DNA from: a virus
Lineage: Duplodnaviria > Heunggongvirae > Uroviricota > Caudoviricetes
Strand: one strand, 5' to 3'
IMG/VR virus record: IMGVR_UViG_3300019458_000004
Location: 1-64,000 of that record
Length of the DNA: 64,000 nucleotides
Shown: positions 1-64,000 of the stretch, in pieces
How the letters are laid out: every line of letters begins with the position of its first letter
Position numbering within the stretch: position 1 is the stretch's first letter
Position numbers and translations under genes: made by a program
Notes under the pieces: generated by a model
What the model saw: the letters and a program-made list of their open reading frames with translations, nothing else
What the model was told of the DNA's origin: nothing
The model's database searches: none

Positions 1-132
1 GGACCAGATCTTCAAGGTATTGCAGAAAATTTAGCTTCTGAAGTACCACAAAAACGTAATGCGGCGATCTTTTCTATTTTACAATTACCAAAGGCTAAAG
101 ATATTTTAGGAATTGAATCCGACGATAAATAA
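1..132 (+). CDS. 3' end of a plus-strand gene (partial), unknown function
   Basis: Frame 1 is open from the window edge to TAA at 130-132 (..GPDLQGIAENLASEVPQKRNAAIFSILQLPKAKDILGIESDDK*). Confidence 0.4.
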   Translation, partial: GPDLQGIAENLASEVPQKRNAAIFSILQLPKAKDILGIESDDK

Positions 133-141
133 AAAGTTAAT

Positions 142-405
142 ATGGATTACGAGAAGGAATTGTTGCATGAAATGTCTAAGGCTTTAGAAAGATTAGATAA
201 ATCTGTTGATGGGATTAATATTACTATTGCTAAACAAGAGGTTCATTTAGCTGAGCATATTCGTCGTACTTCTTTACTTGAAGAAGAAATGAAACCAATT
301 CGTGATCATGTCAATCGTGTTAATGCTTTAATTTTACTTCTTGGTGGGATTTTGGCTCTTCTCGGTGCTGTTAAGGCTGTTATTGAGATTGTTCAACTCT
401 TCTAA
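142..405 (+). CDS. hypothetical small protein, coiled-coil N-terminus and C-terminal TM helix
   Basis: 87-aa ORF with a hydrophobic C-terminus (ALILLLGGILALLGAVKAVIEIV). It overlaps the 3' end of the convergent minus ORF. Confidence 0.35.
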   Translation: MDYEKELLHEMSKALERLDKSVDGINITIAKQEVHLAEHIRRTSLLEEEMKPIRDHVNRVNALILLLGGILALLGAVKAVIEIVQLF

Positions 406-735
406 TTCTCTTTCTTCCGTTCGTATCATTAATTCTTCCGGGTTTAATTGTGAAATATCTTTAACCGCGTTTAAATTTTCTATATTACCAATAGCTTTAT
501 TTTTTGTGAGTATACAACGGTTCCGAGCGTTATTTCTATCATAACAAGCTTTTCGTTGTTTCTTTGTTTTATTTAATGGGTTCGAATGTTTAAAGCTTGC
601 GTTGACTTCTTCTTCAACGAACTTGTTCAGCCACGCTTTTACTTTATCGTTTAATTTGTGTAAATAATCCATATCAATCATCTCTTGTCTTGATATCAAA
701 TTATATTTTTTTTCTAAAGCCGGGAATTTACTCAT
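334..735 (-). CDS. hypothetical Lys/Arg-rich basic protein
   Basis: ORF 334..840. Start moved to the internal Met (MSKFPALEKKY) so it does not overlap the upstream homing endonuclease. Confidence 0.3.
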   Translation of the reverse strand: MSKFPALEKKYNLISRQEMIDMDYLHKLNDKVKAWLNKFVEEEVNASFKHSNPLNKTKKQRKACYDRNNARNRCILTKNKAIGNIENLNAVKDISQLNPEELMIRTEERELEELNNLNNSLNSTEKSQNPTKK

Positions 736-754
736 GCTACGTCTACTACGTTTT

Positions 755-1618
755 TTATTCCCAATTAATTTTTTGGTACGTGGTGTTCTTTTTTTCTGCT
801 TTTTTAATTTCTTTTTCTTTCCATTCTTGGAATACTTCATATTTTCTTTTTAGTTTATAATTTAGATTAGGGATGTTATATATTTTATTTAAAAACTGAA
901 ACACAGCTTGTTTTCGAAAAAATATTAAAGTTTTATTTCGATTGTCATTTTTGGCAATATTATTAAAAAGAGCGTTAAATTGATTTCTTAGATTATCAGA
1001 ATAACTAGAAATAATGACTTGACACGTGGGTCGAGTTGTTTTACTTATATGACCATCCCCTTCAAAAAAACCTCTTGCAAACGCCATTTGTTGTTCATAA
1101 GAATCAAACGTTGGAATTTGAACAATTCGGTCTTTTGCACCTTGTTTAATTTTAAGTAATTCACAGATCTTATTAACCAAATGCTTTGAACAAAAATAAA
1201 TTCCAATTAAATTTGTATTCTTCTTTCTTTTTTTAACAGCATCTCCTATTTGTTCAATAAAAAAATCTAGTATGTGTTCATCTCTTTTATTTAACCATAT
1301 TTGTAAGGTATTTCCGGCTAAAGACCCGTCGCTTGCAATCCATCCCAATAAATATGCTTGTTCAACGGTTTTTATGTCGTCAAAATAAGAAGCATTAACT
1401 TTATGTTTATAATTGGGATTATTTACTCCAGATGTTTTAAGTTGCTTAGAACAATTAATACAAATAATACGGTTATTATTTCGGCGTTTGGTAGCATTTA
1501 TTACCGGTTCAAAGGATTCAAAAATACCACGGCATTCATTACTAATTTTAAAATCACATTCAACCTTAAATAGATATTTACCACAAGGGTGTTTTAAAAG
1601 TTTTTGTAAAATACTCAT
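755..1618 (-). CDS. free-standing LAGLIDADG homing endonuclease (two motifs)
   Basis: Two LAGLIDADG motifs, LLGWIASDGSL and ARGFFEGDGHI. N-terminal Cys-rich region. Confidence 0.7.
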   Translation of the reverse strand: MSILQKLLKHPCGKYLFKVECDFKISNECRGIFESFEPVINATKRRNNNRIICINCSKQLKTSGVNNPNYKHKVNASYFDDIKTVEQAYLLGWIASDGSLAGNTLQIWLNKRDEHILDFFIEQIGDAVKKRKKNTNLIGIYFCSKHLVNKICELLKIKQGAKDRIVQIPTFDSYEQQMAFARGFFEGDGHISKTTRPTCQVIISSYSDNLRNQFNALFNNIAKNDNRNKTLIFFRKQAVFQFLNKIYNIPNLNYKLKRKYEVFQEWKEKEIKKAEKKNTTYQKINWE

Positions 1619-1678
1619 ACATTAGTTGTTAAATCTAAGTCGATAGATTCTCTCTTTTTGACAACTTTTAACTTGCGT

Positions 1679-2305
1679 TTAAGGGTTTTCTTGACAAGCT
1701 TTCGCTTTAGTTTCTTTCGGGGCATTAATAACTTTCTTGTTGACAGCAACCTCTAACGGATTTCCTTTAATATCCAGATAGAGCCTACAAAACCCTTCAA
1801 AATTCTTCATTCCAAGTGGGTTTTTTTTATATTTAGTTTTAATCCAGGCAAGGTAGGTAGTACGGAGATCTGAAACAGAAACCCAGTCACTCCCTTTCAC
1901 TATATTACACGATTTTAAAAAAGTTTCAAAGTGTTTTTTGTAATAGTGTGTATTTTGTTTGTTTTTTTTCTTATCTTTAATGAGTTTATAGATATCTTCA
2001 GTGATTTTAATGGTTGTGGCATTAAGAAGCCAGCACATTTTACCCTCTATTTCTTGTTTATTTGGCAATAGAAGGTTCATTTGCCGATAGAATGCCTCTT
2101 CGGCCATCTTTTGCTTGGACCATAGCTTATAGAGCCGATAAACGAGTTTTACGGGTATTTTAAGTTCCCCTTCTTCTAATCCAAAGATTGAAATGAATAG
2201 AGGTAGGTTATTTTCGGCCTGGGGCAACTGTCCGGAATCTCCGGATTGTTGGATTATTTCAAGAAGTTCCTGGTCTGAAAGTTTAGAAGACATTTCAATT
2301 ATCAA
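1679..2305 (-). CDS. hypothetical protein
   Basis: 208-aa ORF in the minus-strand tandem array; no motif recognised. Confidence 0.45.
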   Translation of the reverse strand: MIIEMSSKLSDQELLEIIQQSGDSGQLPQAENNLPLFISIFGLEEGELKIPVKLVYRLYKLWSKQKMAEEAFYRQMNLLLPNKQEIEGKMCWLLNATTIKITEDIYKLIKDKKKNKQNTHYYKKHFETFLKSCNIVKGSDWVSVSDLRTTYLAWIKTKYKKNPLGMKNFEGFCRLYLDIKGNPLEVAVNKKVINAPKETKAKACQENP

Positions 2306-2496
2306 TCGAACTGTTCGGTATCACCTAATAGTTGCCAATCTCTTTCTCTTAATTTCTCTAATTCATCAAGAATTGGTTGAATTTTAGCATTAGCCATGTC
2401 TGCGCAGATTTTGGCAGCTTCAAATCCCATATCCAAATAAATACCTTCTTGAATAGGATCTTGAAAATCTTCGGCTGTAAAATAAGGGGTTTTCAC
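2302..2496 (-). CDS. hypothetical protein, paralog of 25704..26060
   Basis: AKICADMANAKIQPILDELEKLRERDWQ is similar to AAMANEKIQPLLAELQRLQELCQ in ORF 25704..26060. ATGA-type overlap with the upstream gene. Confidence 0.45.
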   Translation of the reverse strand: MKTPYFTAEDFQDPIQEGIYLDMGFEAAKICADMANAKIQPILDELEKLRERDWQLLGDTEQFD

Positions 2497-2711
2497 TTTT
2501 CCTGACGCGGCGTATTAATAATTTCAAAGTCTTTTAATTCAATAGCCGTTTTAAACCCATCTTTAATAACGGTATTTTTAACTTTGTATTCACAGGTTAA
2601 ATTTACAATGTATTTATCAACGTAATAGTTGTATGGTTCAATTACATATCCCGTACAACCTAAATAAAATCCAGCTATTACCTTAATTGTAGTTCCGTAA
2701 ATTGGCAGCAT
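2493..2711 (-). CDS. hypothetical protein
   Basis: 72-aa ORF, 4-nt overlap with the downstream gene. Confidence 0.4.
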   Translation of the reverse strand: MLPIYGTTIKVIAGFYLGCTGYVIEPYNYYVDKYIVNLTCEYKVKNTVIKDGFKTAIELKDFEIINTPRQEK

Positions 2712-2946
2712 ATTTTCTTTAAATTTAATCGAAGGCCCGGATTTGTTACACCGGGCTGTACACTGTTTCTATAACCGTGAATCATCGGTAACAAAAGTAC
2801 TTAATGTCCGGGACCAGACTGGTCATCAACCGGGTTTCGAACCCCATCCCTGCGTGTCCCTATCCACGCCGCTTCGATAATATCGCTAGTCCGACACAAT
2901 AGGACTTGTCGGTTGTAGTTTATTATAGTCCCTGTAGCAATAAAAA
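2712..2946 (-). ncRNA. candidate structured ncRNA in a GC-enriched intergenic region (possible second Y-RNA-like element)
   Basis: The 235-bp intergenic region is visibly more GC-rich than its flanks. Several stem-loops: GCCCGG..CCGGGC, AGTCC..GGACT, GACC-AGUCU-GGUC. Contains a T-loop-like GGGGTTCGAAACCC on the minus strand and the repeated 13-mer GTCTGGTCCCGGA. Confidence 0.3.
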
Positions 2947-3336
2947 CTATTGTCCGGCCTTTTTGATTGCGATTCCCGCGCCAACAGTAGCCGCAATCCC
3001 CAAGACAAACAGTCCAAACTTTTCCCAATTATTAAGACTTTGCGAATCATTCAATCGTTGAGCTAATTTGTCATTTTGTTCTAAAAGAAGGTTAATTTTA
3101 TTCTGCTGTAGTTGATCATTTGATTTATACAAGTCAATTGATTTATTCAAGGATTCATTAAGCTTGGTTTGAGTATCTAGGTCGATTAACCGATCTCTTA
3201 TTTCCTTTGTTTTTTTGCTGGAAAATACCCAAGCATCCTTTTGTAAAATTGTTCCTTTTTCGCCAAAAAAAGGATCTGTTTCATCGGCATTTGAAACAAA
3301 ACAAAACAACATTAAGTATACGATGTATTTTTTCAT
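2947..3336 (-). CDS. secreted/membrane-anchored coiled-coil protein
   Basis: N-terminal signal peptide MKKYIVYLMLFCFVSNA, central coiled-coil, C-terminal TM helix FGLFVLGIAATVGAGIAI. Confidence 0.45.
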   Translation of the reverse strand: MKKYIVYLMLFCFVSNADETDPFFGEKGTILQKDAWVFSSKKTKEIRDRLIDLDTQTKLNESLNKSIDLYKSNDQLQQNKINLLLEQNDKLAQRLNDSQSLNNWEKFGLFVLGIAATVGAGIAIKKAGQ

Positions 3337-3950
3337 TTATTATTCCTATATTTCATATCGCTTTGAATTTTCATCAAATTATCCTTAGCCCATAATGGTC
3401 TTAAATTTGTAAAATGGTTTAATTGATTTAATTCTTCAGTTGTATTAGCTGAACAACAAGGAATAATGTGGTCAATGTGCCATTTTCCATAATTTTCCCA
3501 AGTCATATCTTTTTGGAATTGGTTTTCTAGATGGATTTTAAATTCTTCCAATGAACACCCTAATATATCTTTAAAGTGACCTTTTTTAGTAAATTTTTTT
3601 CTATATAAACATTCATTTAATCGTTTTCGTAAATTACATGCTATATTAAATAATAAATCGGTTTTTCGTTTATTTTTATACCAATCATTGAATTTTTTTC
3701 GTCTTTTTTGTTTATATAGCTTCCATTTATCTTTATTATTTTGATAATAAATTTTTAATTTCTCTTTATTTTTTCTTGCCCACTCTCTAGCAATCTTTTT
3801 ACGTTTTTCTGGGTTATTTTTTCTCCACTTTTTAGCGGCTTTAAGGTTTTTACCTTTATTTTTTAAATAATGCGAATGTTTATAATGTTTTAAGCAAAGA
3901 TTTTTAGCTGAAACAAAAGAAACACAACCTATTATTGAACAAATATTCAT
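3333..3950 (-). CDS. HNH homing endonuclease
   Basis: HNH motif WHIDHIIP...NLRPLWAKDN with a Lys-rich N-terminus. Paralog of 19950..20621. Confidence 0.7.
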   Translation of the reverse strand: MNICSIIGCVSFVSAKNLCLKHYKHSHYLKNKGKNLKAAKKWRKNNPEKRKKIAREWARKNKEKLKIYYQNNKDKWKLYKQKRRKKFNDWYKNKRKTDLLFNIACNLRKRLNECLYRKKFTKKGHFKDILGCSLEEFKIHLENQFQKDMTWENYGKWHIDHIIPCCSANTTEELNQLNHFTNLRPLWAKDNLMKIQSDMKYRNNK

Positions 3951-3988
3951 ATAATAAGTTGTTAATTTATCAAAATCAATTAACTAAT

Positions 3989-4177
3989 TTATTCATCTTG
4001 ACCCATTCCATTAATATTAAAAATATCATTATTCATAACTTTTAATTCATCTCGGAAATGCTTCCTGAAGCGTTCTAGAGTTTCTAAAAATACCTTAGTT
4101 TCTTCGGAATAAAGTTCTCGGGCAATTTTTAATTCGCCAGGAGTTAATTTATCTTCTAAAAAAGTTAATAAATCCAT
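3989..4177 (-). CDS. hypothetical protein
   Basis: 62-aa ORF in the array. Confidence 0.35.
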   Translation of the reverse strand: MDLLTFLEDKLTPGELKIARELYSEETKVFLETLERFRKHFRDELKVMNNDIFNINGMGQDE

Positions 4178-4358
4178 TCCAAAACTTCCTTAGTCTAAAT
4201 GGCCAGGATCTTTGTTCTTCTTGGTCGATTTCTGATTTGATTTTATCCAAACCAGCGTTAATATCATTAAACTCCTTAAGATCAATAGCGTTGAAATTAA
4301 AAAGAGCCCTAACAACATTACGTTGGAACTCGATAGATTTTCGGAATTCATCATACAT
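4149..4358 (-). CDS. hypothetical protein
   Basis: 69-aa ORF in the array. Confidence 0.35.
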   Translation of the reverse strand: MYDEFRKSIEFQRNVVRALFNFNAIDLKEFNDINAGLDKIKSEIDQEEQRSWPFRLRKFWNGFINFFRR

Positions 4359-4648
4359 TATTTTAAAGCCTTTTCAACTTCTTCCAAAAGCCGAGTTGAA
4401 TAATGAAATTCTTTATGATCAATAACACCTAGTTGTACTTGGTCTTTTAATGCTCTTTCTTTCTTATAGAAAAACTGTTGATTTTTCTCTTGAGCATCTA
4501 AAATTTGATGTTCGAGCTTAGAAATCTTCTCTTCTAGCCTAGCTAATTCTCGATTAAGGGTTCCTTGTATTAAAAGAACATCTTCACGAGCCTTCTTTTC
4601 AGCTTCTAACAGTTTTAACCAAGTTGATTTTAATTTAATCGTAACCAT
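4358..4648 (-). CDS. hypothetical coiled-coil protein
   Basis: 96-aa ORF; 1-nt overlap with its neighbours. Confidence 0.4.
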   Translation of the reverse strand: MVTIKLKSTWLKLLEAEKKAREDVLLIQGTLNRELARLEEKISKLEHQILDAQEKNQQFFYKKERALKDQVQLGVIDHKEFHYSTRLLEEVEKALK

Positions 4649-4887
4649 TAAAAATCCGTTTGATCTACAGGCTTATTCTTTCTTTCATCAGCATCTTGTT
4701 GCAAATCTGCTCGCTTTTTTTCTTCGGTTCCAAGAAGACCATCATTTTGAGCTTTATTCTTATCTTGCTCGTTTAGCTTCGATTTAACCGCATTATTTTC
4801 AAGAAGCGCTTCTGCGCTACGCCTCTTTACCCAATTCCACCCCAATGCGCCTAAAAGTAAACCAAATAATGCTATAATATATTCCAT
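4648..4887 (-). CDS. hypothetical membrane protein
   Basis: N-terminal TM helix MEYIIALFGLLLGALGWNWV. Confidence 0.4.
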   Translation of the reverse strand: MEYIIALFGLLLGALGWNWVKRRSAEALLENNAVKSKLNEQDKNKAQNDGLLGTEEKKRADLQQDADERKNKPVDQTDF

Positions 4888-5090
4888 TACTTTCCCTTAA
4901 TTTGCTGATCGTACCAATTCGGATAAGTCTTTATAATTTCACCCCGCACAATACAATCAACCCAATCATCTGGATACTTACCCGCATTTAACCTTTCATG
5001 ACAATTTGCCCAAGCAATTGCTGCTTTCTTATTCTTAAATTGTTTAACTTTTGGCGAGGCATTTTCACTATAAAAAACAATATATCCCAT
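4887..5090 (-). CDS. hypothetical protein
   Basis: ORF 4887..5165 trimmed to Met26 (MGYIVFY). This gives a TAATG overlap with the upstream gene instead of a 76-nt overlap. Confidence 0.4.
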   Translation of the reverse strand: MGYIVFYSENASPKVKQFKNKKAAIAWANCHERLNAGKYPDDWVDCIVRGEIIKTYPNWYDQQIKGK

Positions 5091-5365
5091 TATTCTTCCT
5101 TCTTTTCTAAGGTAACGCCTTTTTTCGTTCCTTGCATTTTGCGGCCAAGATATGCGCCTAAACAAATCATAAACAAATAATTGGCTTGTGTCAAGTCCAC
5201 GTCACCTAAAAAGTTAGAAACTTTGCCTAATTGGCCTAAAAAAGCTGTATTAAAAGCAATGAACGTCATTGTTCCGGTAAAGGTTGGTTTTCCATCAATA
5301 CGAATCATTGGGAGCGGAACCCCTGCCTCATTTAATCTATTAATAAGTTCTTTAATTTTTTCCAT
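5090..5365 (-). CDS. hypothetical protein with a hydrophobic segment
   Basis: 91-aa ORF; hydrophobic stretch YLFMICLGAYLG. Confidence 0.4.
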   Translation of the reverse strand: MEKIKELINRLNEAGVPLPMIRIDGKPTFTGTMTFIAFNTAFLGQLGKVSNFLGDVDLTQANYLFMICLGAYLGRKMQGTKKGVTLEKKEE

Positions 5366-5697
5366 TATTCAACTTTCTCTGAAATAATCTTAACAATTTC
5401 TTCGGCATTTTGACAAACATAAGTCTTGCTATCCTTAACTACAATAAAACTGTTTTCCGCTTGTTCAACTGACACCCAAGGACGGGGTTGATAGTAAGTT
5501 GGATACAAACTTGGATACAAACTTGGATACAAACTTGGATACAAACTTGGATAATTGTCGTATGACCAACAAGCTGTGGTCACGCTAGAATTCACAATTC
5601 CATTAGCACGACCAATCGTTAGCGGACTAACGCCGCTATTAGTATTAATAAGTAATGGTTGTGGGAGGTTATTTGGATCAGATTCAATAACATTCAT
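5365..5697 (-). CDS. hypothetical protein with (YPSL)n repeat
   Basis: ORF 5365..5829 trimmed to Met45. Encodes YPSLYPSLYPSLYPSLYP from the 12-bp tandem DNA repeat ggatacaaactt x4.5 at about 5495-5550. Confidence 0.4.
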   Translation of the reverse strand: MNVIESDPNNLPQPLLINTNSGVSPLTIGRANGIVNSSVTTACWSYDNYPSLYPSLYPSLYPSLYPTYYQPRPWVSVEQAENSFIVVKDSKTYVCQNAEEIVKIISEKVE

Positions 5698-5701
5698 CTG
5701 A

Positions 5702-6097
5702 TTACTTAAGTTTTTTTCCATTCTTTCCTTTCGCTTCTTGTTTATAAAATTCGCGCATTTGGTCTTCACAAGCGGTTTTACTCGCATGGCATGCAATGCA
5801 CAGCACTTGGTACTTTTCTGGACCGACAAATAACCGATCTATATACAAATTAAAATCCACTCTTTTAGGATCGTCTTTTCGTCTGTTCCCCCCGTTAATT
5901 GGAACTACCGAATCGATATGATCTAAATGATATGCGCCTTTTTTAAATTTCCCTTCACACATCGCACATTTGTATAGTCCTCGTTCAACTCGTGCGGCTT
6001 GCAGAGCTTTAGTGCGACCAGGCCACATTAAACTAGCTCTTCGAAGTTTTATTGTCACCCAATTATCCAGATTTGGAAGTTTCTTCGGTTTTTTCAT
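5702..6097 (-). CDS. HNH endonuclease
   Basis: Cys/His motifs CAMCEG...HLDHIDSVVP...VLCIACHASK. Confidence 0.6.
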   Translation of the reverse strand: MKKPKKLPNLDNWVTIKLRRASLMWPGRTKALQAARVERGLYKCAMCEGKFKKGAYHLDHIDSVVPINGGNRRKDDPKRVDFNLYIDRLFVGPEKYQVLCIACHASKTACEDQMREFYKQEAKGKNGKKLK

Positions 6098-6275
6098 CTA
6101 TATCTAACAAATTTCCAGATTTAGGCCCATAAAAAACCTTACCTGAATCATTATATTTTACTACACGTTTTGAATTATCTTGCAAGGTTCCAAAAAAACC
6201 CCAGTCAGTTTTCATAGTAATTTTGACCGGGATTCCGCTTTTGGTTATGTACGTTTTATTTAATTCGAGTTTCAT
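6063..6275 (-). CDS. hypothetical protein
   Basis: 70-aa ORF overlapping both HNH neighbours. Confidence 0.3.
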   Translation of the reverse strand: MKLELNKTYITKSGIPVKITMKTDWGFFGTLQDNSKRVVKYNDSGKVFYGPKSGNLLDIDEKTEETSKSG

Positions 6276-6918
6276 AATTAAGTATTATTTGTTTTATATG
6301 ATTAATAAAAACCTCAACAATCAAATTAACTTTCATTTTATTACAAATTTTACAACACGGAACGCAATTAGATAAGGAATATCCCATATTATTGTTAACT
6401 CTATCTATTCCATTATAAAATACTTGCTCGCTATGTTTTAATTTTGAATGGCGGCCTATTGGCTTGCTTCCACAATAATAACAGTTTTTAAAAATAAGAT
6501 TCTTGAATTCCTGAAAAGTTAATTCGAATTTGTAGTTCCGTTTTTTTGCGTGTGTTTTATAATCTTTTAAAACCCTTATTGTTAATCTATCATCCGGATT
6601 TAATAAATGAGTTCGTTGATGCTTTTGTAATGTTTTAAAAACATGCTCTATATTTAAACAACCACATGATTGTTTCCTGTTTTTAAGTAAGTCTCTTGAT
6701 GAAGCTCTACAAACCTTTCCACACTTACATAAACATTCCCAAACAGTTGAACAATATATATTGCATCCAAGAAGCTTAATAACTGTTAGTCTACCAAAAA
6801 TTTGGTCCTTTAGATTTTTTCGAATGAATTTAGCTTTGCTAATCGGCGTATTTTCTTGTGCCAAATCCCCTCGACAGTGTTTACGTATATTTTGTTTTTC
6901 CTCTTTTTCCACAAACAT
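6256..6918 (-). CDS. HNH endonuclease (HNH_3-like)
   Basis: YYCGSKP...NGIDRVNNNMGYSLSNCVPCCKICNKMK. Paralogous core in 12539..12901 and 42355..42771. Confidence 0.65.
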   Translation of the reverse strand: MFVEKEEKQNIRKHCRGDLAQENTPISKAKFIRKNLKDQIFGRLTVIKLLGCNIYCSTVWECLCKCGKVCRASSRDLLKNRKQSCGCLNIEHVFKTLQKHQRTHLLNPDDRLTIRVLKDYKTHAKKRNYKFELTFQEFKNLIFKNCYYCGSKPIGRHSKLKHSEQVFYNGIDRVNNNMGYSLSNCVPCCKICNKMKVNLIVEVFINHIKQIILNYETRIK

Positions 6919-7183
6919 TACACAATCTAAAGTATCTTCCGGCGATTTCTATTTTTTTAAATTCACCCTCATTACAATCCCAACAAATCTTCTTGGCTAC
7001 TTCTTTAGCTTCTTCAACCGCTTCTCTTTCTTCCTCTTCTCCTTGAACCGCTAAAAATTTTCGATAGCCGCGATTTAATTTCTTAACTTGTTTTTGAAGA
7101 CTACGGTTCATTTGTTTAAGAGTTCTATTCTCTTCTTGCAATCGTTCTAAAAGTCTATCCTCTCTATCTTGTCGTTTACTCAA
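6881..7183 (-). CDS. hypothetical coiled-coil protein with C-terminal zinc ribbon
   Basis: CWDCNEG...CNVCGKRG. TTG start preceded by GAGGA. Confidence 0.4.
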   Translation of the reverse strand: MSKRQDREDRLLERLQEENRTLKQMNRSLQKQVKKLNRGYRKFLAVQGEEEEREAVEEAKEVAKKICWDCNEGEFKKIEIAGRYFRLCNVCGKRGKTKYT

Positions 7184-7201
7184 TTTTTATTCCTCAAAAA
7201 T

Positions 7202-7228
7202 TAATGGGAATTGGCAACCTTCCCATTA
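7202..7228 (-). terminator. intrinsic terminator/attenuator-like hairpin
   Basis: 9-bp stem TAATGGGAA/TTCCCATTA with a 9-nt loop. On the minus strand it is followed by AUUUUUG, directly upstream of the RBS of the next gene. Confidence 0.35.
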
Positions 7229-7326
7229 GAGGTATAGAAGCAAGCCACGCTCACCACTTCGTTACCCAGGTGACGGGGTTTTTTATTGGCCCGTATGACC
7301 AAACTTATCAAAGGGTATTATAAACT

Positions 7327-7584
7327 TTATTTAATTGCATTTTCACCACGTAAACGCCTAACTTCCGCCATTTTAGCTTCATTAGTAGCCAAACATTGAA
7401 AAGCAATAATAACATGTGGGTTGTCCTCGGTATTTTTTAATAATTGTTGTTTGAGAATACTTAAAATACCGTCAATAGCTTTTAGTTTTTCTTCCGAAGT
7501 AGACTTTGGATTAATTTCACTAATTAAAATTTTTAATTGTGTCATTTTAAAATCCCTTTGTACTTCCGAATCCGCCTTCACCAC
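7327..7584 (-). CDS. hypothetical protein
   Basis: 85-aa ORF. Confidence 0.4.
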   Translation of the reverse strand: MVKADSEVQRDFKMTQLKILISEINPKSTSEEKLKAIDGILSILKQQLLKNTEDNPHVIIAFQCLATNEAKMAEVRRLRGENAIK

Positions 7585-8488
7585 GTTCAGTTTCGCTTAA
7601 TTCTGTGACTTCATCAAAAGAAGTAACTTTGTATTCACTAGGTACAATTTGAGCGAATCTATCACCGACTTTTAACCGTAATGTATTACACCCCTCTGTC
7701 TTATAAAAAATAGCTTGTACTTCTCCTCGATATTGATTATCAATAATACCAACAGAATTTGTTAGGTATAATCCTAATTTATAGATAGACGATCTCGGGT
7801 AAATTTGTAAGTAAACTCCCGGGGGGCATTCAAAAGCTAATCCAGAAAAGACCCTTACTGTCTTTTCATCTTCTTCAATAGACGCAATAGTTAAATCATA
7901 ACCAGCGTCCCCTAATTTAGCTTTAATAGGTAATAAAGCAGTTTTTCTGACTTTTTTACATTTAATATCAAGCGGGGCTTGTTTAATTAGTAATATATGA
8001 CTTAAAAAATTCTTAAATTCTTGCTCCGAAGCATTTCCTTTACTTTTATTCAAAGCATTACAACACCAAACAACGTTCTTTTTGGTGTATCCTAGCGCGC
8101 TATTCTTACGATCTAAAGACATAACATCGAGATCTGCTTGCAACTTGGTATTCCATTCCAAAGTTGTTTTAAATTGAAGAGGTATACTAGAGTAATAGCA
8201 GAGCCCATTTTGAAGATTAAATTGATCAAGTAAATCCTGTTCTGTTAAGGTGAATTCGATTTGTCTCTGTTCGGCAGTATGCTTAATAGCCATAAACTTA
8301 TTATGAAAGAAGGTTTGAATAACATCTTTATTATAAGAGTTAGGATTATTTCTTCCTAAATAAGCAGTCTTTAAATATTCCCCACGACATTTTTTCGAGC
8401 AACAAGCAGTGCCTTTAAGTCGTTTCCAAAACGAAGGTTTTCTATAAACAGAACTATCACAATTTATACATTGACGCGATTGAGCCAT
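7547..8488 (-). CDS. dut: HNH(HNH_3-like)-dUTPase fusion protein
   Basis: N-terminal about 170 aa carry Zn-finger/HNH_3-like LDRKNSALGYTKKNVVWCCNALNKSKG. C-terminal half has dUTPase motifs (GDAGYDL, RSS..K, IDNQYRGE, final GGFGSTKGF). Confidence 0.7.
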   Translation of the reverse strand: MAQSRQCINCDSSVYRKPSFWKRLKGTACCSKKCRGEYLKTAYLGRNNPNSYNKDVIQTFFHNKFMAIKHTAEQRQIEFTLTEQDLLDQFNLQNGLCYYSSIPLQFKTTLEWNTKLQADLDVMSLDRKNSALGYTKKNVVWCCNALNKSKGNASEQEFKNFLSHILLIKQAPLDIKCKKVRKTALLPIKAKLGDAGYDLTIASIEEDEKTVRVFSGLAFECPPGVYLQIYPRSSIYKLGLYLTNSVGIIDNQYRGEVQAIFYKTEGCNTLRLKVGDRFAQIVPSEYKVTSFDEVTELSETERGEGGFGSTKGF

Positions 8489-8595
8489 ATTAATTCCAAC
8501 TTAAAGGGGTAAATCCCCATAGAACAAGTTTATTACCAATTAATAATCCGTAACAGAGCAAATAATCAATATCATCGTATAGATAAGTTAATTGA

Positions 8596-8730
8596 TTAGC
8601 CTTGTACGTTTTCATTTTGAGCTTTATTTTTGAAGGCTTCTTTCTTCCCGGCTTTAACTCTTCGTGCTACACGCCTATCATGAGCATTTCCGCTTGGATT
8701 TCCGGTTGGCCGTTTCTTTGATTTACTCAT
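8596..8730 (-). CDS. small basic protein (44 aa), below the ORF-track threshold
   Basis: MSKSKKRPTGNPSGNAHDRRVARRVKAGKKEAFKNKAQNENVQG. Its ATG overlaps the upstream TGA (ATGA coupling). Confidence 0.3.
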   Translation of the reverse strand: MSKSKKRPTGNPSGNAHDRRVARRVKAGKKEAFKNKAQNENVQG

Positions 8731-9083
8731 TCGTTCTCCGGCTTAGGTTTAGGCGGTGGAAGTAAATTATTCAATTCCGGTGCATATTGTTCATAATACA
8801 CCAAAAAAGCAGCATTTACAAGCATATGCCAAGAATGTGGTAATCCAGATTCATTATCAGTCATTTCGCCTCGACAACGTTTAAAAGAATGTCTAAGCAA
8901 AGAATCCATCGGAACAGAGTGTTCGGCACATTTCTTCCAATTATGATCTGGATACTTTCCACCACCAGCAACCGAAGATTTATACAAAACAGCGGCCATT
9001 GCTTCAATTATTTCGTAGGGAACCCACGAAAAAGGAAGTTTACCTTTGCTATCTCGTAATGCTCCGGTAGGCGATTCATTCAT
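8727..9083 (-). CDS. putative dNTP pyrophosphohydrolase-like phage protein (weak)
   Basis: ORF 8727..9182 trimmed to Met34. The motif ..IEAMAAVLYKSSVAGGGKYPDHNWKK..SLLRH..GE..DNESGLPH resembles phage dATP/dGTP diphosphohydrolase N-domain proteins. Confidence 0.3.
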   Translation of the reverse strand: MNESPTGALRDSKGKLPFSWVPYEIIEAMAAVLYKSSVAGGGKYPDHNWKKCAEHSVPMDSLLRHSFKRCRGEMTDNESGLPHSWHMLVNAAFLVYYEQYAPELNNLLPPPKPKPENE

Positions 9084-9084
9084 A

Positions 9085-9282
9085 TTAGGCAGACTGGGCT
9101 TCGGAAACGGATTGCTCATTTGACACCTCTTGCGGTGCAGCAGACGGTTGTTGTGGACGCAGTTGTGGCGCGGCTTCTTCATTCATACGTTCAAGAATGG
9201 CGGCAACTTCATTATATGGACGAGCAGCTAAATAACGCACAACAGCATCAACTAATTCTTTTGAAAACGATAGGGTAGACAT
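9085..9282 (-). CDS. hypothetical protein
   Basis: 65-aa ORF. Confidence 0.35.
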   Translation of the reverse strand: MSTLSFSKELVDAVVRYLAARPYNEVAAILERMNEEAAPQLRPQQPSAAPQEVSNEQSVSEAQSA

Positions 9283-9292
9283 TTTCTCCTTT

Positions 9293-9481
9293 TTATTGAT
9301 AAATAATAATTACAGAAACTAATTTTTCGGATTCACCCATTTCAGCAGCTTTATACTTCATGGGAACTATTGACATTATATCGAAATCACTTAAAGAGTC
9401 AAGCTTTTCTTTTAATTGTTCGGCATTTTCGAAATTAAAGAGTTCAACTCTAGTTCGAACACCACCTTGTAAGTTTAACAT
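9293..9481 (-). CDS. hypothetical protein
   Basis: 62-aa ORF. Confidence 0.35.
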   Translation of the reverse strand: MLNLQGGVRTRVELFNFENAEQLKEKLDSLSDFDIMSIVPMKYKAAEMGESEKLVSVIIIYQ

Positions 9482-10224
9482 TATCTATACTCCGTTTTAA
9501 ACTTTTCAGAGGTTTTACCTCGACAATATGCTCCACAGTTTTTGCAAACATATCTACGGTACTTACTAGTTGAAGTATATCGATATCCTTTAAATTCCAG
9601 CTTTAAATGTCCACATTTTGGACATCCGTTTGGAACTTCACGCAACAAAGCAATATTTGGGTGGTTTTCCGCAAACGGCCTTAATTTTAAATAAACTTTT
9701 TTAAGTAATACAACGTCCTGTTTATTGTAATCAGCCATTTGCTTCCAAGCTTTTTGATCACCGGCCATACAATCTAACCAAAGGTCGAATCCGCCTGTTT
9801 TTTCTTTACGGCCAACTTCTAGAAGATTTCCAAGATCATCTAAGCTATTAGAATTAAATTTGAAATACTTCTTTGCAATCTTTTTCGTATCGATTTTTTG
9901 ATATGTGGAAACCGGTCCCAACCCATGTTCAATAAACTTAGCATTGGATTTTTTATTATCAAATTCGTCGCCATTATGAGCAATAACAACATCGGCTTCA
10001 TCTAATAAACCATGTAAAAATTGTGTTAAAGATTTATCGGTTTTATCCTTAAAATCCATTCGAGTTTTAACATAGACCTTTTTTTCTCCAAGCCAACTAT
10101 AAGCTACAGAGAGAAGCTCCCATTCTTTTTTAAAGGCAATTACGTTTTGTTCCCATTTTCCCCAAGTATAACTCAAGTTGGGGGAAGTTTCTAAGTCAAA
10201 TAACAAAATCTTAGGTTTAATCAT
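9481..10224 (-). CDS. DEDD-family 3'-5' exonuclease (DnaQ-like)
   Basis: Exo motifs LFDLETS, HNGDEFD, YNKQDV. C-terminal Cys4 ribbon. Confidence 0.6.
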   Translation of the reverse strand: MIKPKILLFDLETSPNLSYTWGKWEQNVIAFKKEWELLSVAYSWLGEKKVYVKTRMDFKDKTDKSLTQFLHGLLDEADVVIAHNGDEFDNKKSNAKFIEHGLGPVSTYQKIDTKKIAKKYFKFNSNSLDDLGNLLEVGRKEKTGGFDLWLDCMAGDQKAWKQMADYNKQDVVLLKKVYLKLRPFAENHPNIALLREVPNGCPKCGHLKLEFKGYRYTSTSKYRRYVCKNCGAYCRGKTSEKFKTEYR

Positions 10225-10537
10225 TTATTCCTTCTAATTTCCTAAAAAAATGCCGGAAATACGGAAAAGCGCTTTCAAGATCTAAAATTTGTTGTTCCGT
10301 TAGTCCAACATTATGTTCTTCTGAAACGGCATGAAAAAACTCATGCCAATACGTTTCCATCATTAATTTAGGTTTTAAGTCACTTTTTAAAATAATTTGT
10401 TTAGGATCAAATCGGGTTTCGCCATAAGTATCTTGTCCGTGGAAATCTTTAATAAACAGAATTTCATATTCAGCTTTTGATCCAGCTTTAATTTTTGTTG
10501 GGATATTCTTGGCTAATTTATTCCAATTCATCTTCAT
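10217..10537 (-). CDS. hypothetical HExxH zinc-metallopeptidase-like protein
   Basis: WHEFFHAV motif. Confidence 0.3.
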   Translation of the reverse strand: MKMNWNKLAKNIPTKIKAGSKAEYEILFIKDFHGQDTYGETRFDPKQIILKSDLKPKLMMETYWHEFFHAVSEEHNVGLTEQQILDLESAFPYFRHFFRKLEGIND

Positions 10538-10769
10538 AAGATTCCAACGATTTCTTAAATTTCTTTATATATACATCTATCATTGCTTTATTATCAATAA
10601 TTGATGAGATAACTTCCTTTACTGGTGTATACTTTTTATATGTTGTTAATCCTTGAAGTGTGACGCTAAAAAGCTTCTGTATAGTTGCTAAATCTGTAAT
10701 AACCTTATTTAGCTTCCTTGCTCTTTTGTATTGTTGTAAATTAGTCGTCATATTCGTTTTTAACGGCAA
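10518..10769 (-). CDS. hypothetical protein
   Basis: 83-aa ORF. Confidence 0.35.
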   Translation of the reverse strand: MPLKTNMTTNLQQYKRARKLNKVITDLATIQKLFSVTLQGLTTYKKYTPVKEVISSIIDNKAMIDVYIKKFKKSLESYEDELE

Positions 10770-11724
10770 TTCCTAATTTAATCTTATTTTGAAATAATTG
10801 ATTAAAATAGTCAATTTCTTCTTGAATCGAGTCAATTGATTCTTTAATAGAAATATCTTCTAAATCTGATCGTAAGAAAATTTCAGAAATATGCGCTGGG
10901 GTAAAGCTATTGTATTTCTTTTGAGCGATTTGTTCTAGAATTTCTTCCGTTGCAACATTATCGGTGTCGTAGAACTTTAGTAGTTGTTGGCGTTCTTTTG
11001 GGGTTGGATAATCGAACTTAATTTTTCGATCTACACGCTTTGGCCGGTTAGCAATGTTTTCAAGCAAATTTTCTGGGTAGTTTGTTGTCGGAATAATAAG
11101 TGTTGGAATACGAAATGCTTTTTCTTGATTATCTAATAGACTTAAAAGCGAACTTTCTGACTTAATACGAACCTGATCAACTTCGACTCCACCAATATCT
11201 TCCGCAATTACAATTAAAAATTTAACTCCTTTATAATCAAAAGTCTTAACAAATTCTTTCACTTCGTATGGATCAATTACATCGGTTTTCCAGAAAATAA
11301 TGGCTGTCGATCCTTCTTTAGCATATTTTAAAGAAATAAGCTTTAGTGCTTCGCTTTTTCCAGTTCCGGCAGGACCATATAAAAGATAAACTCGCTTTGG
11401 AACATCGATCTTTCGTTTGGCATAAACATGTAGTCTATTTTTAAACTTATCTATTAATTCTGTAAGCTGCGCGGTTTTGGCGAATGTTTCAAGAATTTGA
11501 TCGTTATTAAATTCTGTTTCTTGGAGAACTAGCCTTCCCCCACCTTTTTTAATTGTCCAAATACCAGGCTTGACTTTATAAGGTTCGGACTTAGTACTTT
11601 CTTCAACGTATTCTAATTGTACAAACTGATCGCCGGATACGCAAGCAAAATCGCTTTCCGGAAGCTTCTCACCAATTTGCATTTCATGAAGGGTCTTTTT
11701 AGATTTTACACGAAAGTAACCCAA
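10741..11724 (-). CDS. AAA+ ATPase
   Basis: Walker A LYGPAGTGKSE, Walker B FLIVIAEDIGG. AGGAG RBS. Confidence 0.6.
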   Translation of the reverse strand: MGYFRVKSKKTLHEMQIGEKLPESDFACVSGDQFVQLEYVEESTKSEPYKVKPGIWTIKKGGGRLVLQETEFNNDQILETFAKTAQLTELIDKFKNRLHVYAKRKIDVPKRVYLLYGPAGTGKSEALKLISLKYAKEGSTAIIFWKTDVIDPYEVKEFVKTFDYKGVKFLIVIAEDIGGVEVDQVRIKSESSLLSLLDNQEKAFRIPTLIIPTTNYPENLLENIANRPKRVDRKIKFDYPTPKERQQLLKFYDTDNVATEEILEQIAQKKYNSFTPAHISEIFLRSDLEDISIKESIDSIQEEIDYFNQLFQNKIKLGIAVKNEYDD

Positions 11725-11725
11725 T

Positions 11726-11926
11726 TTAAACTCCTAGGATTTCTTTCTTATATTTATCCAATAGATCTTTATTAATAACTTCCTTCTTCGGATTTCCAAA
11801 AGGCGTGAATAATACGTATTCTAACGCGCTTCCAGTCCAATGTACGAGCATCAGCCCGTCGCCGAAATCTCGGAAGTATCCATACCGTTCAAAAAAAGCC
11901 GGTTCTTTTGGGAGATTTAATTTCAT
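11726..11926 (-). CDS. hypothetical protein
   Basis: 66-aa ORF. Confidence 0.35.
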   Translation of the reverse strand: MKLNLPKEPAFFERYGYFRDFGDGLMLVHWTGSALEYVLFTPFGNPKKEVINKDLLDKYKKEILGV

Positions 11927-12126
11927 GAAAGTGATTCCCTTACGACATTAACTTTTTCTTTATTTAAATATACACGTTTTAATTGAAAATTAATAGAAGA
12001 ATAATTTAATGCCGTTTCCATTGCATTGGATTCATTTCGAGCAATAATATGTGTTGGCAGAAATTCGTATTCTTCTTTCGTGGCCGTTGAACTGACTAGT
12101 TCGTATTCTACATTATAAAGATTCAT
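11923..12126 (-). CDS. hypothetical protein
   Basis: 67-aa ORF. Confidence 0.35.
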   Translation of the reverse strand: MNLYNVEYELVSSTATKEEYEFLPTHIIARNESNAMETALNYSSINFQLKRVYLNKEKVNVVRESLS

Positions 12127-12200
12127 ATTCTTCCTTTTTATCTGTTGAAAAATAAACTCTATCGATTCCTAATGATTTTATCATTCGGCAACAAGAATTG

Positions 12201-12593
12201 CTAGATATTTTCTTCAATTATTGCATTCTCAGTACTATAAATGATTTTTTTAATACCGGCTTTTTGTAAAGCCAAAAAACAAATTTTGCAAGGTTTAGAC
12301 ATTCCTTTTTGACCATTTGCTTTTTCTCTATAAATATAAGCGGTTCCTTTATAAGTCTTGTTAAAGTCAACACCAATTAATGCGTCTAGTTCAGCATGTA
12401 TAAAATTTCCCCAAGTCGGACACTTTGGGTGAGTTTTTGTCATATTATTATATCCGGTAGATATAACAATTTTACTTTTATTTAAAATTACACAACCGAT
12501 TTTAAATTTAGAAGGGGATTTTTTTGCTATTTGTTTGACTAAACTAACAATTTTAATCGAAACTGAACTAGATTTGTTAAATGTTTTATCCAC
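12201..12593 (-). CDS. dCMP/cytidine deaminase-fold protein
   Basis: Zinc motifs HAELDALIG and PCKICFLAL. Confidence 0.65.
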   Translation of the reverse strand: MDKTFNKSSSVSIKIVSLVKQIAKKSPSKFKIGCVILNKSKIVISTGYNNMTKTHPKCPTWGNFIHAELDALIGVDFNKTYKGTAYIYREKANGQKGMSKPCKICFLALQKAGIKKIIYSTENAIIEENI

Positions 12594-12901
12594 TCTTCGT
12601 ATTGTAGATTATGTTTACCTAAATTACAAGTTTTACAACAAGGAATTGTATTATTTATTGAGTAACCTTGATTATTGTCTTTCCGATCTAACCCATTATA
12701 GTGTAGTATTTTCTTATGTAGGTTACTTGGGGGTTTGTTGCAGTAGGAACAGTGACTTTTAATTAGGGTTTCAAATTCTTCTCTATATTGTTTTTCAATA
12801 TTAGGATTTGAGTGGTCAATAAAATTATTAGTAACTCCTAGCTTCTTAATAAAGTTTAAATCAAAAGCATTCTCAAGAACTTTTAAAAACATGCTATGCA
12901 T
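12539..12901 (-). CDS. HNH endonuclease (HNH_3-like)
   Basis: CSYCNKPP...YNGLDRKDNNQGYSINNTIPCCKTCNLGK. Confidence 0.6.
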   Translation of the reverse strand: MHSMFLKVLENAFDLNFIKKLGVTNNFIDHSNPNIEKQYREEFETLIKSHCSYCNKPPSNLHKKILHYNGLDRKDNNQGYSINNTIPCCKTCNLGKHNLQYEEWIKHLTNLVQFRLKLLV

Positions 12902-12902
12902 T

Positions 12903-13416
12903 TTACTTCCTTTTATCTAAAAGCTTTTTCGGTGGAGAACCTAGAATTATTTCGGTGTTTCCATCATGACCATGAATTGTTCGAATCTGTTCTAAATTAT
13001 CAAAAATAGACATAGTTTCAAAGCCAATGCTTCGCCATTCAAGGATAGCTCGATGTGATTCTAAAATAATACCTCGCGCAACAACTCCTGTTCCACTAAC
13101 CCCAGAGAGATCCTTCTTTCTTAACAAATAAAATTCCTGAAGTTTCATTTTACCTTCCCACAAATAGTACAAACCTCTTCCATTGTAGCAAATCCTTGGT
13201 ATCTCTAGATCCAAAAGTATCTAGTCCAAAGTAATAAGTCTTTTGTGAAATAATAACACTCATAATATCAACATCATCAATACTATTTTCGTCTGTGCTA
13301 GGCACAAAAGTTCCGTGGCAATGAGAACCCCGATAGGCAGTTAAAATTGCGTGTTGAAAAGTATCTGCGTGTTCTTTTTCTATTTGTTCAAATGGTTTCA
13401 TTTTTAAAGACGCCAA
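12903..13416 (-). pseudogene. nucleotidyltransferase (pol-beta superfamily, YGS..G..SDxD type) split by a frameshift into two overlapping ORFs
   Basis: ORF 13150..13416 has YRGSHCHGTFVPSTDENSIDDVDIMSV (GS...D.D NTase signature). ORF 12903..13214 continues in another frame with a 65-nt overlap. Confidence 0.4.
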
Positions 13417-14774
13417 TCAATTTCTTTTACTCCATTTGCTTTTAAAAATTCATTCGCTTTTGAAAAATACTTTCCCCCGAAGAAATGCTTCTCTGGCTGA
13501 CCTAATGGACTAGGGTGACCACCTTCTAATACTAAAACTTTATCATGTATCTTTAATTCCTGCAATTTATCTTTTGCGTATTTCCCCCATGCTAGTAATG
13601 CAATTGGTGTTTTATAATCCAAAACCCGTTGAATAATCTTGGTGGTAATCTGTTCCCAGCCTAATCCTTTGTGCGCGGCAGATTTCCCCTCTTCTGTCGT
13701 AAGTACAGAATTTAATAGAAGAACCCCTTGCTTCGCCCATGGCTCAAGATTCCCGCTTTTATAGCTCCAAGAATAACCTAAATCATTTCCTAATTCATTA
13801 AAAACATTAATTAGTGAGGGTGGAGGTTTTTTTCCGTGTTCTACAGAAAAAGCCAAACCACAAGCATCTTCCGCATTCAGATACGGATCTTGGCCTATAA
13901 TAATTACTTTTGTTTCCCATGGTTTAAAGTAAGTTAAGGCTCTAAACACTTGACTAGGCTTGGGAAGCGTTGTGGGGGCCTTTATCAACGTTTTAAGGGA
14001 TTCGGGTAGCTGGGCTATGTATTTATCTTCCGGACCCTCTATAAGCGATTTTAACTCATTTGGGGAAGGAATTAAGCCCGGGTTATTAGAATATTTGGCT
14101 AATATCTCGCCGTGGCAGGATTTCGGGGCACACCAACAACCTAATTTTTTCTCTTTTAATTCGGGTAATTGTTTTAACAAATCAAGGTTATTAAGTAAAT
14201 ACTTCTCGTATTCCTCAATAGCTTTTTCGCGCGATTCAACAATTTTTAATCCCTTAGAAGATAAATCTTTTTGATGACTAAATGGATTCCCCCAAATGGA
14301 AGGTCTACCTATATAAATGTCATATTTATCTTTTGTATGGTTTTTTACGTAGTTACTAGGATCTATTTCACAAAGCTGTTTAAAATTTTTCTGAAGAGCG
14401 TAGTTCAAGAGCTTTTCTCGAACCGGATAAATTGCCTCGAAAATTAAGGCCGATTTAAAGAGTTTTTCCAGCAACCCTTTTTTATCGTAATCACCATTAA
14501 AATCTCGTTCCAAACCTAAAGAACGATCTGATTTAAAATAAACTTGTACTTTATCGCCTTCTTGTAATCCTTCAATATTTTTAACAGCATCATACACTTT
14601 TTGTTCATTAGTTCGTTCGGGATTTAAGACAGCGGCAGTAATAGTTTTTTTAGAAGTCCAACGAGAAATATCTTTAATATCACATATTTCTTTAATATAT
14701 TTGTTATAAAGATTTAAAATTTGTTCATCCTTATTTAACATAAGTAAACCATAATTTATTCGTGTGCTTTGCAT
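13404..14774 (-). CDS. ung: multidomain protein: N-terminal unknown domain, DUF4326-like domain, family-1 uracil-DNA glycosylase
   Basis: C-terminus has UDG motifs IIGQDPY..GLAFSV and HPSPLG. Middle has YIGRPSIWGNPF...LGCWCAPKSCHGEIL (DUF4326-like). Confidence 0.7.
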   Translation of the reverse strand: MQSTRINYGLLMLNKDEQILNLYNKYIKEICDIKDISRWTSKKTITAAVLNPERTNEQKVYDAVKNIEGLQEGDKVQVYFKSDRSLGLERDFNGDYDKKGLLEKLFKSALIFEAIYPVREKLLNYALQKNFKQLCEIDPSNYVKNHTKDKYDIYIGRPSIWGNPFSHQKDLSSKGLKIVESREKAIEEYEKYLLNNLDLLKQLPELKEKKLGCWCAPKSCHGEILAKYSNNPGLIPSPNELKSLIEGPEDKYIAQLPESLKTLIKAPTTLPKPSQVFRALTYFKPWETKVIIIGQDPYLNAEDACGLAFSVEHGKKPPPSLINVFNELGNDLGYSWSYKSGNLEPWAKQGVLLLNSVLTTEEGKSAAHKGLGWEQITTKIIQRVLDYKTPIALLAWGKYAKDKLQELKIHDKVLVLEGGHPSPLGQPEKHFFGGKYFSKANEFLKANGVKEIDWRL

Positions 14775-15351
14775 GTCCTTTTAACACTTTCCAAATTAAT
14801 TGTTTGTGGATATTAAGGCATTTCGCCGCTTCACTTATTGAAGGATAAATTTGACCGTTGCTGCATCTAATTTGATGTTTTTTTCTAGTTAACCGAATTT
14901 TATGTTTTGTAATCTCGCTTGAAAACTTTCCTTTATTCCAAGGAATTTGTCCCTTATGACTTAAACTTAGATTTTGTTTATGTTCTTTAGTAAAGGGTTG
15001 CTTTTTTCGATTTTTTAATTTGATACTGATTTTTTGTTTTTGTTCCTCGGATTGTTTTCGACCGAGCATAGGCGCGGTTGCATTTTTTGCAATATTATAA
15101 GACGGGTTTAACTCTGTAAGATAAAATTGTTCGAGGATTAAACACTCTTTAATTGAACATTTATGAATAAAAATAAAATCAAAAACAAATTCTCCATATT
15201 TATTCCATGCTCTTTGTAACTTTATTGAATGATGCTTATTTCTATTAAGCAATGCTTTGTGTTTTTTTAAACGTAGTGGGACATTTTGGCTGCTTCCTAT
15301 ATAACACTTTCCATTGGTTCTATTTAAAATTTTATAAATCCCGGAATTCAT
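14731..15351 (-). CDS. GIY-YIG homing endonuclease (Seg-like)
   Basis: GIYKILNRTNGKCYIGSS...R..H. ATGA overlap with the DNA polymerase C-fragment. Confidence 0.8.
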   Translation of the reverse strand: MNSGIYKILNRTNGKCYIGSSQNVPLRLKKHKALLNRNKHHSIKLQRAWNKYGEFVFDFIFIHKCSIKECLILEQFYLTELNPSYNIAKNATAPMLGRKQSEEQKQKISIKLKNRKKQPFTKEHKQNLSLSHKGQIPWNKGKFSSEITKHKIRLTRKKHQIRCSNGQIYPSISEAAKCLNIHKQLIWKVLKGHAKHTNKLWFTYVK

Positions 15352-15656
15352 AATTCAAGTAAAATTTTAATAAATTCATTCATAAATTCTTGTAAAGCTT
15401 TTTCTTTACCTGTTGCTTTTAAAGCACTGCCTTTAATTTTAATCGTTCCATCTTGATGTTTAATTGCATAATTTTTTGCTTTTAAAGTAGCAATAACAGG
15501 AAAACAACCGTTTAGTTCCCAGATAATTGTTTTAGGATAAAGAGAGTTTAAAGAAAGACGAAGGGCTTCAATCTCTTCTTTAGAGAAAGAAGCCCCGGTC
15601 GGTTTCTTAAAAAATATAGAATCAGTATCGCAGGCTATAATTTCAAAGTTATTCAT
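15348..15656 (-). CDS. family-B DNA polymerase, C-terminal fragment (motif C + KKRY-like)
   Basis: IIACDTDSIFF (YGDTDS motif C) and KAKNYA (KKRYA-like). Motif C is absent from the large upstream ORF. Confidence 0.7.
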   Translation of the reverse strand: MNNFEIIACDTDSIFFKKPTGASFSKEEIEALRLSLNSLYPKTIIWELNGCFPVIATLKAKNYAIKHQDGTIKIKGSALKATGKEKALQEFMNEFIKILLEL

Positions 15657-15837
15657 CTTGTTTTATTGGTTCAGCAATAATTTCATAAATTGGTTCGCCT
15701 AACCAATGCCCCGAATAACCACCAAGTTGTAACTTCCATCCGACTTTTGCGAAATCATTTTTAAACTTAACCAATTGTTCTTCTGTTCCCACAATGGAAA
15801 ATGTTTCTAATATTCTTTTGGGTTCTTGATTATCCAT
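15649..15837 (-). CDS. hypothetical protein (between the DNA polymerase fragments)
   Basis: 62-aa ORF. Confidence 0.35.
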   Translation of the reverse strand: MDNQEPKRILETFSIVGTEEQLVKFKNDFAKVGWKLQLGGYSGHWLGEPIYEIIAEPIKQDE

Positions 15838-15839
15838 AA

Positions 15840-16301
15840 TTATCCAAACAAATATAAAAGAGTCGCAGCATGTAAAAACTGGTCAAATCCTATTGTAACA
15901 TAAAACCAATGGTCTTCCCAGTATTCATAATCCCGAACATAATGTTTGTACCAATTGTTCCGCCAAACTTTAAGCCTCTTGGGGGTTTTACCAGTTTTAG
16001 TTTTGGTAATCAAATGTCCTTTAAACACTTCTTGTTCCATTTCTCTAATATCTTTAAGTGTTGAAAAATGAGCCCGTAGTTTATATAAATTCCAAATATT
16101 TCTATCAATTATTCCATGAAGCAAAGTATTCATAGCAGATAATCGCCAGCCAACAAATGGTAGAAAGACTAAAAATTGAATAGCTAAATGTCCAAAAAGC
16201 CAACGAAAATCAGAAGACTTTTTCTTTCCCATTTCGCGGGGTTGAAGAATAAAATCGGCTAGGAAATGTAGAAAGAATAATTTAATCATACTCTTTCCCA
16301 A
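15840..16301 (-). CDS. hypothetical multi-pass membrane protein (between the DNA polymerase fragments)
   Basis: Several hydrophobic helices (LFFLHFLADFIL, LAIQFLVFLPFVGW, FLHAATLLYLFG). Confidence 0.4.
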   Translation of the reverse strand: MGKSMIKLFFLHFLADFILQPREMGKKKSSDFRWLFGHLAIQFLVFLPFVGWRLSAMNTLLHGIIDRNIWNLYKLRAHFSTLKDIREMEQEVFKGHLITKTKTGKTPKRLKVWRNNWYKHYVRDYEYWEDHWFYVTIGFDQFLHAATLLYLFG

Positions 16302-16492
16302 ATCACTTTTCTCACTTTTTTGTATTTAGTATCTATAGTTCCGATGCCTTTGCAAAAAGGACATGAAATCCATCTAGTATCATATCCATTACTTTCATAC
16401 CCGCTAGATATTTCCTTTTGCCCACTACAATAAAAACAAGTTTCAGTCACTATTTTCGTTTGTGACTTCTTCTTTCGGCTTCCATTCTTCAT
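16286..16492 (-). CDS. hypothetical zinc-ribbon protein
   Basis: CFYCSG...CPFCKG. Confidence 0.35.
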   Translation of the reverse strand: MKNGSRKKKSQTKIVTETCFYCSGQKEISSGYESNGYDTRWISCPFCKGIGTIDTKYKKVRKVIWERV

Positions 16493-19076
16493 AAGTCTTC
16501 CCTGTTGCCCATTTAATAGCTGTTCCTAAAACTTCTCTTCCCCGCCTAGTAACTTCCGAAGCTCCGTGCGGATAATTAAAGTTTAACCCAGAACTTCCTA
16601 AAAAGCCATACATACTATTAATACCAACCTTTTGACTATTCTGCAAATCATCATAATACTTATCTTTTGTATCTTTTGCTAGCTTCTTATTTTTTAATCG
16701 CTCATTGGTAAAATATTCCAAAACTTTAAGAACGTGTTGTTGAGGGTCTTTATGTTTAGGATAGATTTTGTATTCCAGCATTACAGAAGGATAAAGAGAA
16801 GCCACGTCAAACGATAATACATTCTTATGAACTCCTGGAATACCATGAGAGATAGCTCCTTCAAATTCTACTGATTCATCTGCCTTTGGAATACTATGTT
16901 TATTTTGAAGATATGATCGAACAAGCAATGCATTCAATTGCGAACCACTAGCCGATTCTGTCATTAATTGAAAAGGCTTAGGAATGCTTTGTGTAAAATA
17001 AAAGACAGCCGGAATCATTAAATCATATAAATTTAAAGCATCGTCGCCGTCGAAGCAATTATGCGAAATTAAACCATTGCTAATATAGCTGTGTGTTCCT
17101 GTTACCGATATATTATGAACTTTTCCGGAGTATTTTGTTGCTTCAATTTTTTTAATTCTAACGTGTTTTTTGAAAACCTCTTTATTGTGACTTCTTAATA
17201 AATCGGTTCTTTGTTTAATCTTTAAATATTGATTGATTTCTTTTGATGCTTCTGTAAAAAAAGTTAGTTCATAAAATTGATGTTTAGAACGAACCGCTTG
17301 TCCATTAATATAATTTACTTTGCGGTGTGGTCTTGTTCGGAAATTTTGTCGCGTTAAATTTAATTCCATTGATGAAGATAATAAATCAATTATGTTTGCT
17401 AAATGAGGACTTGTTGTACATAAACTTAATTGAAAGCTTTCACCTTGATTTTTAGTTTTTCGAAGATGCCCGTCTCCATCTAGTAAACCTGCTAAAAAAT
17501 TAATGGCTAATCTTGGGTTATTATTTAATATATCAAAACATTCTCTTGATAATCTTTTCTCAGGAGATTTAAATTTTCCATTAGTCCAACGTAAAAATAA
17601 ATCAGCTAATTTATGATTTGAAACAACAATATCTACCGCTTTAGTATTCCCTTTTTTTACAATAGAATATTTATAATTAAGTTTGTCCAGGGTTTGTAAA
17701 ATAGTTTGGCATTGATTTTTATGTTGTGTGATTATTAAACTAAAATAATTTTTATTATTTTTTCTGATATATCCATCAGCTTGATATAAACCAAATAACC
17801 ACATTAAATCATCTCGAAATTTTAATGCTTTTTTAGTTTTTGCTTTTTCTCCTCTAACCAATAAATGATTTATTTTTAAATCTTGTGCTTTAATCCATTC
17901 ATATTTTAATGTTTTTTCATTTAAAACATAAAAAGGATGTTCTGGGGTGACGTTTAATATTTTCCGCCCGCCGTCAATATTAAAACTATACAATAATCCA
18001 TCATAATCTCTTTCAAGTTTCTCAAATACTTGTTGTGGTTTCCCATAACAATCAATAACAGTGTCTCCATTTTCAATATCTTCAATAAACTTCGTGCTAC
18101 CATTTTCAAGAGTAATTAAAGAACTTTTTGGTGCAAAACAAGCGTATTGTTTAATCTTTTCGAACTCTTCTGGGATATGGTATTTATGACGAATTTGTTC
18201 TCCATCATAAAATACACGATCTTTAACTTCTAAATTTTCTTGTTTAATAAGTTGCTTTAGTTTGTATGATTCGTATTTTCTTCCCACGTCATATCTTAAG
18301 GCTACAAAGAATCCATCGATCACGTCCCGACCATAAACATTAACTTTCTTGTATGTGTAGAATTGGGAACCGTCTTTACGAAACTTAGATTCATTTTTAT
18401 TAAACCATAAATCCGATCCGTCGCGGCCAAGAGCTAGGGTAGTTTCTTCGCGGCGGGCAATTGTTTCTAAATAAACGAGGTCAAAGCTATTAATATTATA
18501 TCCTAAAAGAATAGAAGGATTCATTTCCCGAACCCATTTCGTCCAAGCTTCAATCATTGGTTTTTGAGCTTCTGAAACATCTAAAGAATAATCGTTATAC
18601 GCAAAAAGTTTTCGGGTTATCTTTCCTTGTTTTCGAAATGTATTAGCGATAATTAAAACGTTGGCTTTAGGATCGTGAGGATTTAAAGAAGTAGTTTCAA
18701 TATCGAAAGAAAGGATAGACGGTTCATAGCTTTTCATGCCTTTGAAGCAGGTTACGCCGCTTTTGATCATAGCAGCTTCTTTGACATTCCAAATTAAATA
18801 AGAATCCTTGCTGGCAAAATATCGCGCGGCATTATACCATTCTTCTTGAGTATTAAAAAGAAGTGCGTGTTTGTAGTGAAGATTTCCGTTTAGCGGGATG
18901 GACTTGTTGCCGTGGGCGTAGGGAGTAAGTATCCAATGTTGATTTTGTTTGAATTCTGAAACAATGGTGCCATCTTCTTTTTCAATAAACAACTCCAAGT
19001 TGGAACCGTTAACCTCAATATTTGTAATTCGCTGCGTTTTATCTCGGCCATAAATTAATTGCTGAATATCAGACAT
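16443..19076 (-). CDS. family-B DNA polymerase, N-terminal fragment (exonuclease + palm motifs A/B) with a LAGLIDADG intein
   Basis: Exo I FDIETT, Exo II YNINSFD, motif A DVASLYPS, motif B KVGINSMYG. Intein from CFAPKS.. to ..GLISHN|C, with LFGLYQADGYI and LAGLLDGDGHL. The ORF ends about 50 aa after motif B, without motif C. Confidence 0.85.
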   Translation of the reverse strand: MSDIQQLIYGRDKTQRITNIEVNGSNLELFIEKEDGTIVSEFKQNQHWILTPYAHGNKSIPLNGNLHYKHALLFNTQEEWYNAARYFASKDSYLIWNVKEAAMIKSGVTCFKGMKSYEPSILSFDIETTSLNPHDPKANVLIIANTFRKQGKITRKLFAYNDYSLDVSEAQKPMIEAWTKWVREMNPSILLGYNINSFDLVYLETIARREETTLALGRDGSDLWFNKNESKFRKDGSQFYTYKKVNVYGRDVIDGFFVALRYDVGRKYESYKLKQLIKQENLEVKDRVFYDGEQIRHKYHIPEEFEKIKQYACFAPKSSLITLENGSTKFIEDIENGDTVIDCYGKPQQVFEKLERDYDGLLYSFNIDGGRKILNVTPEHPFYVLNEKTLKYEWIKAQDLKINHLLVRGEKAKTKKALKFRDDLMWLFGLYQADGYIRKNNKNYFSLIITQHKNQCQTILQTLDKLNYKYSIVKKGNTKAVDIVVSNHKLADLFLRWTNGKFKSPEKRLSRECFDILNNNPRLAINFLAGLLDGDGHLRKTKNQGESFQLSLCTTSPHLANIIDLLSSSMELNLTRQNFRTRPHRKVNYINGQAVRSKHQFYELTFFTEASKEINQYLKIKQRTDLLRSHNKEVFKKHVRIKKIEATKYSGKVHNISVTGTHSYISNGLISHNCFDGDDALNLYDLMIPAVFYFTQSIPKPFQLMTESASGSQLNALLVRSYLQNKHSIPKADESVEFEGAISHGIPGVHKNVLSFDVASLYPSVMLEYKIYPKHKDPQQHVLKVLEYFTNERLKNKKLAKDTKDKYYDDLQNSQKVGINSMYGFLGSSGLNFNYPHGASEVTRRGREVLGTAIKWATGKTYEEWKPKEEVTNENSD

Positions 19077-19330
19077 TAATTAAGTCTCTTGTAATTTACA
19101 CAAATTCTTGTGCTTTGCGGGAGGATTATTTTTGTCGCAGCATTATAAATAAAAATGACACTCGTTTTTGTTTCTGTGCAATTCCATTCTTTTTTAATTA
19201 GAGTAATTTTTTCACTCGTAATGGCATCCCAAATTGCAAAGGGTAATATGATAAAAGCAATTCCTAATAATCCAAAAGCTAAATACATTAAAAATGTTTC
19301 TATTTTATTTTCCATTTGATTCCTTCCCAC
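19076..19330 (-). CDS. hypothetical membrane protein
   Basis: TM helix YLAFGLLGIAFIILPFAIW. Confidence 0.4.
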   Translation of the reverse strand: MGRNQMENKIETFLMYLAFGLLGIAFIILPFAIWDAITSEKITLIKKEWNCTETKTSVIFIYNAATKIILPQSTRICVNYKRLN

Positions 19331-19562
19331 AAATAACCCAATATGTATTAAATCTTACCTTAATAAACCTTTTCAGGCAAGGAGATTTTGGATAATGAAT
19401 CTTGCATCTTTTTCCAGCGGAAATAAAAGACTTCTGATCCATTTTATTCCAGACTAATTGTGTTCGATTTTCAATAAAAGTATTGGGACAAGACTGGGTG
19501 GTATTGGGACAAAATTGGGACATAATCGGAATAATTAATAAAATTAAAGATATTTTTTCCAT
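19305..19562 (-). CDS. hypothetical secreted Cys-rich protein
   Basis: Signal-like N-terminus MEKISLILLIIPIMS. Confidence 0.35.
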   Translation of the reverse strand: MEKISLILLIIPIMSQFCPNTTQSCPNTFIENRTQLVWNKMDQKSFISAGKRCKIHYPKSPCLKRFIKVRFNTYWVICGKESNGK

Positions 19563-20005
19563 GATTTATAAAACTTTTCCAAATCTTGCATAAAACATTC
19601 TTTTGATTCGGTTGGGTTTTTACCAAGTTCAATCAGTTCCTTTAAACAAGTTATAATCGTGGTTAAATCTTTTTCAAGCTCGTCAACTTTTTTCCAGCGT
19701 CTTTTAAGTTTTAATTTCATCTGACGATAACGTTCTCTAGTAATTGGCTGTAATATCCATTCACTGGGAAATTTAATTTTCTTAATAAGCTTACGACATT
19801 GTTTCGAATGGAAATAAAATACGTTACTTGGTTTCGTTCCCCAATTATCCATTCTAACTAATAATATACCATCTTCACCAATGAACTCAATCATTCCTTT
19901 ATCGGAAGTCACTATATTGGTCATTTGACAAACATCATAAACTCGAATTCTATCTCCTACTTGGAATTTCATATCCACTCGTCCTTGTGCTCTTTTTCGG
20001 CTCAA
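19544..20005 (-). CDS. hypothetical protein
   Basis: 153-aa ORF. Confidence 0.4.
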   Translation of the reverse strand: MSRKRAQGRVDMKFQVGDRIRVYDVCQMTNIVTSDKGMIEFIGEDGILLVRMDNWGTKPSNVFYFHSKQCRKLIKKIKFPSEWILQPITRERYRQMKLKLKRRWKKVDELEKDLTTIITCLKELIELGKNPTESKECFMQDLEKFYKSWKKYL

Positions 20006-20621
20006 TAATTCGACCGCCTTTTTTAATATTATCAGATGCCCATAATGGTTGCAAATTGGAATAATGACAAAGTTTATGCAATTCTTTTTGTGTTTTGGCA
20101 GATGCTAATGGAATTATATGGTCAATATGCCATCCTTTATTATTGTGATTATCCCACGTCATTCCTTTAAGGAATTTAGATTCTAAATAAGTTTTAAAAA
20201 ATTCTACTGAGCATCCTAATAATTTCTCGGTTTTAACCAATTTGGCTAAACCTTTTCGTTTTAGAGCATGATAAATTCGTTTTCTTATAGTTCCTGATAA
20301 TTTAAATAATTGATTAGTTTTTCTTTTATTTAATTCATATTTTCGGATTCTTGGTCTTTGTTCTTTTCTCCATTTCTGGTATTTTTTAAAGTTTATTTTG
20401 TAATATTCCTTATGGTATTTTCGTAGTTTGCTGTGGTTTTTTAACGCCCATTGTTTTTTATACTCACTGGCTTCTTTTTTATGTATTTGATAATAATTTT
20501 TATGATAATTCTTAGTGCATTCTCGACACCAACCGCGATTCTTTTTTGTAAAATAATTGAAATGTTTGTAAATCCTACAAATAGAACAAATTAATTTATA
20601 GCCACTCTTCCGCTTTGGCAT
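19950..20621 (-). CDS. HNH homing endonuclease
   Basis: WHIDHIIPLASA...NLQPLWASDN. Paralog of 3333..3950. Confidence 0.7.
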   Translation of the reverse strand: MPKRKSGYKLICSICRIYKHFNYFTKKNRGWCRECTKNYHKNYYQIHKKEASEYKKQWALKNHSKLRKYHKEYYKINFKKYQKWRKEQRPRIRKYELNKRKTNQLFKLSGTIRKRIYHALKRKGLAKLVKTEKLLGCSVEFFKTYLESKFLKGMTWDNHNNKGWHIDHIIPLASAKTQKELHKLCHYSNLQPLWASDNIKKGGRIIEPKKSTRTSGYEIPSRR

Positions 20622-22518
20622 TTTCTTGTTTCTTCTTTTTTAGTTCAAAAAGTTCCGCCTCTTCTTCCATTGTCAATTCACGAACAATTCCTAAAACACC
20701 GTCCCAATGTAAATCTAACGCAAAAAGTTGCCCCATTCTATTTTTCAAACAAGTGACCGACATAAATTTATCATTTTCTGGGTTTCTAGGGTCATATCCC
20801 GGTCGATTAACTCCTAACATAATACTCAAACTTTGTTCAATAGCCGAACTACCCTTAGCACTTCGATAGCTTGTAATTTCATCTGCGGGCGTTCCAGCAA
20901 TTTTGCTTGGTTGAAGAAGTGTTAATACACAACAATTATGAGTTTTAGCAATTTTTCGAAGATTTTGAGCTACATAAGCGGACGAAGCCGTAGGATCGTT
21001 TTTATCTGTAATGATTAATTCATTATAATCAACAACAATAAATCTAACTTTTTTTCCGGTTTTTTCCTCGGTTGCCATAATGGAATTTTCAATTTGTTCG
21101 ATTGATTGCCCTGCATCAAAACAAAACTCAACATTACCATATTCTTCATTTAAAAGAGTATTGAGATCATTTTCAAACTCCGCATCATCATTTTTAAATG
21201 GATCGAAAAGCTCTTTTTCGGTAACACCTGTGTGTTTTTGTGCGAGTTTTTGATAAACAAGAGATTCATACATATCTAGGGAATAAAAAATGGCTAGTTC
21301 ACCAGCTTTTGAAACAGTGTTAAGTATTTGGACAGCAAGACTGGTTTTGCCAACCCCAGGTCCCGCCACAATTCCAACCGACATTCCAATAGTCATACGA
21401 ATTCTTTCATCAAGTACCGGAATTCCTGTTTTGATGGTTAATTTATCGATATTTTTAGCATAATCTTTAAATCTTTTTCCGGCTTCGGTAATTTTAATAG
21501 TATTACTTCCGGATCTATCTTTAGCACAAGAATGTTCTCCCAAGGATTCACATTTTTCTTGTAACCAAATATCATTTTGACAAGAATATTGTCCGCCTTT
21601 CCAAGACGGGGAATAAATTGACTCTAAAATATTCTCCCAAACCTCATCGGTTGAGAATTCATCTTGTTTTGTGCGCTTGGCTTGCTTTTTAATGGCCGAC
21701 TTAAGCATATAGTATGCTGTTTCTCGGTCATATCCTAATCCTCGGCATGTAGCAGCCAAAACAGTTAAAGCATAATGCCGTTCACTAGCTTCAAAAAGCC
21801 CTTGAAGCAGCGACCATTTACAATTACGCCATTCCTTTGGTTTGTTAACCCAATCAATAGTTGTATTGATTGTTGCTGTCTTAGTTTTTTTCATTGACGA
21901 CGTTATATAGCTTTTTGGTAGTGTAGTTCTAGTAAATTGTAAATTAAGCTCCCTCGGATTCTTAGCAAGTTCTTTAATTTCATTTACAGACATGGTTTGA
22001 ACTTCGTCAATATCAAGCGGAATTTTAAATAGACCGGATTCTGGGTGCTTAGTATTAGGAACTCTAATAATCCTAACCGGATCAGTAATTTTAACATCGA
22101 GGGTTTTAAATGAGGAGCTAAGATTCTTTATAATATCTTTAAATTGTTCGGGCGTAATTCTTTCATTAATGTCAATTTCTAAAGAAAATCCCTTCATGCC
22201 TGAAAAAAAGGCTTGAATGCTTTCAGGATCGACTCCGGTATCGATTAAAACGCCTATTAGGATGCTAGTTTCATACCGGGCAACTTCTACATCCTCTTTA
22301 TTGTCTAAATCGAATACAAGCCTATCTGTCGTGGTATCTTCGATGCCTTTAAAGCTCTTTTTTTCTTCAATAAGCTTTTTATGCAATTCTGTATACTGGA
22401 ATAAACTTCTGTACCAATCTTTATTTGGATCGGTTATGTGTTTTGATAAATCAGTTGGGTATGGTAGAACTTGGGGGGTTCCGGTAATACCTTTTTTTAA
22501 TGCCTGAAATATTCTCAT
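20596..22518 (-). CDS. bifunctional primase (AEP/prim-pol-like N-terminus) - SF4 DnaB-like helicase
   Basis: N-terminal VFDLDNKED, FFSGMKGFSL, D..R motifs. C-terminal Walker A GPGVGKTS in a RecA-fold helicase domain. Confidence 0.75.
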   Translation of the reverse strand: MRIFQALKKGITGTPQVLPYPTDLSKHITDPNKDWYRSLFQYTELHKKLIEEKKSFKGIEDTTTDRLVFDLDNKEDVEVARYETSILIGVLIDTGVDPESIQAFFSGMKGFSLEIDINERITPEQFKDIIKNLSSSFKTLDVKITDPVRIIRVPNTKHPESGLFKIPLDIDEVQTMSVNEIKELAKNPRELNLQFTRTTLPKSYITSSMKKTKTATINTTIDWVNKPKEWRNCKWSLLQGLFEASERHYALTVLAATCRGLGYDRETAYYMLKSAIKKQAKRTKQDEFSTDEVWENILESIYSPSWKGGQYSCQNDIWLQEKCESLGEHSCAKDRSGSNTIKITEAGKRFKDYAKNIDKLTIKTGIPVLDERIRMTIGMSVGIVAGPGVGKTSLAVQILNTVSKAGELAIFYSLDMYESLVYQKLAQKHTGVTEKELFDPFKNDDAEFENDLNTLLNEEYGNVEFCFDAGQSIEQIENSIMATEEKTGKKVRFIVVDYNELIITDKNDPTASSAYVAQNLRKIAKTHNCCVLTLLQPSKIAGTPADEITSYRSAKGSSAIEQSLSIMLGVNRPGYDPRNPENDKFMSVTCLKNRMGQLFALDLHWDGVLGIVRELTMEEEAELFELKKKKQENAKAEEWL

Positions 22519-22823
22519 AATCCTTCTTGTTTAAAAGAAACCCCTAGAATGATTGGCATTTACAGGGGTATTTTGCACTTGATTGGCATTTACTGCGGCC
22601 CGGAAGCGACTCCGGGCTAGTCATTTTTACGGGGCACTAGACTTGTAGGCGCAACGTCACCCCAACTAAGTTCCTCCGGGTTTCCAAATCCCCATTGGTA
22701 TGCGTGTCTCTAGTGAATTGGCTGTCTGTTTGCATCTAAGTGCAATGCCACCAGCCTGCAGGATTTCAGAACATGCAAGTGACACCTGAAATTCACAGCT
22801 TCCCACGCCGCCGCAGTTTAAAT
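22519..22823. other. GC-enriched, highly structured intergenic region with direct repeat TGATTGGCATTTAC x2; candidate replication origin or structured ncRNA
   Basis: Lies between the primase-helicase start and the next gene. Repeats at about 22551 and 22582. Hairpins CCCCT..AGGGG, GCCCGGA..TCCGGGC, CTAGT..ACTAG, ATTTCAG..CTGAAAT. Confidence 0.3.
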
Positions 22824-23096
22824 TTAATTACTCTCTTCTAGTCTTACGCTAACAGTCTCTAGAATAAAATCTGGAATATTCGGAACTGAACCATCTTGCT
22901 TTGGACGGCGAGGATCATTGAAGAAGAGCGCCGGGTTCTTTACAACCGCAATCTTATTTCCTTTCGCATCCTTTACTAAAACTTGAACTTCGAAGTTGTA
23001 TTCGGGCTTCTTTGAATTCTCGCTTCCCAATTGAAGATATTTGGTTCCCTTCTTCGATTTTCGAACTTCACCTACTTTTAGAAATTGATTAGCCAT
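22824..23096 (-). CDS. hypothetical protein
   Basis: 90-aa ORF. Confidence 0.4.
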   Translation of the reverse strand: MANQFLKVGEVRKSKKGTKYLQLGSENSKKPEYNFEVQVLVKDAKGNKIAVVKNPALFFNDPRRPKQDGSVPNIPDFILETVSVRLEESN

Positions 23097-23136
23097 TGAT
23101 TTTTCTCCTATTTATTATCAGTAACGTTAAGAGCCT

Positions 23137-24420
23137 TTAGAACCGCTTTCCCTTATCGGTAGCAGCCAATCCTTCGAGCATTGCACCCATCTTCATTCCA
23201 CCTTCGGATGAAAACAAGTCACGCACATTGGTTAAACCGCTCGTCGGGCTTTCAGTATTAGAAATAATCTTAATCTCAGCCTTTTCAAGTGCCTTAGCTT
23301 GTTCCATACCAACTGCCTGCGTAGCTTCGACTTGACGAATCGTAACAAGATACTTTTGATACGATTCATTTGCGCCGATTTCCTTAGCTAGAACAATCTG
23401 CGCTTCAACAGGCGCTAGTTGCATCGCCTTTTCAGCATTCGCTTTTGCTTCGCCATTAAGGGTAATCGCTTGAGCCTCAAGAGCCTTAGATTCAAGTTGT
23501 CCCTGCGCCACGAGAACCGTGGTTTCCTTTTGCTGTTGTGCATTTACAACGCTTACATCCTTTTGAATCTCCGCCTTACGCACTTCTTGTACTTTAAGAA
23601 CGCTCATTTCCTTATCTTTAGTAATCTTCTCTTGTTCGGCAACCGTTTGTAGGGCTTCTTGATGAGAAATCGTCACTTGTCGGTCAGCCTCAATCGTTCT
23701 TAGTCCAACTGATTGCTTTGCAGATTGCTTTTGAAGATCAACTTCTCGCGTGGCTTCAATTTCAGCAATTTCAGCCGACTTCTTATTCTTAGCAACTTCA
23801 GTTCGTGATTCCATTTCAATCAAGGACTTCTTCTTTTCCATGATGTTCTTAATAACATGGCTTCCAGAACTATCTCGAATATCCATGAGTTCAATATTCT
23901 TTACCGTGCTTACTCCCCAGTTAGCGAGTTGTTCGTCAACCTCTTGAGTAAATTGAGCACCGAACGTTGCGCGACCTTGCATAATCGTTTCAATCTCATT
24001 GCTCGCAAGAATCGTTCGAACTGCACCTTGTACGATAGCTTTTAATTGTTCATGCAATTCCGTGAACGATGCCACACGTTGCGCCGCAACATCACTTTGA
24101 GTAATGCGGAAAAAGGCTTTAACATCAACAACAAAAGGAAGCCGACCTTTATCATAAGCTTCATATGCTTGAAGATCCAAGTCAAATACGCTTACCGGGA
24201 GCTTTATTTTATTAATACCAAGAATCGGCAACCAACTTGGCCATTCGTAATACGTATTACCATTGCCGGTATCTTTACCGTAGCTTAGGGTTCTTTTTTG
24301 ACTTTGAACAATGTGTACTTCATTCGTAGAAACAACACGCCGAAGACTAATAATTTTATAAACAAGGGCAGTTAGTACCAAACCGCCCAATCCCAACGAT
24401 CCTAGCAATACTTCGAACAT
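23137..24420 (-). CDS. SPFH/band-7 (flotillin/YqiK-like) membrane protein
   Basis: N-terminal TM helix, SPFH-like core, then a long coiled-coil (AEIAEIEATREVDLQKQ...). Confidence 0.55.
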   Translation of the reverse strand: MFEVLLGSLGLGGLVLTALVYKIISLRRVVSTNEVHIVQSQKRTLSYGKDTGNGNTYYEWPSWLPILGINKIKLPVSVFDLDLQAYEAYDKGRLPFVVDVKAFFRITQSDVAAQRVASFTELHEQLKAIVQGAVRTILASNEIETIMQGRATFGAQFTQEVDEQLANWGVSTVKNIELMDIRDSSGSHVIKNIMEKKKSLIEMESRTEVAKNKKSAEIAEIEATREVDLQKQSAKQSVGLRTIEADRQVTISHQEALQTVAEQEKITKDKEMSVLKVQEVRKAEIQKDVSVVNAQQQKETTVLVAQGQLESKALEAQAITLNGEAKANAEKAMQLAPVEAQIVLAKEIGANESYQKYLVTIRQVEATQAVGMEQAKALEKAEIKIISNTESPTSGLTNVRDLFSSEGGMKMGAMLEGLAATDKGKRF

Positions 24421-24432
24421 TTATTTATCTCC

Positions 24433-24906
24433 TTATAGTAAAACTTTACAAAAAGCTCTAATTTCAAAATCGCCATTTTCTCTTGCTAGAACAAAACTTC
24501 CTTTATGAGCAGGATGTTCTAGTGTCACTGCTTCAGTTAATTTTAAGTTATTTTCGGTTAGTTTGTAAAGGGTATTTTTAATAGATTTCTTAAGTAGCCA
24601 TTGAAATTTACTAATTTGTGTAAAATCAACGAGCTTTTCAACCATTTCTTTAGTAATTGCATATCGAAGTATAATCATCTTTTCAGTCAACATAAATTGA
24701 CAATTAAAAGTATTTTCTAATTTAATTGGTTCTAGGGTAAAAACTCCTGAATCCGTGTCAGCAATTGTAACTGAAGGGGTAACTTCTTCAATTTGAAGAT
24801 TTAAAACTAAATTCAAATTGATGTCATTAAGATCAATCTCAGAAATAATTTTATTTAGCTGCTTTTGCATTTTTCTTTTCTTCGACAAGTTTATTGATAG
24901 TTTCAA
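24433..24906 (-). CDS. hypothetical protein
   Basis: 157-aa ORF. Confidence 0.4.
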   Translation of the reverse strand: MKLSINLSKKRKMQKQLNKIISEIDLNDINLNLVLNLQIEEVTPSVTIADTDSGVFTLEPIKLENTFNCQFMLTEKMIILRYAITKEMVEKLVDFTQISKFQWLLKKSIKNTLYKLTENNLKLTEAVTLEHPAHKGSFVLARENGDFEIRAFCKVLL

Positions 24907-25147
24907 TAATATGCTTTTCTTGTTCTAAAGCAAGATTTCCGTTCGTTTGGCCACAATACCAACAACTTGGATTATGACTTTCAGTGGTTTCTAATCCGTG
25001 TTTTTTTGCCGCAGAATTAGCAGCAGGATAAGCCGGAGCTTCAAATTCTTTTCGAGTTTTATTACCTTCTTTATCAGAAGTTTCAATAAATAGTTTATTC
25101 CACGGTCTTCGCATCTTGACTTTCTTCCATTTCTTTTTGAACTTCAC
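24851..25147 (-). CDS. hypothetical protein
   Basis: 98-aa ORF. Confidence 0.35.
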   Translation of the reverse strand: MKFKKKWKKVKMRRPWNKLFIETSDKEGNKTRKEFEAPAYPAANSAAKKHGLETTESHNPSCWYCGQTNGNLALEQEKHIIETINKLVEEKKNAKAAK

Positions 25148-25466
25148 CGAAGGTACGATCTAGTTCGGCGCGGGCTCTTTTTACCATATTAGCATAAATT
25201 AAGCGTTCGCCATACATAAAAGCGACTCGTTGTTCATTCGTTAGTTTAAATTTCTTTGCATCAACAAAAGGGAATTGTACCAAAAGAAGCATTAACCGCT
25301 TGGTTTCTTTTCTACTAAGCTTATTTAGTGATTCGTTAAACGCCGGAAGAAGCTGTTCAAGCATTCTTTCAGCTAATTCAAGATTATCAACCGAGGGAGT
25401 TGCTGGTTTAGTTTCTTCTTTTAAAACTTGTTCTGTTAGCTTTTGTTCTTCCATTTTTATTTCCAT
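25095..25466 (-). CDS. hypothetical protein
   Basis: 123-aa ORF. Confidence 0.35.
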   Translation of the reverse strand: MEIKMEEQKLTEQVLKEETKPATPSVDNLELAERMLEQLLPAFNESLNKLSRKETKRLMLLLVQFPFVDAKKFKLTNEQRVAFMYGERLIYANMVKRARAELDRTFGEVQKEMEESQDAKTVE

Positions 25467-25711
25467 TCAATAAACAATATTCTATTCTTCACTTTAACAG
25501 AATATCCGTGCTTTTGCAAGATATCGGTTAAACGCACAATAGTTTCTTGAGTACATTTTTCAAATTGATTTAATAAAATCGTTGTAGAATATTCTCCGTG
25601 GGCTGAAGCATGTTGTACTTTTGGGTAAATGACGGTTTCAAGAAGTCCGGTAACAAACGTTCGTTGTTTGGCATACCAATTGGCTTCTTGTGCTGTAAAA
25701 AGCTTAATCAT
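25457..25711 (-). CDS. hypothetical protein
   Basis: 84-aa ORF. Confidence 0.4.
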   Translation of the reverse strand: MIKLFTAQEANWYAKQRTFVTGLLETVIYPKVQHASAHGEYSTTILLNQFEKCTQETIVRLTDILQKHGYSVKVKNRILFIEWK

Positions 25712-26060
25712 TTTCTTTTTTAAAAAAGTATTCTTGAATTTCTTCTTGAATCAACTTTCCAGCAGTTATGTATTTGTGTTCTGATAAATCTGGATAGGGG
25801 TTTGCCGATCTAATAAATTTAATTAACTTTTCTGCTTTTTTAAGGTCTTCGCTTAGCTGTTTATTTTCTTTAATTATTTCCAATGCAAATTCCATTCCAT
25901 GTTGTTCTTGCGTTTGACATAATTCTTGTAATCGTTGAAGTTCTGCAAGAAGGGGTTGAATTTTTTCATTGGCCATGGCAGCATAATGACGTGGTTCGGG
26001 ATCACGGTTTTGATGACCCTCAATTGTAACATCAAAAATAAAATCTTCTGATTTAAACAT
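25704..26060 (-). CDS. hypothetical protein, paralog of 2302..2496
   Basis: Shared segment AMANEKIQPLLAELQRLQEL. AAGGAG RBS; the 13-mer repeat lies upstream. Confidence 0.45.
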   Translation of the reverse strand: MFKSEDFIFDVTIEGHQNRDPEPRHYAAMANEKIQPLLAELQRLQELCQTQEQHGMEFALEIIKENKQLSEDLKKAEKLIKFIRSANPYPDLSEHKYITAGKLIQEEIQEYFFKKEND

Positions 26061-26129
26061 AAAAAAACTCCTTACCTAGTAGAACTGCTTCACCCAAGCC
26101 GTTGTTTGATCCGGGACCAGACCATGAGA

Positions 26130-26654
26130 TTATACAAATTCATATATTCCTAGATTTCTATTAAACTTAATTTTACCTTGTTTATATAAGTTCATTGCTA
26201 AAGTTTCTAAGCTTTTATGAGCTTTAGTATGATTACTTAAATTAGTAATCCATAAGTTGCATATTTCATTATTAAACTTATTTCCATCTATGTGATGGAC
26301 TATTTCTTCTTTAGTTAACTTTCTATTCAAATGTTCTTCTAAAATTCGTCTACGCACAAATATTCCGCGTTTTTCTCTTTTATATCCTTTATCAATAACA
26401 TATTTATTTTGTGTTCTGTTTCTATCAGTTCGAATTTTTATAACACAGTTTGGGCATTTTAAGTATTTTCTTTTACTTATATTTCTATGTTTTATTTGAA
26501 ATGTATTTTCACAAGAATCACATTTTAATATTTTACCATAGTTTTTATTTTTACAACATTCTTTACATTCTCCAGCATAACCATCTTTTATACATTTATT
26601 TCTATAAAAATGGTTATACGAGAGACTATTTTTACAAGAACTACACCTTTTCAT
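26130..26654 (-). CDS. HNH endonuclease
   Basis: Multiple CxxC, HHIDGNKFNN...NHTKAHK. Start moved to Met13 so it does not overlap the tRNA. Confidence 0.65.
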   Translation of the reverse strand: MKRCSSCKNSLSYNHFYRNKCIKDGYAGECKECCKNKNYGKILKCDSCENTFQIKHRNISKRKYLKCPNCVIKIRTDRNRTQNKYVIDKGYKREKRGIFVRRRILEEHLNRKLTKEEIVHHIDGNKFNNEICNLWITNLSNHTKAHKSLETLAMNLYKQGKIKFNRNLGIYEFV

Positions 26655-26662
26655 TTTAAAAC

Positions 26663-26736
26663 CTGCGGGAACAGGGATTGAACCTGTCATAAGCTCATTA
26701 ACAGTGAGTTGTGTCCACCTTGTTCACCTTCCCGCA
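26663..26736 (-). tRNA. tRNA-Asn (anticodon GUU), no encoded CCA
   Basis: Hand-folded cloverleaf: acceptor TGCGGGA/TCCCGCA (7/7), D-arm GTG-AACAAGGTGGA-CAC, anticodon loop CUGUUAA, T-arm ACAGG-TTCAATC-CCTGT, discriminator G. Confidence 0.8.
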
Positions 26737-26743
26737 AAACTTT

Positions 26744-27280
26744 TTAAAGCCATTCGTCTGACTTAGAACCATTCGCCGGAGTAGTAGCCGGTTTAGCTTC
26801 GGCAGCCTTTTCTTCCTTCTTCTTACGGAATGAAGAAACCTTTGCGCCGGTAACCGCAGGAGCAGCATTTGCTTCCGATGCCGCCGGGGCCGTTTGACGC
26901 GTATCTTGAAGTGGAGAATCGGCTAGGCGAGTTCCTTCATCAAGATCAGCTAGAGCATACTGCGTTCCAAAGCCTAATTGAATCAAAGCGCGTCCAAGAG
27001 CACCGGTTTCAGCTTTTTCCGTATGGTCTGAGAAATCTGACTTCGTTTCACGCTTCGTTCCAGTCGCCTTACGAAGCGCTTGGCCTTGTTCATTTAGAAC
27101 AATAACCGTCACTTGAGCAATCGTTTGATTATCATCAAGAGCTAGAAAATTAGTTGAAATATGGAAATTCGGAACTTCCTCAGTAAACCATTGTAAACGG
27201 TAAGCAACCATTAAATAGTCTTTTCCTTTTAAATTTTGCAGCGGTAAGGTTGTTCCCTTTGGGGTTTTTACAGTCTTCAT
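26744..27280 (-). CDS. putative ssDNA-binding protein (gp2.5-like) with acidic C-terminal tail
   Basis: Gly/Ala/Pro-rich linker and C-terminal ..GSKSDEWL tail typical of phage SSBs; assignment is weak. Confidence 0.35.
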   Translation of the reverse strand: MKTVKTPKGTTLPLQNLKGKDYLMVAYRLQWFTEEVPNFHISTNFLALDDNQTIAQVTVIVLNEQGQALRKATGTKRETKSDFSDHTEKAETGALGRALIQLGFGTQYALADLDEGTRLADSPLQDTRQTAPAASEANAAPAVTGAKVSSFRKKKEEKAAEAKPATTPANGSKSDEWL

Positions 27281-27774
27281 TTTTCTCCTATTGATTTCCA
27301 GATTTTATTTGTTTTAATTTTAAAAATTGTTTGTTTACACACATTAAATTCTTTAGCTAGTATAACTAAAGTTTCTCCCTGTTTCAACCTATTTTTAATT
27401 TTTATAACATCTTTTTCAGAAAGTTTAGCGGTCCAAACTTGAGTTCCTTTTGTTCCATTTCCTTTAGTTACTGAATGAATATTATTTTCTTTAGATGTAA
27501 CCCATTCTAAATTATTAACTGTATTATCTTTTTTATCGGCATTAATATGGTTAACTTGTGGTTTATTTTCAGGATTTGGTAAAAACGTTATAGCAACGAT
27601 TCTATGTAAAAGACAAAAAGATGACTTACCATTTTTAGAAAGGTTTATAGACCAATAACCACCATTTCCTTTGGTTGGTTTTTTGACTCTATTAAATTTT
27701 TTATTATAAACATTACCTAAATTACTAATTAGGTAATTTTCAAAACCAGGGATAGATTTCCAAATTTCTTGCAT
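27277..27774 (-). CDS. HNH endonuclease (I-HmuI-like, with NUMOD4-type N-terminus)
   Basis: N-terminal IPGFENYLISNLGNVYN, then HRIV...NHINADKKDNTVNNLEWVTSKEN. Confidence 0.65.
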   Translation of the reverse strand: MQEIWKSIPGFENYLISNLGNVYNKKFNRVKKPTKGNGGYWSINLSKNGKSSFCLLHRIVAITFLPNPENKPQVNHINADKKDNTVNNLEWVTSKENNIHSVTKGNGTKGTQVWTAKLSEKDVIKIKNRLKQGETLVILAKEFNVCKQTIFKIKTNKIWKSIGEK

Positions 27775-28005
27775 TTAATTTGTTGGATATAAAACAACAG
27801 CATTAGGCTCAAAAATATAATCAGGATCTTCTTCAGTATAATCTTCAAAATAAACATCGCCAGACCAAGTATTTTCTGGTGCGTAATCAACTTCAACTAA
27901 ATCAGCAGCAGGCGAATAATTATTTCCTTCACCATCTTTTGATAAAATAACTTCAAAATTCTGGTCAAGTTTCTTTAATTGCTTAATAAGTTCTTTTACT
28001 TTCAT
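27775..28005 (-). CDS. hypothetical acidic protein
   Basis: 76-aa ORF. Confidence 0.4.
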   Translation of the reverse strand: MKVKELIKQLKKLDQNFEVILSKDGEGNNYSPAADLVEVDYAPENTWSGDVYFEDYTEEDPDYIFEPNAVVLYPTN

Positions 28006-28232
28006 TCATCACTTTGAATAGTTTCTTGTTCAATTTGAAAACTTGCACCGGCTTTTCCCGCTTCATATGCTAATTTCATTAAATCAGGAATTTTATAACA
28101 ATCATTAAAATTTCTTCCAAGCGTATTATCTTCTGGTTCATTATCCCCAGCTGAAAAAACTTCTTTACCATCAATAAGTATATTCAACCAACTATTATAA
28201 TCGTTTAATACATTTTGAACTTTTATAATCAT
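28002..28232 (-). CDS. hypothetical protein
   Basis: 76-aa ORF. Confidence 0.4.
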   Translation of the reverse strand: MIIKVQNVLNDYNSWLNILIDGKEVFSAGDNEPEDNTLGRNFNDCYKIPDLMKLAYEAGKAGASFQIEQETIQSDE

Positions 28233-28364
28233 TTATTTTTTCCCAGATAATATAGCAAATCCTATTAATAAAAATGTAAATGCAAACATTCCCAGCGTAA
28301 AACATAACTGTTCTTCAAAACTTAGATCTCGCATTAAATAAAATGCTAAAAATCCACCACCCAT
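28233..28364 (-). CDS. small membrane protein (43 aa), below the ORF-track threshold
   Basis: MGGGFLAFYLMRDLSFEEQLCFTLGMFAFTFLLIGFAILSGKK. TAATG overlap with the upstream gene. Confidence 0.3.
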   Translation of the reverse strand: MGGGFLAFYLMRDLSFEEQLCFTLGMFAFTFLLIGFAILSGKK

Positions 28365-28672
28365 TATTCAGCCTTTGAAATAAAATTTAAATCGATATAC
28401 TGATCCAACTGTTCCCGCATTTCATATTCAGCATCGGTCATAGATCCAGATTGAACTTGCAATTCAGGAGTTCCAACATCCCCCGTTAAGGGGTTATATT
28501 GAATCTTTACAATAACATTCTGTCCATTTGGGAGCTTAGACAAACCGAACGCGGTATCCGTTAAAGCTCCAAGATTAACAGGGTTATAATCAGCGTTGGG
28601 ATCTGGTTTTCTAGGGCGTCCTGCTTTTTTCTCGCTCATCTTTCTCCTAAACAAATTTATCATATCACCCAA
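28364..28672 (-). CDS. hypothetical protein
   Basis: 102-aa ORF. Confidence 0.4.
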   Translation of the reverse strand: MGDMINLFRRKMSEKKAGRPRKPDPNADYNPVNLGALTDTAFGLSKLPNGQNVIVKIQYNPLTGDVGTPELQVQSGSMTDAEYEMREQLDQYIDLNFISKAE

Positions 28673-29385
28673 TTCTTTTCTTGTAAAGCTTGAATTGCTA
28701 TTGGGCAGATATTTTCTTTAATAACTTCGTCTAACATCTTTTTAGCAACTTCTCTAATTTCAGGTTGCGCGTGGTCTGAATTTCTGAGCTTTTGAAAATT
28801 CGCAAAAGAACGTAAATTCATAATCGTTGTTCGTTCCGTCATTCCAGCCGTTGGAAGTTGGCCCCTTAAAATTTCCCGGCATCTTTTGTATTCCTGATTA
28901 GTAATTTCTCCTTGTTTTTCATAATGCTTTAATTTATCAATGCTTAATTTATAATTGTTTGTCGCTATTTCACAGGATTCATAATACGCCTCAAAAATAT
29001 TCCACTCAGGATTAGGGGATTTTGGGGTTGGGAAGATATTAGGCAGTTTATCAACTTTTTGAATAATATCATCAATATCGTCGGGAAGTTCATAGTAATC
29101 TGTGGGCATGGTCCTATATCTTCCGGAAAGTCCTGAGTGGCTTGCTATTCTATGTGTCATGATTTGACGGTCGGTAAAAATAGGAATTCGCATCCAAAAA
29201 CGAAATACAACTGATTCAAAAGGGGTGGAATGTCCATCCTTTGCTAAACGTTTAACAAGATCGGCTATTTGTTCTTCTGTTTTTGTCTCACGCTTTGATT
29301 TATCGAAGCTAGAAGTCCAAGCAGAATTTGCAACACTTTTATCGTTTCCCATTGATTCTTGAAGTTCTACAAGAATTTGATTCAT
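28660..29385 (-). CDS. thyX: flavin-dependent thymidylate synthase ThyX
   Basis: FESVVFRFWMRIPIFTDRQIMTHRIASHSGLSGRY matches the ThyX core with an (R/T)HRx7S-type motif. Start moved to Met20, with GAGGA RBS, so it clears the upstream RNA elements. Confidence 0.6.
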   Translation of the reverse strand: MNQILVELQESMGNDKSVANSAWTSSFDKSKRETKTEEQIADLVKRLAKDGHSTPFESVVFRFWMRIPIFTDRQIMTHRIASHSGLSGRYRTMPTDYYELPDDIDDIIQKVDKLPNIFPTPKSPNPEWNIFEAYYESCEIATNNYKLSIDKLKHYEKQGEITNQEYKRCREILRGQLPTAGMTERTTIMNLRSFANFQKLRNSDHAQPEIREVAKKMLDEVIKENICPIAIQALQEKNWVI

Positions 29386-29414
29386 AAAAATCCTCGGATA
29401 AAAAACGCCAAACG

Positions 29415-29484
29415 GATTAAACGAGAAGAGTCGAACTTCCATCTCTTGAAGTTAATCAAGCGCTTACCAACTAAGCTACGTCTC
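29415..29484 (-). ncRNA. tRNA-like element with non-canonical 6-nt anticodon loop (possible second Y-RNA/tRNA mimic or degenerate tRNA)
   Basis: Acceptor TGAGACG/CGTTTAA (one mismatch, one GU), D-arm GCTT-AGTTGGT-AAGC, stem CTTGA/TCAAG enclosing the 6-nt loop TTAACT, T-arm GGAAG-TTCGACT-CTTCT. Followed by GGCGUUUUUU. Confidence 0.4.
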
Positions 29485-29527
29485 ATACAGGTTGAGATAA
29501 CCGTTCAACTTTCGACCCGAATTTTAA

Positions 29528-29672
29528 AAATTTTCTGGATAAAAGGCGTCATGGGAAACCCCTTTCGGGAATGATTTGCTCTACCAACTGAGCTACAATC
29601 ATCTTTCGATGATTGACGGGATTCGAACCCGCGACCCAATCTCCATATAACCCATTAACTACGACCCAGAAA
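29528..29672 (-). ncRNA. Y-RNA-like ncRNA (YrlA-type) with permuted tRNA-like module, immediately downstream of the Ro60 orthologue
   Basis: On the minus strand: T-arm GCGGG-TTCGAAT-CCCGT, helix CAATCATC-GAAA-GATGATTG (acceptor-like stem closed by a GNRA tetraloop), D-arm GCTC-AGTTGGTA-GAGC, possible terminal stem UUUCUGG/CCAGAAA, then a U-run. The 5' end overlaps the last codons of the vWA ORF. Confidence 0.45.
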
Positions 29673-31218
29673 TAAACCTATTAATAACCTCAGTAACCGT
29701 AGAATCAAATCCCACAATTCGAAGAACGTTCTTATCGTTCATTTCAAAGTTTGAATATCCCCCAGCAACCATACCAACCTCAATAACCTTTACATCAAGA
29801 TTAATTTTACGATACAAAGCCAATTCTTGTACTGAGTGTGAATTACCAGCCCAAGTCTCGTTATCCGTTAGAATAACAATCACATCATACTTATTCTTAG
29901 TATGAAGAGCATACTTAATAGCTAGAGAACAGTCAGTTCCACCACCATTTGGCGTTCCACGAAGAATTTCATCAAGAGAATGCCTTCGACCAATTTGAGG
30001 CACCATAACCTTGGTATCAAACCAAATAAGCTCTGCATTAGCTTCAGAACGCATAATAGCCATTGAAAGAGCAGCCGATACATCCTTCGGAGTAAGTCTA
30101 GATTTATTAATCGTAGCCGAACTCATGCTGCCCGAAACGTCCACCGCCAAGAGAATACTCTTTCAAGTCGGCACAAGCACTTCTAAAGCCGCGTAATATG
30201 CGTTATTTAGGGCGTCATTGATGTTTTGATTGGGCGTCCACATCTTATTACCCAAATCGCCATGACCGCTGCTATAAACGCGTAGAGCATTTAATAGGGT
30301 CACAGAATGAACTTTAGATTTCTTAATGTTTTCAGCACTTAGCTTATTAACAATAGCCTTAGTCGTTTCACTGTTTCCAACCGTCATTCCGTTGCTAGCA
30401 AAACGGTTAAGATTACGAAGAAGAGCAAAAACTGGCATATTAACCAACAATGCATCAAGAATAGCCGGGGTATTCAATTGTTCATTAGGAATCATTTTCC
30501 AGGTCAAACGATATTCCTTAATGAATTCGGCAAGATCCTTGCCTTCCATCATTTGAGCTTTTTCAAAGGCAGCTAGAAGGTTATCTTCCGGAGCCGTTCC
30601 TTCTTCTTGAGTTAGATACTGGAAAATGTAATTATGTTCCGCCGAAGAAGCATGAGAAAGACGAAGAACGTCACGATGCTGAAAACCTTCACGATTTCGG
30701 TACTTTACAACTTGATACTCAACGTCCTTTGGCGTTTTAAGAGTATACCATTTAGAAACAGCAGTTCGAAGACCGCGTGACCAGCCACGAAGATTTTGCA
30801 CATTCGCTAGAAACATGAAAAGCTGAGTAGCGGTATTAAGAACACCAGGCATAGGAATTGCCGCATAAACCGCCTTTTTAACTTCCGCAGTTCCATGGGC
30901 AGCCAAAAGAGCCAATACAAATACAGAAGGATCAACCTTTGGAGCCTTCTTATTCTTCAAAACGTCAACAACAGTGCTAAGAACCTTAAACCCATCTTCC
31001 TTAATGTAATTAATTACAGCATTAGCATTTTCAACCGTTAAAGTCTGCTTATCAACATAATACGTTCCTTCTTCGGAACCAATAAGAAGAAATCGTTCAA
31101 GAAGTTCTTGATTGGTCACAGCAAAACTATAACCACCAGCATTATTCTTAACCATGGTTTTACCAGGAATAGGTTGTGTTTGATGCGTCTTTGAAATCAT
31201 TTTTGAGTAATTTCCCAT
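29659..31218 (-). CDS. rsr: Ro60/Rsr orthologue (TROVE domain + C-terminal vWA/MIDAS), interrupted by one in-frame TGA (30163-30165)
   Basis: ORF 30163..31218 is TROVE-like. ORF 29659..30150 has vWA MIDAS LAVDVSGSM..TDN. They are in the same frame and separated only by TGA: ..EVLVPT*KSILLAVDVSGSM. Confidence 0.7.
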
Positions 31219-31232
31219 TGTATTGTTCCTTT

Positions 31233-31448
31233 TTAATAATACGGATAAATAAATGTAAACCAGGGGTATTTTCCGATAAATAACCGGACTCCGTTCAAAA
31301 ACTCATCTGGTGTTTCCCAATCATCTTTTTTAGAAGAAAATAAAGCCTTTAGATTAGTATTAGGCTCCGGGGGATTATTAATTGTTTTATTAAACAATTC
31401 CCAGTCTTTTTCACTTAAAACGACTTTTTCTGTTTTTTCATCACTCAT
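31233..31448 (-). CDS. hypothetical protein
   Basis: 71-aa ORF. Confidence 0.35.
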   Translation of the reverse strand: MSDEKTEKVVLSEKDWELFNKTINNPPEPNTNLKALFSSKKDDWETPDEFLNGVRLFIGKYPWFTFIYPYY

Positions 31449-31627
31449 AAAAGCTCATCGAACCATTCCATTTCGTCTTTACCATTATCTTTTAATCGAT
31501 AATGACTAGCTTTTGTCTTAATATCCACAAATTCTACTGAATGCCTTTTATATGAATAATTTACCAAAATTGCAACTGTAGGTTGTCCGTTTTCACATTC
31601 GTAAATATCTTTAACTTCATAATCTAA

Positions 31628-32023
31628 TCAAGTATATTTTATATGCGCTAAAAGTTCAGTTAAATCATTAAAAAAGAAATCAAGTGCATTTCGAGCATCT
31701 CTTTGAGTTTTAATTGTTTCATGATTTTCTCGTTTCATACAACGATTAAAACAAGTTTCAAATGATTCATGAAGAACAACTATTCTAGTCTTATATCCGG
31801 CTTCTTTAGCTGGAATAAGGTATCGATTTCTTTGTTCTTTAGAGAAATTCATACGATCAACAATAATCGGTAATTCACTTTTAACCGATTCTAGAAAAAG
31901 CTTTTGATGCCCCTCTTTTCCTTGTAAATCTTGATTAATATAAACGGAATCATTTAATTCGCCTAAAGCTTTCGTACTTTTTCCGCTTCCGGGCGGTCCA
32001 ACGAGTAAAATGAGTTCTTTCAT
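31628..32023 (-). CDS. P-loop kinase (polynucleotide-kinase/AAA_33-like)
   Basis: Trimmed to MKELILLVGPPGSGKST. IIVDRMNFSKEQR motif. ATGA overlap with the upstream gene. Confidence 0.5.
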   Translation of the reverse strand: MKELILLVGPPGSGKSTKALGELNDSVYINQDLQGKEGHQKLFLESVKSELPIIVDRMNFSKEQRNRYLIPAKEAGYKTRIVVLHESFETCFNRCMKRENHETIKTQRDARNALDFFFNDLTELLAHIKYT

Positions 32024-32208
32024 CCGTAAATTCTCCAAAGGATAAAACCAAAACAAAGTAATCCTTTTAAAAATCTCTTTCCTAAAATGGCCCAAACTTT
32101 ATCAGCATGAGTTTTGAAAAGAATTTCATCTGTAGCAATAAATCCTATAATAAATTGAAATAAATAAAATATTCCAACTATTAATATGATCCAGTCAAGT
32201 GGTTTCAT
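32020..32208 (-). CDS. hypothetical small membrane protein
   Basis: Two hydrophobic helices. Confidence 0.35.
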   Translation of the reverse strand: MKPLDWIILIVGIFYLFQFIIGFIATDEILFKTHADKVWAILGKRFLKGLLCFGFILWRIYG

Positions 32209-32377
32209 TTAATCACCACCATTTTTATAACATGATCTAGATTAATAATTGAATGATCTCCAACATTAACAAATCGCAAAGCGCTGTTAAAGAATGTTCG
32301 AACTTCGTCAATATAATTAAATTCTTGAAATTCAAGTGTATTTTTAGTTCCATCAATTAATGTAAATTCTAATTTTA

Positions 32378-32632
32378 TCATAACTCATTTTCTAATTTAT
32401 ATAGAAGCTCTAGAATTTCATCTATTTCCCAGATCGGTGCTGGGGTAAGTTCCACGCTAACACCTAAAGTGTATTTTAAATTCTGTAGCTTTTCAATAAC
32501 TGAGGAAAGAAGCTGCTTATTCGCCGATATTTCTGGTTCATAAATTACAGTTTTTTGTGCTCCAATTGCGCATTGATGAATAACATTATTTCCCCAATCT
32601 GCTCTGCAATAATTACAAACAATCTTTCTCAT
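32378..32632 (-). CDS. hypothetical protein
   Basis: 84-aa ORF. Confidence 0.35.
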   Translation of the reverse strand: MRKIVCNYCRADWGNNVIHQCAIGAQKTVIYEPEISANKQLLSSVIEKLQNLKYTLGVSVELTPAPIWEIDEILELLYKLENEL

Positions 32633-33096
32633 TATTTCTTCTCCGGTAAAACCATCAAATCATCATCTTGTTTAATCCATTTAATATATTCAAAAACTTT
32701 ATAAGCTATTTCTATACTTTCTTTAAGATGTCCTACCGCTAAATTACAACCATTACACAATAATGCTCTTATTTTACCAGTTTCATGACAATGATCTACC
32801 GATAAACCATATTTTTTCCCTTTAATTAAATTTTCAGAATTTCCACAAGCTTTACATTTATTGTTCTGTTTTAACAACATATCTTGATATTGTTCAGGAG
32901 TAATATTATAACGACGTTTGCGAAGGTTATCAGTTATAATTTTTTTATGCTTCTCTTTATTTTTTTCGTATCGCGCTCTACATAAAGCATTTCTTTTATC
33001 TTTATGTTTAAGATGCCTAAGTCGATCATAATGGATTATGCAAAGCCCCTTGACTTTCAACATTTGATCACAATTTTGAAAAGAACACTTTTTCAT
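32632..33096 (-). CDS. recombination endonuclease VII (T4 gp49-like Holliday junction resolvase)
   Basis: VDHCHETGKIRALLCNGCNLAVG (EndoVII signature) with an N-terminal zinc finger. Confidence 0.75.
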   Translation of the reverse strand: MKKCSFQNCDQMLKVKGLCIIHYDRLRHLKHKDKRNALCRARYEKNKEKHKKIITDNLRKRRYNITPEQYQDMLLKQNNKCKACGNSENLIKGKKYGLSVDHCHETGKIRALLCNGCNLAVGHLKESIEIAYKVFEYIKWIKQDDDLMVLPEKK

Positions 33097-34301
33097 TTGT
33101 CTTTTAATTCAATTAAATCAGAATCATCGTTTTTCCAACATTTATTAAAAAATGGACAGCGATATTCCGAATTAGCGGAACCACAGGCATTAAGATTTGG
33201 TACAAACGATGCTTTTTTAATACCTTCAGCCGATAAATCAAATGTATCCATTACAAGAGCTTCTGCTGCTTCCGTAACATCATTTAATATTACATCATAA
33301 CGGCCTTCCGGTGCAATAGTCTCGTTCCATTCTCCATTACAACGTTGTGTATAGCCGCCTAATGTTCCGGTTGTTCCATCTGATAATTTTGAAACAACAT
33401 CAGGATGAGTAATTTCATTAGGACAAGTTTTATGCCGTCCACCAGAGCCATCATATTCGCATTTTGAACACAACTTCTTCTTATTCTTATTTAATTGTTT
33501 ATAAAGAACAATAAACCCAACCCCCGTTGCTTTGTATGCTTCTTTTTCAGCATGGTAATACAAAATAAGCTGTGGGCTCGTTGTAGCGGCATCACTTTCA
33601 TATTCCATAGAAGAGGTTTTATGATCAAGAATATAAATCTTGTCGTCTTCCATTTCAGCAATTAAATCGATATAACCAGTAATTTCATCGCCTTCGACGT
33701 TCTTAATTGAAATACGTTTTTGTTGAACAAGAACTTTCTTAATACGGGGGAGAATATGTTGGTTATATCCTTCGAGCATGATACAACCTTTATTGAACAT
33801 ACAAATCCAATGCCCATAATTATAGACTAGTTTTTGTTCTTCGGTTAGCCCAGCATGTCCTTTTTCTTTTTTTAATTCACGATAAAAAGCGGTAAGTTGT
33901 TTTAAGGATTTATCTGTTTGGATATTATGTCGTTTCTTAACTTCTTCAAATTTCTGTTCATCCTTTTCAAAGATTAAATCACCATCATAATCTTTTTGAG
34001 CATAAACTACTTTTGTAGTCCAAGGAAGAGTAGTTAATTCACCATTGATTTCTTGTAAAGTCCAAATCTTAGCAAGCTGTTCTTTTGCTTTATTAATATC
34101 TCTTGTATCGAGGAGTGTTCCTAAAGCTTTGTCTAGTGCAGAACCAAAAAGAAGTGCTCCGGAAATAACTTTAGATCTTAAGCGTAGTAAATAATGAAAT
34201 TTATAACGTAAGCCGCATTCAGAATAAGTACGAATTGAACTATGTGAAATTCTAAGCGACATATGGCTCCAAAATTTCCTCTGTTGGCCATTCGTCAACA
34301 A
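33093..34301 (-). CDS. PD-(D/E)XK-family nuclease (RecB/Cas4-like) with C-terminal Cys cluster
   Basis: GYIDLIAEMEDDKIYILDHKTS (D..E/D-x-K). Downstream cysteines C..C...C..C. Confidence 0.4.
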   Translation of the reverse strand: MLTNGQQRKFWSHMSLRISHSSIRTYSECGLRYKFHYLLRLRSKVISGALLFGSALDKALGTLLDTRDINKAKEQLAKIWTLQEINGELTTLPWTTKVVYAQKDYDGDLIFEKDEQKFEEVKKRHNIQTDKSLKQLTAFYRELKKEKGHAGLTEEQKLVYNYGHWICMFNKGCIMLEGYNQHILPRIKKVLVQQKRISIKNVEGDEITGYIDLIAEMEDDKIYILDHKTSSMEYESDAATTSPQLILYYHAEKEAYKATGVGFIVLYKQLNKNKKKLCSKCEYDGSGGRHKTCPNEITHPDVVSKLSDGTTGTLGGYTQRCNGEWNETIAPEGRYDVILNDVTEAAEALVMDTFDLSAEGIKKASFVPNLNACGSANSEYRCPFFNKCWKNDDSDLIELKDK

Positions 34302-34539
34302 ATTTAATCATTTCTAATTGAATTACTTGGGTAGTCCCATCAGTTAATTTAACCAAAGCACCAGTAGATTTCAATTGATAATAAGCTGGTCCAAATCCTG
34401 AATTATATCGAGTTTCAATATAATCAGCGTATTCAATAAATTCAACCGGAATAAAAGGATGTTTCCAGCAAGCTTTATTTGGATGATGCTGCTTGGGAAA
34501 AATTATAATCGCTTTTTTCATCTTTTTTAAGTATAGCAA
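34252..34539 (-). CDS. hypothetical protein
   Basis: 95-aa ORF. Confidence 0.35.
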   Translation of the reverse strand: MLYLKKMKKAIIIFPKQHHPNKACWKHPFIPVEFIEYADYIETRYNSGFGPAYYQLKSTGALVKLTDGTTQVIQLEMIKFVDEWPTEEILEPYVA

Positions 34540-34858
34540 TTAATTCTTTATCCCACAACTTATAAATGCGTTTTCTTCTACCGCGAAGTTTTTTCTTTCG
34601 TCCTTTCTTTTTTCGCTTTTTAGGACCATATAGACATTTTTCAGAACACCAAACTTCTCCATAACCCCAAGGAATTGAATGATGTCCCCAAGCTCTATTA
34701 TATTTACAATGTTTTCCACATTTTTCGCATTTAGATAGTTTAACTGTTATTTTAGCGGCGTAATATTGACAAGAAGCATCCCAAGCTTCTTCGTCAGAAA
34801 GATTCCTTGATTTGGGATTCGGGAACCATTTTTGAAGGGGTACTGGATAAATACTCAT
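34475..34858 (-). CDS. hypothetical zinc-finger protein with basic tail
   Basis: CEKCGKHC...CSEKC, then KKRKKKGRKKKLRGRRKR. Confidence 0.35.
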   Translation of the reverse strand: MSIYPVPLQKWFPNPKSRNLSDEEAWDASCQYYAAKITVKLSKCEKCGKHCKYNRAWGHHSIPWGYGEVWCSEKCLYGPKKRKKKGRKKKLRGRRKRIYKLWDKELIAILKKDEKSDYNFSQAASSK

Positions 34859-35076
34859 TCTTTATCCTTAATTTTAACAACCGGAAATAGATTATACCCA
34901 TCACTTGTTAAATATTGAGAACGTAATCCGCATTGTTTTGATACAGCTTTAAAATAACCTGTTTGATCTGGTTTATAAATATCTCCACAAGTTGAAATAT
35001 TATCTAGTAAATCCCATAATTTATGAGCTATTTCTTCCCAAGACATTTCTTTTAGATTATTCGAATTATTATTCAT
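34855..35076 (-). CDS. hypothetical protein
   Basis: 73-aa ORF. Confidence 0.35.
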   Translation of the reverse strand: MNNNSNNLKEMSWEEIAHKLWDLLDNISTCGDIYKPDQTGYFKAVSKQCGLRSQYLTSDGYNLFPVVKIKDKE

Positions 35077-35522
35077 TTCTTAATCTTTCCAGTCAAAAGA
35101 TCGAGTGTAACCATTTTATAATTACTACATTCATTATAGCTAACCTTGGTATAATCTTTTCCACCGTCTATAGCGACTTGTTCTACCACACAATCACATC
35201 CATTATAATGATGACGATTTACTGAGTAAACAACCATATTACAATTTAAACAATGAATAGCATCTTGATAACGCCATTTATTAATTTCTTTTTGAGTCAT
35301 GCCTCGAACCAGTACATAACCATTATTAGAATCAAGTTGTAAAAGCATGTACTTTTTGTGACCTTTTTCTTTGTTAGGAGATTTTGCTTTATAAACAGCC
35401 ACAGGAGAATATTCATCATTTGCACAAAAATCGGCGCAATAAGAAAGGTTGCCTTCAAATTTTTTTGCAACAGCTTTATGATTAAATCCATACCAGTTAA
35501 CTTGTTTAACTTTTGGTTTCAT
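35073..35522 (-). CDS. hypothetical Cys-rich protein
   Basis: 149-aa ORF. Confidence 0.4.
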   Translation of the reverse strand: MKPKVKQVNWYGFNHKAVAKKFEGNLSYCADFCANDEYSPVAVYKAKSPNKEKGHKKYMLLQLDSNNGYVLVRGMTQKEINKWRYQDAIHCLNCNMVVYSVNRHHYNGCDCVVEQVAIDGGKDYTKVSYNECSNYKMVTLDLLTGKIKK

Positions 35523-35767
35523 GGAGTTAACTCTTCCCAGTTAGCATATCTTAAACAAGGAATAACATCGGTTGTATATAGCCAATTTGAAATATCTTCG
35601 TGCTTAATTTCAATATAATCTTTAATAGTTAATGGCCAGCTAGCATCATACCCCATATTCCAACATTCGGCTTTGTATTTAATATATCCCGTTCCACCAT
35701 AAGTTGCAAGAACGCGCCAACAAATATCTCGGTATTGTTTGTGCTTTATAAAAAATAAATTATGCAT
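35519..35767 (-). CDS. hypothetical protein
   Basis: 82-aa ORF. Confidence 0.35.
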   Translation of the reverse strand: MHNLFFIKHKQYRDICWRVLATYGGTGYIKYKAECWNMGYDASWPLTIKDYIEIKHEDISNWLYTTDVIPCLRYANWEELTP

Positions 35768-36122
35768 AAAAAGGATCGTGTAAAGGAACCAAAGTTAAAG
35801 GCAGTTGTAAAAGCTTAGTTAATCTTTCAAGAACTTGTTCTGAAGTATGCCCATCCCATTTATAGTTATCATCTCTTGGAATTCTTTGCTCAATTAAGGG
35901 TAAATATTTTTCTTCAAAATGGTAGCTAATTTGTCCGGCAGTTGTTTCAATAAAAAGAACCGGCCATCCAGGATAATGAGGCTTCCAAGCTTTTTGGCCC
36001 GGAAAATTTAAAACAAGATTTAAATACAATAAAATTCTATGTTGATAAAGTTCTTCAAAAGTATGGTATCCATCAGAAACTTTCCGTGTTTCTTCAACGG
36101 ATAATGGAATAATAACACTCAT
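35760..36122 (-). CDS. hypothetical protein
   Basis: 120-aa ORF. Confidence 0.4.
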   Translation of the reverse strand: MSVIIPLSVEETRKVSDGYHTFEELYQHRILLYLNLVLNFPGQKAWKPHYPGWPVLFIETTAGQISYHFEEKYLPLIEQRIPRDDNYKWDGHTSEQVLERLTKLLQLPLTLVPLHDPFYA

Positions 36123-37720
36123 TGATCTTTCTCCACTTTACAAATAGCACAGTTTTTACCATCATATGAAATTCTATTTGATTGTATCTCTTCTCGGTGT
36201 TTATCGCAACCGGGAATTGCTGCAAAATATTCACTTATAATTTCAGGGTAATCAGCCCCATCAATAATTTCTTCTTTAATAAGAGGCCATTTTTTAAATG
36301 CTAATTCATAAGCCCGACGATATATCCACATTTGATATCGAACAGTTAGAGGATTAAAAATCCGCACAATTTTTGAAAGATAATCAATATCAAAACACCA
36401 TAACCATTTTGGATATCTTGAATAGACATATCCTGGATGAGTTATTGAATGAAGTTGATACCATCCAAACCCACAATAAACTCGGGCGGTATTACCGCAC
36501 CAAACCGGCTTACCTTTTCTTCTAATTAATAATAACTGATTTGGTATACTAACACAATAGACCTTTCCGTCATAATCAACAATACTTTCTTTATTTTTTT
36601 GAAGATCATGGGAATTGTACAATTCGAATTCGTTGCTTTTTTTAAGCCAATTAACCGTTATCTCGGGGTAATTATGTTTAATTATTCGATTATTAATCAT
36701 TGTCGGATTTTGGGATCTAGTTCTAGTAGATGTCCGAAATGAGTAACCCGCCTTCATTAATAAAAGACTAACGTCTTGTTCGAGCCGTGCTGAGACAGTT
36801 GATATTATATTAGTTGTTTTAGTTTTCCAACCATCACCTAGATAAAGATTAATTAAAAATTCTTCAATTAATCGGGAAGCTAACCCATGAATAAATTCTG
36901 GCACTTTTTTGTTTTCGGCTAAATGCCCGCAATTATTTAACAACCAAATACCAAGTTGTTTTGAATAAATCGTAATAATATAAGCTGAATCTCGCTTAGT
37001 AGTCTTGTACTCAAATGGTAGTTCTTTTAGGATATTTTCGACACAGTGCTTCTCTTCTTCAATTGTACCATTTAAACATAGAACAATTTGACTTTCCTTT
37101 GACACGTACCCTTCGGCTACGAACCAACCTAAAAATCGAAGCCACGGAATTATAGAAAGTTTGAGTTCTTCCGCATAAAAAATTCTTGTCGAATTTTCAA
37201 TATTATTCCATTCATTTTGATATCTAGGTAAGTTAAAATATTTCGGATCGGTCCCTTTCCAACGAAATGACTTTAAAAACTTTTTCGGTTTAAAGAATAG
37301 TTCTTGGTAGGTTTGTAGCTCATAGGGGTAGCTCTTACCGTGACAATTGCTTTGCCCGCCGTAGGTCGATCCCTTAGCAATATATAACTTATGATCCAAA
37401 GTCACTTTTAAATCAACACCACGACTTTTAATTGAGTACAGTTTTTTATGGTCACTTTGCTCGTGATATTTTATTGCTTGTTGATAAATTAAGTAGTTGT
37501 CTTTGTCTAAAGTGGCGAATAAATCTCGATTAATGTCAATGTTTTTAAAAAGTTTCCAGCCATTATTTGTCAAAACCTCGGTTTGGTCATCATAGCATCC
37601 GTATTTTTCTTTCGTTTGTGTAACTCCGATTCTTCCATATTTACGGCAATAATCTCCAATAAATTGTGCAGCTCTTCCAACATCTCCAAAATATTTGAAA
37701 TCTCCTGACCAATCGTGCAT
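36119..37720 (-). CDS. unknown protein carrying a LAGLIDADG intein
   Basis: Intein block A CYDDQTEVLT, block B VTLDHK, LAGLIDADG-like WFVAEGYV and LYLGDGW, C-terminus ..VWCGN|T. Exteins (about 40 aa + about 150 aa) not recognised. Confidence 0.6.
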   Translation of the reverse strand: MHDWSGDFKYFGDVGRAAQFIGDYCRKYGRIGVTQTKEKYGCYDDQTEVLTNNGWKLFKNIDINRDLFATLDKDNYLIYQQAIKYHEQSDHKKLYSIKSRGVDLKVTLDHKLYIAKGSTYGGQSNCHGKSYPYELQTYQELFFKPKKFLKSFRWKGTDPKYFNLPRYQNEWNNIENSTRIFYAEELKLSIIPWLRFLGWFVAEGYVSKESQIVLCLNGTIEEEKHCVENILKELPFEYKTTKRDSAYIITIYSKQLGIWLLNNCGHLAENKKVPEFIHGLASRLIEEFLINLYLGDGWKTKTTNIISTVSARLEQDVSLLLMKAGYSFRTSTRTRSQNPTMINNRIIKHNYPEITVNWLKKSNEFELYNSHDLQKNKESIVDYDGKVYCVSIPNQLLLIRRKGKPVWCGNTARVYCGFGWYQLHSITHPGYVYSRYPKWLWCFDIDYLSKIVRIFNPLTVRYQMWIYRRAYELAFKKWPLIKEEIIDGADYPEIISEYFAAIPGCDKHREEIQSNRISYDGKNCAICKVEKDQ

Positions 37721-38316
37721 TAGTCTTCCTTTTTAAATTTAGGACAATAAGCTGAATGTTTTGAACTGCCAACTGCTTCGGAACCGCATTCACATTTTTT
37801 AGCTAAGTCAGTCATAGTTTTTCTTGGCGGCGCAGCTTCATCAACATAGTAATATGGATAATTTGGAATAGTGATTTCAACCGTTTGATCTTCTGGACAA
37901 TTGGGTTTATGAGAATTAATTTTCCCACCACAAGAACAAGTAGTAGCCAACGCATCCAATCCACCTATTTTAATTAAATCAAGAGCTTGTGTTGGTGTAA
38001 TAAGTTGGGCTTTAATTAAATTGATTGCAATATTTTGTTTTTCAATAGAAATCAATTCTCTCGGGTAATTAAACCAATGTTCTGGGCCTAATGGAACCGG
38101 GATAGTCCAAGGATCTGGCCATTCAGCAACAATGTCTAAGTCATTATCACCAATTGTAAGATAAAGACCTTCAGGAGACCATTTATTGATCATCCATCCC
38201 CAATCATCAGACAATACCGCACCGTGGATTGAATAAAAACCTCGACCATTCAAAGTATAAATACGAACTTTTCGTCCGTTTCTCGTTTTATAAAATTTAC
38301 CGAATTCAATCTTCAT
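37720..38316 (-). CDS. hypothetical protein
   Basis: 198-aa ORF with C-terminal Cys pairs. Confidence 0.4.
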   Translation of the reverse strand: MKIEFGKFYKTRNGRKVRIYTLNGRGFYSIHGAVLSDDWGWMINKWSPEGLYLTIGDNDLDIVAEWPDPWTIPVPLGPEHWFNYPRELISIEKQNIAINLIKAQLITPTQALDLIKIGGLDALATTCSCGGKINSHKPNCPEDQTVEITIPNYPYYYVDEAAPPRKTMTDLAKKCECGSEAVGSSKHSAYCPKFKKED

Positions 38317-39230
38317 TAATCCTCAATTTTTAAAGCCATCCATTCAGACTTACGCGCTTCTTTATATGCATCTAAAGCACTCTTTTCATTTGGGATAATG
38401 GTGTCTGCTGTGACTACAAATTCCCCAGAATGCGTAGCATTACTAATATGATTCTTATCAACCGTTATTTTAGATACAATCCCATATCCCTTTTCCTGCC
38501 CAGAAACTACTGCCTTTAAAGTCTTAGCCTTTTTCGTTCTAATTACAAGAGAAGAGCTAAAATAGATGCCATCGCCTCCATATGGCACAACGGTAGTCGG
38601 ACCCCCTGGAAACTGCGGCGGCTGCTTATAAGCGTGATTAACGAAAACTAGACCTACTGAGAAGGGGCTTGTCGTCTTTCTGGTATTATTAATCTTATGG
38701 CTAAATACCCGCATCTTTTCTCGGATAACCTTAGCAGCTTTCATCATTGCGCCGCCCATTTCAACCGTACCGTCCTTATTTTCGGTCACCGAATCTACTG
38801 ATACCGTATTACCAATAGAATCTACAAAGATCATGATATTCATGGGAAGCTTACCCATTACAACATCTGAAGTAACCCGGTCAATTTTCGTAAAGATATC
38901 CTCAAGATATTGAGCATGTTCCACAATACAATTATCAACATCAACTCCCATAGCCTTGGCTCGATCCCAAGATACCTTATTTTCGGTAATAATGAATACT
39001 GGTAGAATACCTTGAGCCTGGGCTTGGGCCGCTGCATGGAAAACGAGCGACGTTTTGCCGCTATCTGATAATCCAAATAACTGAGTGATATGTCCAAGAG
39101 GCAATCCTGGTAAACCTAAAACCGATTGCAAAGCAGTATTTAATTGAACATATAAATCCATTTTTAAGGGCGTATCTGCTACTTGAATAGACTTTTTATA
39201 TTCCGAAAGATCGAATCCCTTCTTTTTCAT
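38316..39230 (-). CDS. RecA-family recombinase (UvsX/Sak4-like)
   Basis: Walker A GLSDSGKTS. RecA-fold layout. Confidence 0.55.
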   Translation of the reverse strand: MKKKGFDLSEYKKSIQVADTPLKMDLYVQLNTALQSVLGLPGLPLGHITQLFGLSDSGKTSLVFHAAAQAQAQGILPVFIITENKVSWDRAKAMGVDVDNCIVEHAQYLEDIFTKIDRVTSDVVMGKLPMNIMIFVDSIGNTVSVDSVTENKDGTVEMGGAMMKAAKVIREKMRVFSHKINNTRKTTSPFSVGLVFVNHAYKQPPQFPGGPTTVVPYGGDGIYFSSSLVIRTKKAKTLKAVVSGQEKGYGIVSKITVDKNHISNATHSGEFVVTADTIIPNEKSALDAYKEARKSEWMALKIED

Positions 39231-39388
39231 TTCACAACCTTAATAATCCAAAGTATAAAATCCGCCAACAAAACACCTAAAGCGACAACAATAATGTCAA
39301 TAGTAGTTCCTAAACTAAAGAGTTTCTTTTTATAGCTCCGCCTTTGAGCTTTGGTTGGGAACTTAATTACATTTTTGAATCGTTCCAT
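39227..39388 (-). CDS. small membrane protein (53 aa), below the ORF-track threshold
   Basis: MERFKNVIKFPTKAQRRSYKKKLFSLGTTIDIIVVALGVLLADFILWIIKVVK. ATGA overlaps at both ends. Confidence 0.35.
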   Translation of the reverse strand: MERFKNVIKFPTKAQRRSYKKKLFSLGTTIDIIVVALGVLLADFILWIIKVVK

Positions 39389-39882
39389 CACAATCCTAAA
39401 ATTCTCAGTGCTGCTCGGCGCTCATTTCTTGATACGCGGTCAGTAAAAAAGATTCCTTGTAAGTGATCAAATTCATGCTGAAAACAAATTGCTTCAATTT
39501 CATTCAAAATTCCTTCTCTAAGATTACCATATCGATCCTGGTATTGTACATAGATTTCTTCATGTCTTGGAATTGTAAGGAAAACTCCCGGTGCTGAAAG
39601 ACACCCTTCGTTAATATTAATGTATTCTTTTGATTTTTCTAGTATTTTTGGATTAATGAATTCTAGTGTTTCACTTTGCCCGTCTTTAAAACGGGCTTGG
39701 GATTTCATTATAAATACTGATTTTCGTTCATTAACTTGGTTGGCGGATAGGCCAATACCACGTTCGGTAATCATTATTTGCCGCATTTCATCTAATAAAG
39801 AACGAAGATTATCATCAAAAGCAATAACTTCTGTGGTTTTTTGAGTTAAAATAAAATTTGGATATTTAACAATTTTTCGCAT
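39388..39882 (-). CDS. def: peptide deformylase
   Basis: Three PDF motifs: GIGLSANQ, EGCLS, QHEFDHLQG. Confidence 0.85.
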   Translation of the reverse strand: MRKIVKYPNFILTQKTTEVIAFDDNLRSLLDEMRQIMITERGIGLSANQVNERKSVFIMKSQARFKDGQSETLEFINPKILEKSKEYININEGCLSAPGVFLTIPRHEEIYVQYQDRYGNLREGILNEIEAICFQHEFDHLQGIFFTDRVSRNERRAALRILGL

Positions 39883-40011
39883 CTTTTATTTTTTGTTTAA
39901 TTAATTTGTTAGCATGCTTAATAATTGGGGTAAAATCAATAAAAAGATTACCTTTTTTATCCTTATCAATTTTTAGTTTAACGCCTGTAAATTCTTTAAT
40001 TTCGAGTTTAA

Positions 40012-40356
40012 TCATAGTAATTTTAATTCCTTGGTAATTTGATCAATTAGTTCTGCTTCTGCTGGCCCAATTGCTACGGCGGTGTATGTTGGTTCTTTAA
40101 ATTCTGTTTTCCCAATATCGAGAACTAGGTAAGCCGGTAACCCCTCCATTTTGGCAAAATGATAAGCATCTGTGAGTTCTTTTTCAGAATCAACGCCAAC
40201 ACAAATCTTTACGCCGTTAAACCCATTTCTCCAAGTATCAATATCTTTTTGAGGAGTTAATAAAAAAGCACCAATAGATGCATGAGCGCCTTGGGCAACC
40301 ATTTTGCCCTTTCTCATATTTAAATCTTTTCGAAGAATTATTACTTGCTTCATCAT
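40012..40356 (-). CDS. pth2: peptidyl-tRNA hydrolase, PTH2 family
   Basis: KQVIILRKDLNMRKGKMVAQGAHAS matches the PTH2 signature (VVR.DL.M..GK.AAQ..HA). Confidence 0.7.
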   Translation of the reverse strand: MMKQVIILRKDLNMRKGKMVAQGAHASIGAFLLTPQKDIDTWRNGFNGVKICVGVDSEKELTDAYHFAKMEGLPAYLVLDIGKTEFKEPTYTAVAIGPAEAELIDQITKELKLL

Positions 40357-40601
40357 TCCGTTTTATAAAGTTTAGTAGTTACTCGAACTTCTGGTGTAAT
40401 TCCTTTATCAGAAATATATAAAAAGACTTTACAAGCTTTTTGTTGTTTGTCCATGAATGATAGAGTAAGTGCTGCTCCGCCTTGTTCTTCATCAAATTCT
40501 AAATATTCAGACAATCCATTCTTCTGAACATATTCCACAGCCAATTGTAGGTCTTTTAATTTAATTCTTAGCATTGTTAAATCTTTTATTAAGAGAAACA
40601 A
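40353..40601 (-). CDS. hypothetical protein
   Basis: 82-aa ORF. Confidence 0.35.
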   Translation of the reverse strand: MFLLIKDLTMLRIKLKDLQLAVEYVQKNGLSEYLEFDEEQGGAALTLSFMDKQQKACKVFLYISDKGITPEVRVTTKLYKTE

Positions 40602-40854
40602 TTACATCACTTGCGTGTTCTAAAGCTAATCGCTTGTATTTTAGTTCGCGGTTTAAGGAAAACGGGGATTCTCTTAGTTGAGAAAAAGCAGCCTCTAATA
40701 CAAATACTGTAAGATAATAACTGTCAAAAGCTTGCACATACGTTTGAATATTAGTAAACATTTCTTCGTAAAATACTCGCCCTTTTGGGCACTCAATACG
40801 CGCTACAATATATTTTTTATGGGCATCGAGAGATTTTAAAACAAGATCTTTCAT
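40561..40854 (-). CDS. hypothetical protein
   Basis: 97-aa ORF. Confidence 0.35.
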   Translation of the reverse strand: MKDLVLKSLDAHKKYIVARIECPKGRVFYEEMFTNIQTYVQAFDSYYLTVFVLEAAFSQLRESPFSLNRELKYKRLALEHASDVIVSLNKRFNNAKN

Positions 40855-41543
40855 TTCTTACCCACCAATTCTCTAGTCATTATAGCCGCACTTTGGGAGC
40901 TTCCGCTCATTATGATCCCAAAGCCTTCTACATCTTTCCCATCTCGCCAATCAGTAACAACGGGTCCATAATTAGAAAACTTGTGCTTCTTATCTTCTGA
41001 CACACCATTTCCAATTACACGAAAATACTGGCTTTGGAAATTATAACACGAGGGATAATAATTACAATTCCCTTTTTCTAATTTTGTATTCCAATTACCT
41101 GAAGCAGTTATAAAGTATATCTTGTGTTTTAAAAGTTTTTCAATTATTTGTTTTTCGAGAAAATCGGTTCTATCTCCACCGGAACTAAAATTTACATGTG
41201 TGGCCTTTTCTTTTAGTGCTATTTTTAATCCTTTAACTTCTGTTTCAGCGGAACCGGAAAAGTGGTAATACTTAATAATTAATAAACAGAATTGGTTGGT
41301 ATCAATTTGTTTAGCAATAATGCCGGCTATATTTGTTCCGTGGCCATGCCAATCTTCAATGCCTTTCCCAGTAATATCGTAATGTTTTCCATAACATAAA
41401 TACTTCTTAGTTTTTTCGTTAACTTCAATGCCGGTATCAATAACAGCGATTTTATTTCTATATTCAATTGCCTTAGTATTATAGAAATCCGGTGCTGGGT
41501 AGTTTAAAAGAAGACTACCAAATAAATAATAAAAGAAGTTCAA
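40851..41543 (-). CDS. subtilisin-like (S8) serine peptidase
   Basis: Asp VIDTGI, His HGHGT, Ser GSSQSAA in canonical order. Confidence 0.55.
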   Translation of the reverse strand: MNFFYYLFGSLLLNYPAPDFYNTKAIEYRNKIAVIDTGIEVNEKTKKYLCYGKHYDITGKGIEDWHGHGTNIAGIIAKQIDTNQFCLLIIKYYHFSGSAETEVKGLKIALKEKATHVNFSSGGDRTDFLEKQIIEKLLKHKIYFITASGNWNTKLEKGNCNYYPSCYNFQSQYFRVIGNGVSEDKKHKFSNYGPVVTDWRDGKDVEGFGIIMSGSSQSAAIMTRELVGKK

Positions 41544-41689
41544 TTACCACCAATTTAAAATACGTCCATAAAGAGGTAAATAAAAAGCAAGGGCTGCTAA
41601 TTGGGCAAAAATAGAATCCCTTTTCCTTTCTCCTAAAACGATTCCAAGAGCCATAATTTGCAACCCTAGCAAAAAATATACATAGTAGT

Positions 41690-41902
41690 TCACTTTATTT
41701 CCTTTCGTGGTCGGCCTCTTTTACGCTTAGTCGGTAAAACATCTAAACTACGAACAGAAGCAGCTTCAACCAACACAGGTCTAGTATTATCTCCGGTTAA
41801 AATAACATATAGTTCTTTAGAATTTAAAACAGCAAAAACATATCCTTCAATCTCTTTACCATTTGGCATTGAAACAACAACTTTTTCACGAAATTGATAC
41901 AT
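41690..41902 (-). CDS. hypothetical protein with AT-hook-like tail
   Basis: KRKRGRPRK at the C-terminus. Confidence 0.35.
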   Translation of the reverse strand: MYQFREKVVVSMPNGKEIEGYVFAVLNSKELYVILTGDNTRPVLVEAASVRSLDVLPTKRKRGRPRKEIK

Positions 41903-41926
41903 GGTTTAATGATACCAAATAATACA

Positions 41927-42367
41927 TTAAAAGCAACTTTTTAATTGTTGAAAGTATCTATCCCAATCGGCTTGTGTATAATCTTTAATATTATGAGCAC
42001 TTTCGTACATTATGTCTTTTTCATTAGGGGTATGGTCTAATCCAAAGCAATGTCCGATTTCGTGATGCACAACCGGTTTAAAGTATTCCTTCTCAATAAA
42101 GATAATTGGGCTTAATTCAATAAAACAATCAAAATATTGTTCTGTGGCTTGGCCTAGAATGTATTCCCCTAATTCGACTTTCTTAAATAAAAAAGATTTA
42201 TTTTTATATTGATTAGTATCTTGAAGAATTGTGCTTATTTCTTCAGTTTCTTCTTTAGTAAATCCTTGAAAACTTGGTACAATTTGTTGCGTTGGAGGGA
42301 TTTTAGCGGCCCAAACAAGAATAATTAAAGTAAGAACATTATATGGGTTTAAAACTAACTGCCGCAA
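41927..42367 (-). CDS. secreted metzincin-type zinc metallopeptidase
   Basis: Signal/TM N-terminus. HEIGHCFGLDH (HExxHxxGxxH). Confidence 0.55.
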   Translation of the reverse strand: MRQLVLNPYNVLTLIILVWAAKIPPTQQIVPSFQGFTKEETEEISTILQDTNQYKNKSFLFKKVELGEYILGQATEQYFDCFIELSPIIFIEKEYFKPVVHHEIGHCFGLDHTPNEKDIMYESAHNIKDYTQADWDRYFQQLKSCF

Positions 42368-42771
42368 GAAGATTTCTTTCTTTGTCTATAAATAATTTTT
42401 AAAGCTTGCCCGATTATCTTAAATTCTTCACTAGTAAAATTATTGCTCCTTAATTTATCGCAGAAAATACAAGAAACGACTAAATTATTTTTTTCATACC
42501 CGATATTATTATCTAATCTATCGAGATTATAAGCTCTAGAAATAAATTTACCTTTTATGGTTCCATAAGGAACCCAATTAATTTTTTTGTCACAATAGTA
42601 ACAATTTTGGGTTTGAGTAAATATTAAAAATTCCTCGTAAGTTAATTCAACTTTTGTTTTTCGATGATCTCTTTTTATTCCTTCATAAATCGATTCAAAT
42701 GGTTTTTTTCTACGGCTACAAATCCTACAAATTTGTTTTCTCGATTTTAGTTCTGAACTTCTAATTTTCAA
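42355..42771 (-). CDS. HNH endonuclease (HNH_3-like)
   Basis: CYYCDKK...YNLDRLDNNIGYEKNNLVVSCIFCDKLR. Confidence 0.6.
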   Translation of the reverse strand: MKIRSSELKSRKQICRICSRRKKPFESIYEGIKRDHRKTKVELTYEEFLIFTQTQNCYYCDKKINWVPYGTIKGKFISRAYNLDRLDNNIGYEKNNLVVSCIFCDKLRSNNFTSEEFKIIGQALKIIYRQRKKSSCGS

Positions 42772-42872
42772 TTGATTTTTTTGACAAATTTGACATATAA
42801 AAATATAAACAGTTCTCGGTCAACCGTTTTTTCTAGGCTGCTTTAATATTTGAATCGCTTCATTTTTATCAA

Positions 42873-44768
42873 TCATTTAATTGGACACACCCCTGTTTGA
42901 CATTCAAACTCGTCTAATAAGTCGGTTTCTTTTAACTCACAAGATATAATTGGTTTAGTTTTTTCTTTAAGTTCTAAATATCTTTCCTCAGAGATAGCTT
43001 CATAAGGAGCTTGGGAAAATCCATGATCTTTATGTAGTAAAAAACTAACAGTTTTAACTGAATCATTGTAATTCTTTTTTAACCACGCTTTAATTTCAGC
43101 CAACTCTTCTTTTTTATAATAAATTGTACAAGAAACAGAGTTATCTGACCAATCGGTTTGTAATCGTTTTACATATTCGAGTTGCTCTATAGCTTTAATA
43201 TCTGATGCAAATATAGTGCCTTCTGGGTAACTGCATGGAAATTCAATAACTACTGTATTGTGATCGTCAGTTCCATCGAAATTCTTTTGAAATTCAGCAA
43301 AATAACCGTGTTCTCTGCATACTTTTACCAATTTAGAATTAGCAGCCATTCGAATTCTTCTTATAAAAAATTGAGAAAATCCTGGGTGTATCCCAGGTGT
43401 TACTCCTGGAAGCAATGAAAGTGTTCCAGAAGGTTTACAGGTTGTCAATTTAATAGACCTAGGCCATTTCATTTTTTTTGAATATTGTTTGTCAAACTCT
43501 CTTAAATAATCATAAGTTTCGGATAACCAGCTTTTCTTTTCCTCAGAACTCTGTAAATATCCAGTAACTCCGATGCCCATTCGAAAGTTTTTATGAACAA
43601 TTTTTTCAGTTTCCTCATGATGAGCAGGAAGAGCTAAACTATGTTTACATATTCTATATAAAAAACAAGTTATTTCTTTTAACTCTTCCTTATTTTGTAC
43701 ATTGGGTAAAAAGATCTCTGCTAGACAACAGGTTTCTTTATCATTAAGTCCTTGTTCGGCACACGGATTATATCCAATAATTTCAAGATCTTTATATTTT
43801 TTCTGTCCTAATCTACCACAAGAACGTGAAAGTTCAAGATTAACTAACCCATATGGCTCTCCTTGTCCGCCATATCCCGACCAGAACTGTTCAGGAAGTT
43901 TATTAATGTCATTACAAACTACAGAATTGTTAGAAAATGCGCGCCAATTAGGAATATTACCTAAATCCCACCTTTTGGCATTTAAAAATTGTAAGTCATC
44001 CATATCCCCTAAAGCCAATTGTGCAGATCTTCTAACATTTCCAGCAACAACAATATAAGCAATAATATTCATTATATCTAAAGCATCAATTGGTCTTAAC
44101 TTTTTTCCAGAACGACTATTTAATAACTTACTAATTTCACCAATACCCCAACACAATTCATTTGGTCCAGAAGCTACCCCTCCAAATCCTTTAATAGATT
44201 CACCCTTTCCTCGCACAAGAATGGTTGAATATGAAAAAGACTTTCCAGTATAAAAGTGACTCTCTAATGTTTTTTCTAACAAACGAACCCATCCTGTTCT
44301 AGAATCTGGAACAATAAAATCAGCGTCTTTGGTATCGTTTCGAATGATCTCTGCTTTTTTTATTTTAGGTAACTCGTAAACGTACTCTCTTTGGATATTA
44401 TAACCGACGCCGCATCCCAACATTAAAGCGTCCATTGTCCAAACAAATGGACGAATTGGGTGATTAACCAACGTCGCTGCACAGTTTTGAAGTGACATTA
44501 GCCCAAGTTGTTCTACAGTTTTTGTTCCAAGTTGCCATTTAAACCTTCCCGCAACGGAGCATTTTAATTTAAGAAAATATTCTCTAAGTTTTTTTAATTC
44601 TTCATTATTAAATCCAGTATTTAATTGAGTTTGGCAGGCATTTAAAATACGATCAATATTTTGAGGGTACTCTTCAGTTAGTGAATCATTATTTTCATCT
44701 AATCTTCGGGCATAAGTTCTTTTATATGTGATATAACCTAATGGCCCCCATGGGATTTCAAAAGACAT
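42873..44768 (-). CDS. ribonucleotide reductase-like protein (class II, B12-dependent type)
   Basis: GYNPCAEQGL...ETCCLAEIFL resembles the class II NPCGE active-site motif. C-terminal Cys cluster. Confidence 0.5.
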   Translation of the reverse strand: MSFEIPWGPLGYITYKRTYARRLDENNDSLTEEYPQNIDRILNACQTQLNTGFNNEELKKLREYFLKLKCSVAGRFKWQLGTKTVEQLGLMSLQNCAATLVNHPIRPFVWTMDALMLGCGVGYNIQREYVYELPKIKKAEIIRNDTKDADFIVPDSRTGWVRLLEKTLESHFYTGKSFSYSTILVRGKGESIKGFGGVASGPNELCWGIGEISKLLNSRSGKKLRPIDALDIMNIIAYIVVAGNVRRSAQLALGDMDDLQFLNAKRWDLGNIPNWRAFSNNSVVCNDINKLPEQFWSGYGGQGEPYGLVNLELSRSCGRLGQKKYKDLEIIGYNPCAEQGLNDKETCCLAEIFLPNVQNKEELKEITCFLYRICKHSLALPAHHEETEKIVHKNFRMGIGVTGYLQSSEEKKSWLSETYDYLREFDKQYSKKMKWPRSIKLTTCKPSGTLSLLPGVTPGIHPGFSQFFIRRIRMAANSKLVKVCREHGYFAEFQKNFDGTDDHNTVVIEFPCSYPEGTIFASDIKAIEQLEYVKRLQTDWSDNSVSCTIYYKKEELAEIKAWLKKNYNDSVKTVSFLLHKDHGFSQAPYEAISEERYLELKEKTKPIISCELKETDLLDEFECQTGVCPIK

Positions 44769-44785
44769 AAATCCTTTTTTTTTAA

Positions 44786-45001
44786 TTAAACTTTCTTAAG
44801 AATATTATTAAGGGTTTCAGAGCGGTCAATCATTTCTTCTTTTTCAATATCATTATCAAAAACATTTGATTCAATTAAAGAATCATAATGATCTTTAATA
44901 TCTTCAAGCTCTTCAGTAATAACTTGCTTTTCTTTTGGACTGAAAGGACTATTCATATTCTTCCTCATCAGATACTTCAAAAGGTTCGACAGCCAAGTCA
45001 A
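44786..45001 (-). CDS. hypothetical protein
   Basis: 71-aa ORF. Confidence 0.35.
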   Translation of the reverse strand: MTWLSNLLKYLMRKNMNSPFSPKEKQVITEELEDIKDHYDSLIESNVFDNDIEKEEMIDRSETLNNILKKV

Positions 45002-45081
45002 AAGCAGCCGGAAGCTGAAATTCTAACTCCCTTGCCATATCTTCGGCAGCATCTAAAGTTTTATAGATACTATGAATTGTT

Positions 45082-45396
45082 TCACTCCGAAGCGGATTTT
45101 CTTGAATTATCATCAAAACATAAACTGTCATCGGCCAAATACTCCTCAATTCCGGACGATTCTAACACTTCAAATATGATATCAATTGGCATACCAAAAT
45201 GTCTGCTAATTTCTTCACCAATTAAAGCTTTCACTCTAGCCTTATATTGAATATTTATTTCTTCGTAGAATTTTGGCTCAAGTTGCATCATTGATTTCTT
45301 TTCTTCTCTCAAAGAAAAGAGAATATCATCAATCGTTCGGGTATTATCAAATAACCAATCCAAGATTTCATCTCGAATTTGTGTGTAGCTAGTCAT
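45082..45396 (-). CDS. hypothetical protein
   Basis: 104-aa ORF. Confidence 0.35.
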   Translation of the reverse strand: MTSYTQIRDEILDWLFDNTRTIDDILFSLREEKKSMMQLEPKFYEEINIQYKARVKALIGEEISRHFGMPIDIIFEVLESSGIEEYLADDSLCFDDNSRKSASE

Positions 45397-45605
45397 AGTT
45401 TAAAAGGCAAAGCAAATAGGATTTCTTCGTCGGTTAATTGGATTTTCCAAATCGTTTTCTTTCCGATTTTTAGGATGTTAATAAACTTAATTAACCCAAT
45501 ATTAAAGTAAACTTCTTCAACTTGATGAAAGTCAACTTTATTTTGAATTTGTCCACGATCATAGAATTGTGCTTCTGTTCCTAGTAGCTTGATCTTTTTA
45601 ATCAT
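45393..45605 (-). CDS. hypothetical protein
   Basis: 70-aa ORF. Confidence 0.35.
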   Translation of the reverse strand: MIKKIKLLGTEAQFYDRGQIQNKVDFHQVEEVYFNIGLIKFINILKIGKKTIWKIQLTDEEILFALPFKL

Positions 45606-45889
45606 CCGGCTTTTGCTGCTTTCTTAGACTTTTTAACTTCAACTTCCAAAGGAACACCAAGTTCCAAAAGAGTAGAACGAACAAGCTTTTTAAGATTCAT
45701 AAGATTATTAGCAGTTCCCTTGGAAATAGTGTGTGAATTATTGGTGTCAACAAATTGGTAAGTATTAGTTGTTGTATTAAGAAGAACTTTAATTAAGTTA
45801 CCACTCGGTAGTAAAATATTAATATTTGAAATAAGAACCTCGGGACTAGCTTTATGTTGGCTATAACGGATACGAGTTACGTTGATCAT
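45602..45889 (-). CDS. hypothetical protein
   Basis: 95-aa ORF. Confidence 0.35.
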   Translation of the reverse strand: MINVTRIRYSQHKASPEVLISNINILLPSGNLIKVLLNTTTNTYQFVDTNNSHTISKGTANNLMNLKKLVRSTLLELGVPLEVEVKKSKKAAKAG

Positions 45890-45901
45890 TTATTTCTCCT
45901 T

Positions 45902-46105
45902 TTAATTATAGTTTTCAGCAATTGGAAGCGCAGCACCCAGTTGTTGTAAAACCTGGATCTGCTGCAGCGGGCTTAGCTGCACCCACTCAAAGATTACTTC
46001 TCCAAGTTTAACTTTAATATCTAAAAATTCAAATCCATTAGAGTGGTATAAAAATGTTGCTGGAAAACCATCCAATGTTCCGCTTAATTTCATATTTTTA
46101 ATCAC
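45902..46105 (-). CDS. hypothetical protein
   Basis: 67-aa ORF. Confidence 0.35.
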   Translation of the reverse strand: MIKNMKLSGTLDGFPATFLYHSNGFEFLDIKVKLGEVIFEWVQLSPLQQIQVLQQLGAALPIAENYN

Positions 46106-46240
46106 GAAATAACCAAATAAAAATTACGAATAAATACCAGTGATCCTTGAGAAACCGACAAATACTCAAAAAGCTTAACGTAATGTACTCTAACCACACT
46201 ATTACAATATGCAACGCTATAATAAAACCGATTAGCCAAA

Positions 46241-46798
46241 TCATTCAACGCTCCTAGGTTGAAGCTTAGTATACCAGTTGTATTGCCATTCGGCAAGCTT
46301 AATGTTCTGTCTTTTGGTCAGAATATTTCTCATCTTATCAACATAAAATTGATAAACACAATTCGTAAGTTGCTGGTAGTGACCTTTTTTGTCATCGGAC
46401 CAATATCTTAAGGGTACCATTTCTGGTACTAGAGGCATCGCAATCTCAACAAATGTTGATGGGTTATTTTGGTCTGATATAACTCGAATGATGTATTTAG
46501 CTCGTAAATTATGAGGAAGCAGTCCTTGAATAAATTTAACCCCATTAGGAACTGAATTAACTTCTGGACGATTATTAAACTTATAAACAGATCCTAATTC
46601 AGAAATAAAAGCAGGTATTCCTATATTACAATAAGTTCTATTAACTTCCGCTTCTTTTATTGCTTCCTTTTTGCTTTGTCCTACTCCGCACCCTTGACTA
46701 AATTTATTAACAACCCAAATATTTTTATTCATTAATTCATAACGAATAATTGTTTCATCCTCGGTTTGTTTAATCAAATACTCAGACATTTGGACCAT
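46241..46798 (-). CDS. hypothetical protein
   Basis: 185-aa ORF. Confidence 0.4.
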   Translation of the reverse strand: MVQMSEYLIKQTEDETIIRYELMNKNIWVVNKFSQGCGVGQSKKEAIKEAEVNRTYCNIGIPAFISELGSVYKFNNRPEVNSVPNGVKFIQGLLPHNLRAKYIIRVISDQNNPSTFVEIAMPLVPEMVPLRYWSDDKKGHYQQLTNCVYQFYVDKMRNILTKRQNIKLAEWQYNWYTKLQPRSVE

Positions 46799-46979
46799 AT
46801 GTTTGTTCTAAATAATTTTGAACGTTAGCTAAAGAATTAAAGCTCCCGCCTTTCTGTACAAATTGATCAGTTTCTCTATCATAAATTTCTAGTTCGTAAT
46901 GTGAACTATACTCAGCGGAGATATAAGAAATCCGGTATGGTTTGCCGTTTTGATTCCCGCTCGTCACAATTGTTTTCAT
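46782..46979 (-). CDS. hypothetical protein
   Basis: 65-aa ORF. Confidence 0.35.
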
Positions 46980-47407
46980 TTACAAACTCTTGGTCCAGGA
47001 ACTAAGTGACAAACTAAATGTCCAACACATTTTTTGTGGCAATGTTTGTGACATTTCTTATGGCATTGTTTAATTTTCGTTTCCTTACACTTCGGCTTTG
47101 GAGTAGCTGTAGGCTTTGGAGGGCAAGGGGTCGGTGAAGGCTTGGGGGTCGGCGGCAGAGTAGGATTATGCGTGGGGCTTGGCGACGGTTTAGGCGGACA
47201 GGGAGTAGGACTTGGAGTAGGGCTTGGGGTAGGCTTCGGCGGACAGGGGGTAGCCGAAGGGGACGGCGAAACACTCGGGCTCGGCAAAGGATACGGTTTC
47301 TTAGTTTCATGTTCAGATTCAGATACAAGACTGCTTGTTCCACAATCTTCACATTTACCACAAGAAAGAACTGCAATAAGTGCAAGAATATAAATAATAT
47401 TTTTCAT
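46976..47407 (-). CDS. lipoprotein with Pro/Ser/Thr-rich repeats and His/Cys-rich C-terminus
   Basis: Lipobox [18 protein letters not shown] repeats. C-terminus [20 protein letters not shown]. Confidence 0.55.
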
Positions 47408-47418
47408 ATATCTTCTAA

Positions 47419-47919
47419 TTAAAATTCAAACTCCAAACCACCAGTATACAATCTATTTGAAAAGGCTTGGCCAGTTAACCAAACCGGGCCTAGAACACGA
47501 ATCGAAACAGATCCACCAATTACAAGATCATTTCTTAAATCATAACGATAAGAATTCGAAGATACTTCAGTGCGTTTAACTCCAACAGGACCGCATCCCG
47601 CGTGTAAACCAAGCTTGAATCGAGAACGCGCGGCTGATGCTAATCGAGCCGCTAATCGATAATGATCCTGATTGTGAACATGGACATTCACAGTTTGACG
47701 TTGATTCTGATGTTGTTCATTATCTTGGTCTTGATATTGCTTTTGTTGTGGCTCCCGTTCTTTCGGAAAGCTAAGTCTATGAACAGCCGGGACCTTGGGT
47801 TTAGGCTTCGGCGGGCATGGACAATTCTTTTGTGGTTCAGATGAATTAGAAATAACCGTCTCTTCTCCGCCTGCCACGGCAATATTTGCCAACATTAAAA
47901 ATGTTAGAATAATTTTCAT
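47419..47919 (-). CDS. secreted outer-membrane beta-barrel-like protein
   Basis: Signal peptide [25 protein letters not shown] linker. C-terminal ..YTGGLEFEF ends in Phe as in OMP barrels. Confidence 0.45.
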
Positions 47920-47995
47920 AATTTTCTCTTCAATAATATTAAACCGATTTACATTTTAATGCAACTACAATTTTTTTCGATAATATCAGCATCCT

Positions 47996-48208
47996 TTAAT
48001 AAGTATATTCAGATCTATACAAATCAATTCCACGAAGAATCTCATCATTGGGTTTAACTTCTTGTGGAATAATATCAGCCTGCAATACAACCAATACTCC
48101 CAATTCCGTTGTGGTCATTGAAATTATTTGGCATCCTTCCTGGATAAATCCATTCAAAGTTTTCTCAGCTATTTCAACTGGAATAGTTTTGACAAATTGA
48201 GTAATCAT
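47996..48208 (-). CDS. hypothetical protein
   Basis: 70-aa ORF. Confidence 0.35.
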   Translation of the reverse strand: MITQFVKTIPVEIAEKTLNGFIQEGCQIISMTTTELGVLVVLQADIIPQEVKPNDEILRGIDLYRSEYTY

Positions 48209-48489
48209 TTCATTCCTCCATACTTCTGATTCATTTTCATTTGCCGGTAATCTTCAAGATAATAAACTTTTCCAATTGGATGTCTCTCTTGTTCTAATTT
48301 AGCAGAAAATTTAATAACAATTGCGTTTTTATTTAAAAGTGATTCAGCTTCAATTTGTTTTTCATCTTTATGGATATTTTGAATTTCATAAAGAAACTCT
48401 TGAATTGTTTCTTCAAAGTGAAGCCGAACAATTTCCCATTGACCTCGATCTCGAAACTCAAGAATGTCACCAACTAAAAACAATTGCAT
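48205..48489 (-). CDS. hypothetical protein
   Basis: 94-aa ORF. Confidence 0.35.
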   Translation of the reverse strand: MQLFLVGDILEFRDRGQWEIVRLHFEETIQEFLYEIQNIHKDEKQIEAESLLNKNAIVIKFSAKLEQERHPIGKVYYLEDYRQMKMNQKYGGMK

Positions 48490-48490
48490 A

Positions 48491-48721
48491 TTATTCTCCG
48501 TATTTCATAAAGTCTTTAGCTTGATCATAGGCTCTTGATGCCATATCTTCGTAAGCGGCTTGATAAAGCTCGGATTGATAAGTATTAGTTAGTTCTTCTA
48601 GTTCAGCTTCAGTAAGATCCTGCCCATTATCGACATATTCGGCAGCAATAACCCAAACTCCTTCTCCTGACTCAAAATCAATATCGATAATACCAACTTC
48701 ACGATCATTTAGAGTATACAT
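48491..48721 (-). CDS. hypothetical acidic protein
   Basis: 76-aa ORF. Confidence 0.35.
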   Translation of the reverse strand: MYTLNDREVGIIDIDFESGEGVWVIAAEYVDNGQDLTEAELEELTNTYQSELYQAAYEDMASRAYDQAKDFMKYGE

Positions 48722-48736
48722 AATTAATTCTCCCTA

Positions 48737-48765
48737 TTGACATTTGGTTTAAAATATGATAAAAT
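48737..48765 (+). promoter_or_regulatory. sigma70-like promoter (TTGACA-17-TAAAAT) on the plus strand, antisense to flanking genes
   Basis: TTGACA at 48737-48742, 17-nt spacer, TAAAAT at 48760-48765. Confidence 0.3.
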
Positions 48766-48928
48766 AAAAACTGGTCTTGAACATTACAAAGCAATAAATT
48801 TGAAGTTAGTGATTGATAGGAGCAGTGTGTCTTGAATAAACTATAAGACATTATGCACCACAAAGTTTGTAAAACATAGTATAAAATCTATTGAATAAAC
48901 GAGAACTAGGTATTTGTAGTTACTCACT

Positions 48929-49225
48929 TTATTTTCCTCCGCATTGGCAGCCTGAAACCAACAAAACCTTATAAAAATCACAAAAACAAGTTTTAGATTC
49001 TTCTATTTCATTTTCAAACCAATCAATAAGCTCAAAGTTTTCAGGTAGAATTGATTCTAAATCATTTGGAAAAATAGAAATGTCAGAACAACTTTTAAAA
49101 AGATCTGTTACTTCAAAACCATCAGAAGTAAACATATTACAAAATAAGTTTTCATTATTACCTACGTAAAAAACAAATGGTTTATCATATCCAGTCACAG
49201 AAATTAGATCTCCAATAGTTTTCAT
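48929..49225 (-). CDS. hypothetical protein
   Basis: 98-aa ORF. Confidence 0.35.
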   Translation of the reverse strand: MKTIGDLISVTGYDKPFVFYVGNNENLFCNMFTSDGFEVTDLFKSCSDISIFPNDLESILPENFELIDWFENEIEESKTCFCDFYKVLLVSGCQCGGK

Positions 49226-49506
49226 CTTTTACCTCTAAAAAATTTCTTAACATCTGATAAAAACGTTGGCAGCAACCGCATTGCGATATCAAGATTGGGT
49301 TCTTGAATTGCTTTCTCCATTGATTCTGCTTCAATTCTGATAAAATCTTCAGTGTTATCAATATCTTTCACAACTTCCATTCTTTGAAGAATTTCAATGT
49401 TACGAATTGCTTTTTCAATATCCAGGGTATTCTTATTCTTCCTAAGACGTTCTAAATCTTCAGGAAGAATGAAAGTTATGTTTTCATTTTTGCGTTCAGC
49501 ACTCAT
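49222..49506 (-). CDS. hypothetical protein
   Basis: 94-aa ORF; a TTGACA-17-TTATTA promoter-like element lies upstream on the minus strand at about 49545-49582. Confidence 0.35.
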   Translation of the reverse strand: MSAERKNENITFILPEDLERLRKNKNTLDIEKAIRNIEILQRMEVVKDIDNTEDFIRIEAESMEKAIQEPNLDIAMRLLPTFLSDVKKFFRGKR

Positions 49507-49693
49507 GCCCTTATTAAATGCAAACGGTTTGCCAAAGCTAAGTATTTGATTTTTAATAACCCCTTAATTATGTGAATGTCAAAAAACTAAGTAGGTTTTA
49601 GGATAAGCCAATAAATACAAAGATGTTATGTTTTTATACAATGTCAAAACTATTTACATTGCATCTTAATACTAAACCAGTTAATATGGTTAT

Positions 49694-50257
49694 ATGATAA
49701 CGGCGATTTATTTAAGAGTGTCCACCCAAGATCAATCTACTGATTCACAACGTGCTGAAATTGATTTATTTATTAAAGCAAAAGGCTATACAAACTTTCG
49801 GGTTTATGAGGATAAAGCAACCGGCACTAATAACAATAGGCCAATGCTTAAGAAGTTATTGCAAGACTGCCACGCTGGGCAGGTTAGCATTGTAATATGC
49901 TACAAATTAGACAGATTCTTCCGTTCTCTTAAAGATCTAATTAATACGCTGCAGCAATTAGACGAATTAAAGATTGCTTTTATTTCATTACGTGACAACG
50001 TAGATCTTTCAACCCCTTCTGGTCGCCTAATGATGCATATGATCGGCGCATTCGCTGAATTCGAAGCAAGCCTTATTCAGGAACGCGTTAAAAGCGGTTT
50101 AAAGGCAGCCAAACAGCGAGGGGTTGTCTTGGGTCGGCCCAAGCTTCACGAACCCTCTATAGCCCGTTTAATGCGAAAACAAGGGCATTCTATAAGAGAG
50201 ATCAGCCGAAAGTTAAACATTCCGAAGAGCACAGTTAACGAATTAATTAGAACATAG
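49694..50257 (+). CDS. small serine recombinase (resolvase/DNA-invertase family, Hin/Gin-like)
   Basis: IYLRVSTQDQ (catalytic Ser), DRFFRS, C-terminal HTH IREISRKLNIPKSTV. 187 aa; the only plus-strand gene inside the minus block. Confidence 0.85.
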   Translation: MITAIYLRVSTQDQSTDSQRAEIDLFIKAKGYTNFRVYEDKATGTNNNRPMLKKLLQDCHAGQVSIVICYKLDRFFRSLKDLINTLQQLDELKIAFISLRDNVDLSTPSGRLMMHMIGAFAEFEASLIQERVKSGLKAAKQRGVVLGRPKLHEPSIARLMRKQGHSIREISRKLNIPKSTVNELIRT

Positions 50258-50583
50258 CCCATTGACGATTTAGATGATATCTGAAATAAGAGTTTTCAAG
50301 TACAACATTTTTACCATCAAACCAATAAACATCTTTTCTATGAATTAAACCGTCAACCCAATAATGGGCATATAGATTCTTATTCAATCGACGTGTTTTA
50401 TCCTGTGGACGTACTTCTATATCCTCAGAATGAATTTCAACTTATCAGTTAAATCTTTATCATCTTTAGATAAAGTAAACTTAAAATTATAACTATTTCC
50501 ACACGCCGTGTTAGGTAAACAAATCATCTCAACAAAATTAGGCAGTTCGCCTCTTACTTGATATTTAAAACTACTTCCAGATC

Positions 50584-50889
50584 TTAATCATAACACTGTT
50601 CCATATTCAAATATTTTAAATGAACATAATAAACAGTACTTGAAACAGTAATACCTTTTGGCGAAACTGAGAATTCTAAATTTTTGCGTCTGAAATAAGA
50701 ATTCCCATCTTCACCTATTTCAACTGCAATTTCATATTGTTTACGTCGTCGATCACTAACGGTTTCAACTTTGTAAGTTTGTTTTAAAGATTGAACAATT
50801 TCATTTAAGAATTCAGCATTACGTTTTAATGTTTCCAGATTGGACACAACTTCATTCGAGATCAATTTTTGAAACATACAATACCTCAT
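50584..50889 (-). CDS. hypothetical protein
   Basis: 101-aa ORF. Confidence 0.35.
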   Translation of the reverse strand: MRYCMFQKLISNEVVSNLETLKRNAEFLNEIVQSLKQTYKVETVSDRRRKQYEIAVEIGEDGNSYFRRKNLEFSVSPKGITVSSTVYYVHLKYLNMEQCYD

Positions 50890-51320
50890 TTTAAAATTAG
50901 TTTAAAAATATTCGCTTCGGCATTCCTTAAATATTCTAATACCTCATTCGAGGTTCCAGAAAAGGTATTAAGATCCTTAGCACGTTGTTTATACGTTTCC
51001 AAACGGGTTAGATGCCCTTTGGAGATCGGTTTTCCCTCACGTTTGGTATAACGCTCGGAAACGGTTTCCGCTGATTCAATTATGAATACAGGATTGACCT
51101 TGAAACCCGCCCTTGTTAACGGGTCAACTAATTCAGACACACTAAAAGGCGTTTCAATTAGAATAGGTTTGGTTGCAATACTACCAAGTTCTAGAATTGT
51201 AGCTAAGTATGTTTTCTTATATTGATCGTGCGCGAAATACTCATATTGATCTTTTAATTGATTACATATTGTGGTTTTCCCCGATCCGGGGACGCCGACA
51301 ACTAGGTATATTGGTTGCAT
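50886..51320 (-). CDS. P-loop NTPase/kinase
   Basis: Walker A VVGVPGSGKTT. Confidence 0.45.
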   Translation of the reverse strand: MQPIYLVVGVPGSGKTTICNQLKDQYEYFAHDQYKKTYLATILELGSIATKPILIETPFSVSELVDPLTRAGFKVNPVFIIESAETVSERYTKREGKPISKGHLTRLETYKQRAKDLNTFSGTSNEVLEYLRNAEANIFKLILK

Positions 51321-51362
51321 TAGCTATTCCTTTCATCTTACTTAATTATAGTGCGAGAATGC

Positions 51363-51647
51363 TCATTCTCTACTCATTCTAATATAACGCTCTAAAACAT
51401 TCCCGATGTGCGTCAATGTTTCGGTTGAATAGGTTGAAATTATTTCAGTGAATATACTTTCAAGATCAACTTCTTTTAGGCTTGGGCTTGGTTTAAATTC
51501 CCAATGATCTGGAATAACAGCATTCCGCAGATATAGTGTTTCCGCTATATCAAACCAAAAATTCATAGCGGTTGATATATCGTCGGAACCGTCTAAGAAC
51601 ATATTTAATTCTTGTTTTAATTCTATATATTCACGCGTTTGTTTCAT
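51363..51647 (-). CDS. hypothetical protein
   Basis: 94-aa ORF. Confidence 0.35.
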   Translation of the reverse strand: MKQTREYIELKQELNMFLDGSDDISTAMNFWFDIAETLYLRNAVIPDHWEFKPSPSLKEVDLESIFTEIISTYSTETLTHIGNVLERYIRMSRE

Positions 51648-51650
51648 AAT

Positions 51651-51959
51651 TTACCTCACTCGAATTGATGCATAATAATATACATCCTGACTATAACACT
51701 CTTCGTCGTCACAATCAGTATGTGTTTCCTCGGTTTCCGTTGAATTAGGTAAAGAATCAACTTCAACTTCCAAGGCATTCGAGATCTCATAGCCTTGCTG
51801 CACCAATCCTTCCATTGCATCATTCAAGGCTTCAACTAAGTTGTTTCCAATGCCGGTTGAAACCGTTTCAAACCTAGTATAGGAAAAACCACACCCTTGA
51901 AAATATTGTTCGTGTTCAATACCATGATCTACAATTTCATATTCCTGTATTGTTTTCAT
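51651..51959 (-). CDS. hypothetical acidic protein
   Basis: 102-aa ORF. Confidence 0.35.
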   Translation of the reverse strand: MKTIQEYEIVDHGIEHEQYFQGCGFSYTRFETVSTGIGNNLVEALNDAMEGLVQQGYEISNALEVEVDSLPNSTETEETHTDCDDEECYSQDVYYYASIRVR

Positions 51960-52009
51960 AGTTCAACCCTTCCTTTTCATTTTTCATATTTAGGCACACA
52001 CAACTCTTA

Positions 52010-52651
52010 TTATTTAGGTAAAAATACTTCGCCGATAACTTTCAATCTTTTAACCCTTACTTTTCCGCCAGCGCACCCGATAATATTTTTTATATGTACT
52101 TTAACGGCTATAAGTGTATCCCCTTCATTCCAGAAGTTAGGTGTTGAAACATGTAAACCATTAGAACACGACACGATTGAATTCTCATTGTATTCTTTAC
52201 AGAGTGCAATTTCGCCATCGCGGTAAATAAATTCCGAATCATGTAAACTTCGATATTCACCGTCCTTAATTTTATTAACTTTTTTATAGAATATATAAGT
52301 ATTTTTAATTGGAATTATATCCAAAGCACACCCGATCAATGTTTTAATGCAGTCTTTTAAATCAATTTTAAAGACACCGAATTTAAGCCAAATTTCACCG
52401 TAAACCTGCGCATCGCCGTAAACCTGCGCATCGCCGTAAACCCGCGCATCGCCGTAAACCCGCGCATTGCCGTAAACCCGCGCATCGCCGTAAACCCACG
52501 CATTGCCGTAAACACTCAAATTTTTTTCAGATTCAATATATCCACCAATTTCACCTTTTTTAACAAACCCGAATGCTGTAATACATTCGATTCTGAAAAG
52601 TTTTCGACCAAAAATATCAACCGATAAATCTGTTCGTAATTTATATTTCAT
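52010..52651 (-). CDS. hexapeptide-repeat (VYGDAR)n protein, possible beta-helix
   Basis: VYGNAW-VYGDAR-VYGNAR-VYGDAR-VYGDAQ-VYGDAQ-VYGE, encoded by an 18-bp tandem DNA repeat at about 52375-52500. Confidence 0.45.
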   Translation of the reverse strand: MKYKLRTDLSVDIFGRKLFRIECITAFGFVKKGEIGGYIESEKNLSVYGNAWVYGDARVYGNARVYGDARVYGDAQVYGDAQVYGEIWLKFGVFKIDLKDCIKTLIGCALDIIPIKNTYIFYKKVNKIKDGEYRSLHDSEFIYRDGEIALCKEYNENSIVSCSNGLHVSTPNFWNEGDTLIAVKVHIKNIIGCAGGKVRVKRLKVIGEVFLPK

Positions 52652-52700
52652 AACTTCCTCCGTTTTTCATTTTAAAGTTTAATTGTGTCGGAATTATGTT

Positions 52701-53123
52701 CTATTTTAACACAATCGTTTGGAATGTTTTCGGCGCACCGCATGCATGGAATTCAAACCCTAAACAACGTGCCGCATTCTCATTCTTAAAGAAATAGATA
52801 AACTCCATTGGTTTGATCCCATTTCGCGAGCTCTTTGATCCTTTAGAGTCAATGAACGGGTTATATGCAGGTATATGTCGATTGAAACCTTGTACAGCGG
52901 CATTGACATCCAACACCAAACTAGACAAGTCACGCCGTGCTTCAGATCTTCCAAACAAAGTTGATTTCGCAGGCGTCGTAACAGGCAGTTTGGCATACTT
53001 CTTAGAATCAATGTCAATGTTCACCACGACCTTGAAAGGATACCCGCCGTAACTCGTATCGTGAATCGAAGCCACAATTGATTTAATTGTAAACATAGTA
53101 TTCCTTTCAATGCCTAAACCCAA
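52701..53123 (-). CDS. hypothetical protein
   Basis: 140-aa ORF (possibly starting at Met10). Last gene of the minus block. Confidence 0.4.
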   Translation of the reverse strand: MGLGIERNTMFTIKSIVASIHDTSYGGYPFKVVVNIDIDSKKYAKLPVTTPAKSTLFGRSEARRDLSSLVLDVNAAVQGFNRHIPAYNPFIDSKGSKSSRNGIKPMEFIYFFKNENAARCLGFEFHACGAPKTFQTIVLK

Positions 53124-53640
53124 GGTCGCGCTACGATAACCTTGGGCGGCATGCTAAATAGTCAATTTATAAATCAGAGAAAACAGAACAATTGAATACG
53201 CAAACAATATAGCTTTGTATTCTTGCTTCATTGTATCCTCCTAATTTAGGAATTCAATTAAAAGAAAACCGATCACTGCGTCAGTCCAGCCCGCAACGGA
53301 ATACCCTAACAACGTAGGCTGCAACGCTTATTATATACACCTCATCCTTTCTTGCAACGCTTGATGCGTCGCACTAATTAAATAATACAGGAAGCATGCC
53401 AAACGAATTCTCTTTTAAATACAACGAGCGCCTATTTTTTTGCGCATAACAATTATACAGAAAACAGAATACTATAAGGAATATATAGCTGTTAAGAATC
53501 TATATAGTGTATATTAGTTTAACATATAGCCGATATAACAATCCTGGGTTGTTATTTTAGTGTGTAAAGTAAACTTTATACCCGATAAGGTATAAGTTAA
53601 AATTAATGAGTTTAAACAGAACGTGTATTAGGGATAAGAG
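53124..53640. promoter_or_regulatory. AT-rich non-coding region with iteron-like repeats (candidate origin or divergent control region)
   Basis: No ORF. Repeats TGCAACGCTT x2 and (A/C)TATATAG(C/T) x3. Hairpin CCCAAGGT..ACCTTGGG. Sits at the minus/plus strand switch. Confidence 0.3.
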
Positions 53641-53977
53641 TGTATGTAATACCCGTCTTGACTAAGCGAGAGCCCGGACATGAGCGCGTGCCCGAGGGGC
53701 CGTGAAGCGGGGTGCCCGCGCGTACCAAGGGATGATCGGGCGAAAGCTCCGCGCCGAAGTAGATCCCTTCCTTCTGGTCGGGACGGCCAGAGGTTAGCTC
53801 CTGGCCCACCGGAAAGTAGCCCCGCCACGCGCGATTGGCGCGCGACATGGCGATCTTCATTTTCGTGGCGAGGTCGAGAGCGAAAAAATGACGGCTGACC
53901 GCCTCGAGATATTGCTCGAGTTGGGGATCAATGCCGTGATGGGTGACGTCGAGGACAAGCGGACGAATGGGCTTCAT
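53612..53977 (-). pseudogene. fragment of a high-GC 2OG-Fe(II) oxygenase (isopenicillin-N-synthase-like), central part
   Basis: ..[76 protein letters not shown]. Lies in a high-GC island unlike the rest of the genome. Confidence 0.5.
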
Positions 53978-54039
53978 GGGGATGACGTTACCAGCAGGCC
54001 GGCGGAATTGACAGCGCCCGGAACCCGTTGGATTCTGGG

Positions 54040-54165
54040 GCTCCAGTGGTTCTCGTCATCGATATCTCACCGTTACTCAAGCCCGGCCTAGACGCTAGCC
54101 CGACCGCCTCCGCGTTGGGCCAGGCCTGTCGGGAGCACGGCTTTTTCTACGTCACCCACCGCGTG
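54040..54165 (+). pseudogene. N-terminal fragment of the same 2OG-Fe(II) oxygenase in inverted orientation
   Basis: Plus-strand frame gives [38 protein letters not shown], then diverges. It shares the 10-bp ACGTCACCCA with the minus-strand fragment. Confidence 0.4.
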
Positions 54166-54424
54166 TTGGAGCTTCCCCGCACGCCGGATCGCCCCCGACG
54201 AACTTGAAGCGATCCTTACCCGTCTTCGCATCAAACACGTGAGTCGTGCCGTCTCGGTAGCCGCCGTGGACCCAGAAATACTTGCAGTCGGGACTGAAGA
54301 TCGCGAGGCCCCCGTCGGGGATTGCTCGCGCCGGCTTCTTGCCCTCGATAAAACAAAGCTCCCACGAATACTCGCTCGTCGCGACGAAGAAGAGCTCGCT
54401 CCCCTCGCAATGGCGCCCGAGCAT
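54152..54424 (-). pseudogene. fragment of a WD40/TolB-like beta-propeller protein (high-GC origin)
   Basis: IFSPDCKYFWVHGGYRDGTTHVFDAKTGK resembles a propeller blade. Confidence 0.3.
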
Positions 54425-54572
54425 ACAATCCTCTCGTAGCTATGTCCGGTATACTGTGCCACCCCCAGGGGGTAGGTACTTCAAGAAGGACGGCACGCAC
54501 TTGTAGGTTAACACGCATAATTTTTCTATTTTTTGCTGGTCATATTTCATACCTAAATTAACAACTTATAGT

Positions 54573-55226
54573 ATGGAATATAAAATATGTAAAATTTGTG
54601 AGATAAAAAAACCCTACTTTTTTAAAAAATTAAGCTCAAATAGAGTAAAAATTGCTAAAGACGGTGAAGGTCATAATTGGCACGGAAATACTTGCTGGGA
54701 GTGCGTAAAAAAATCTAAAAGAAAGCCAGAAAAATTTTATACTTGTTTTATTTGTAACAAAGATTTTGCTTCTGCAAGAAGCGGGATAAAATTTTGCTCT
54801 TCTGGTTGCGCTAAAAAGGTTCATAGTGGGTATAAAAGAAAAGTTCCTATTTCAAAAGAATGTTTGGTTTGTAAGTTCATTTTTTCTTCGGCTCAGCCTA
54901 AAAAGCTTTATTGTGGAATAAAATGTCATAAAAAAGGCCAAAAACAAACAGAATGGTTTAAGGCTTATAAAAAAGGCCAAAAAAGGATAGAAAGACGAAC
55001 AAAGCGTAAAGCCAAGCTAAAAGGTGTTAGTTGGTTAGATATTGAGGTAGTTTATAAACTATGTCCGCCAGGCCGGGAAGTAGATCATATTATTCCTCTC
55101 AGACATAAACTTGTTTGTGGTTTACATGTTCCTTGGAATTTACAATATTTATCAAAAACCGATAATAGCAAGAAATCTAATCTATTTGATGGCACTTCAG
55201 AAAATCTTAGTTGGAAAAAATCCTAG
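54573..55226 (+). CDS. HNH endonuclease with N-terminal zinc fingers
   Basis: Multiple CxxC pairs, then [11 protein letters not shown]...[10 protein letters not shown]. First gene of the plus block. Confidence 0.65.
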
Positions 55227-55510
55227 TTACATTTTTAAGCTTAACTATATCCCAGGCTCAATATGATTCTAGTTACAAGAATCACTTGTCCCCACTCGGT
55301 TACAAAACACTCTTTATAGGCTTGTTTTTATAGAAATGTCCCCGAACGGTTACAGCGGGATAATGTTTACCATTACGTAATAAGATACTAACAAGATAGT
55401 ATAGTTTTGTAGTTATCTTAGTGTGTGTATTATGCGCGAAAGGGTAGGAGTTGAATGGCAGAATAAAAGGGTCTTATTTTGTGTTTATTTGGCTTATAGG
55501 AGCTTCTCAA

Positions 55511-55762
55511 CTATTCGGCAGGGGGTTCAGAGGGGGCTCCTGCAATTTGGCTTATAGCGTCAAGGAATTGGCCTATTTTAAGTTTAACACACTCGTTAAT
55601 CGCTTCTTCTGAGGCTTCTGGTAACTCTTTTCGGCAGACTGGTTCAAAATAGGCGGTCATTGCAATCTGATCTACAGTAATTTGAAAATTCACAGTTCCA
55701 CTATGCTCTTGCTTCATGGCACAGGCACTGAAAAAGAACAATAAAAGGATTAGGTATTTCAT
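55511..55762 (-). CDS. putative lipoprotein
   Basis: MKYLILLLFFFSACAM with a lipobox-like FSAC. AGGAG RBS. Confidence 0.4.
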   Translation of the reverse strand: MKYLILLLFFFSACAMKQEHSGTVNFQITVDQIAMTAYFEPVCRKELPEASEEAINECVKLKIGQFLDAISQIAGAPSEPPAE

Positions 55763-55794
55763 ACAACTCCTAGCTTTATATTAGGCACAAAATA

Positions 55795-55824
55795 AGTATA
55801 TCATATTACTTTTCCTATGTCAAA
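55795..55824 (-). promoter_or_regulatory. sigma70-like promoter (TTGACA-18-TATACT) for the lipoprotein gene
   Basis: On the minus strand: TTGACA at 55824-55819, 18-nt spacer, TATACT at 55800-55795. Confidence 0.35.
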
Positions 55825-56152
55825 ATGAATATTATGCCGGTTTTGACAATTCTAGTTACGGAAAAGTCTTCAATTTGAGAGTCAGTAAGAGTTGTTGATT
55901 TTTAGAAATCTGTGCGAAAAATGTCATGAAATATGGGTATTTTTTGTGGCTAGTGGATTTGGTTTTTGGGCATTTATTTTGAAAAACCCGTTAATTTATG
56001 ACGTTTTTAAAAAATTCGATCCCATTTTTTGGGATTTTATTTTTCGAGGGTTCTAAAGGGCTCCTAGTTAGGGAGATAATTTAGGGATGAGATCATAATA
56101 ATATTAACAACTAATTCTAGTAACACATACTTTTTCGGGATTTTAGAGGATT

Positions 56153-56719
56153 ATGAAAAAGGCAGTTTTTTTAAATAAAGAGCTTAATAAATTCCTAGTT
56201 ACAAGTTCTTGTCCGGGGGTTTTTGGGTTCATAAATTTTATTGAGAAAAAGGTGTGGTTAAGCTACTCAGAAAACGTCACCGAAGCGTTAGCAAGGAATA
56301 TAAAATTGATTGAAACCCGCCAACATTCGATTAAGAATTTAGAGTATTGGGATATATGCGTTTTTGAGAAAAGCGCCAGTAAACAAGAAGCCAAGAATAA
56401 CTTCCGACTTTATTGTCAAAGCTACCGGAAAAAGGGGCTTCAAATCTTAAATCGAGAGTTTAAGTATAGGGTATGGGGGGGTATAGAAGAAGACTTTCGG
56501 GATAAAACCCGCTTTTTGTATTATATTTGGATAGGCACGAAAACTAAGAAGCTAGCTATTCTAGGAATATTTGATAAGGCGGTTGAAGGCGAGCGGTATT
56601 TAAAAGAGTTTCAAGAAGGCAACGCTGTTGAATTTCCTCCAAGTTCTAAGAGATTAGTGATAGAATATAAAGGAACAGACTTAAACCAAAAAGAATTTAA
56701 GCAAATTTTTAAGCCATGA
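56153..56719 (+). CDS. GIY-YIG-like nuclease (weak)
   Basis: PGVFGFINFIEKKVWLSYSENVTEALARN fits the GIY-x10-YIG..R spacing. Confidence 0.4.
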   Translation: MKKAVFLNKELNKFLVTSSCPGVFGFINFIEKKVWLSYSENVTEALARNIKLIETRQHSIKNLEYWDICVFEKSASKQEAKNNFRLYCQSYRKKGLQILNREFKYRVWGGIEEDFRDKTRFLYYIWIGTKTKKLAILGIFDKAVEGERYLKEFQEGNAVEFPPSSKRLVIEYKGTDLNQKEFKQIFKP

Positions 56720-56934
56720 AACTCTATTCAAAACACGATAGGCTATTAAACAATAGCTGTGAATTAAATAATAATGATGTCTTTGTAAGAGTACGTTTTA
56801 ATGAGGTATATAAAAAATGTGGGTGGGGGTATGATAGTAAATCTTACAGGCTTAGGAATCAATTTTGGCTTGACATTAAAAGTTTAGGTAAAAATTATTT
56901 TAATCAACCATTCATTTTAAAACCAAAGAAATGA
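56716..56934 (+). CDS. hypothetical protein
   Basis: 72-aa ORF, ATGA overlap. Confidence 0.35.
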   Translation: MKLYSKHDRLLNNSCELNNNDVFVRVRFNEVYKKCGWGYDSKSYRLRNQFWLDIKSLGKNYFNQPFILKPKK

Positions 56935-56935
56935 T

Positions 56936-57151
56936 ATGTGGGATCGTTTTAATGATAGAATTGACCGTTTTAATCTTCGGAAAAGTTTAATATCGGGCTG
57001 GGGGAGCAGCCTACATAAAAATCCATCAAACGGTTTAAATAAAGGACTTTGGGTGGATTACGGTCTTACAGATCATTGTATTTCAGTAACCAATATAAAA
57101 TATAAGGAATTTCAATATTTTCAACTTCCAAGGCCAATAAAAGATAAGTAA
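56936..57151 (+). CDS. hypothetical protein
   Basis: 71-aa ORF. Confidence 0.35.
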   Translation: MWDRFNDRIDRFNLRKSLISGWGSSLHKNPSNGLNKGLWVDYGLTDHCISVTNIKYKEFQYFQLPRPIKDK

Positions 57152-57186
57152 CTAGACTTTTATTTATTTTATGTTATAATTGTTTC

Positions 57187-57567
57187 ATGTCGAAAAGAAA
57201 ATTTAAGATTGTACCAAGTAAGTCGGTTTTTTCAGATGTAGATGATACCTTAATTATGTGGGAGCCAGAAGGCGGTAATTTTAAAAACCACCCCGAAGCA
57301 ATTGAAATCGATATGTTCGGCACCAAGAAGCTTTTTCTTCCAATGTGGGACAACATCCAAAAACTTAAAATATTCTATGAACGTGGTTATGAAGTAGTAG
57401 TTTGGAGTTTAAGTTCAAAAGAATGGGCCGATAAAGTCGTGGATGCTTTAGGTATTAGAGAATGGGTTGATTATTGTGTGTCGAAGCCAGATTTTTATCT
57501 AGACGATAGAGAAGTTGACCATTTTATGCTACCGGAGAAACGTATTTATTATCCGCATAAGCCCTAA
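57187..57567 (+). CDS. HAD-superfamily phosphatase (small, nucleotidase-like)
   Basis: Motif I FSDVDDTL, motif II VVWSLSS, motif III/IV K...DD(RE). Confidence 0.55.
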   Translation: MSKRKFKIVPSKSVFSDVDDTLIMWEPEGGNFKNHPEAIEIDMFGTKKLFLPMWDNIQKLKIFYERGYEVVVWSLSSKEWADKVVDALGIREWVDYCVSKPDFYLDDREVDHFMLPEKRIYYPHKP

Positions 57568-57755
57568 TGAAAAACTTCCGCGCTCTTCTTCGATATGCAC
57601 TCTATTACCCTAACGCCGAGCTTCATTTAATTTATCGGATTAAATATAATAAATCGGCCTGCATAACCTATACTAAAAATAAACTATGGGTTAAAAAGCT
57701 AAAGTCTAGCAAAATTTTTACTGTAAAACGAATTCTTATTTGTAGAATTCACTAA
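57567..57755 (+). CDS. hypothetical protein
   Basis: 62-aa ORF. Confidence 0.3.
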   Translation: MKNFRALLRYALYYPNAELHLIYRIKYNKSACITYTKNKLWVKKLKSSKIFTVKRILICRIH

Positions 57756-57763
57756 GGAGTTAT

Positions 57764-57961
57764 ATGAAATTAGATAAACGTGTTTGTAAAAAATGTATGA
57801 AATTACATGCTAGAGCTTATTCTGGAAAAAAGGGTAAAAACACTTTTTGGCGCGACGAACACGGTTTGCTTTGGAATGGGAAGATCTGCGGCGGCTGTAA
57901 TCGTGAGCGTATTCGTGAAGCTGTAGCGAAACACCGGATTAAGAAGTTAAGTGGTCAATAA
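57764..57961 (+). CDS. hypothetical zinc-ribbon protein
   Basis: CKKCMKLH...CGGCN. Confidence 0.35.
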   Translation: MKLDKRVCKKCMKLHARAYSGKKGKNTFWRDEHGLLWNGKICGGCNRERIREAVAKHRIKKLSGQ

Positions 57962-58269
57962 TGGATTTAACCGATCAAATAGAGTCGTATCTTTATGAGG
58001 CCGATTTATGCAGTAATATTATTCAATGGTCGAATTATGTTATTGATAAATTAGAGGGTCGCCCAGATCTTCAAGAAGTTTATATTGATGAACTCAAACC
58101 AATAATTGAGGAATACCTTCAAACGATAAAAGCCTTACAATTCTTATTTGAGGAATACTTTGTTTGGGAAAGAAAGATACAGTCTACTAGGAATTTACGT
58201 TATAGAAGATTGTATAAATTAATTTTGAAGGATTTGGCTAAGCCGGTTCCACCAACTTTAAGTTTTTAG
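57961..58269 (+). CDS. hypothetical protein
   Basis: 102-aa ORF. Confidence 0.35.
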   Translation: MDLTDQIESYLYEADLCSNIIQWSNYVIDKLEGRPDLQEVYIDELKPIIEEYLQTIKALQFLFEEYFVWERKIQSTRNLRYRRLYKLILKDLAKPVPPTLSF

Positions 58270-58804
58270 TTTTCCAATCTGCAACTTCACAATGCGGTAA
58301 TTCATAGAAAGCACTTCCCGGCGCTCCATACCATTTTATCTTAAAATCAGCAGCAGCATTATGTGCATCTATTGCCGGTTTGACAACGGTATTAAACCAA
58401 TCTTTAGGCCATTCTGCACCATTTATATGTAATTTAAAAATATCGAGTCCCGCACCAAAATTATGGGAGCTTTGCCCATAATGAGCTTTGGAAGTGCCTT
58501 TTTTAAAATATTCTTCTTGTGCTAATTTTCCCCTTCCAGCATCGCTAATATGGGCTTCCGGATGACTGGCTTGCAATTGTACAAACCACGCTTTTAGACC
58601 TTCGTGAAATCCAGGATAACGATTAAATATAAGTTCACACTTGGAACATTTACCGTCGTTGGCGTGTTTGGCCGGTTTTTGTGCAGGTATTTTCAAGGCT
58701 TCCGGTTTAATTAGAGAATCTTCTTTTTTAGGCTGAGAAGCCGCGCCAGAACTATCATCGGATTTAAAAAATAACGATAAAAGAAGTTTAATTAAATTAA
58801 CCAT
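58238..58804 (-). CDS. peptidase M15 (VanY/L-Ala-D-Glu peptidase-like) endolysin with N-terminal signal/SAR-like segment
   Basis: SSHNFGAGLD (SxHxxGxAxD) and downstream ELPHCE. N-terminal hydrophobic MVNLIKLLLSLFF. Confidence 0.55.
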   Translation of the reverse strand: MVNLIKLLLSLFFKSDDSSGAASQPKKEDSLIKPEALKIPAQKPAKHANDGKCSKCELIFNRYPGFHEGLKAWFVQLQASHPEAHISDAGRGKLAQEEYFKKGTSKAHYGQSSHNFGAGLDIFKLHINGAEWPKDWFNTVVKPAIDAHNAAADFKIKWYGAPGSAFYELPHCEVADWKTKNLKLVEPA

Positions 58805-58929
58805 AACAAGATATTTAAAGTTGTTAACTTAACAACTTATATAAAGAAACTCACGACTAACAGCCATTCCTATGGCAATACAAAAGCGCAAGTAGTGAGT
58901 AGTTTCTTTTTATTTTTATAAGGAGTTAT

Positions 58930-59202
58930 ATGTTAAAATATCGAAACGGGTTTCTTTTATTTTTATTTTCTATGGGTTTCGGAAAAACCCTTTTTTATCC
59001 AGCCTCTTTTGTTGATGCAGCAATTTTATTAATTACCGGAGTCGTTTTTGCTTATCTCGAAGCCAAAACTCAAGATAAAAAAATTGCTGAATTTGAACAA
59101 ATGTTTCTCAAGCATCAAGCCGAATTTTCACTTTTAAACGATAAAATTTCTTCTTTTAAAGTAATTCAACAAGCTAAGCCCGGAGCATTAACTTTTAGAT
59201 AA
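58930..59202 (+). CDS. holin-like small membrane protein
   Basis: Two TM helices (FLLFLFSMGFG, AAILLITGVVFAYL). Located next to the endolysin and terminase genes. Confidence 0.35.
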   Translation: MLKYRNGFLLFLFSMGFGKTLFYPASFVDAAILLITGVVFAYLEAKTQDKKIAEFEQMFLKHQAEFSLLNDKISSFKVIQQAKPGALTFR

Positions 59203-59208
59203 TAAAAT

Positions 59209-59643
59209 ATGTCAGATAATATTGATCAACTTGCACAAAACTTTAAAACCCTAAAAGAATTACGTCAATATTGTGATAGTCAATATCGGGTGATTGTTCA
59301 ATTAAATAAAAAAATTGTTTCATTAGAAGAAGAAAATAAACATTTAAAAGAAATGCTCACCAAATCTACCCCAATTCTTGAAGAAGAAAACGAAACAATT
59401 GCCATCTATAAAGATATTACTGATGAACTTGCTGTTTGTCTAATGCAAATTAAACTTCTTCGTGATCGTTGTTCAAACGGAATGACCGAATTAACTTTCG
59501 AAGAAGCAAAAAAGTTAGATATTTACACAAAACTCCTTATTCAATTAAAAACCGGAGAAAAGCCAGAAGAAAGTCTTACGAAAACATTATCAGATGAAGA
59601 ACTTTTAAAGCTTTTAAACGAAGAAATTTCTAAAAATGGATAA
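59209..59643 (+). CDS. putative terminase small subunit (positional)
   Basis: 144-aa coiled-coil protein directly upstream of and overlapping the large terminase. Confidence 0.35.
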   Translation: MSDNIDQLAQNFKTLKELRQYCDSQYRVIVQLNKKIVSLEEENKHLKEMLTKSTPILEEENETIAIYKDITDELAVCLMQIKLLRDRCSNGMTELTFEEAKKLDIYTKLLIQLKTGEKPEESLTKTLSDEELLKLLNEEISKNG

Positions 59644-61096
59644 GAAGCTTATCAGTAAAAGAGCAGCAACAGATGAATTATGGCGTCGAGGTGCTTTATC
59701 TTTATTTAAACTAGACGAAGCCCAAAAAGATTTCTCTGAAAAAATTAAAGCTTCTCCTGATAAAATCATTATTATTCTTTCCTCGCGGCGTATTGGTAAA
59801 ACTTTTGGCGCCCTCGTTCTGGCGGCGGAAACCTGCTTAAAAAAATCCGGAGCCGTAGTTAAGTTTCTAGCCCCAACTAAAATAATGATTAATGACATTG
59901 TTGAAAAAACAATGCCCCTTATTTTTGAAGATTGTCCTGAAGAATTAAAGCCACAACAGTTAAAAAGTAAATATACTTATAAATTTCAAAATGATTCACG
60001 ATTAGAACTCGCCGGAGCCGATTCCGGCCATGCCGAAAAACTTCGTGGTAGTTTTGCCGATCTTTGTATTGTAGATGAAGCGGGATTTTGTAACGACTTA
60101 ACGAATACTGTGCGTAGTGTTCTTATTCCGACCACAACTAATACCAAAGGAAAAATTATTCTTTTGAGCACTCCGCCAACTGATCCTGAGCATGATTTTA
60201 TGAAATTTGTCGAGGAAGCGGATCTAAAAGGGACATTGATAAAAAAGACGATTTATGATAATCCACGTATTAAACCGGATGAAATTGCTGAAATTCTAGC
60301 AGCCTATCCTGGTGGTGCCAATCACCCAGACTTTAAGCGCGAATACCTTTGTATTGTACAAAAGAACTTAGAATATGCGGCTGTTCCAGAATTCACTGAT
60401 GAATTAGAAAAAGAAATTGTGGTTAATTGGGAAAGACCTCCCCACTTTGATTACTACGAATCTATGGATTTAGGTGGGAAAGATTTAACCGTTGTTTTAT
60501 TTGCTTATTTTGATTTTCGAAAAGCTGTAATTGTGATTGAAGACGAATTGGTTATGAACTTTCAAGAGAAAGATAATCATATTGGTCTTTTAGTAAGACA
60601 GATTAAAGAAAAAGAAGCCCAACATTTCTCCGATGTCCTTGTTCATGAGGTTAAACTGCCTTTTTTGAGGGTTTCAGATATCGATTATATTGCTTTGGGC
60701 GAGATTCGAAAACATAGTAATAATACTATTGATTTCAAGCTAGCTAAGAAAGACGACAAGCCTGCGGCAGTTAACAACTTACGTATAATGCTTTCGAACA
60801 AACGGATTATGATTAATCCGCGTTGTAAGACATTAATTAAGCACCTTAGAAACGTTAAGTGGTCTAAGAGCAACCGTAATGTGTTTGACCGGTCGGTGGA
60901 CATGGGACACTACGATGCCGTGGACGCGTTAATTTACCTTACCCGCTCCATAGTATTTAGTAAAAATCCATATCCGGCTAATTTCGGTTTAAATCAAACA
61001 GACTTAATATTTCTAGGTGATTCGAACAAACCCCGAGAATCGGCGGTTGATGTTTTTAAGACTATTTTTAAAGTAGGGAAAAAATATGGCCGATAA
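59636..61096 (+). CDS. terL: terminase large subunit
   Basis: Walker A-like ILSSRRIGKTF, Walker B LCIVDEAGF, C-terminal nuclease-like domain. Confidence 0.8.
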   Translation: MDKKLISKRAATDELWRRGALSLFKLDEAQKDFSEKIKASPDKIIIILSSRRIGKTFGALVLAAETCLKKSGAVVKFLAPTKIMINDIVEKTMPLIFEDCPEELKPQQLKSKYTYKFQNDSRLELAGADSGHAEKLRGSFADLCIVDEAGFCNDLTNTVRSVLIPTTTNTKGKIILLSTPPTDPEHDFMKFVEEADLKGTLIKKTIYDNPRIKPDEIAEILAAYPGGANHPDFKREYLCIVQKNLEYAAVPEFTDELEKEIVVNWERPPHFDYYESMDLGGKDLTVVLFAYFDFRKAVIVIEDELVMNFQEKDNHIGLLVRQIKEKEAQHFSDVLVHEVKLPFLRVSDIDYIALGEIRKHSNNTIDFKLAKKDDKPAAVNNLRIMLSNKRIMINPRCKTLIKHLRNVKWSKSNRNVFDRSVDMGHYDAVDALIYLTRSIVFSKNPYPANFGLNQTDLIFLGDSNKPRESAVDVFKTIFKVGKKYGR

Positions 61097-63113
61097 TAAG
61101 CGCGGAGATAAATCAGTTTATTTTGCTAATCGAGAACCCAACGAATTAGCCGCAGATCTTTTATACAGAGCAAAAAGTTTTTATAGTTTTCTTAATAAAA
61201 ACGATTACTTAGTTAAAGTTGCCGATAACTGGCGTTTTTATTACGGTCTTTTCCGTGACAGTCTTTATCTAGGTCATAAAGTCAGTTATACCGGTGAACA
61301 AGGTGAATTAGTTTCCCTTCCTGTAAACGAATTCCGAAATATTGCTCAACATATTTACGTAATGATTACGGCTAATCGTCCGACGATGGAAGCTCGTGCG
61401 ATTAATACTGATGCTAAGTCGCTTTCCCAAGCTTATCTCGCAAACGGCATTCTTGATTACTATATGCGTGAACGTAATCTTGAAGACGCATTAAAAGCAT
61501 GCACAGAAATGGCGGTCGTTCTTGGTTCTGGTTTCATTAAAATGGAATGGAACGCTATGGCTGGTGAACCATATGATTTTGATCCCGAAACCGGTGCTTA
61601 CAATTATCAAGGAGAAGTTGAATTTACTAATCTTTCTCCATTTGATGTTGTATATGATGGCACGCGCGAACAATACGATCCAGACTGGGTTTTAGTACGT
61701 AGTTTTAAAAACCGTTACGATTTGATGGCTAAATACCCAGAACTAGCTGAAAAAATTCATACTGTTTCTACTAAAGACGACGGGCGACAATATAGGCTTT
61801 CAGTTTGGTCAAATGATGATACGGATGATATTGCGGTTTATGAATTTTTCCATAAAAGAACAGAATCTGTCCCGGAAGGCAAGTATTCATTATTTGTTGC
61901 TGAAGATATTACTCTAATGACCGTCCCACTTCCTTATAGGGCTCTACCGGTCTTTAGAATGACCCCAGGCAACATCATGGGAACCCCCTATGGTTACACT
62001 CCTCTTTTCGATATCTTCCCGCTCCAAGAGGCTTTAAACTCATTATTCAGCACTTTTATGACGAACTTGAACGCTTTTGGTGTTCAAAGTATTTACGTGC
62101 CTCGCGGGGCCGATATTTCTATCGCTTCGCTTGAAGGCGGAATGAATGTTATTCAAGGTAATGAAAAGCCAGAACCTATTCAATTATCCTCTACTCCTCC
62201 TGAATTATTTGAGGCCATTAAGCTTATTCGTGAAGAAATTGAAACCATTTCGGGTATTAGTAGCGTAACTCGTGGACAGCCAGAAGCGTCTCTTAAATCT
62301 GGCAACGCTTTAGCGCTTGTACAGTCAATGTCATTACAATTTATTTCTGGTCTTCAACAAAGTTATATAAAGCTTATTGAATCAGTTGGAACGCAACTTA
62401 TCAATAATCTTAAGGATTTTGCTAAAGCACCTCGTATTGCGGCAATCGTCGGTAAATACAATAAAACCCTTCTAAAAGAATTTACTGGCGAAGATTTGTC
62501 GGCCATTAATCGTGTAGTTGTAGATGTGGGCAATCCTCTCAGTAAAACTACAGCCGGGCGTGTACAAATGGCTGAACAAATGCTCCAAATGAATCTTTTA
62601 AAAACACCACAAGAATATTTTCAAGTTATTAAAACCGGTGAACTGGATTCAGCTTTCGAAGGCGATCTTCATGAACTCTTTTTAATTAAACAAGAAAACG
62701 AAAAAATGATGGAAGGGTTCTCACCTCTTGTTTCGCCAATTGATCAACATCGAACACATATTAATGAACATCGCGGGGTATTAGCCGATTCAGATATTCG
62801 TGAAAATCCTGAATTAGTCCGTGTAGTTATGGATCATATTGCACGACATATGGATGCTCTAAGAAATACCGACCCTGAATTACTACAACTTGTTGGCGAA
62901 CAACCTTTAAATCCAATTCCGCAACCTCTTGGAACTTCTCAAGCCCCTCAAGGACCACAAGGAAGTTATTCAGCTTCTGAAACTATGGCTCCACAAGGCG
63001 GTTTACCTCAAAGTGGTGAAAAATTAAATACGGGTGAAACTTTACCAAAACCTGCTTCCCCTCCTCCGCCCTTTGAATCATTACCAACTAATCCAGGAGA
63101 TATTCCACAGTAA
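61086..63113 (+). CDS. putative portal protein
   Basis: 675-aa ORF immediately after terL with a Pro/Gln-rich C-terminal tail; assignment by size and position. Confidence 0.5.
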   Translation: MADNKRGDKSVYFANREPNELAADLLYRAKSFYSFLNKNDYLVKVADNWRFYYGLFRDSLYLGHKVSYTGEQGELVSLPVNEFRNIAQHIYVMITANRPTMEARAINTDAKSLSQAYLANGILDYYMRERNLEDALKACTEMAVVLGSGFIKMEWNAMAGEPYDFDPETGAYNYQGEVEFTNLSPFDVVYDGTREQYDPDWVLVRSFKNRYDLMAKYPELAEKIHTVSTKDDGRQYRLSVWSNDDTDDIAVYEFFHKRTESVPEGKYSLFVAEDITLMTVPLPYRALPVFRMTPGNIMGTPYGYTPLFDIFPLQEALNSLFSTFMTNLNAFGVQSIYVPRGADISIASLEGGMNVIQGNEKPEPIQLSSTPPELFEAIKLIREEIETISGISSVTRGQPEASLKSGNALALVQSMSLQFISGLQQSYIKLIESVGTQLINNLKDFAKAPRIAAIVGKYNKTLLKEFTGEDLSAINRVVVDVGNPLSKTTAGRVQMAEQMLQMNLLKTPQEYFQVIKTGELDSAFEGDLHELFLIKQENEKMMEGFSPLVSPIDQHRTHINEHRGVLADSDIRENPELVRVVMDHIARHMDALRNTDPELLQLVGEQPLNPIPQPLGTSQAPQGPQGSYSASETMAPQGGLPQSGEKLNTGETLPKPASPPPPFESLPTNPGDIPQ

Positions 63114-63119
63114 GTTTTT

Positions 63120-63353
63120 ATGGGAAATTGGCAAGAAAAAAATCTAAAGAACTCTTCTGATGTTTGGTTCGTTGCTTTTTTACTGCATAAGAATTGTTCA
63201 ATTATTAAGTACGATATCATGGAGCGTGGTCGCGTTCGGTGTTATTTTGCGCTTAATGACAAAGAATGGCAAGATTATAAGCTCGAATTTAATAATAGTG
63301 AGATTATCAAATATAAAGCTACAATCGAAAGAATTAAAGACCTCGGATATTAG
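63120..63353 (+). CDS. hypothetical protein
   Basis: 77-aa ORF. Confidence 0.35.
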   Translation: MGNWQEKNLKNSSDVWFVAFLLHKNCSIIKYDIMERGRVRCYFALNDKEWQDYKLEFNNSEIIKYKATIERIKDLGY

Positions 63354-63397
63354 TTATTTAACAATATAAATGTGTTTTGTTACGTTAAAGGTTAAAA

Positions 63398-64000
63398 ATG
63401 GCTCCTCAAATATATCCCGTTACACTGCTTGATTCTAATCAAGTCATTCAATATGTATACGACGAAGATACCCAATCACTTCGTACCACAGCTACTGCAA
63501 CAATTATTGGCGGGGATTTAACCGTTGATATTGATGGTATTTATGCGCTATTAACAAATCCAGATCCAGATAACATTGGTTTAATTGGGCATATCCGAGC
63601 GGCGTCACCAAGCGATTCAGATCAAACCAACCGCTTAACTTCTATAACCAATGGAATTATACACGCGTTAGATGTTTCTATACATAACTCTGATGGCGCT
63701 CCTATTGATGTAACGAATCCTATTTTTGTTGATACAAGTTCAACCGCTTCAATTCCGACAACTTTTAACGTTTCAGCGGCAGTAGCCGGAACGGAATACT
63801 CACAAGTAATTCCGATTGGAACTAAACGATTTATGGCTAAAATTCGATCAGGCGATGCTAAAACTCAATTTGCTTATGTATCTGGCCAAAGTGGAACGAA
63901 TTACACGACAATTCGAACCGGTTGTTTTTATGAAGAAATTAATTTAAATCTAACCTCCGCTATAACTTTTTATTTTCAGACCAATCAAGCAGGTCAAACA
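63398..64000 (+). CDS. structural-module protein, 5' partial (runs off the window)
   Basis: Open frame from ATG 63398 to the window end (MAPQIYPVTLLDSNQ...), not in the supplied track because it has no stop. Confidence 0.4.
   Translation, partial: MAPQIYPVTLLDSNQVIQYVYDEDTQSLRTTATATIIGGDLTVDIDGIYALLTNPDPDNIGLIGHIRAASPSDSDQTNRLTSITNGIIHALDVSIHNSDGAPIDVTNPIFVDTSSTASIPTTFNVSAAVAGTEYSQVIPIGTKRFMAKIRSGDAKTQFAYVSGQSGTNYTTIRTGCFYEEINLNLTSAITFYFQTNQAGQT

What the first reader, a model, noticed from the sequence alone, without database searches (positions are those of the whole stretch)
39388..40356. Adjacent peptide deformylase and PTH2-type peptidyl-tRNA hydrolase
A bona fide PDF (all three motifs) sits one small gene away from an archaeal/eukaryotic-type Pth2 (KMVAQGAHAS signature), a family not typical of bacteria. 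Together with the tRNA, the tRNA-like RNAs and Ro60, this points to a translation/RNA-quality module in the phage.
Basis: partly seen in the sequence, partly recalled or inferred. Interest (0 to 1): 0.5.

Follow-up and report, generated by a model that had tools for sequence, protein, structure and literature searches.

The report
Phage deformylase and Pth2 hydrolase cassettes
An uncultured large phage carries two intact translation-upkeep enzymes side by side, a peptide deformylase and an archaeal-type peptidyl-tRNA hydrolase, but sibling phages carry one or the other at the same spot, so these are two independent accessory genes of already known kinds and not a dedicated two-gene machine.

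Summary
On the minus strand lie Pth2 (40012-40356, 114 aa), a conserved 49-aa ORF (39866-40015) and a type-1B peptide deformylase (39388-39882, 164 aa). Both enzymes match their families full-length above curated cut-offs. Their catalytic residues and motifs are intact, and AlphaFold models superpose on solved Pth2 and PDF structures (TM about 0.9). The window is part of a tailed-phage genome of at least 89 kb with no close cultured relative.

The "module" reading does not hold. Sibling contigs share the flanks p82 (68-76% aa) and RecA/UvsX (88-93% aa). Between them they carry only p49-PDF-p54 (L153, L235-237; PDF also in L151, L152), or only Pth2 (L234). Only the window has both. The gaps in the siblings coincide with the gene boundaries, to within a few bases. 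Further afield, 2 of 83 Pth2-centred loci and 1 of 64 PDF-centred viral loci hold the partner within 10 kb.

Phage Pth2 and phage PDF are both already described. The Ro60/YrlA-like locus is real but lies about 8 kb away, behind recombination genes.

Best reading: two independent, probably active auxiliary genes that keep tRNA recycling and N-terminal processing going during infection. A counter-defence role for Pth2 remains possible. Interest is low to moderate.

The parts
40012..40356 (-). Pth2-type peptidyl-tRNA hydrolase gene (114 aa). It is a single-gene cassette, absent from six of the seven sibling contigs.
   Evidence: PF01981 E=7.2e-32 full length. TIGR00283 108.3 bits against a cut-off of 82. 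Best PDB sequence match is 2zv3, M. jannaschii Pth2, E=7e-27. Model pLDDT 95, TM 0.84-0.92 to 2zv3/1wn2/1xty/3erj/1q7s. K18, D80 and T84 are invariant in 34 homologues. Window 40013-40352 has no counterpart in L235-237, and the gene is absent from L151-153.
39866..40015 (-). Small 49-aa Lys-rich ORF of unknown function that travels with PDF.
   Evidence: No family hit. It is conserved directly upstream of PDF at 77-83% aa identity in L153 and L235-237. It is absent from L152, L151 and L234.
39388..39882 (-). Peptide deformylase, type 1B-like (164 aa). It is present at this position in six of the seven sibling contigs and absent from L234.
   Evidence: PF01327 E=4.6e-46. TIGR00079 142.8 bits against 103.95. 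Three motifs are intact. Model pLDDT 94.4, TM 0.84-0.92 to P. falciparum, H. pylori and E. coli PDFs. The eta3 element (146-149) and a short alpha3 helix (152-161) are predicted. Siblings are 65-73% identical at the same position.
39227..39391 (-). 54-aa ORF with a hydrophobic C-terminal segment. It is the third member of the p49-PDF-p54 block.
   Evidence: Conserved at 72-81% aa in L152, L153 and L235-237. Window 39228-40007 (p49-PDF-p54) has no counterpart in L234. No family hit.
40353..40601 (-). Conserved upstream flank (p82, unknown function). It marks one edge of the variable slot.
   Evidence: 67-76% aa identity in L151-153 and L234-237. Its TGA overlaps the Pth2 ATG.
38316..39230 (-). 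RecA/UvsX-like recombinase. It is the conserved downstream flank of the variable slot.
   Evidence: PF00154 E=6.7e-18 and PHROG 97 UvsX-like. 88-93% aa identity in all seven sibling contigs. In L234 it abuts Pth2 directly.

Best explanation
The region holds two independent accessory ('auxiliary') genes, in the early/middle replication-recombination gene block of an uncultured tailed phage of at least 89 kb. (1) A type-1B-like peptide deformylase belongs to a p49-PDF-p54 block that six of the seven sibling contigs carry at this position. It is inferred to remove the N-formyl group from nascent phage proteins, and from dropped-off fMet-peptidyl-tRNAs, when host deformylase capacity is limiting. 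(2) A Pth2-type peptidyl-tRNA hydrolase was gained, or kept, as a single-gene cassette immediately upstream. It is inferred to cleave the ester bond of free peptidyl- or N-acyl-aminoacyl-tRNA so that tRNAs are returned to translation. Because it is unrelated to the bacterial Pth1, it would work independently of the host enzyme. The two genes are adjacent because both sit in one hypervariable slot between the conserved p82 and RecA/UvsX genes. They do not form an obligate pair. Shown here: the family membership, intact catalytic residues and fold of both enzymes, their operon-like packing, and their presence/absence polymorphism among siblings. Inferred, not shown: enzymatic activity, time of expression and benefit to the phage.
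For: Identity and integrity of the enzymes. Phage context: terminase at 59636-61096, portal, intein-bearing PolB, DnaB, ThyX, class II RNR and RecA/UvsX, nearly all on one strand. Independence of the cassettes: L151, L152, L153 and L235-237 share M10-p70-S8-p97-p82-...-PDF-...-RecA and have no Pth2. L234 has p82-Pth2-RecA with no PDF; its Pth2 is 88-89% and its RecA 90% identical to the window's. In DNA alignment A2 the window's extra stretch relative to L153 is the Pth2 ORF, from start to stop. By blastn, window 40013-40352 is missing from L235-237 and 39228-40007 from L234. The closest other Pth2 genes (63-80% identity) sit in unrelated neighbourhoods. Only 2 of 83 Pth2-centred loci and 1 of 64 PDF-centred viral loci hold the partner within 10 kb, and there PDF lies upstream of Pth2, the opposite order to the window. 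Biochemical link: in E. coli, dropped-off formyl-peptidyl-tRNAs are deformylated by PDF and need Pth for recycling (PMC10192219). Viral PDFs are active deformylases in vivo (PMC5591237). Phage Pth2 is read in the literature as a tRNA-recycling or ribosome-rescue factor (PMC7824862; PMC5852040).
Against: No activity, expression or host data exist. The host is unknown, so it cannot be shown that its own enzyme is a Pth1 or that it is limiting. Only ±3-10 kb of each sibling contig was read, so a Pth2 or PDF elsewhere in those genomes is not excluded. No top-120 Pth2 homologue sits on a contig of matching length, which is weak evidence against a second copy. That two translation-related cassettes land in the same slot could itself reflect a shared selective pressure. 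That would make them functionally linked even though they are separable.
Confidence: 0.72

Rival explanations
1. Counter-defence reading. Pth2, perhaps together with PDF, is carried mainly to undo host abortive-infection attacks on translation. It would hydrolyse N-acetyl-aminoacyl-tRNAs made by GNAT toxins of the TacT/AtaT type, or clear peptidyl-tRNAs left after tRNA- or ribosome-cleaving effectors. In this it would cooperate with the phage's RNA-repair genes.
For: In other viral contigs Pth2 recurrently neighbours RNA-repair and ribosome-rescue genes: an RF-1/GGQ release-factor-like protein (about 6-9 loci), RlaP (about 8), PNKP (5) and a metallophosphatase (8) out of 84 loci. This phage also encodes Rsr/Ro60 with a YrlA-like RNA, an AAA_33 kinase-like protein and an orphan TacA1-like antitoxin (25.4 bits against a cut-off of 21), all 8-10 kb downstream. 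Pth reverses TacT acetylation of aminoacyl-tRNA (PMC9241777). Iyer et al. place phage PTH2 in RNA-damage responses. The presence/absence polymorphism among siblings is typical of arms-race genes.
Against: In this window Pth2 is not next to any RNA-repair gene; its neighbours are small unknown ORFs, PDF and RecA. BLAST found no RlaP, GGQ or PNKP homologue in the window. The TacA-like hit is short, covering profile positions 43-77 of 80. No host toxin is known. The neighbourhood associations are minority patterns, each 6-10% of loci.
Confidence: 0.2
2. PDF and Pth2, with the tRNA, tRNA-like RNAs and Ro60, form one co-selected translation/RNA-quality module.
For: They are on the same strand, with overlapping stop and start codons. 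Both enzymes act on the same substrate pool, fMet-peptidyl-tRNA. Three other viral contigs hold both genes within 3-7 kb (L022, L066, L075). The Ro60/YrlA-like locus and tRNA-Asn lie in the same long transcription direction.
Against: Siblings with 88-93% identical RecA carry only one of the two genes at this locus. The closest Pth2 genes sit in other contexts. The partner is missing from about 97% of loci centred on either gene. Ro60 is about 8 kb away and tRNA-Asn about 13 kb away, separated by DNA recombination and repair genes.
Confidence: 0.06
3. One or both genes are decaying passengers or assembly artefacts with no function for the phage.
For: Both are dispensable in some siblings. A nearby gene, Rsr, carries an in-frame TGA.
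Against: Both ORFs are full length and match their profiles end to end. Catalytic residues are intact and models are high-confidence. GC and GC3 match the neighbouring genes. The identical protein is recorded from three contigs and three source collections. The homologues show conservative substitution patterns.
Confidence: 0.02

Closest known systems
Phage-encoded PTH2 peptidyl-tRNA hydrolases (e.g. Mycobacterium phages Myrna and Baka, Sinorhizobium phiM12 group, jumbo phages Atu_ph07, XacN1 and RsoM2USA; discussed in Iyer et al. 2021, PMC7824862)
   Same: Same family and size, about 112-130 aa. Identity is 37-53%. The K/D/T residues and the fold are the same. In each case it is a single accessory gene in a large phage.
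   Different: No near relative is known: the best cultured-phage hit is 53% identical. Here the gene sits in a RecA-proximal variable slot next to a PDF. It is not next to tRNA arrays or RNA-repair genes.
Archaeal and eukaryotic Pth2 (M. jannaschii MJ0051 2zv3, P. horikoshii 1wn2, S. solfataricus 1xty, human PTRH2/Bit1 1q7s)
   Same: 32-52% identity, TM 0.84-0.92, rmsd 1.1-2.8 Å. The GKGK-x-AQ-x-HA and D-x-G-x-T segments are conserved.
   Different: It is encoded by a phage of a presumably bacterial host. The phage and bacterial clade has its own invariant DLNMRKGK and TEF(K/x)EPT signature.
Viral peptide deformylases (cyanophage S-SSM7 PDF 3uwa; Vibrio phage Vp16 PDF; marine 'type 4' viral PDFs)
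   Same: It is a catalytically intact PDF carried as a phage auxiliary gene, and it is shorter than cellular PDFs.
   Different: It is only 31-39% identical to PDFs in the listed phage records. The published viral PDFs are described as lacking the ribosome-binding C-domain. This clade keeps eta3 and a 10-residue basic alpha3 helix, with a conserved tail SR(N/Q)xRRAAL+xLG(L/I)K. Its nearest solved structures are type-1B PDFs of Plasmodium, Helicobacter and plant plastids.
Bacterial Pth1 and lambda bar-minigene / pth(rap) biology (own knowledge, not tested here)
   Same: The same reaction and the same logic apply: phage growth is sensitive to peptidyl-tRNA hydrolase capacity.
   Different: Pth1 is an unrelated fold. 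Lambda depends on the host enzyme, whereas this phage brings its own.

Membership tests
PTH2 peptidyl-tRNA hydrolase (PF01981 / TIGR00283) | Full-length profile match above the curated cut-off | tested here: met
   Pfam 110.4 bits against 23, profile 1-115/115. TIGR00283 108.3 bits against 82. NF003314 scores 115.1 bits, below its stricter cut-off of 126.
PTH2 peptidyl-tRNA hydrolase (PF01981 / TIGR00283) | Pth2 alpha/beta fold: a four-stranded sheet with flanking helices | tested here: met
   AlphaFold model pLDDT 95.0. The top 13 Foldseek PDB hits are all Pth2 crystal-structure chains with TM 0.84-0.92; rank 14 is the NMR model 1rzw (TM 0.56). The next fold has E=0.036.
PTH2 peptidyl-tRNA hydrolase (PF01981 / TIGR00283) | Active-site Lys, Asp and Thr (S. 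solfataricus K18, D86, T90). The residue assignment is from my memory of Fromant et al. 2005; the paper was not available. | tested here: met
   K18, D80 and T84 are invariant in 34 homologues. They align with the conserved K, D and T of 2zv3, 1wn2, 1rzw and 1q7s.
PTH2 peptidyl-tRNA hydrolase (PF01981 / TIGR00283) | Hydrolysis of peptidyl- or N-acyl-aminoacyl-tRNA | not testable with these tools
   Needs pth(ts) complementation or an in vitro assay.
Peptide deformylase, type 1B (PF01327 / TIGR00079) | Full-length profile match above the curated cut-off | tested here: met
   Pfam 156.7 bits against 22.8. TIGR00079 142.8 bits against 103.95, and NF001159 135.6 bits against 125.
Peptide deformylase, type 1B (PF01327 / TIGR00079) | [quoted passage not shown] | tested here: met
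   The sequences are GIGLSANQ (42-49), EGCLS (92-96) and HEFDHLQG (136-143). The Ser for Ala in motif I is shared with active P. falciparum PDF, GIGLSAPQ.
Peptide deformylase, type 1B (PF01327 / TIGR00079) | PDF fold | tested here: met
   pLDDT 94.4. TM 0.84-0.92 to the top 50 PDF chains listed, including E. coli PDF.
Peptide deformylase, type 1B (PF01327 / TIGR00079) | C-terminal domain: eta3 plus the long alpha3 helix that docks on the ribosome | tested here: inconclusive
   eta3 (146-149) is present. alpha3 is only 10 residues (152-161), against about 20 in E. coli (E. coli length from own knowledge). The tail is strongly conserved in the phage clade. Ribosome binding was not tested.
   Six sibling contigs have PDF only, and one has Pth2 only, at the same locus. 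2 of 83 Pth2-centred and 1 of 64 PDF-centred viral loci hold the partner within 10 kb.
   The genes are on the same strand with ATGA stop/start overlaps. The same packing holds for nearly every gene in the block. The promoter scan is not above shuffled expectation, 36 against 32.5±6.1.
Rsr/Ro60-Y RNA ribonucleoprotein (context only) | TROVE plus vWA protein with an adjacent YrlA-type RNA | tested here: inconclusive
   TROVE/Rsr 203 bits (NF041674, below its cut-off of 900) and vWA_Ro60 E=6e-41. The YrlA hit scores 38.7 bits, E=6e-6, below the gathering score of 69. The reading frame is broken by one in-frame TGA. The locus is about 8 kb from the PDF/Pth2 pair.

The most novel reading that the evidence does not exclude
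Sibling phages carry Pth2 only, PDF only, or both, in one hot-spot; several of these contigs come from closely numbered sequencing runs. The most novel reading not excluded is that the two cassettes are alternative or additive answers to a single host pressure. That pressure would be an abortive-infection mechanism that floods the cell with blocked (formyl-, acetyl- or peptidyl-) aminoacyl-tRNAs. Phage Pth2 and this short-tailed PDF clade would then be genuine anti-defence genes acting on free acylated tRNA, not housekeeping boosters.
Probability: 0.12. Interest if true: 0.6.

Novelty: new member of a known kind. Interest (0 to 1): 0.25.

Why it matters
Phage PDFs and phage Pth2 genes are both widespread, yet the benefit to the phage has not been measured for Pth2 and only partly for PDF. 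This locus offers a natural allelic series (both genes, PDF only, Pth2 only) in otherwise near-identical backbones. That is a ready-made design for testing what each gene buys the phage. It also shows that the side-by-side position, tempting to read as an operon with a joint function, is a by-product of a gene-exchange hot-spot. This is a useful caution for guilt-by-association annotation in phage genomes. The distinct conserved C-terminal tail of this PDF clade is a small addition to the picture of viral PDFs as tail-less enzymes.

Tried and rejected
- Sensitive blastn of 38000-42000 against GenBank phages gave only 56-89-nt matches inside Pth2. There is no close cultured relative.
- A single-protein Pth2 scan of IMG/VR found nothing. 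An alignment-based scan was needed.
- The neighbour clustering suggested an RlaP link to the window. This was an artefact of shared intein sequence, and tblastn found no RlaP, GGQ or PNKP homologue in the window.
- Promoter and terminator scans were uninformative. Promoter-like sites were at shuffled expectation, and the terminator-like hairpins near the pair fall inside coding sequence.
- p49, p54, p82 and p97 have no Pfam or PHROG hit, and p82 and p97 have none in NCBIfam either.
- The Pth2 structural paper (PMC2253226) is not held. Two reviews did not list the catalytic residues, so that assignment rests on memory plus the invariance seen here.
- Host inference failed. The terminase is 30% identical to a Silvanigrella phage and RecA 31% to Flavobacterium phages.
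- Pth2 GC and GC3 (0.37 and 0.26) are within the range of the neighbouring genes, so composition gives no sign of recent foreign origin.
- A whole-genome TGA recoding was considered because of the in-frame TGA in Rsr. It was rejected because TGA ends p82, Pth2 and p54.

Full report
**1. What is in the sequence**

The region 39227-40601 carries five tightly packed ORFs on the minus strand. In order of transcription they are:
- p82 (40353-40601)
- a 114-aa ORF (40012-40356)
- p49 (39866-40015)
- a 164-aa ORF (39388-39882)
- p54 (39227-39391)

A RecA/UvsX-like recombinase follows at 38316-39230. The stop of p82 and the start of the 114-aa ORF share ATGA. So do the stop of that ORF and the start of p49. 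p49 overlaps the 164-aa ORF by 17 nt (read).

The 114-aa protein matches Pfam PTH2 end to end (E=7.2e-32). The 164-aa protein matches Pep_deformylase end to end (E=4.6e-46). Both pass NCBIfam equivalog cut-offs, TIGR00283 and TIGR00079. PHROGs files them under phrog_1866 (no function assigned) and phrog_2890 (peptide deformylase).

**2. Are the enzymes intact?**

*Pth2.*
- The best solved relative is M. jannaschii Pth2 (2zv3, E=7e-27). Next come the P. horikoshii, A. fulgidus, human Bit1/PTRH2 and S. solfataricus enzymes.
- In an alignment of 34 homologues, K18, D80 and T84 are invariant.
- These residues correspond to K18, D86 and T90 of the S. solfataricus enzyme, which I recall as the mutationally defined active-site residues.
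- An AlphaFold model (pLDDT 95.0) superposes on the Pth2 crystal structures at TM 0.84-0.92. No other fold scores better than E=0.036.

*PDF.*
- Motif I is GIGLSANQ, motif II EGCLS and motif III HEFDHLQG. The motif definitions are from Grzela et al. 2017.
- The Ala-to-Ser change in motif I is shared with active P. falciparum PDF.
- The model (pLDDT 94.4) matches type-1B PDFs at TM 0.84-0.92.
- Viral PDFs have been described as lacking the ribosome-binding C-domain. This protein keeps eta3 (146-149) and a 10-residue alpha3 helix (152-161).
- Its clade has a strongly conserved basic tail, SR(N/Q)xRRAAL+xLG(L/I)K.

**3. What genome is this?**

The identical Pth2 protein is recorded on an 89,293-bp ENA metagenome contig. 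Pfam annotation of that contig gives:
- a large terminase (59636-61096) and a portal
- an intein-containing family-B DNA polymerase and a DnaB helicase
- ThyX, dUTPase and dCMP deaminase
- a class II ribonucleotide reductase
- RecA/UvsX, a PD-(D/E)XK nuclease and endonuclease VII

From about position 300 to 54500 almost all genes are on the minus strand, and GC is about 0.35. It is a tailed phage with no close cultured relative. The terminase is 30% identical to a Silvanigrella phage and RecA 31% to Flavobacterium phages. The host is unknown.

**4. Is the adjacency meaningful?**

This is the key result. PDF homologues at 62-73% identity led to sibling contigs. L151, L152, L153 and L235-237 share the order M10-like peptidase, p70, S8 peptidase, p97, p82..., PDF..., RecA with the window. 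Their RecA is 88-93% identical to the window's. None has Pth2. Between p82 and PDF the contigs differ:

| Contig | Content between p82 and PDF |
|---|---|
| L153, L235-237 | only the p49 homologue (77-83% identical) |
| L152 | nothing |
| L151 | an unrelated 87-aa ORF |

A DNA alignment shows that the window's extra stretch relative to L153 is the Pth2 ORF, from its ATG to its TGA.

Conversely, the closest Pth2 (P0002, 88% identical over the full length) lies on L234. There the order is p82, Pth2, RecA, with ATGA overlaps on both sides. The p49, PDF and p54 genes are absent. By blastn, window 40013-40352 is missing from L235-237 and window 39228-40007 is missing from L234.

So Pth2 and the p49-PDF-p54 block are separable cassettes in one variable slot between two conserved genes. 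The window phage is the only one seen with both.

Further afield:
- The next-closest Pth2 genes (63-80% identical) sit in other neighbourhoods: RlaP-Pth2-PhageMetallopep, ClpP-Pth2, or with a PDF 7.3 kb away.
- Of 83 other Pth2-centred loci, only L066 and L075 have a PDF within 10 kb.
- Of 64 PDF-centred IMG/VR loci, only L022 has a Pth2 within 10 kb. In all three cases PDF lies upstream of Pth2, the opposite order to the window.

**5. The wider "translation/RNA-quality" claim**

The Ro60 elements are real:
- a TROVE ORF (30163-31218) and a vWA_Ro60 ORF (29659-30150)
- a YrlA-like RNA at 29548-29655 (38.7 bits, E=6e-6, below Rfam's gathering score)
- a second tRNA-like element with a six-base anticodon loop at 29416-29485
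- tRNA-Asn at 26662-26737

An AAA_33 kinase-like ORF and a TacA1-like small ORF lie just upstream of TROVE. These features are 8-13 kb from the PDF/Pth2 pair. They are separated from it by RecA, an intein-bearing ORF, PD-(D/E)XK and endonuclease VII. So there is a common theme but no contiguous module.

In other viral contigs Pth2 does recur next to RNA-repair or ribosome-rescue genes. These are an RF-1/GGQ protein, RlaP, PNKP and a metallophosphatase, each in about 6-10% of 84 loci. This agrees with the published view of phage PTH2 (PMC7824862).

**6. How it most likely works**

*Shown:* two intact enzymes packed among early/middle genes.

*Inferred, PDF:*
- It removes N-formyl groups from nascent phage proteins when synthesis outruns host capacity.
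- Viral PDFs complement def mutants.

*Inferred, Pth2:*
- It hydrolyses peptidyl-tRNAs released from ribosomes and so returns tRNA to the pool.
- From memory, archaeal Pth2 rescues E. coli pth(ts). Also from memory, lambda growth is sensitive to host Pth through its bar minigenes.
- Being unrelated to Pth1, it would be indifferent to whatever limits or targets the host enzyme.

*Link between the two:* in E. coli, dropped-off formyl-peptidyl-tRNAs are deformylated by PDF and accumulate when Pth fails (PMC10192219). The two reactions therefore meet on one substrate pool. The comparative data say nevertheless that each gene is useful on its own.

*Main rival:* a counter-defence role for Pth2, for example against tRNA-acetylating GNAT toxins, whose products Pth hydrolyses. 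It is favoured by the neighbourhood data in other phages, by the TacA-like ORF and by the gain/loss pattern. Nothing adjacent to the gene in this window supports it.

**7. Comparison with what is known, and novelty**

- Phage Pth2 is annotated in 47 GenBank phage records: mycobacteriophages, the Sinorhizobium phiM12 group and several jumbo phages. It has been discussed in print.
- Phage PDF matches 165 records and has been characterised structurally and functionally.
- Pth2 is not confined to archaea and eukaryotes. A pattern-limited scan found 253 relatives in cellular genomes, many in Chitinophaga and Myxococcota.
- New here are a divergent member of each family, their juxtaposition, the natural three-allele series at one locus, and a PDF clade with a conserved short basic tail.

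This is a new member of known kinds, of low to moderate interest.

Noticed in passing
window 29659-31218 (-): The Rsr/Ro60 homologue is interrupted by a single in-frame TGA between the TROVE part and the vWA part (...EVLVPT*KSILLAVDVSGSMS...), just before the MIDAS-like DVSGSMS. It could be a nonsense mutation, a sequencing error, a genuinely split protein or programmed read-through. TGA is used as an ordinary stop elsewhere in the block.
   Followed up: partly
window 29416-29655 (-): Directly downstream of the Ro60 vWA ORF lie a YrlA-like RNA (29548-29655; 38.7 bits, E=6e-6, below the gathering score of 69) and a second tRNA-like element (29416-29485; Rfam tRNA 42.6 bits). ARAGORN gives the latter a two-base 'anticodon' because its loop has six bases. 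Together they look like a phage Ro60-Y RNA pair.
   Followed up: partly
window 31233-31448 (-): A 71-aa ORF just upstream of TROVE matches the C-terminal part of the TacA1 antitoxin family (PF08681, 25.4 bits against a cut-off of 21, profile 43-77/80). No GNAT toxin gene is next to it. It may be an orphan antitoxin used against host tRNA-acetylating toxins.
   Followed up: partly
window 36119-37720 (-) and 16443-19076 (-): There are two intein-bearing genes. The family-B DNA polymerase has Intein_splicing and LAGLIDADG hits. In the 533-aa ORF, residues 1-61 and 410-533 match 163-164-aa proteins in siblings L151, L153 and L235. About 350 aa of LAGLIDADG-type intein are therefore inserted in a small protein of unknown function.
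   Followed up: partly
window 42873-44768 (-): The ribonucleotide reductase here (631 aa, RNR-II insertion domain) is only about 22% identical to the 543-545-aa RNR at the same position in siblings L151-L153. This looks like a non-orthologous replacement at a conserved locus. An extra HNH-like 138-aa ORF (42355-42771), which has no tblastn match in those siblings, follows it.
   Followed up: no
alignment A3; window 39388-39432 (-) (PDF residues 150-164): The phage PDF clade (P0121-P0147) shares a conserved short basic C-terminal tail, SR(N/Q)xRRAAL+xLG(L/I)K, predicted to be a 10-residue helix. This differs both from long cellular C-domains and from the tail-less viral PDFs described so far.
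   Followed up: partly
IMG/VR loci L104, L117, L121, L129, L133 and others; L118, L120, L128; L067, L068, L096, L112-L114: In other viral contigs Pth2 recurrently neighbours a release-factor-like RF-1/GGQ protein (PF00472), PNKP (AAA_33+HAD_PNKP), RlaP (PF10127) and a 'PhageMetallopep' protein (PF18894). In six loci the PF18894 ORF ends within a base or two of the Pth2 start.
   Followed up: partly
window 12903-13214 (-): A small ORF carries a Pfam Acb5 (PF26761) hit in the precomputed annotation of the ENA contig. It may be an anti-defence protein.
   Followed up: no
window 49694-50257 (+): A serine recombinase (Resolvase, PF00239) gene lies on the opposite strand, where the long minus-strand block gives way to the structural genes. 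It may be an integrase or invertase, which would bear on the phage's lifestyle.
   Followed up: no
window 1-911: By coordinate mapping (record position = 90205 - window position), the 89,293-bp ENA contig k141_894898 ends at about window position 912. The window therefore comes from a longer or differently permuted assembly of the same phage.
   Followed up: no
window 40851-41543 (-) and 41927-42367 (-): A subtilase (S8) and a small HEIGH zinc metallopeptidase (M10-like) lie just upstream and are syntenically conserved in the siblings. Both have hydrophobic N-termini suggesting export. Their role in a phage is unclear.
   Followed up: no

What the first reader, a model, noticed from the sequence alone, without database searches (positions are those of the whole stretch)
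49507..50583. Hin/Gin-type small serine recombinase with no obvious invertible segment
A 187-aa resolvase/invertase (catalytic Ser in YLRVSTQDQ, C-terminal HTH) is the only plus-strand gene inside the 53-kb minus block. It is flanked by about 190 bp and about 325 bp non-coding stretches containing palindromes (GCAAACGGTTTGC; CAATGT..ACATTG) and ATGTCAAAA repeats. In Mu, P1 and e14 such enzymes flip tail-fibre segments. Here the target could be a cryptic switch, a multimer-resolution site (phage-plasmid lifestyle), or the inverted fragment in the GC island.
Basis: partly seen in the sequence, partly recalled or inferred. Interest (0 to 1): 0.55.

Follow-up and report, generated by a model that had tools for sequence, protein, structure and literature searches.

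The report
Conserved phage serine recombinase, target unknown
A small DNA-cutting-and-rejoining enzyme gene in an uncultured, lytic-looking phage is real, intact and kept by selection, but nothing nearby can be flipped by it, and the "palindromes" beside it belong to the neighbouring gene's promoter, so it is an ordinary family member whose target is still unknown.

Summary
The ORF 49694-50257 (+) is a genuine 187-aa small serine recombinase. It has the Resolvase domain (E 1.6e-43), Ser10 and a C-terminal HTH. Five related metagenomic phage contigs carry it at the same position and orientation (75-85% identity, dN/dS 0.03-0.13). It is therefore a functional, selected gene.

The suspected recombination sites do not hold up:
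- GCAAACGGTTTGC is the minus-strand motif TGGCA-N6-TTGCA, a sigma-54-type -24/-12 element. It is conserved in 6 of 6 relatives, with variable spacers, just upstream of the neighbouring gene.
- The TATACA boxes sit at fixed distances from that element, not from the recombinase.
- The AATGTCAAAA repeats and the 23-bp dyad occur only in this phage.
- Half of the 326-bp downstream "non-coding" stretch is the decayed tail of the next gene.

No inverted-repeat pair exceeds chance around the gene, within 39-60 kb, or in the 11 kb of structural genes examined (window 62.1-64 kb plus about 9.4 kb beyond it). The GC island is absent from relatives that keep the enzyme.

The closest characterised proteins are the Gin/Cin invertases (41-44%). 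The defining invertase features that could be tested are not met.

My best guess (about 0.35) is a resolvase-like, self-regulated recombinase acting on phage DNA at an unidentified site. This is a new member of a known kind and of modest interest.

The parts
49694..50257 (+). Small serine recombinase gene (187 aa). Residues include Ser10, Arg8, the D73-R74-x-x-R77 block, the E-helix, a GRP arm and a C-terminal HTH.
   Evidence: Pfam PF00239 at E 1.6e-43. PDB matches: Gin 4m6f at E 1.2e-27, gamma-delta resolvase at 1.8e-20 aligned over residues 6-185. PHROG 125 'DNA invertase' at 5.7e-60. dN/dS is 0.03-0.13 against five orthologues.
49507..49693 (.). Divergent control region between gene A (minus strand) and the recombinase (plus strand).
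   Evidence: No ORF. Alignable with L003, L054, L002, L001 and L053.
49519..49534 (-). TGGCAAACCGTTTGCA, a sigma-54-type -24/-12 element lying 12 nt upstream of the gene A start codon.
   Evidence: It is the only exact match in the window. It is present in 6 of 6 relatives with spacers AACCGT, AACCCC, ATCCCT, ATTTGT, GACCCC and GAATGC, and lies 12-13 nt from the ATG in 5 of 6. The same motif heads the divergent region in L001, L002 and L005-L007.
49539..49551 (-). IHF-like WATCAANNNNTTR match (AATCAAATACTTA) abutting the -24 element.
   Evidence: Read directly from the sequence. The region is conserved in L003, L054 and L002. Its function is inferred only.
49624..49640 (.). 17-bp box TGTTATGTTTTTATACA (form YGT-N11-ACA), the one box conserved in all relatives.
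   Evidence: It lies 105-106 nt from TGGCA in five loci and 95 nt in L053. Extra boxes occur at -59 and/or -152 in relatives, 46-47 bp apart. I read it as part of the gene A promoter (UAS-like); that reading is inference.
49639..49661 (.). 23-bp near-palindrome CAATGTCAAAACTATTTACATTG, specific to this phage. It overlaps the putative -35 of the recombinase promoter and is a possible operator.
   Evidence: Searches show the dyad. It is absent from relatives.
49575..49584 (+). First AATGTCAAAA copy; the second is at 49640-49649.
   Evidence: These are the only two copies in 64 kb. They are not found upstream of the recombinase in relatives.
49659..49687 (+). Putative recombinase promoter TTGCAT-17 nt-TAATAT. 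The -10 ends 6 nt before the ATG and there is no Shine-Dalgarno, so the mRNA may be leaderless.
   Evidence: Read from the sequence. It falls below the threshold of the consensus scan. L003 and L054 also have a -10-like hexamer 6 nt before the ATG. This is inference.
50420..50889 (-). Minus-strand gene interrupted by a TAA stop (50584-50586) and a 1-nt frameshift. Its 3' part fills much of the 'non-coding' stretch.
   Evidence: tblastn of L054 1470-1832 gives two HSPs, 50739->50587 and 50581->50420, both at 53% identity.
49222..49506 (-). Gene A (94 aa, unknown function), the conserved left neighbour of the recombinase.
   Evidence: It has 54-68% identity homologues beside the recombinase in L001, L002, L003 and L054. 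No family match.
50886..51320 (-). P-loop kinase-like ATPase (144 aa), the conserved right neighbour of the recombinase.
   Evidence: It has 59-67% identity homologues in L001-L003. Weak ATPase and guanylate-kinase PHROG hits.

Best explanation
The gene encodes an active small serine recombinase. It belongs to a short rightward cassette embedded in the leftward early arm of a clade of roughly 80-90 kb, virulent-looking tailed phages. It is not a Hin/Gin-type switch enzyme with a local invertible segment.

Shown:
- The enzyme is intact and syntenic in six phage contigs.
- It is under strong purifying selection.
- It is better conserved than its neighbours.

Also shown:
- The sequence features beside it are the sigma-54-type promoter (with phased upstream boxes) of the neighbouring gene, a phage-specific dyad over the recombinase's own putative promoter, and a decayed gene.

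Inferred mechanism: recombinase dimers bind a site pair that has not yet been identified, probably on the phage's own replicating DNA. They carry out a resolution or deletion-type (or cyclisation-type) exchange through the usual Ser10 phospho-serine, double-strand-break and subunit-rotation chemistry. The 23-bp dyad at 49639-49661 would then act as an operator for autoregulation, as in res-type systems.
For: - Family and catalytic residues.
- The gene has the same position and orientation between gene A and the kinase-like gene in L001, L002 and L003; in the short contig L054 it sits next to a gene A homologue, and in L053 downstream of the same promoter element.
- dN/dS is 0.03-0.13 with synonymous sites near saturation.
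- Protein identity is 75-85%, against 54-68% for the flanking genes.
- The protein aligns end to end, HTH included, with gamma-delta and Tn3 resolvases (residues 6-185), but only to residue 153 with Gin.
- The gene sits divergently from a neighbour across a 160-190 bp control region containing repeated boxes, which resembles the tnpA-res-tnpR layout.
- No inverted-repeat pair exceeds chance.
- It is not next to tail-fibre genes.
- No orientation difference of the cassette is seen among six relatives or among three assemblies of the same sample.
Against: - Sequence similarity is slightly higher to invertases (Gin E 1e-27 against gamma-delta 2e-20; PHROG 'DNA invertase'; Cin-like plasmid genes at 43%).
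- The conserved boxes keep a fixed distance to the sigma-54-like element, not to the recombinase start, and show only weak dyad symmetry. They probably do not form a res site.
- The dyad over the recombinase promoter is not conserved, although the recognition helices are.
- A phage that encodes a RecA-like protein and endonuclease VII and packages by headful has no obvious need for multimer resolution.
- No recombination site has actually been identified.
Confidence: 0.35

Rival explanations
1. It is a DNA invertase whose invertible segment lies elsewhere. The segment could be among the tail-fibre genes in the part of the genome not examined (about 16 kb of the 89-kb contig). Alternatively its crossover sites may be too short or degenerate to detect, as with master invertases that act at distant sites.
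For: The closest characterised relatives are Gin/Cin/P2-type invertases at 41-44% identity. PHROG 125 is annotated 'DNA invertase'. There is a weak match to the Mpi master-invertase model (70.7 bits against a cut-off of 272). Only about 74 kb of at least 90 kb could be inspected.
Against: No inverted repeat exceeds chance next to the gene, in 39-60 kb, or in the 11 kb of structural genes examined. Known phage invertases sit beside their segment. The cassette lies among small early ORFs. All six relatives and three assemblies show one orientation.
Confidence: 0.2
2. It is a small serine integrase, as in Ralstonia phage RSM, that inserts the phage into a host site. On this reading the phage is temperate despite its lytic-looking gene set.
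For: It is 39% identical to the RSM1/RSM3 recombinase over 97% of its length. It is the only recombinase found in the window. Its bacterial homologues (52-61% identity) lie on integrative islands.
Against: No repressor, excisionase or partition gene was found among 45 plus 20 ORFs scanned. The phage carries its own DNA polymerase, primase-helicase, RNR, ThyX, RecA-like protein and endonuclease VII. The only genome-collection hit to its terminase is a 15.7-kb phage-only contig. On the bacterial islands a tyrosine integrase is also present, so the serine enzyme is not their integrase. No tRNA-like attP lies beside the gene.
Confidence: 0.12
3. It is a hitch-hiking or accessory cassette gene with no role in the phage life cycle proper. 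Its function would be maintenance or mobilisation of neighbouring cargo, as proposed for defence-linked small serine recombinases, or some non-recombination role such as a DNA-binding regulator.
For: The gene is about 40% GC against 31-34% for its flanks. The cassette content varies: orfU1 and orfU2 are present in L001, L002 and L053 and absent in the window, L003 and L054. The cassette is absent from the equivalent place in L005-L007, although their terminases are 75-90% identical. Small serine recombinases are reported as linked to defence cargo with their own role unknown (PMC13552941).
Against: No defence-family match was found in the neighbours. Position is fixed, with no sign of mobility. 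The catalytic residues are invariant and dN/dS is about 0.05-0.1, which points to retained catalysis.
Confidence: 0.25

Closest known systems
Gin / Cin / Hin / Pin DNA invertases (phages Mu, P1, e14; Salmonella)
   Same: About 190 aa, with an N-terminal catalytic domain carrying Ser10 in RVST-DQ, an E-helix, a GRP arm and a C-terminal HTH. These give the best PDB and database similarity (Gin E 1.2e-27; 41-44% identity).
   Different: There is no pair of 26-bp inverted crossover sites and no invertible segment, and the gene is not adjacent to tail-fibre genes. The alignment to Gin stops at residue 153. Fis/enhancer dependence is unknown.
Tn3 / gamma-delta resolvase with its res site
   Same: The alignment is full length and includes the HTH (residues 6-185). 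The gene is divergent from its neighbour across a 160-190 bp control region that carries repeated TGT...ACA-ended boxes.
   Different: There is no transposase and no terminal inverted repeats. The boxes are phased to a sigma-54-type promoter rather than to the recombinase gene, and they are 17 bp long with weak symmetry instead of forming 25-34 bp dimer sites.
Small serine integrase of Ralstonia filamentous phages RSM1/RSM3
   Same: It is a phage-borne small serine recombinase with 39% identity over 97% of the length.
   Different: The carrier phage here is a large tailed phage with a full replication module. No attP/tRNA-like site and no integrated copies were found.
Defence- or island-associated small serine recombinases (for example EF_B0058; PMC13552941)
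   Same: The closest bacterial homologues (52-61%) are accessory genes on integrative islands that have their own tyrosine integrase. The function of such enzymes is also unresolved.
   Different: This one sits at a fixed position in a phage genome, with no recognisable defence cargo next to it.

Membership tests
Small serine recombinases (resolvase/invertase family, PF00239 plus C-terminal HTH) | N-terminal catalytic domain with the nucleophilic serine in an RVST..Q motif | tested here: met
   PF00239 scores 148.7 bits against a cut-off of 23.3. Ser10 lies in YLRVSTQDQ and is invariant in 9 aligned homologues.
Small serine recombinases (resolvase/invertase family, PF00239 plus C-terminal HTH) | Conserved catalytic Arg/Asp residues and E-helix (gamma-delta R8, D67, R68, R71, E118/E124 region) | tested here: met
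   R8, D73, R74, R77 and the AFAEFEASLI-ER helix are invariant in the alignment, and they align to Gin and gamma-delta resolvase.
Small serine recombinases (resolvase/invertase family, PF00239 plus C-terminal HTH) | Short C-terminal helix-turn-helix DNA-binding domain after a GR(P) arm, with total length of about 180-210 aa | tested here: met
   The protein is 187 aa. G147-R148-P149 is followed by HTH hits over residues 156-187, all below the curated cut-offs. This part aligns to the gamma-delta DNA-binding domain up to residue 179 of that chain.
DNA invertases (Hin/Gin/Cin/Pin) | Two inverted crossover sites of about 26 bp flanking an invertible segment that contains or abuts the gene | tested here: not met
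   The best inverted match between the two flanks is 15 of 20, inside the shuffle range of 14-16. Nothing stands out in 39-60 kb or in the 11 kb of structural genes examined.
DNA invertases (Hin/Gin/Cin/Pin) | Target segment encodes alternative tail-fibre or surface proteins, or a promoter | tested here: not met
   The neighbours are small ORFs of unknown function and a kinase-like ATPase. The terminase and portal genes lie 9-11 kb away.
DNA invertases (Hin/Gin/Cin/Pin) | Fis-bound recombinational enhancer in cis | not testable with these tools
   The host is unknown and no model is available for Fis sites in this lineage.
DNA invertases (Hin/Gin/Cin/Pin) | Both orientations present in a population | not testable with these tools
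   No reads are available. Indirectly, three assemblies of the same sample and six related phages all show one orientation.
Tn3-family resolvases | A res site with three dimer-binding subsites immediately upstream of the gene | tested here: inconclusive
   There are one to three 17-bp YGT-N11-ACA boxes at 46-47 bp spacing, but they are phased to the TGGCA-N6-TTGCA element and have weak dyad symmetry.
Tn3-family resolvases | Adjacent DDE transposase and 38-bp terminal inverted repeats | tested here: not met
   No transposase family was found among the scanned ORFs and no flanking inverted repeats.
Small serine phage integrases (RSM type) | An attP next to the gene that matches a host site (the 3' end of a tRNA gene), and integrated prophage copies | tested here: inconclusive
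   No tRNA-like sequence lies beside the gene. The terminase search of 185,579 species genomes found only one phage-only contig. The host lineage may be poorly represented in that collection.

The most novel reading that the evidence does not exclude
The recombinase remodels the phage's own genome architecture. It could switch or fix large-scale arrangements of the early arm, or promote capture of foreign DNA at the neighbouring divergent region.

The lead is that the closest relative (L003, 85% identical enzyme) carries the gene A-recombinase-kinase block joined directly to the Ro60/ThyX/replication block in the opposite orientation. That is equivalent to inverting about 21 kb (window about 30.5-52 kb) with one end about 3 kb from the recombinase. 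In addition, the divergent region next to the cassette differs in every relative and here holds a 65% GC island of bacterial gene fragments.
Probability: 0.06. Interest if true: 0.7.

Novelty: new member of a known kind. Interest (0 to 1): 0.3.

Why it matters
Small serine recombinases on phages are usually assumed to be tail-fibre invertases or integrases. Here one is maintained under strong selection in a phage group that shows neither an invertible segment nor any lysogeny gene. This adds to the growing set of such enzymes whose job is unknown.

The practical value of this follow-up is mostly negative and clarifying. It removes the proposed sites from consideration and leaves a defined set of six orthologous loci for biochemical site-finding.

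The more unusual by-product is the regulatory layout. Conserved sigma-54-type -24/-12 elements, with phased upstream boxes, lie at the heads of transcription units in this phage group. If real, phage gene expression there depends on a host enhancer-binding activator.

Tried and rejected
1. Hin-type self-inverting cassette. I compared the two flanks for inverted and direct 20-mers, and the best scores fell inside the shuffle range.
2. A local invertible segment. The inverted-repeat search of 39-60 kb returned only 70-80% AT-rich matches. The same held for the 11 kb of structural genes examined.
3. A large inversion mediated by sites at the L003 breakpoints. The best match between 30.3-31.75 kb and 51.9-56.2 kb was 18 of 24, equal to the null. 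The L003 junction also truncates the Ro60 gene, which argues for illegitimate rather than site-specific recombination.
4. AATGTCAAAA or the CAATGT dyad as the conserved binding site. Both are absent upstream of the recombinase in all relatives.
5. A shared dyad half-site near the gene across four loci. None was found; the only shared hairpin is a terminator between orfU1 and orfU2.
6. An apparent swap of box order between 'short' and 'long' loci. This dissolved once distances were measured from TGGCA.
7. Contig ends as inversion breakpoints. The ends lie in tandem coding repeats.
8. The GC island as the target. It is absent from recombinase-positive relatives.
9. Defence cargo next to the gene. 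There were no PADLOC matches.
10. Accessory proteins. orfU1, orfU2 and the other small ORFs have no Pfam or PHROG function.
11. More relatives. The viral-contig and metagenome-contig scans with the recombinase found no close relatives.
12. A sigma-70 reading of the TGGCA element. The spacings to any -10-like hexamer are only 11-14 nt (sequence).

Full report
WHAT THE WINDOW IS

The window is about 33% GC and has no near-identical record among deposited phages. It is a tailed phage.
- A roughly 53-kb leftward arm carries a DNA polymerase, a primase-helicase, RNR, an exonuclease and a Ro60-like protein.
- The same arm also carries ThyX, dUTPase, dCMP deaminase, a RecA-like protein, endonuclease VII, peptide deformylase and several homing endonucleases.
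- A rightward arm starts with the small and large terminase subunits and a P22-type portal.
- None of the 45 plus 20 ORFs scanned matches an integrase (other than the gene in question), a repressor, an excisionase or a partition protein.
- The same sequence occurs on an 89,293-bp ENA contig and on two Logan contigs of run SRR7811943.

THE OBSERVATION

The ORF 49694-50257 (+) encodes 187 aa beginning MITAIYLRVSTQDQ.
- It matches Pfam Resolvase at E 1.6e-43. Its last 30 residues give weak HTH matches.
- It aligns to Gin invertase (PDB 4m6f) at E 1.2e-27 over residues 6-153. It aligns to gamma-delta and Tn3 resolvases at E 2e-20 to 3e-18 over residues 6-185.
- Ser10, Arg8, the D-R-x-x-R block, the E-helix and the GRP arm are invariant among homologues.
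- The upstream gap of 187 bp is real.
- The downstream 326 bp is not truly non-coding. A single ORF of relative L054 aligns across the TAA at 50584-50586 and, after a 1-nt shift, on to 50420. The neighbouring minus-strand gene is therefore interrupted, and its tail fills about half of the gap.

RELATIVES AND CONSERVATION

A search of 5.8 billion proteins found an identical protein, five proteins at 75-85% identity, and then a drop to 61% or less. The five relatives all lie on phage contigs (L001, L002, L003/L004, L053, L054).
- In all of them the recombinase points rightward. In L001-L003 it lies between homologues of gene A (49222-49506) and the kinase-like ATPase (50886-51320); the short contigs L054 and L053 show only the gene A side.
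- L001 and L002 continue into the same terminase and portal genes 3-4 kb further right.
- The recombinase is better conserved (75-85%) than its neighbours (54-68%).
- Pairwise dN/dS is 0.03-0.13, with synonymous sites close to saturation. The enzyme has therefore been kept functional for a long time.
- Its GC content (39-43%) is higher than that of its flanks (31-34%).
- Its nearest non-phage homologues (52-61%) are mostly from Bdellovibrionota and Oligoflexia. In two of the three homologue contexts examined (P0057 in Bdellovibrio, P0007) they sit on integrative islands with their own tyrosine integrase. This hints at the source of the gene and possibly at the host.

Three loci (L001, L002, L053) have two further conserved small ORFs upstream in the same operon (44-61% identity), with a terminator hairpin between them in L001 and L002. 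The window, L003 and L054 have lost these ORFs.

Three other relatives with terminases 75-90% identical (L005-L007) have entirely different genes at the equivalent place. The cassette is therefore accessory at the level of the wider group.

THE SUPPOSED SITES

The palindrome GCAAACGGTTTGC is, on the minus strand, TGGCAAACCGTTTGCA.
- All six loci carry TGGCA-N6-TTGCA at this place, with six different spacers. It lies 12-13 nt before the gene A start codon in five of the six loci.
- The conserved halves are asymmetric (TGGCA against TTGCA), so the constraint is not a palindrome. It fits the sigma-54 -24/-12 consensus (established knowledge).
- A sigma-70 reading fails on spacing.
- It is the only exact match in the window. 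The same motif recurs on both strands in the divergent region of L001, L002 and L005-L007.

A 17-bp box (YGT-N11-ACA, containing TATACA) lies 105-106 nt from TGGCA in five loci and 95 nt in L053.
- Further copies lie at -59 and/or -152.
- Their phasing follows the promoter element, not the recombinase start. The recombinase start is 60 nt away in the short loci and about 800 nt away in the long ones.
- I therefore assign the boxes to the gene A promoter as enhancer-like sites. This is inference.

The AATGTCAAAA repeats occur only twice in 64 kb, both in this gap, and with the 23-bp dyad they are locally non-random.
- They are missing from every relative.
- The recognition helices of the six enzymes are nevertheless almost identical.
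- They cannot be the conserved target. Since the dyad overlaps a TTGCAT-17-TAATAT promoter-like pair ending 6 nt before the ATG, an operator is the simplest reading. This is inference.

SEARCH FOR AN INVERTIBLE SEGMENT OR PARTNER SITE

- Inverted and direct comparisons of the two flanks give scores within the shuffle range.
- The region 39-60 kb gives only 70-80% AT-rich matches.
- The 11 kb of structural genes examined (the last 2 kb of the window plus about 9.4 kb beyond its right end) gives nothing notable.
- No dyad half-site is shared among the loci.
- All six phages and three assemblies of the same sample show the cassette in one orientation.
- Contig ends that looked suggestive lie in tandem coding repeats.

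THE GC ISLAND

The segment at about 53640-54470 is roughly 60-70% GC.
- It consists of fragments of a bacterial isopenicillin-N-synthase-family dioxygenase (best match 73% identity) and of a beta-propeller-like protein (by eye from the translation; not searched).
- A 193-bp piece of it is inverted between 18-nt repeats.
- The island is present in all three assemblies but absent from L001 and L002, which keep the recombinase.
- It abuts an HNH endonuclease-like ORF.
- Its right edge replaces the rightward TGGCA-N6-TTGCA element that precedes a conserved G-run in L001, L002 and L005.

A conserved enzyme cannot have a target that exists in only one genome, so the proposed link is rejected.

A LEAD THAT REMAINS OPEN

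In L003 (reproduced in a second run as L004) the gene A-recombinase-kinase block is followed by homologues of window 30.5->23.8 kb in the opposite orientation. This is equivalent to inverting about 21 kb.
- No repeats mark the corresponding places in the window.
- The junction truncates the Ro60 gene.
- An old illegitimate rearrangement is therefore more likely than site-specific inversion.

FUNCTION

What is shown is a conserved, selected, catalytically intact small serine recombinase without a local switch. What it recombines is not shown. I rank the options as follows:
- A resolvase-like, self-regulated enzyme acting on phage DNA: 0.35.
- An accessory or hitch-hiking cassette gene: 0.25.
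- An invertase acting elsewhere in the uninspected part of the genome: 0.2.
- A small serine integrase: 0.12.

The published observation that small serine recombinases accompany cargo without a known role of their own (PMC13552941) shows that this uncertainty is general for the family.

VERDICT

The gene identification and the statement that there is no invertible segment are right. The proposed sites and the GC-island link are not supported. This is a new member of a known family and of modest interest.

Noticed in passing
window 49519-49534 (-); L001 9136, 11458, 12627; L002 1174, 5512; L003 1230; L005 3664-3890; L006 4807; L007 4982: Exact TGGCA-N6-TTGCA (sigma-54-type -24/-12) motifs mark the start of gene A in 6 of 6 relatives. 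They also cluster on both strands in the divergent region between the two genome arms of related phages. Phased 17-bp YGT-N11-ACA boxes lie at about -59, -106 and -152, and an IHF-like site lies next to the motif. No enhancer-binding ATPase was seen in the window. A phage group run from sigma-54 promoters would be unusual.
   Followed up: partly
window 53640-54470: A GC island of about 65% GC made only of bacterial gene fragments: a DIOX_N dioxygenase 5' part split and partly inverted between 18-nt repeats (53935-53952 and 54146-54163), plus a beta-propeller-like fragment. It is identical in three assemblies of one sample and absent from relatives. Its right edge replaces the rightward sigma-54-like element and meets a CCCCCAGGGGG run where relatives have G11. 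It could be real capture or a misjoin at a homopolymer.
   Followed up: partly
window 29659-31218 (-), 29414-29485 (-): A Ro60/TROVE plus vWA orthologue is split by one in-frame TGA (30163-30165), where L003 has Gly. Directly downstream lies a tRNA-like element (Rfam tRNA 42.6 bits; ARAGORN cannot assign an anticodon), which may be the tRNA-like module of a Y-RNA partner.
   Followed up: partly
L003 5200-5470 against window 30525 and about 52000: The closest relative has about 21 kb of the early arm in the opposite orientation relative to the replication block. The junction truncates its Ro60 gene, and the same junction appears in two sequencing runs.
   Followed up: partly
window 50420-50889 (-): A gene that is intact in relative L054 is interrupted here by a TAA stop and a 1-nt frameshift. 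It is either a pseudogene or a sequencing or assembly error.
   Followed up: partly
window 52010-52651 (-): This gene contains 18-bp tandem coding repeats (YGDARV / YGNARV). The copy number differs by one unit between assemblies, and the Logan contigs break there.
   Followed up: partly
window 55221-56202 (+): Five copies of T(T/C)CTAGT(T/A)AC lie on one strand in the gene-poor region before the rightward arm. The same motif appears in L001, L002 and L005. Only 3 of 100 shuffles reach the window-wide count.
   Followed up: no
window 53429-53525; L002 5545-5641; L001 12067-12219: A conserved non-coding block in the divergent region contains a TATACA box next to a leftward sigma-54-like element in L001 and L002. 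The -12 half of that element is lost in the window.
   Followed up: partly
window 1-45000: Several homing-endonuclease-type genes are present (two LAGLIDADG, one GIY-YIG, HNH/NUMOD). An HNH-like ORF at 54573-55226 lies next to the GC island.
   Followed up: no

Follow-up and report, generated by a model that had tools for sequence, protein, structure and literature searches.

Morons are intact genes provided with their own promoter and terminator. In Escherichia coli, inversions at short inverted repeats and double template switching have been described for repeats of ~12-23 bp, and the invertible segments of the Hin/Gin type are defined by inverted sites of ~26 bp which are recognised by an adjacent invertase. 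Membership in the isopenicillin-N-synthase (IPNS) family of 2OG/Fe(II) oxygenases is judged by the DIOX_N domain (PF14226), which is followed by the catalytic 2OG-FeII_Oxy domain (PF03171). Chimeras formed upon whole-genome amplification by MDA are mostly inverted joins, with >70% of them using 2-21 nt of complementarity (PMC1855051).

The locus considered here is a short GC-rich island in the genome of a novel, previously unknown phage of ~89 kb, which is best explained, with a probability of about 55%, as a recent, non-functional insertion of high-GC bacterial chromosomal DNA in a dispensable spacer.

Results

Place and composition of the island

Within the window, i.e. the entire stretch of 64,000 nt that was analysed, a two-change-point fit locates the island at 53652-54500 (849 nt; 62.1% GC inside versus 31.9% outside), with support ranges of 53649-53672 for the left and 54494-54518 for the right border. 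A preliminary description of this DNA had claimed an island of ~0.9 kb and ~60% GC in an AT-rich genome, which is borne out by the GC profile. The phage DNA surrounding the island has 32-35% GC and the island is the sole such patch, as the longest GC-rich run in the window spans 913 nt at 0.60 and the runner-up 288 nt at 0.545 (100-nt windows; window mean 0.346, SD 0.072). At both borders the GC content jumps abruptly, and the joints are without extended homology.

The island sits in a non-coding spacer with the minus-strand replication module on one side and the plus-strand packaging module on the other side. The strand switch proposed for this site is confirmed by the layout of the open reading frames; the cumulative GC skew has its minimum at ~53300-53500. 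The spacer on the left displays promoter-like sites on both strands in divergent arrangement, while the HNH-type gene on the right starts 72 nt beyond the island and consists of AT-rich phage DNA. The island itself is a mosaic of at least five pieces (A to E) with filler at both ends, and is more scrambled than previously described. The features of the region are as follows.

49694-50257, plus strand: serine recombinase of the DNA invertase type (Pfam Resolvase, E 1.6e-43; PHROG 'DNA invertase', E 5.7e-60)
53124-53651, no strand: AT-rich, non-coding spacer left of the island, after the last minus-strand gene, with no ORF of >=60 aa
53652-54500, no strand: the whole foreign high-GC island (change-point fit, GC profiles)
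53652-53695, no strand: piece A, GC-rich filler of 44 nt, beyond the sharp end of the oxygenase homology at 53696
53696-53949, minus strand: piece B, codons ~45-126 of an isopenicillin-N-synthase-family 2OG oxygenase, DIOX_N domain only (Pfam DIOX_N, homologue alignment)
53940-53949, no strand: left arm of the 10-nt inverted pair, TGGGTGACGT; its minus strand encodes part of VTH
53950-54158, plus strand: piece C, 78-nt upstream leader and codons 1-44 of the same oxygenase, starting with TTG at 54028; orientation opposite to that of piece B
54149-54158, no strand: right arm of the 10-nt inverted pair, ACGTCACCCA; includes the TGA stop of the minus-strand WD40-like frame
54159-54424, minus strand: piece D, fragment of a WD40-type repeat protein with one or two blades (phmmer); truncated upstream by a stop at ~54437
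54425-54500, no strand: piece E, filler of ~76 nt and ~58% GC, containing the palindrome CCCCCAGGGGG
54573-55226, plus strand: first gene of the plus strand, encoding an HNH-type endonuclease (Pfam HNH and NinG, both weak)

The filler pieces A and E match neither each other nor the rest of the phage window nor any locus compared.

A truncated oxygenase gene split over two strands

The plus-strand ORF 54028-54207 covers positions 3-35 of the Pfam DIOX_N profile (E 2.4e-6) and the minus-strand ORF 53612-53977 positions 33-111 (E 1.8e-16). Judged from these alignments, pieces B and C follow each other within one domain but lie on opposite strands, and the DIOX_N domain indicative of the IPNS family is present in this divided form. 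Piece B aligns to the homologues without gap and shows a codon-position GC of 0.69/0.46/0.74. Both oxygenase halves of the preliminary description were therefore recovered; the minus-strand part, however, comprises ~85 homologous residues and not ~110, as the first 10 and, after ...PLHGP, the last 27 residues of the 121-aa minus-strand ORF are unrelated sequence.

The homology to ~20 homologous genes ends sharply at 53696, with 19 of the 20 top DNA matches beginning at 53696-53700. On the protein level it stops at ...PLHGP, where the homologues go on with NLFP... into the 2OG-FeII_Oxy domain. This catalytic domain, which contains the iron-binding residues, is matched by none of the island ORFs in a Pfam profile search. 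The oxygenase reading amounts to ~126 residues compared with an inferred 300+ for the full protein (344 aa in one family member), and instead of a single uninterrupted frame there is a gene broken up by the inversion and cut short at 53696.

Between the two 10-nt arms lie 199 nt. The arms are perfect over 10 nt and 83% identical over 18 nt. By simple arithmetic ~0.8 perfect 10-nt inverted pairs are expected by chance in 1.3 kb, and two others are found in the same region; the pair alone is not significant, and what is non-random is its exact position at the break in gene colinearity. Flipping the 199 nt back creates an oxygenase reading which is continuous and gapless against the homologues, albeit for the N-terminal ~126 residues only, and these reconstructed residues are 53-61% identical to eight aligned homologues, again without gap. 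The flip is reciprocal, with the 10-mer kept at both junctions and nothing lost or duplicated. Pieces B and C share the 10-mer and stop at the same codon position of the gene, for which a reciprocal inversion would account with one extra copy of the 10-mer, compared with two for a pair of independent switches.

The gapless rejoining upon flipping supports the previously proposed inversion at a 10-bp inverted repeat linking the oxygenase pieces. The repeat is real, yet the fragments had been reported to abut at ~54151 and ~53923, and the true arms are 53940-53949 and 54149-54158. The expectation that the inversion would restore 'one intact gene' fails, with the homology stopping at 53696 and the catalytic domain absent from the ~126 residues.

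The WD40-type fragment

Piece D gave no match in a word-index search, and its relatives came from an exhaustive phmmer search with 1229 matches. The best of these are proteins of 1000-1700 aa with up to 21 matched stretches, and the best relatives are Pfam WD40 proteins with 15-23 WD40 stretches. The fragment, initially described as TolB/WD40-like, is of the WD40 type and not TolB. Its nearest relative, P0135, is 48% identical over 79 aa and runs ~100 residues beyond the stop of the frame in the window. With ~80-90 residues and no Pfam match of its own, piece D does not form a propeller of tandem blades. Its codon-position GC is 0.61/0.50/0.73.

Donor and host

Homologues of the oxygenase (579) come from Acidobacteriota, Acidimicrobiia, Myxococcota, cyanobacteria and other bacteria, all with <=68% identity, and the best database protein matches reach 63-68% aa identity. 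No near-identical donor was found by DNA match in the INPHARED phages, plasmid records returned only a 110-nt match of 78% to a Nonomuraea record, and the oxygenase family is carried by no viral contig in IMG/VR. The 579 bacterial homologues together with the lack of a viral contig with the family argue for a cellular and not a viral donor, which, to judge from its composition and homologues, would be an unsequenced high-GC bacterium. Pieces B, C and D have equal overall GC (0.62), the same codon-position pattern and a GC3 of 0.73-0.74, and this matching composition is compatible with one donor genome. In none of 80 reference genomes or loci does a WD40-type gene lie within 4 kb of this oxygenase.

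The homology search suggested for the island hence delivered bacterial homologues, but none closer than 68% aa identity. Similarly, of the proposed capture of host DNA, the foreign, bacterial and high-GC nature of the sequence stands, while 'host' is unsupported with no donor above 68% aa identity in any database. A donor of 62% GC and a phage of 32% GC would be an odd pair if the donor were the host. The nearest isolated phages are <=30% identical to this phage and do not permit host inference, and Shine-Dalgarno-like motifs, present before 26 of the 72 ORFs versus a background of 6.6%, are not diagnostic of the host.

Absence of functional signals

The gene tables of ENA and Logan contain no gene in the island. 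No promoter-like site is located inside, and promoter and terminator counts are not above those of shuffled sequence. The island encodes no tRNA, and the only Rfam match, a sub-threshold S15-leader, lies in the AT-rich flank. For an insertion sequence or MITE there are no convincing terminal repeats or target-site duplication, only scattered 9-13-nt matches, and no transposase domain. A moron or auxiliary gene is equally absent, as the island contains fragments only, lacks an internal promoter-like site and is missing from the relatives. The island holds no complete gene and neither a promoter nor a ribosome-binding site that would be convincing, and should therefore do no more than lengthen the spacer. 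The insertion would be recent, because the fragments are free of internal stop codons and have kept the residues invariant in the eight homologues.

Assemblies and related phages

The identical island is found in three assemblies, by JGI, Logan (k=31) and MEGAHIT (k=141), so that its composition, piece boundaries, inversion geometry and truncations are reproducible across three assemblers. The genome closes as a circle of ~89.15 kb including the island. Over the length of the island the Logan contig shows 100% identity, and its only interruptions are at two tandem repeats outside of the island; the MEGAHIT k141 contig differs solely in tandem-repeat copy numbers, likewise outside the island; and the ENA contig equals the circle plus an overlap of exactly 141 nt. 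Exact look-ups of four phage proteins retrieved only the ENA, Logan and JGI records and no other sample. As all three assemblies are probably from one sample, they do not amount to an independent confirmation of the island. Short-read coverage of the 849 nt and their flanks would require many copies of the molecule before fragmentation.

In the closest relative, whose TerL is 90% identical, the strand switch is free of any GC patch of this kind, and neither the relatives L166 and L167 nor any IMG/VR contig contains the island. Synteny with the TerL relatives begins to the right, at window position 56062 for L167 and 57169 for L166, and in L167 an HNH-domain relative adjoins terS instead. Searches of IMG/VR, the TerL relatives and two JGI metagenome scans yielded no phage homologous on both flanks that would display the empty site. 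The left-flank gene and a 188-aa gene have no match in IMG/VR, relatives of the HNH gene are distant, and homologues of the left-flank gene occur in unrelated contexts. A GC-rich stretch upstream in L166 was considered as a counterpart and rejected, since it consists of intact ordinary phage genes.

Discussion

On the preferred reading, inert captured bacterial DNA, the core 53696-~54420 would derive from one contiguous donor stretch, with the 3' part of a WD40-repeat gene, a spacer of ~78 nt and the first ~126 oxygenase codons following each other on the minus strand. An inversion at short inverted repeats (microhomology) or else a double template switch would have turned round the 199 nt between the inverted ACGTCACCCA copies, and the fillers of 44 and 76 nt would link the core to the phage DNA in a way resembling break repair by illegitimate, end-joining-type recombination. 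A single donor, an in vivo origin and recency would all belong to this scenario. A single contiguous stretch for pieces B, C and D would, however, be counted against by the gene order in the 80 reference genomes and by the extension of P0135 beyond the frame in the window.

The most serious competitor, although held to be doubtful, is a chimera that arose in vitro upon whole-genome amplification (e.g. MDA) before library construction, whereby displaced 3' ends were primed at microhomologies and rare bacterial pieces came to bridge the linear phage ends. As there would be no true read path across the genome ends, every assembler would close the circle via the chimeric bridge. The inverted join between B and C has an overlap of 10 nt, which lies inside the 2-21-nt range, and at least five pieces of 44-270 nt stitched together at microhomology constitute a chimera signature (PMC1855051). 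The strand switch is also a plausible location for genome ends, the phage stems from probably a single sample, and the native oxygenase of the donor is not found above 67% identity in a protein collection including the sample's assemblies, as expected of a rare template. On the other hand, the typical product has a deletion or duplication, whereas the island shows a reciprocal inversion that has retained the 10-mer on either side and duplicated nothing; the chimeric path would have to be the sole or dominant one in three different graph assemblers; and terS and terL lie ~5 kb off, so that no cos or pac site would be expected here. The ENA/JGI context moreover suggests re-assemblies of ordinary JGI metagenomes with no sign of amplification. 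Somewhat less probable still, and unlikely overall, is that the island records a genuine in vivo contact of the phage with a high-GC bacterium of an unsequenced lineage related to Acidobacteriota, Myxococcota or Planctomycetota, either as the real host or as a source of filler DNA. If the bacterium were the host, the base composition of the phage would be far from that of its host; in the filler variant, fragmented environmental or co-resident DNA in the host cell would have patched a break in the replicating phage genome. Either variant would represent a natural patchwork filler-DNA repair in a phage, including an inversion at a 10-nt repeat.

The remaining explanations carry little weight. 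The metagenomic origin of the contig and the abrupt GC jump at both borders would fit a de Bruijn graph assembler having fused phage and bacterial contigs via shared k-mers, the assembly chimera considered in the preliminary description. This is very improbable, as Logan, MEGAHIT k141 and the window are base-identical over six junctions with very different k and different pipelines, borders and piece joins share <=10 nt, which is far under any k used, and the circle closes through the island with exactly 141 nt of overlap. The fold-back artefact proposed alongside has no counterpart in the sequence, as there is no inverted duplication and the arms share only 10 nt. A programmed switch, with the phage serine invertase flipping the 199-nt segment between the 10-nt repeats, is hardly credible. 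The recombinase gene had been noted at 3.5 kb and is indeed present, 3.4 kb to the left, but it is not implicated, since it is bracketed by a perfect 16-nt inverted pair of its own as candidate sites (47791-47806 and 53112-53127), which the arms do not resemble; the candidate segment under control of the invertase would be 47807-53111. Arms of just 10 nt can be expected by chance in this region and do not represent Hin/Gin-type sites; a complete gene is present in neither orientation, and the three assemblies display one orientation only. Just as far-fetched is functional cargo, i.e. expression of the 121-aa minus-strand ORF or another island ORF as an accessory protein (moron or auxiliary metabolic gene). 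The ORF is initiated by ATG and keeps most of the DIOX_N domain, but the catalytic domain is missing, its two ends result from reading on into unrelated sequence, the ATG has no Shine-Dalgarno-like motif in front of it and no promoter-like site is present in the island, the gene callers are silent here in both public assemblies, and no viral contig carries the family.

With respect to database curation, no gene annotation, host prediction or count of auxiliary metabolic genes should draw on the 849 nt before the reads have been checked. The island reveals no new gene, system or mechanism. If real, it is a clean and very recent case of illegitimate recombination placing scrambled cellular DNA in the most dispensable spot of a phage, and a weak lead to the lineage of the donor or host.

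Comparison with known systems

Hin/Gin segments have in common with this locus that an invertase-type recombinase is encoded nearby; the flipped segment of the island, though, is without alternative gene ends or promoter and has arms of 10 nt. With the IPNS-family oxygenases (DIOX_N PF14226 and 2OG-FeII_Oxy PF03171) the island shares 126 N-terminal residues in gapless alignment, while its copy is devoid of the catalytic domain with the remainder split by the inversion, and is a gene fragment which could not function as a member of the family. The chimeras produced by phi29 polymerase in MDA (Lasken & Stockwell 2007; PMC1855051) resemble the island in the inverted join, microhomology in the 2-21-nt range and the patchwork of short segments, but are mainly inverted with intervening deletions and formed once each, whereas the inversion in the island is conservative and the sole assembled path in three assemblies. 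The likeness to short-repeat inversions is that the reciprocal 199-nt flip is bounded by a perfect short inverted pair; its arms, at 10 nt, match or fall short of the smallest repeats reported, and the event lies inside captured junk DNA and may have taken place in the donor, the phage or in vitro. In contrast to morons, the island consists of scrambled gene fragments only, without expression signals; what it shares with moron insertions and with capture by illegitimate recombination is DNA of foreign composition between modules, with abrupt borders and joints free of extended homology.

The island and its genomic setting

The window derives from a novel AT-rich tailed phage and covers part of its genome. 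There is no close isolated phage and no DNA match in INPHARED; the best identities to isolated phages are 30.5% for TerL and 29.9% for the polymerase. A two-change-point likelihood fit delimits within the window an island of 849 nt (53652-54500) with 62.1% GC versus 31.9% outside, in a genome where 100-nt windows have a mean GC of 34.6% (SD 7.2%) and where no other run of ≥52% GC exceeds 288 nt. The island is real and unique in the window. The pieces of which it consists and the surrounding features are as follows.

1-53123, almost all minus strand: genes including family-B DNA polymerase, primase/helicase, ribonucleotide reductase, exonuclease and nucleotide-metabolism genes
53652-53695 (44 nt): left end piece A
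53696-53949, minus strand: oxygenase piece B
53950-54158, plus strand: piece C, leader and oxygenase start
54159-54424, minus strand: WD40-type piece D
~54425-54500 (~76 nt): right end piece E
from 54573 rightwards, plus strand: genes heading to terS/terL and portal gene
59209-61096, plus strand: terS/terL
61086-63113, plus strand: portal gene

This strand layout, together with the minimum of the cumulative GC skew at ~53300-53500, places the island exactly at the divergent strand switch, in agreement with the preliminary description. It holds no promoter-like site, known RNA or tRNA, public gene calls on the identical sequence place no gene in it, and the two end pieces match neither the phage, nor each other, nor the comparison loci. 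The island is thus patched together from five or more pieces, none a complete gene, and is without function.

Several other elements were observed in the window. The polymerase gene (16443-19076, minus strand) carries an intein at residues ~308-675 of the 877-aa ORF, between the exonuclease and polymerase domains, with Pfam matches to Intein_splicing (E 5e-14), Hint and LAGLIDADG_3/homing endonuclease. A 287-aa ORF (755-1618, minus strand) with a faint LAGLIDADG_3 match in the public gene table may be a free-standing homing endonuclease. With ARAGORN, a tRNA-Asn(GTT) is predicted at 29414-29485 and an unusual tRNA-like gene, its two-base anticodon undetermined, at 26662-26737 (both minus strand). 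To the left of the island, in AT-rich spacer, Rfam yields a match to the ribosomal S15 leader that stays below threshold (53182-53292, minus strand; 24.4 bits versus a gathering score of 39.5, E 0.0056) and is probably due to chance.

Only two relatives were found, the loci L167 (TerL 90% identical) and L166 (75%), syntenic with the window rightwards only, from 56062 and 57169, respectively. The strand-switch region of L167 does not exceed 44% GC in 200-nt windows, and the somewhat GC-richer region upstream in L166 consists of intact phage genes, which fits an island specific to this phage genome, although the comparison is not one with a true empty site because the left flank is not homologous. 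An HNH-type endonuclease gene (54573-55226, plus strand), the first on its strand, adjoins the island, whereas the sole HNH-like match of L167 (8988-9563) lies immediately upstream of terS; the placement of the gene thus seems to vary between related phages, as would suit an HNH endonuclease that is mobile or associated with packaging.

A split oxygenase and a WD40-type fragment

The plus-strand ORF 54028-54207 matches positions 3-35 and the minus-strand ORF 53612-53977 positions 33-111 of the Pfam profile DIOX_N, the N-terminal domain of isopenicillin-N-synthase-family 2OG oxygenases, so that one domain is split into adjoining parts encoded on opposite strands. Inverted 10-mers, TGGGTGACGT at 53940-53949 and ACGTCACCCA at 54149-54158, are spaced by 199 nt, and flipping back this segment gives a continuous minus-strand reading ending in PLHGP, which aligns gap-free across the junction with eight homologues. 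By our own arithmetic, 1.3 kb should contain around 0.8 perfect inverted 10-mers by chance alone, and two further perfect 10-nt pairs occur in the same stretch; the repeat is therefore not meaningful in itself, and it is its position that matters, B and C sharing the 10-mer and both ending at the YVTH codons of the gene.

An inversion of foreign DNA at a short repeat, as initially proposed, stands up to this analysis, but its reversal does not recover the one intact gene that had been expected. Homologues continue from PLHGPNLFP into the catalytic domain 2OG-FeII_Oxy, while the window sequence departs after PLHGP; when homologous genes of reference genomes are aligned as DNA, 19 of the top 20 matches start at 53696-53700 although the subject genes run on, and no island ORF matches the catalytic domain. 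Un-inverting consequently restores only the first ~126 residues of an enzyme that, when complete, would exceed 300 residues (a family member of 344 aa was found).

To the right of the second 10-mer lies a minus-strand fragment with a clear coding GC pattern (0.61/0.50/0.73), which ends upstream at a stop codon at ~54437. Exhaustive phmmer search with piece D gave 1229 matches, the best being proteins of 1000-1700 aa with up to 21 matched stretches; the large relatives are WD40-repeat proteins according to Pfam, and a 232-aa protein shares 48% identity with the fragment over 79 residues.

Searching with the reconstructed oxygenase N-terminus gives 579 significant homologues, whose identity does not exceed ~67%. 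Among GTDB genomes (one per species), the best matches are an Acidobacteriota MAG (63%) and Hyalangium versicolor (68% over residues 30-126), followed by Acidimicrobiia, Myxococcota, cyanobacteria, Planctomycetota and Variovorax. The IMG/VR contigs encode no relative, and phage and plasmid records contain no near-identical DNA. The foreign nature of the DNA is thereby confirmed by composition and bacterial homologues alike, and, with bacterial homologues at most 68% identical and none in IMG/VR, the donor is an unsequenced high-GC bacterium rather than another virus. As the fragments are free of internal stop codons and retain the residues invariant across the eight aligned homologues, the DNA would have spent little evolutionary time in the AT-rich genome.

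Origin of the island

A reciprocal inversion between the 10-mer copy of the gene itself and one more copy ~200 nt upstream would create both junctions, while a pair of unrelated template switches would call for two additional copies as well as coinciding end points. On this model, 53696 to ~54420 would be one contiguous donor stretch, all on one strand, in the order WD40 gene 3' end, ~78-nt spacer and the 5' 126 codons of the oxygenase. Equal GC content and codon-position patterns across the pieces are compatible with one donor. On the other hand, the reference genomes examined contain no WD40-type gene at 4 kb or less from the oxygenase, and the nearest relative of piece D runs ~100 residues beyond the stop codon in the window, and neither observation fits this model.

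Exact-protein look-ups found the phage in three records only, from JGI, ENA MEGAHIT (ERZ27251176, k141_894898; 89,293 bp) and Logan (run SRR7811943; 42,203 bp). Over 52484-64000, which takes in the island, and over 1-5528, the Logan contig and the window are 100% identical; the contig ends exactly at two perfect tandem repeats, in the copy number of which alone the ENA contig differs from the window. At 5499-5553 (12-nt unit, 4.6 copies) the ENA contig has two copies fewer, and at 52398-52513 (18-nt unit, 6.4 copies, in the beta-solenoid-like gene 52010-52651) one copy more, which is due either to genuine variation in copy number or to the way assemblers treat repeats. The circle derived from the Logan contig measures 64,000 + 25,158 = 89,158 bp, and the ENA contig, once the two indels are allowed for, is longer than this circle by exactly 141 nt, the terminal overlap that MEGAHIT at k=141 is expected to leave on a circular contig. 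The assembled phage genome is a closed circle of ~89.15 kb, made up of the window and the loci L082/L085 and L081/L083/L084.

Assemblers with very different k-mer lengths cross all six junctions of the island unbranched, and adjoining pieces share at most 10 nt, which excludes an assembler misjoin; the fold-back artefact likewise considered at the outset is ruled out as there is no inverted duplication. The three assemblies very probably stem from one sample, the same ENA batch containing re-assemblies of other JGI samples, and their agreement leaves room for a chimeric molecule formed before the library. Tiling 849 nt and both flanks by short reads would need many copies of the molecule before fragmentation, which leaves the choice between biological replication and whole-genome amplification. 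Chimeras from multiple displacement amplification (MDA) are typically joined in inverted orientation through 2-21 nt of complementarity (PMC1855051), and the junction between B and C is of this type. Against such an origin, which we regard as rather unlikely, the inversion is conservative and two-ended, the chimeric path would have to be the sole path, and the island lies ~5 kb from terS, the usual region of cos or pac sites. Insertion in vivo is favoured with a probability of roughly 0.55, the amplification chimera comes second, and all remaining readings, even taken together, are improbable.

A separate candidate switch of the serine recombinase

A serine invertase gene 3.5 kb away had been pointed out alongside the inversion.

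49694-50257, plus strand: serine recombinase of the DNA-invertase type, 187 aa
47791-47806, minus strand, and 53112-53127, plus strand: perfect 16-nt inverted pair GCCTAAACCCAAGGTC

The 16-nt pair extends to 19 nt with one mismatch and brackets 5.3 kb (47807-53111) including the recombinase gene; at ≤2 mismatches the window contains these two sites and no others, versus 0.03 expected by chance. The pair is a much better candidate substrate for the recombinase, and the bracketed segment a candidate invertase-controlled switch. These sites are unrelated to the 10-mer of the island, whose flipped segment provides no alternative end for a gene whichever way it is oriented; the invertase is thus not involved there. 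The left arm is read in frame, as PKPKV, within a 166-aa ORF (47419-47919, minus strand) whose N-terminus resembles a signal peptide. An ATG at 53110 precedes the right arm and gives MPKPKV, followed by three codons and a stop; this arm also begins a hairpin (CCCAAGGT...ACCTTGGG, 53120-53147). As read from the sequence, inversion would exchange the first 38 codons of the 166-aa ORF for a bare start codon.

Significance

The island goes back either to the recent capture of a bacterial DNA fragment or, with lower probability, to a chimera produced by amplification, and neither would be a new kind of object. Should it prove to have been patched together in vivo, it would illustrate filler-DNA repair in a phage neatly and offer a faint clue to the lineage of the donor.
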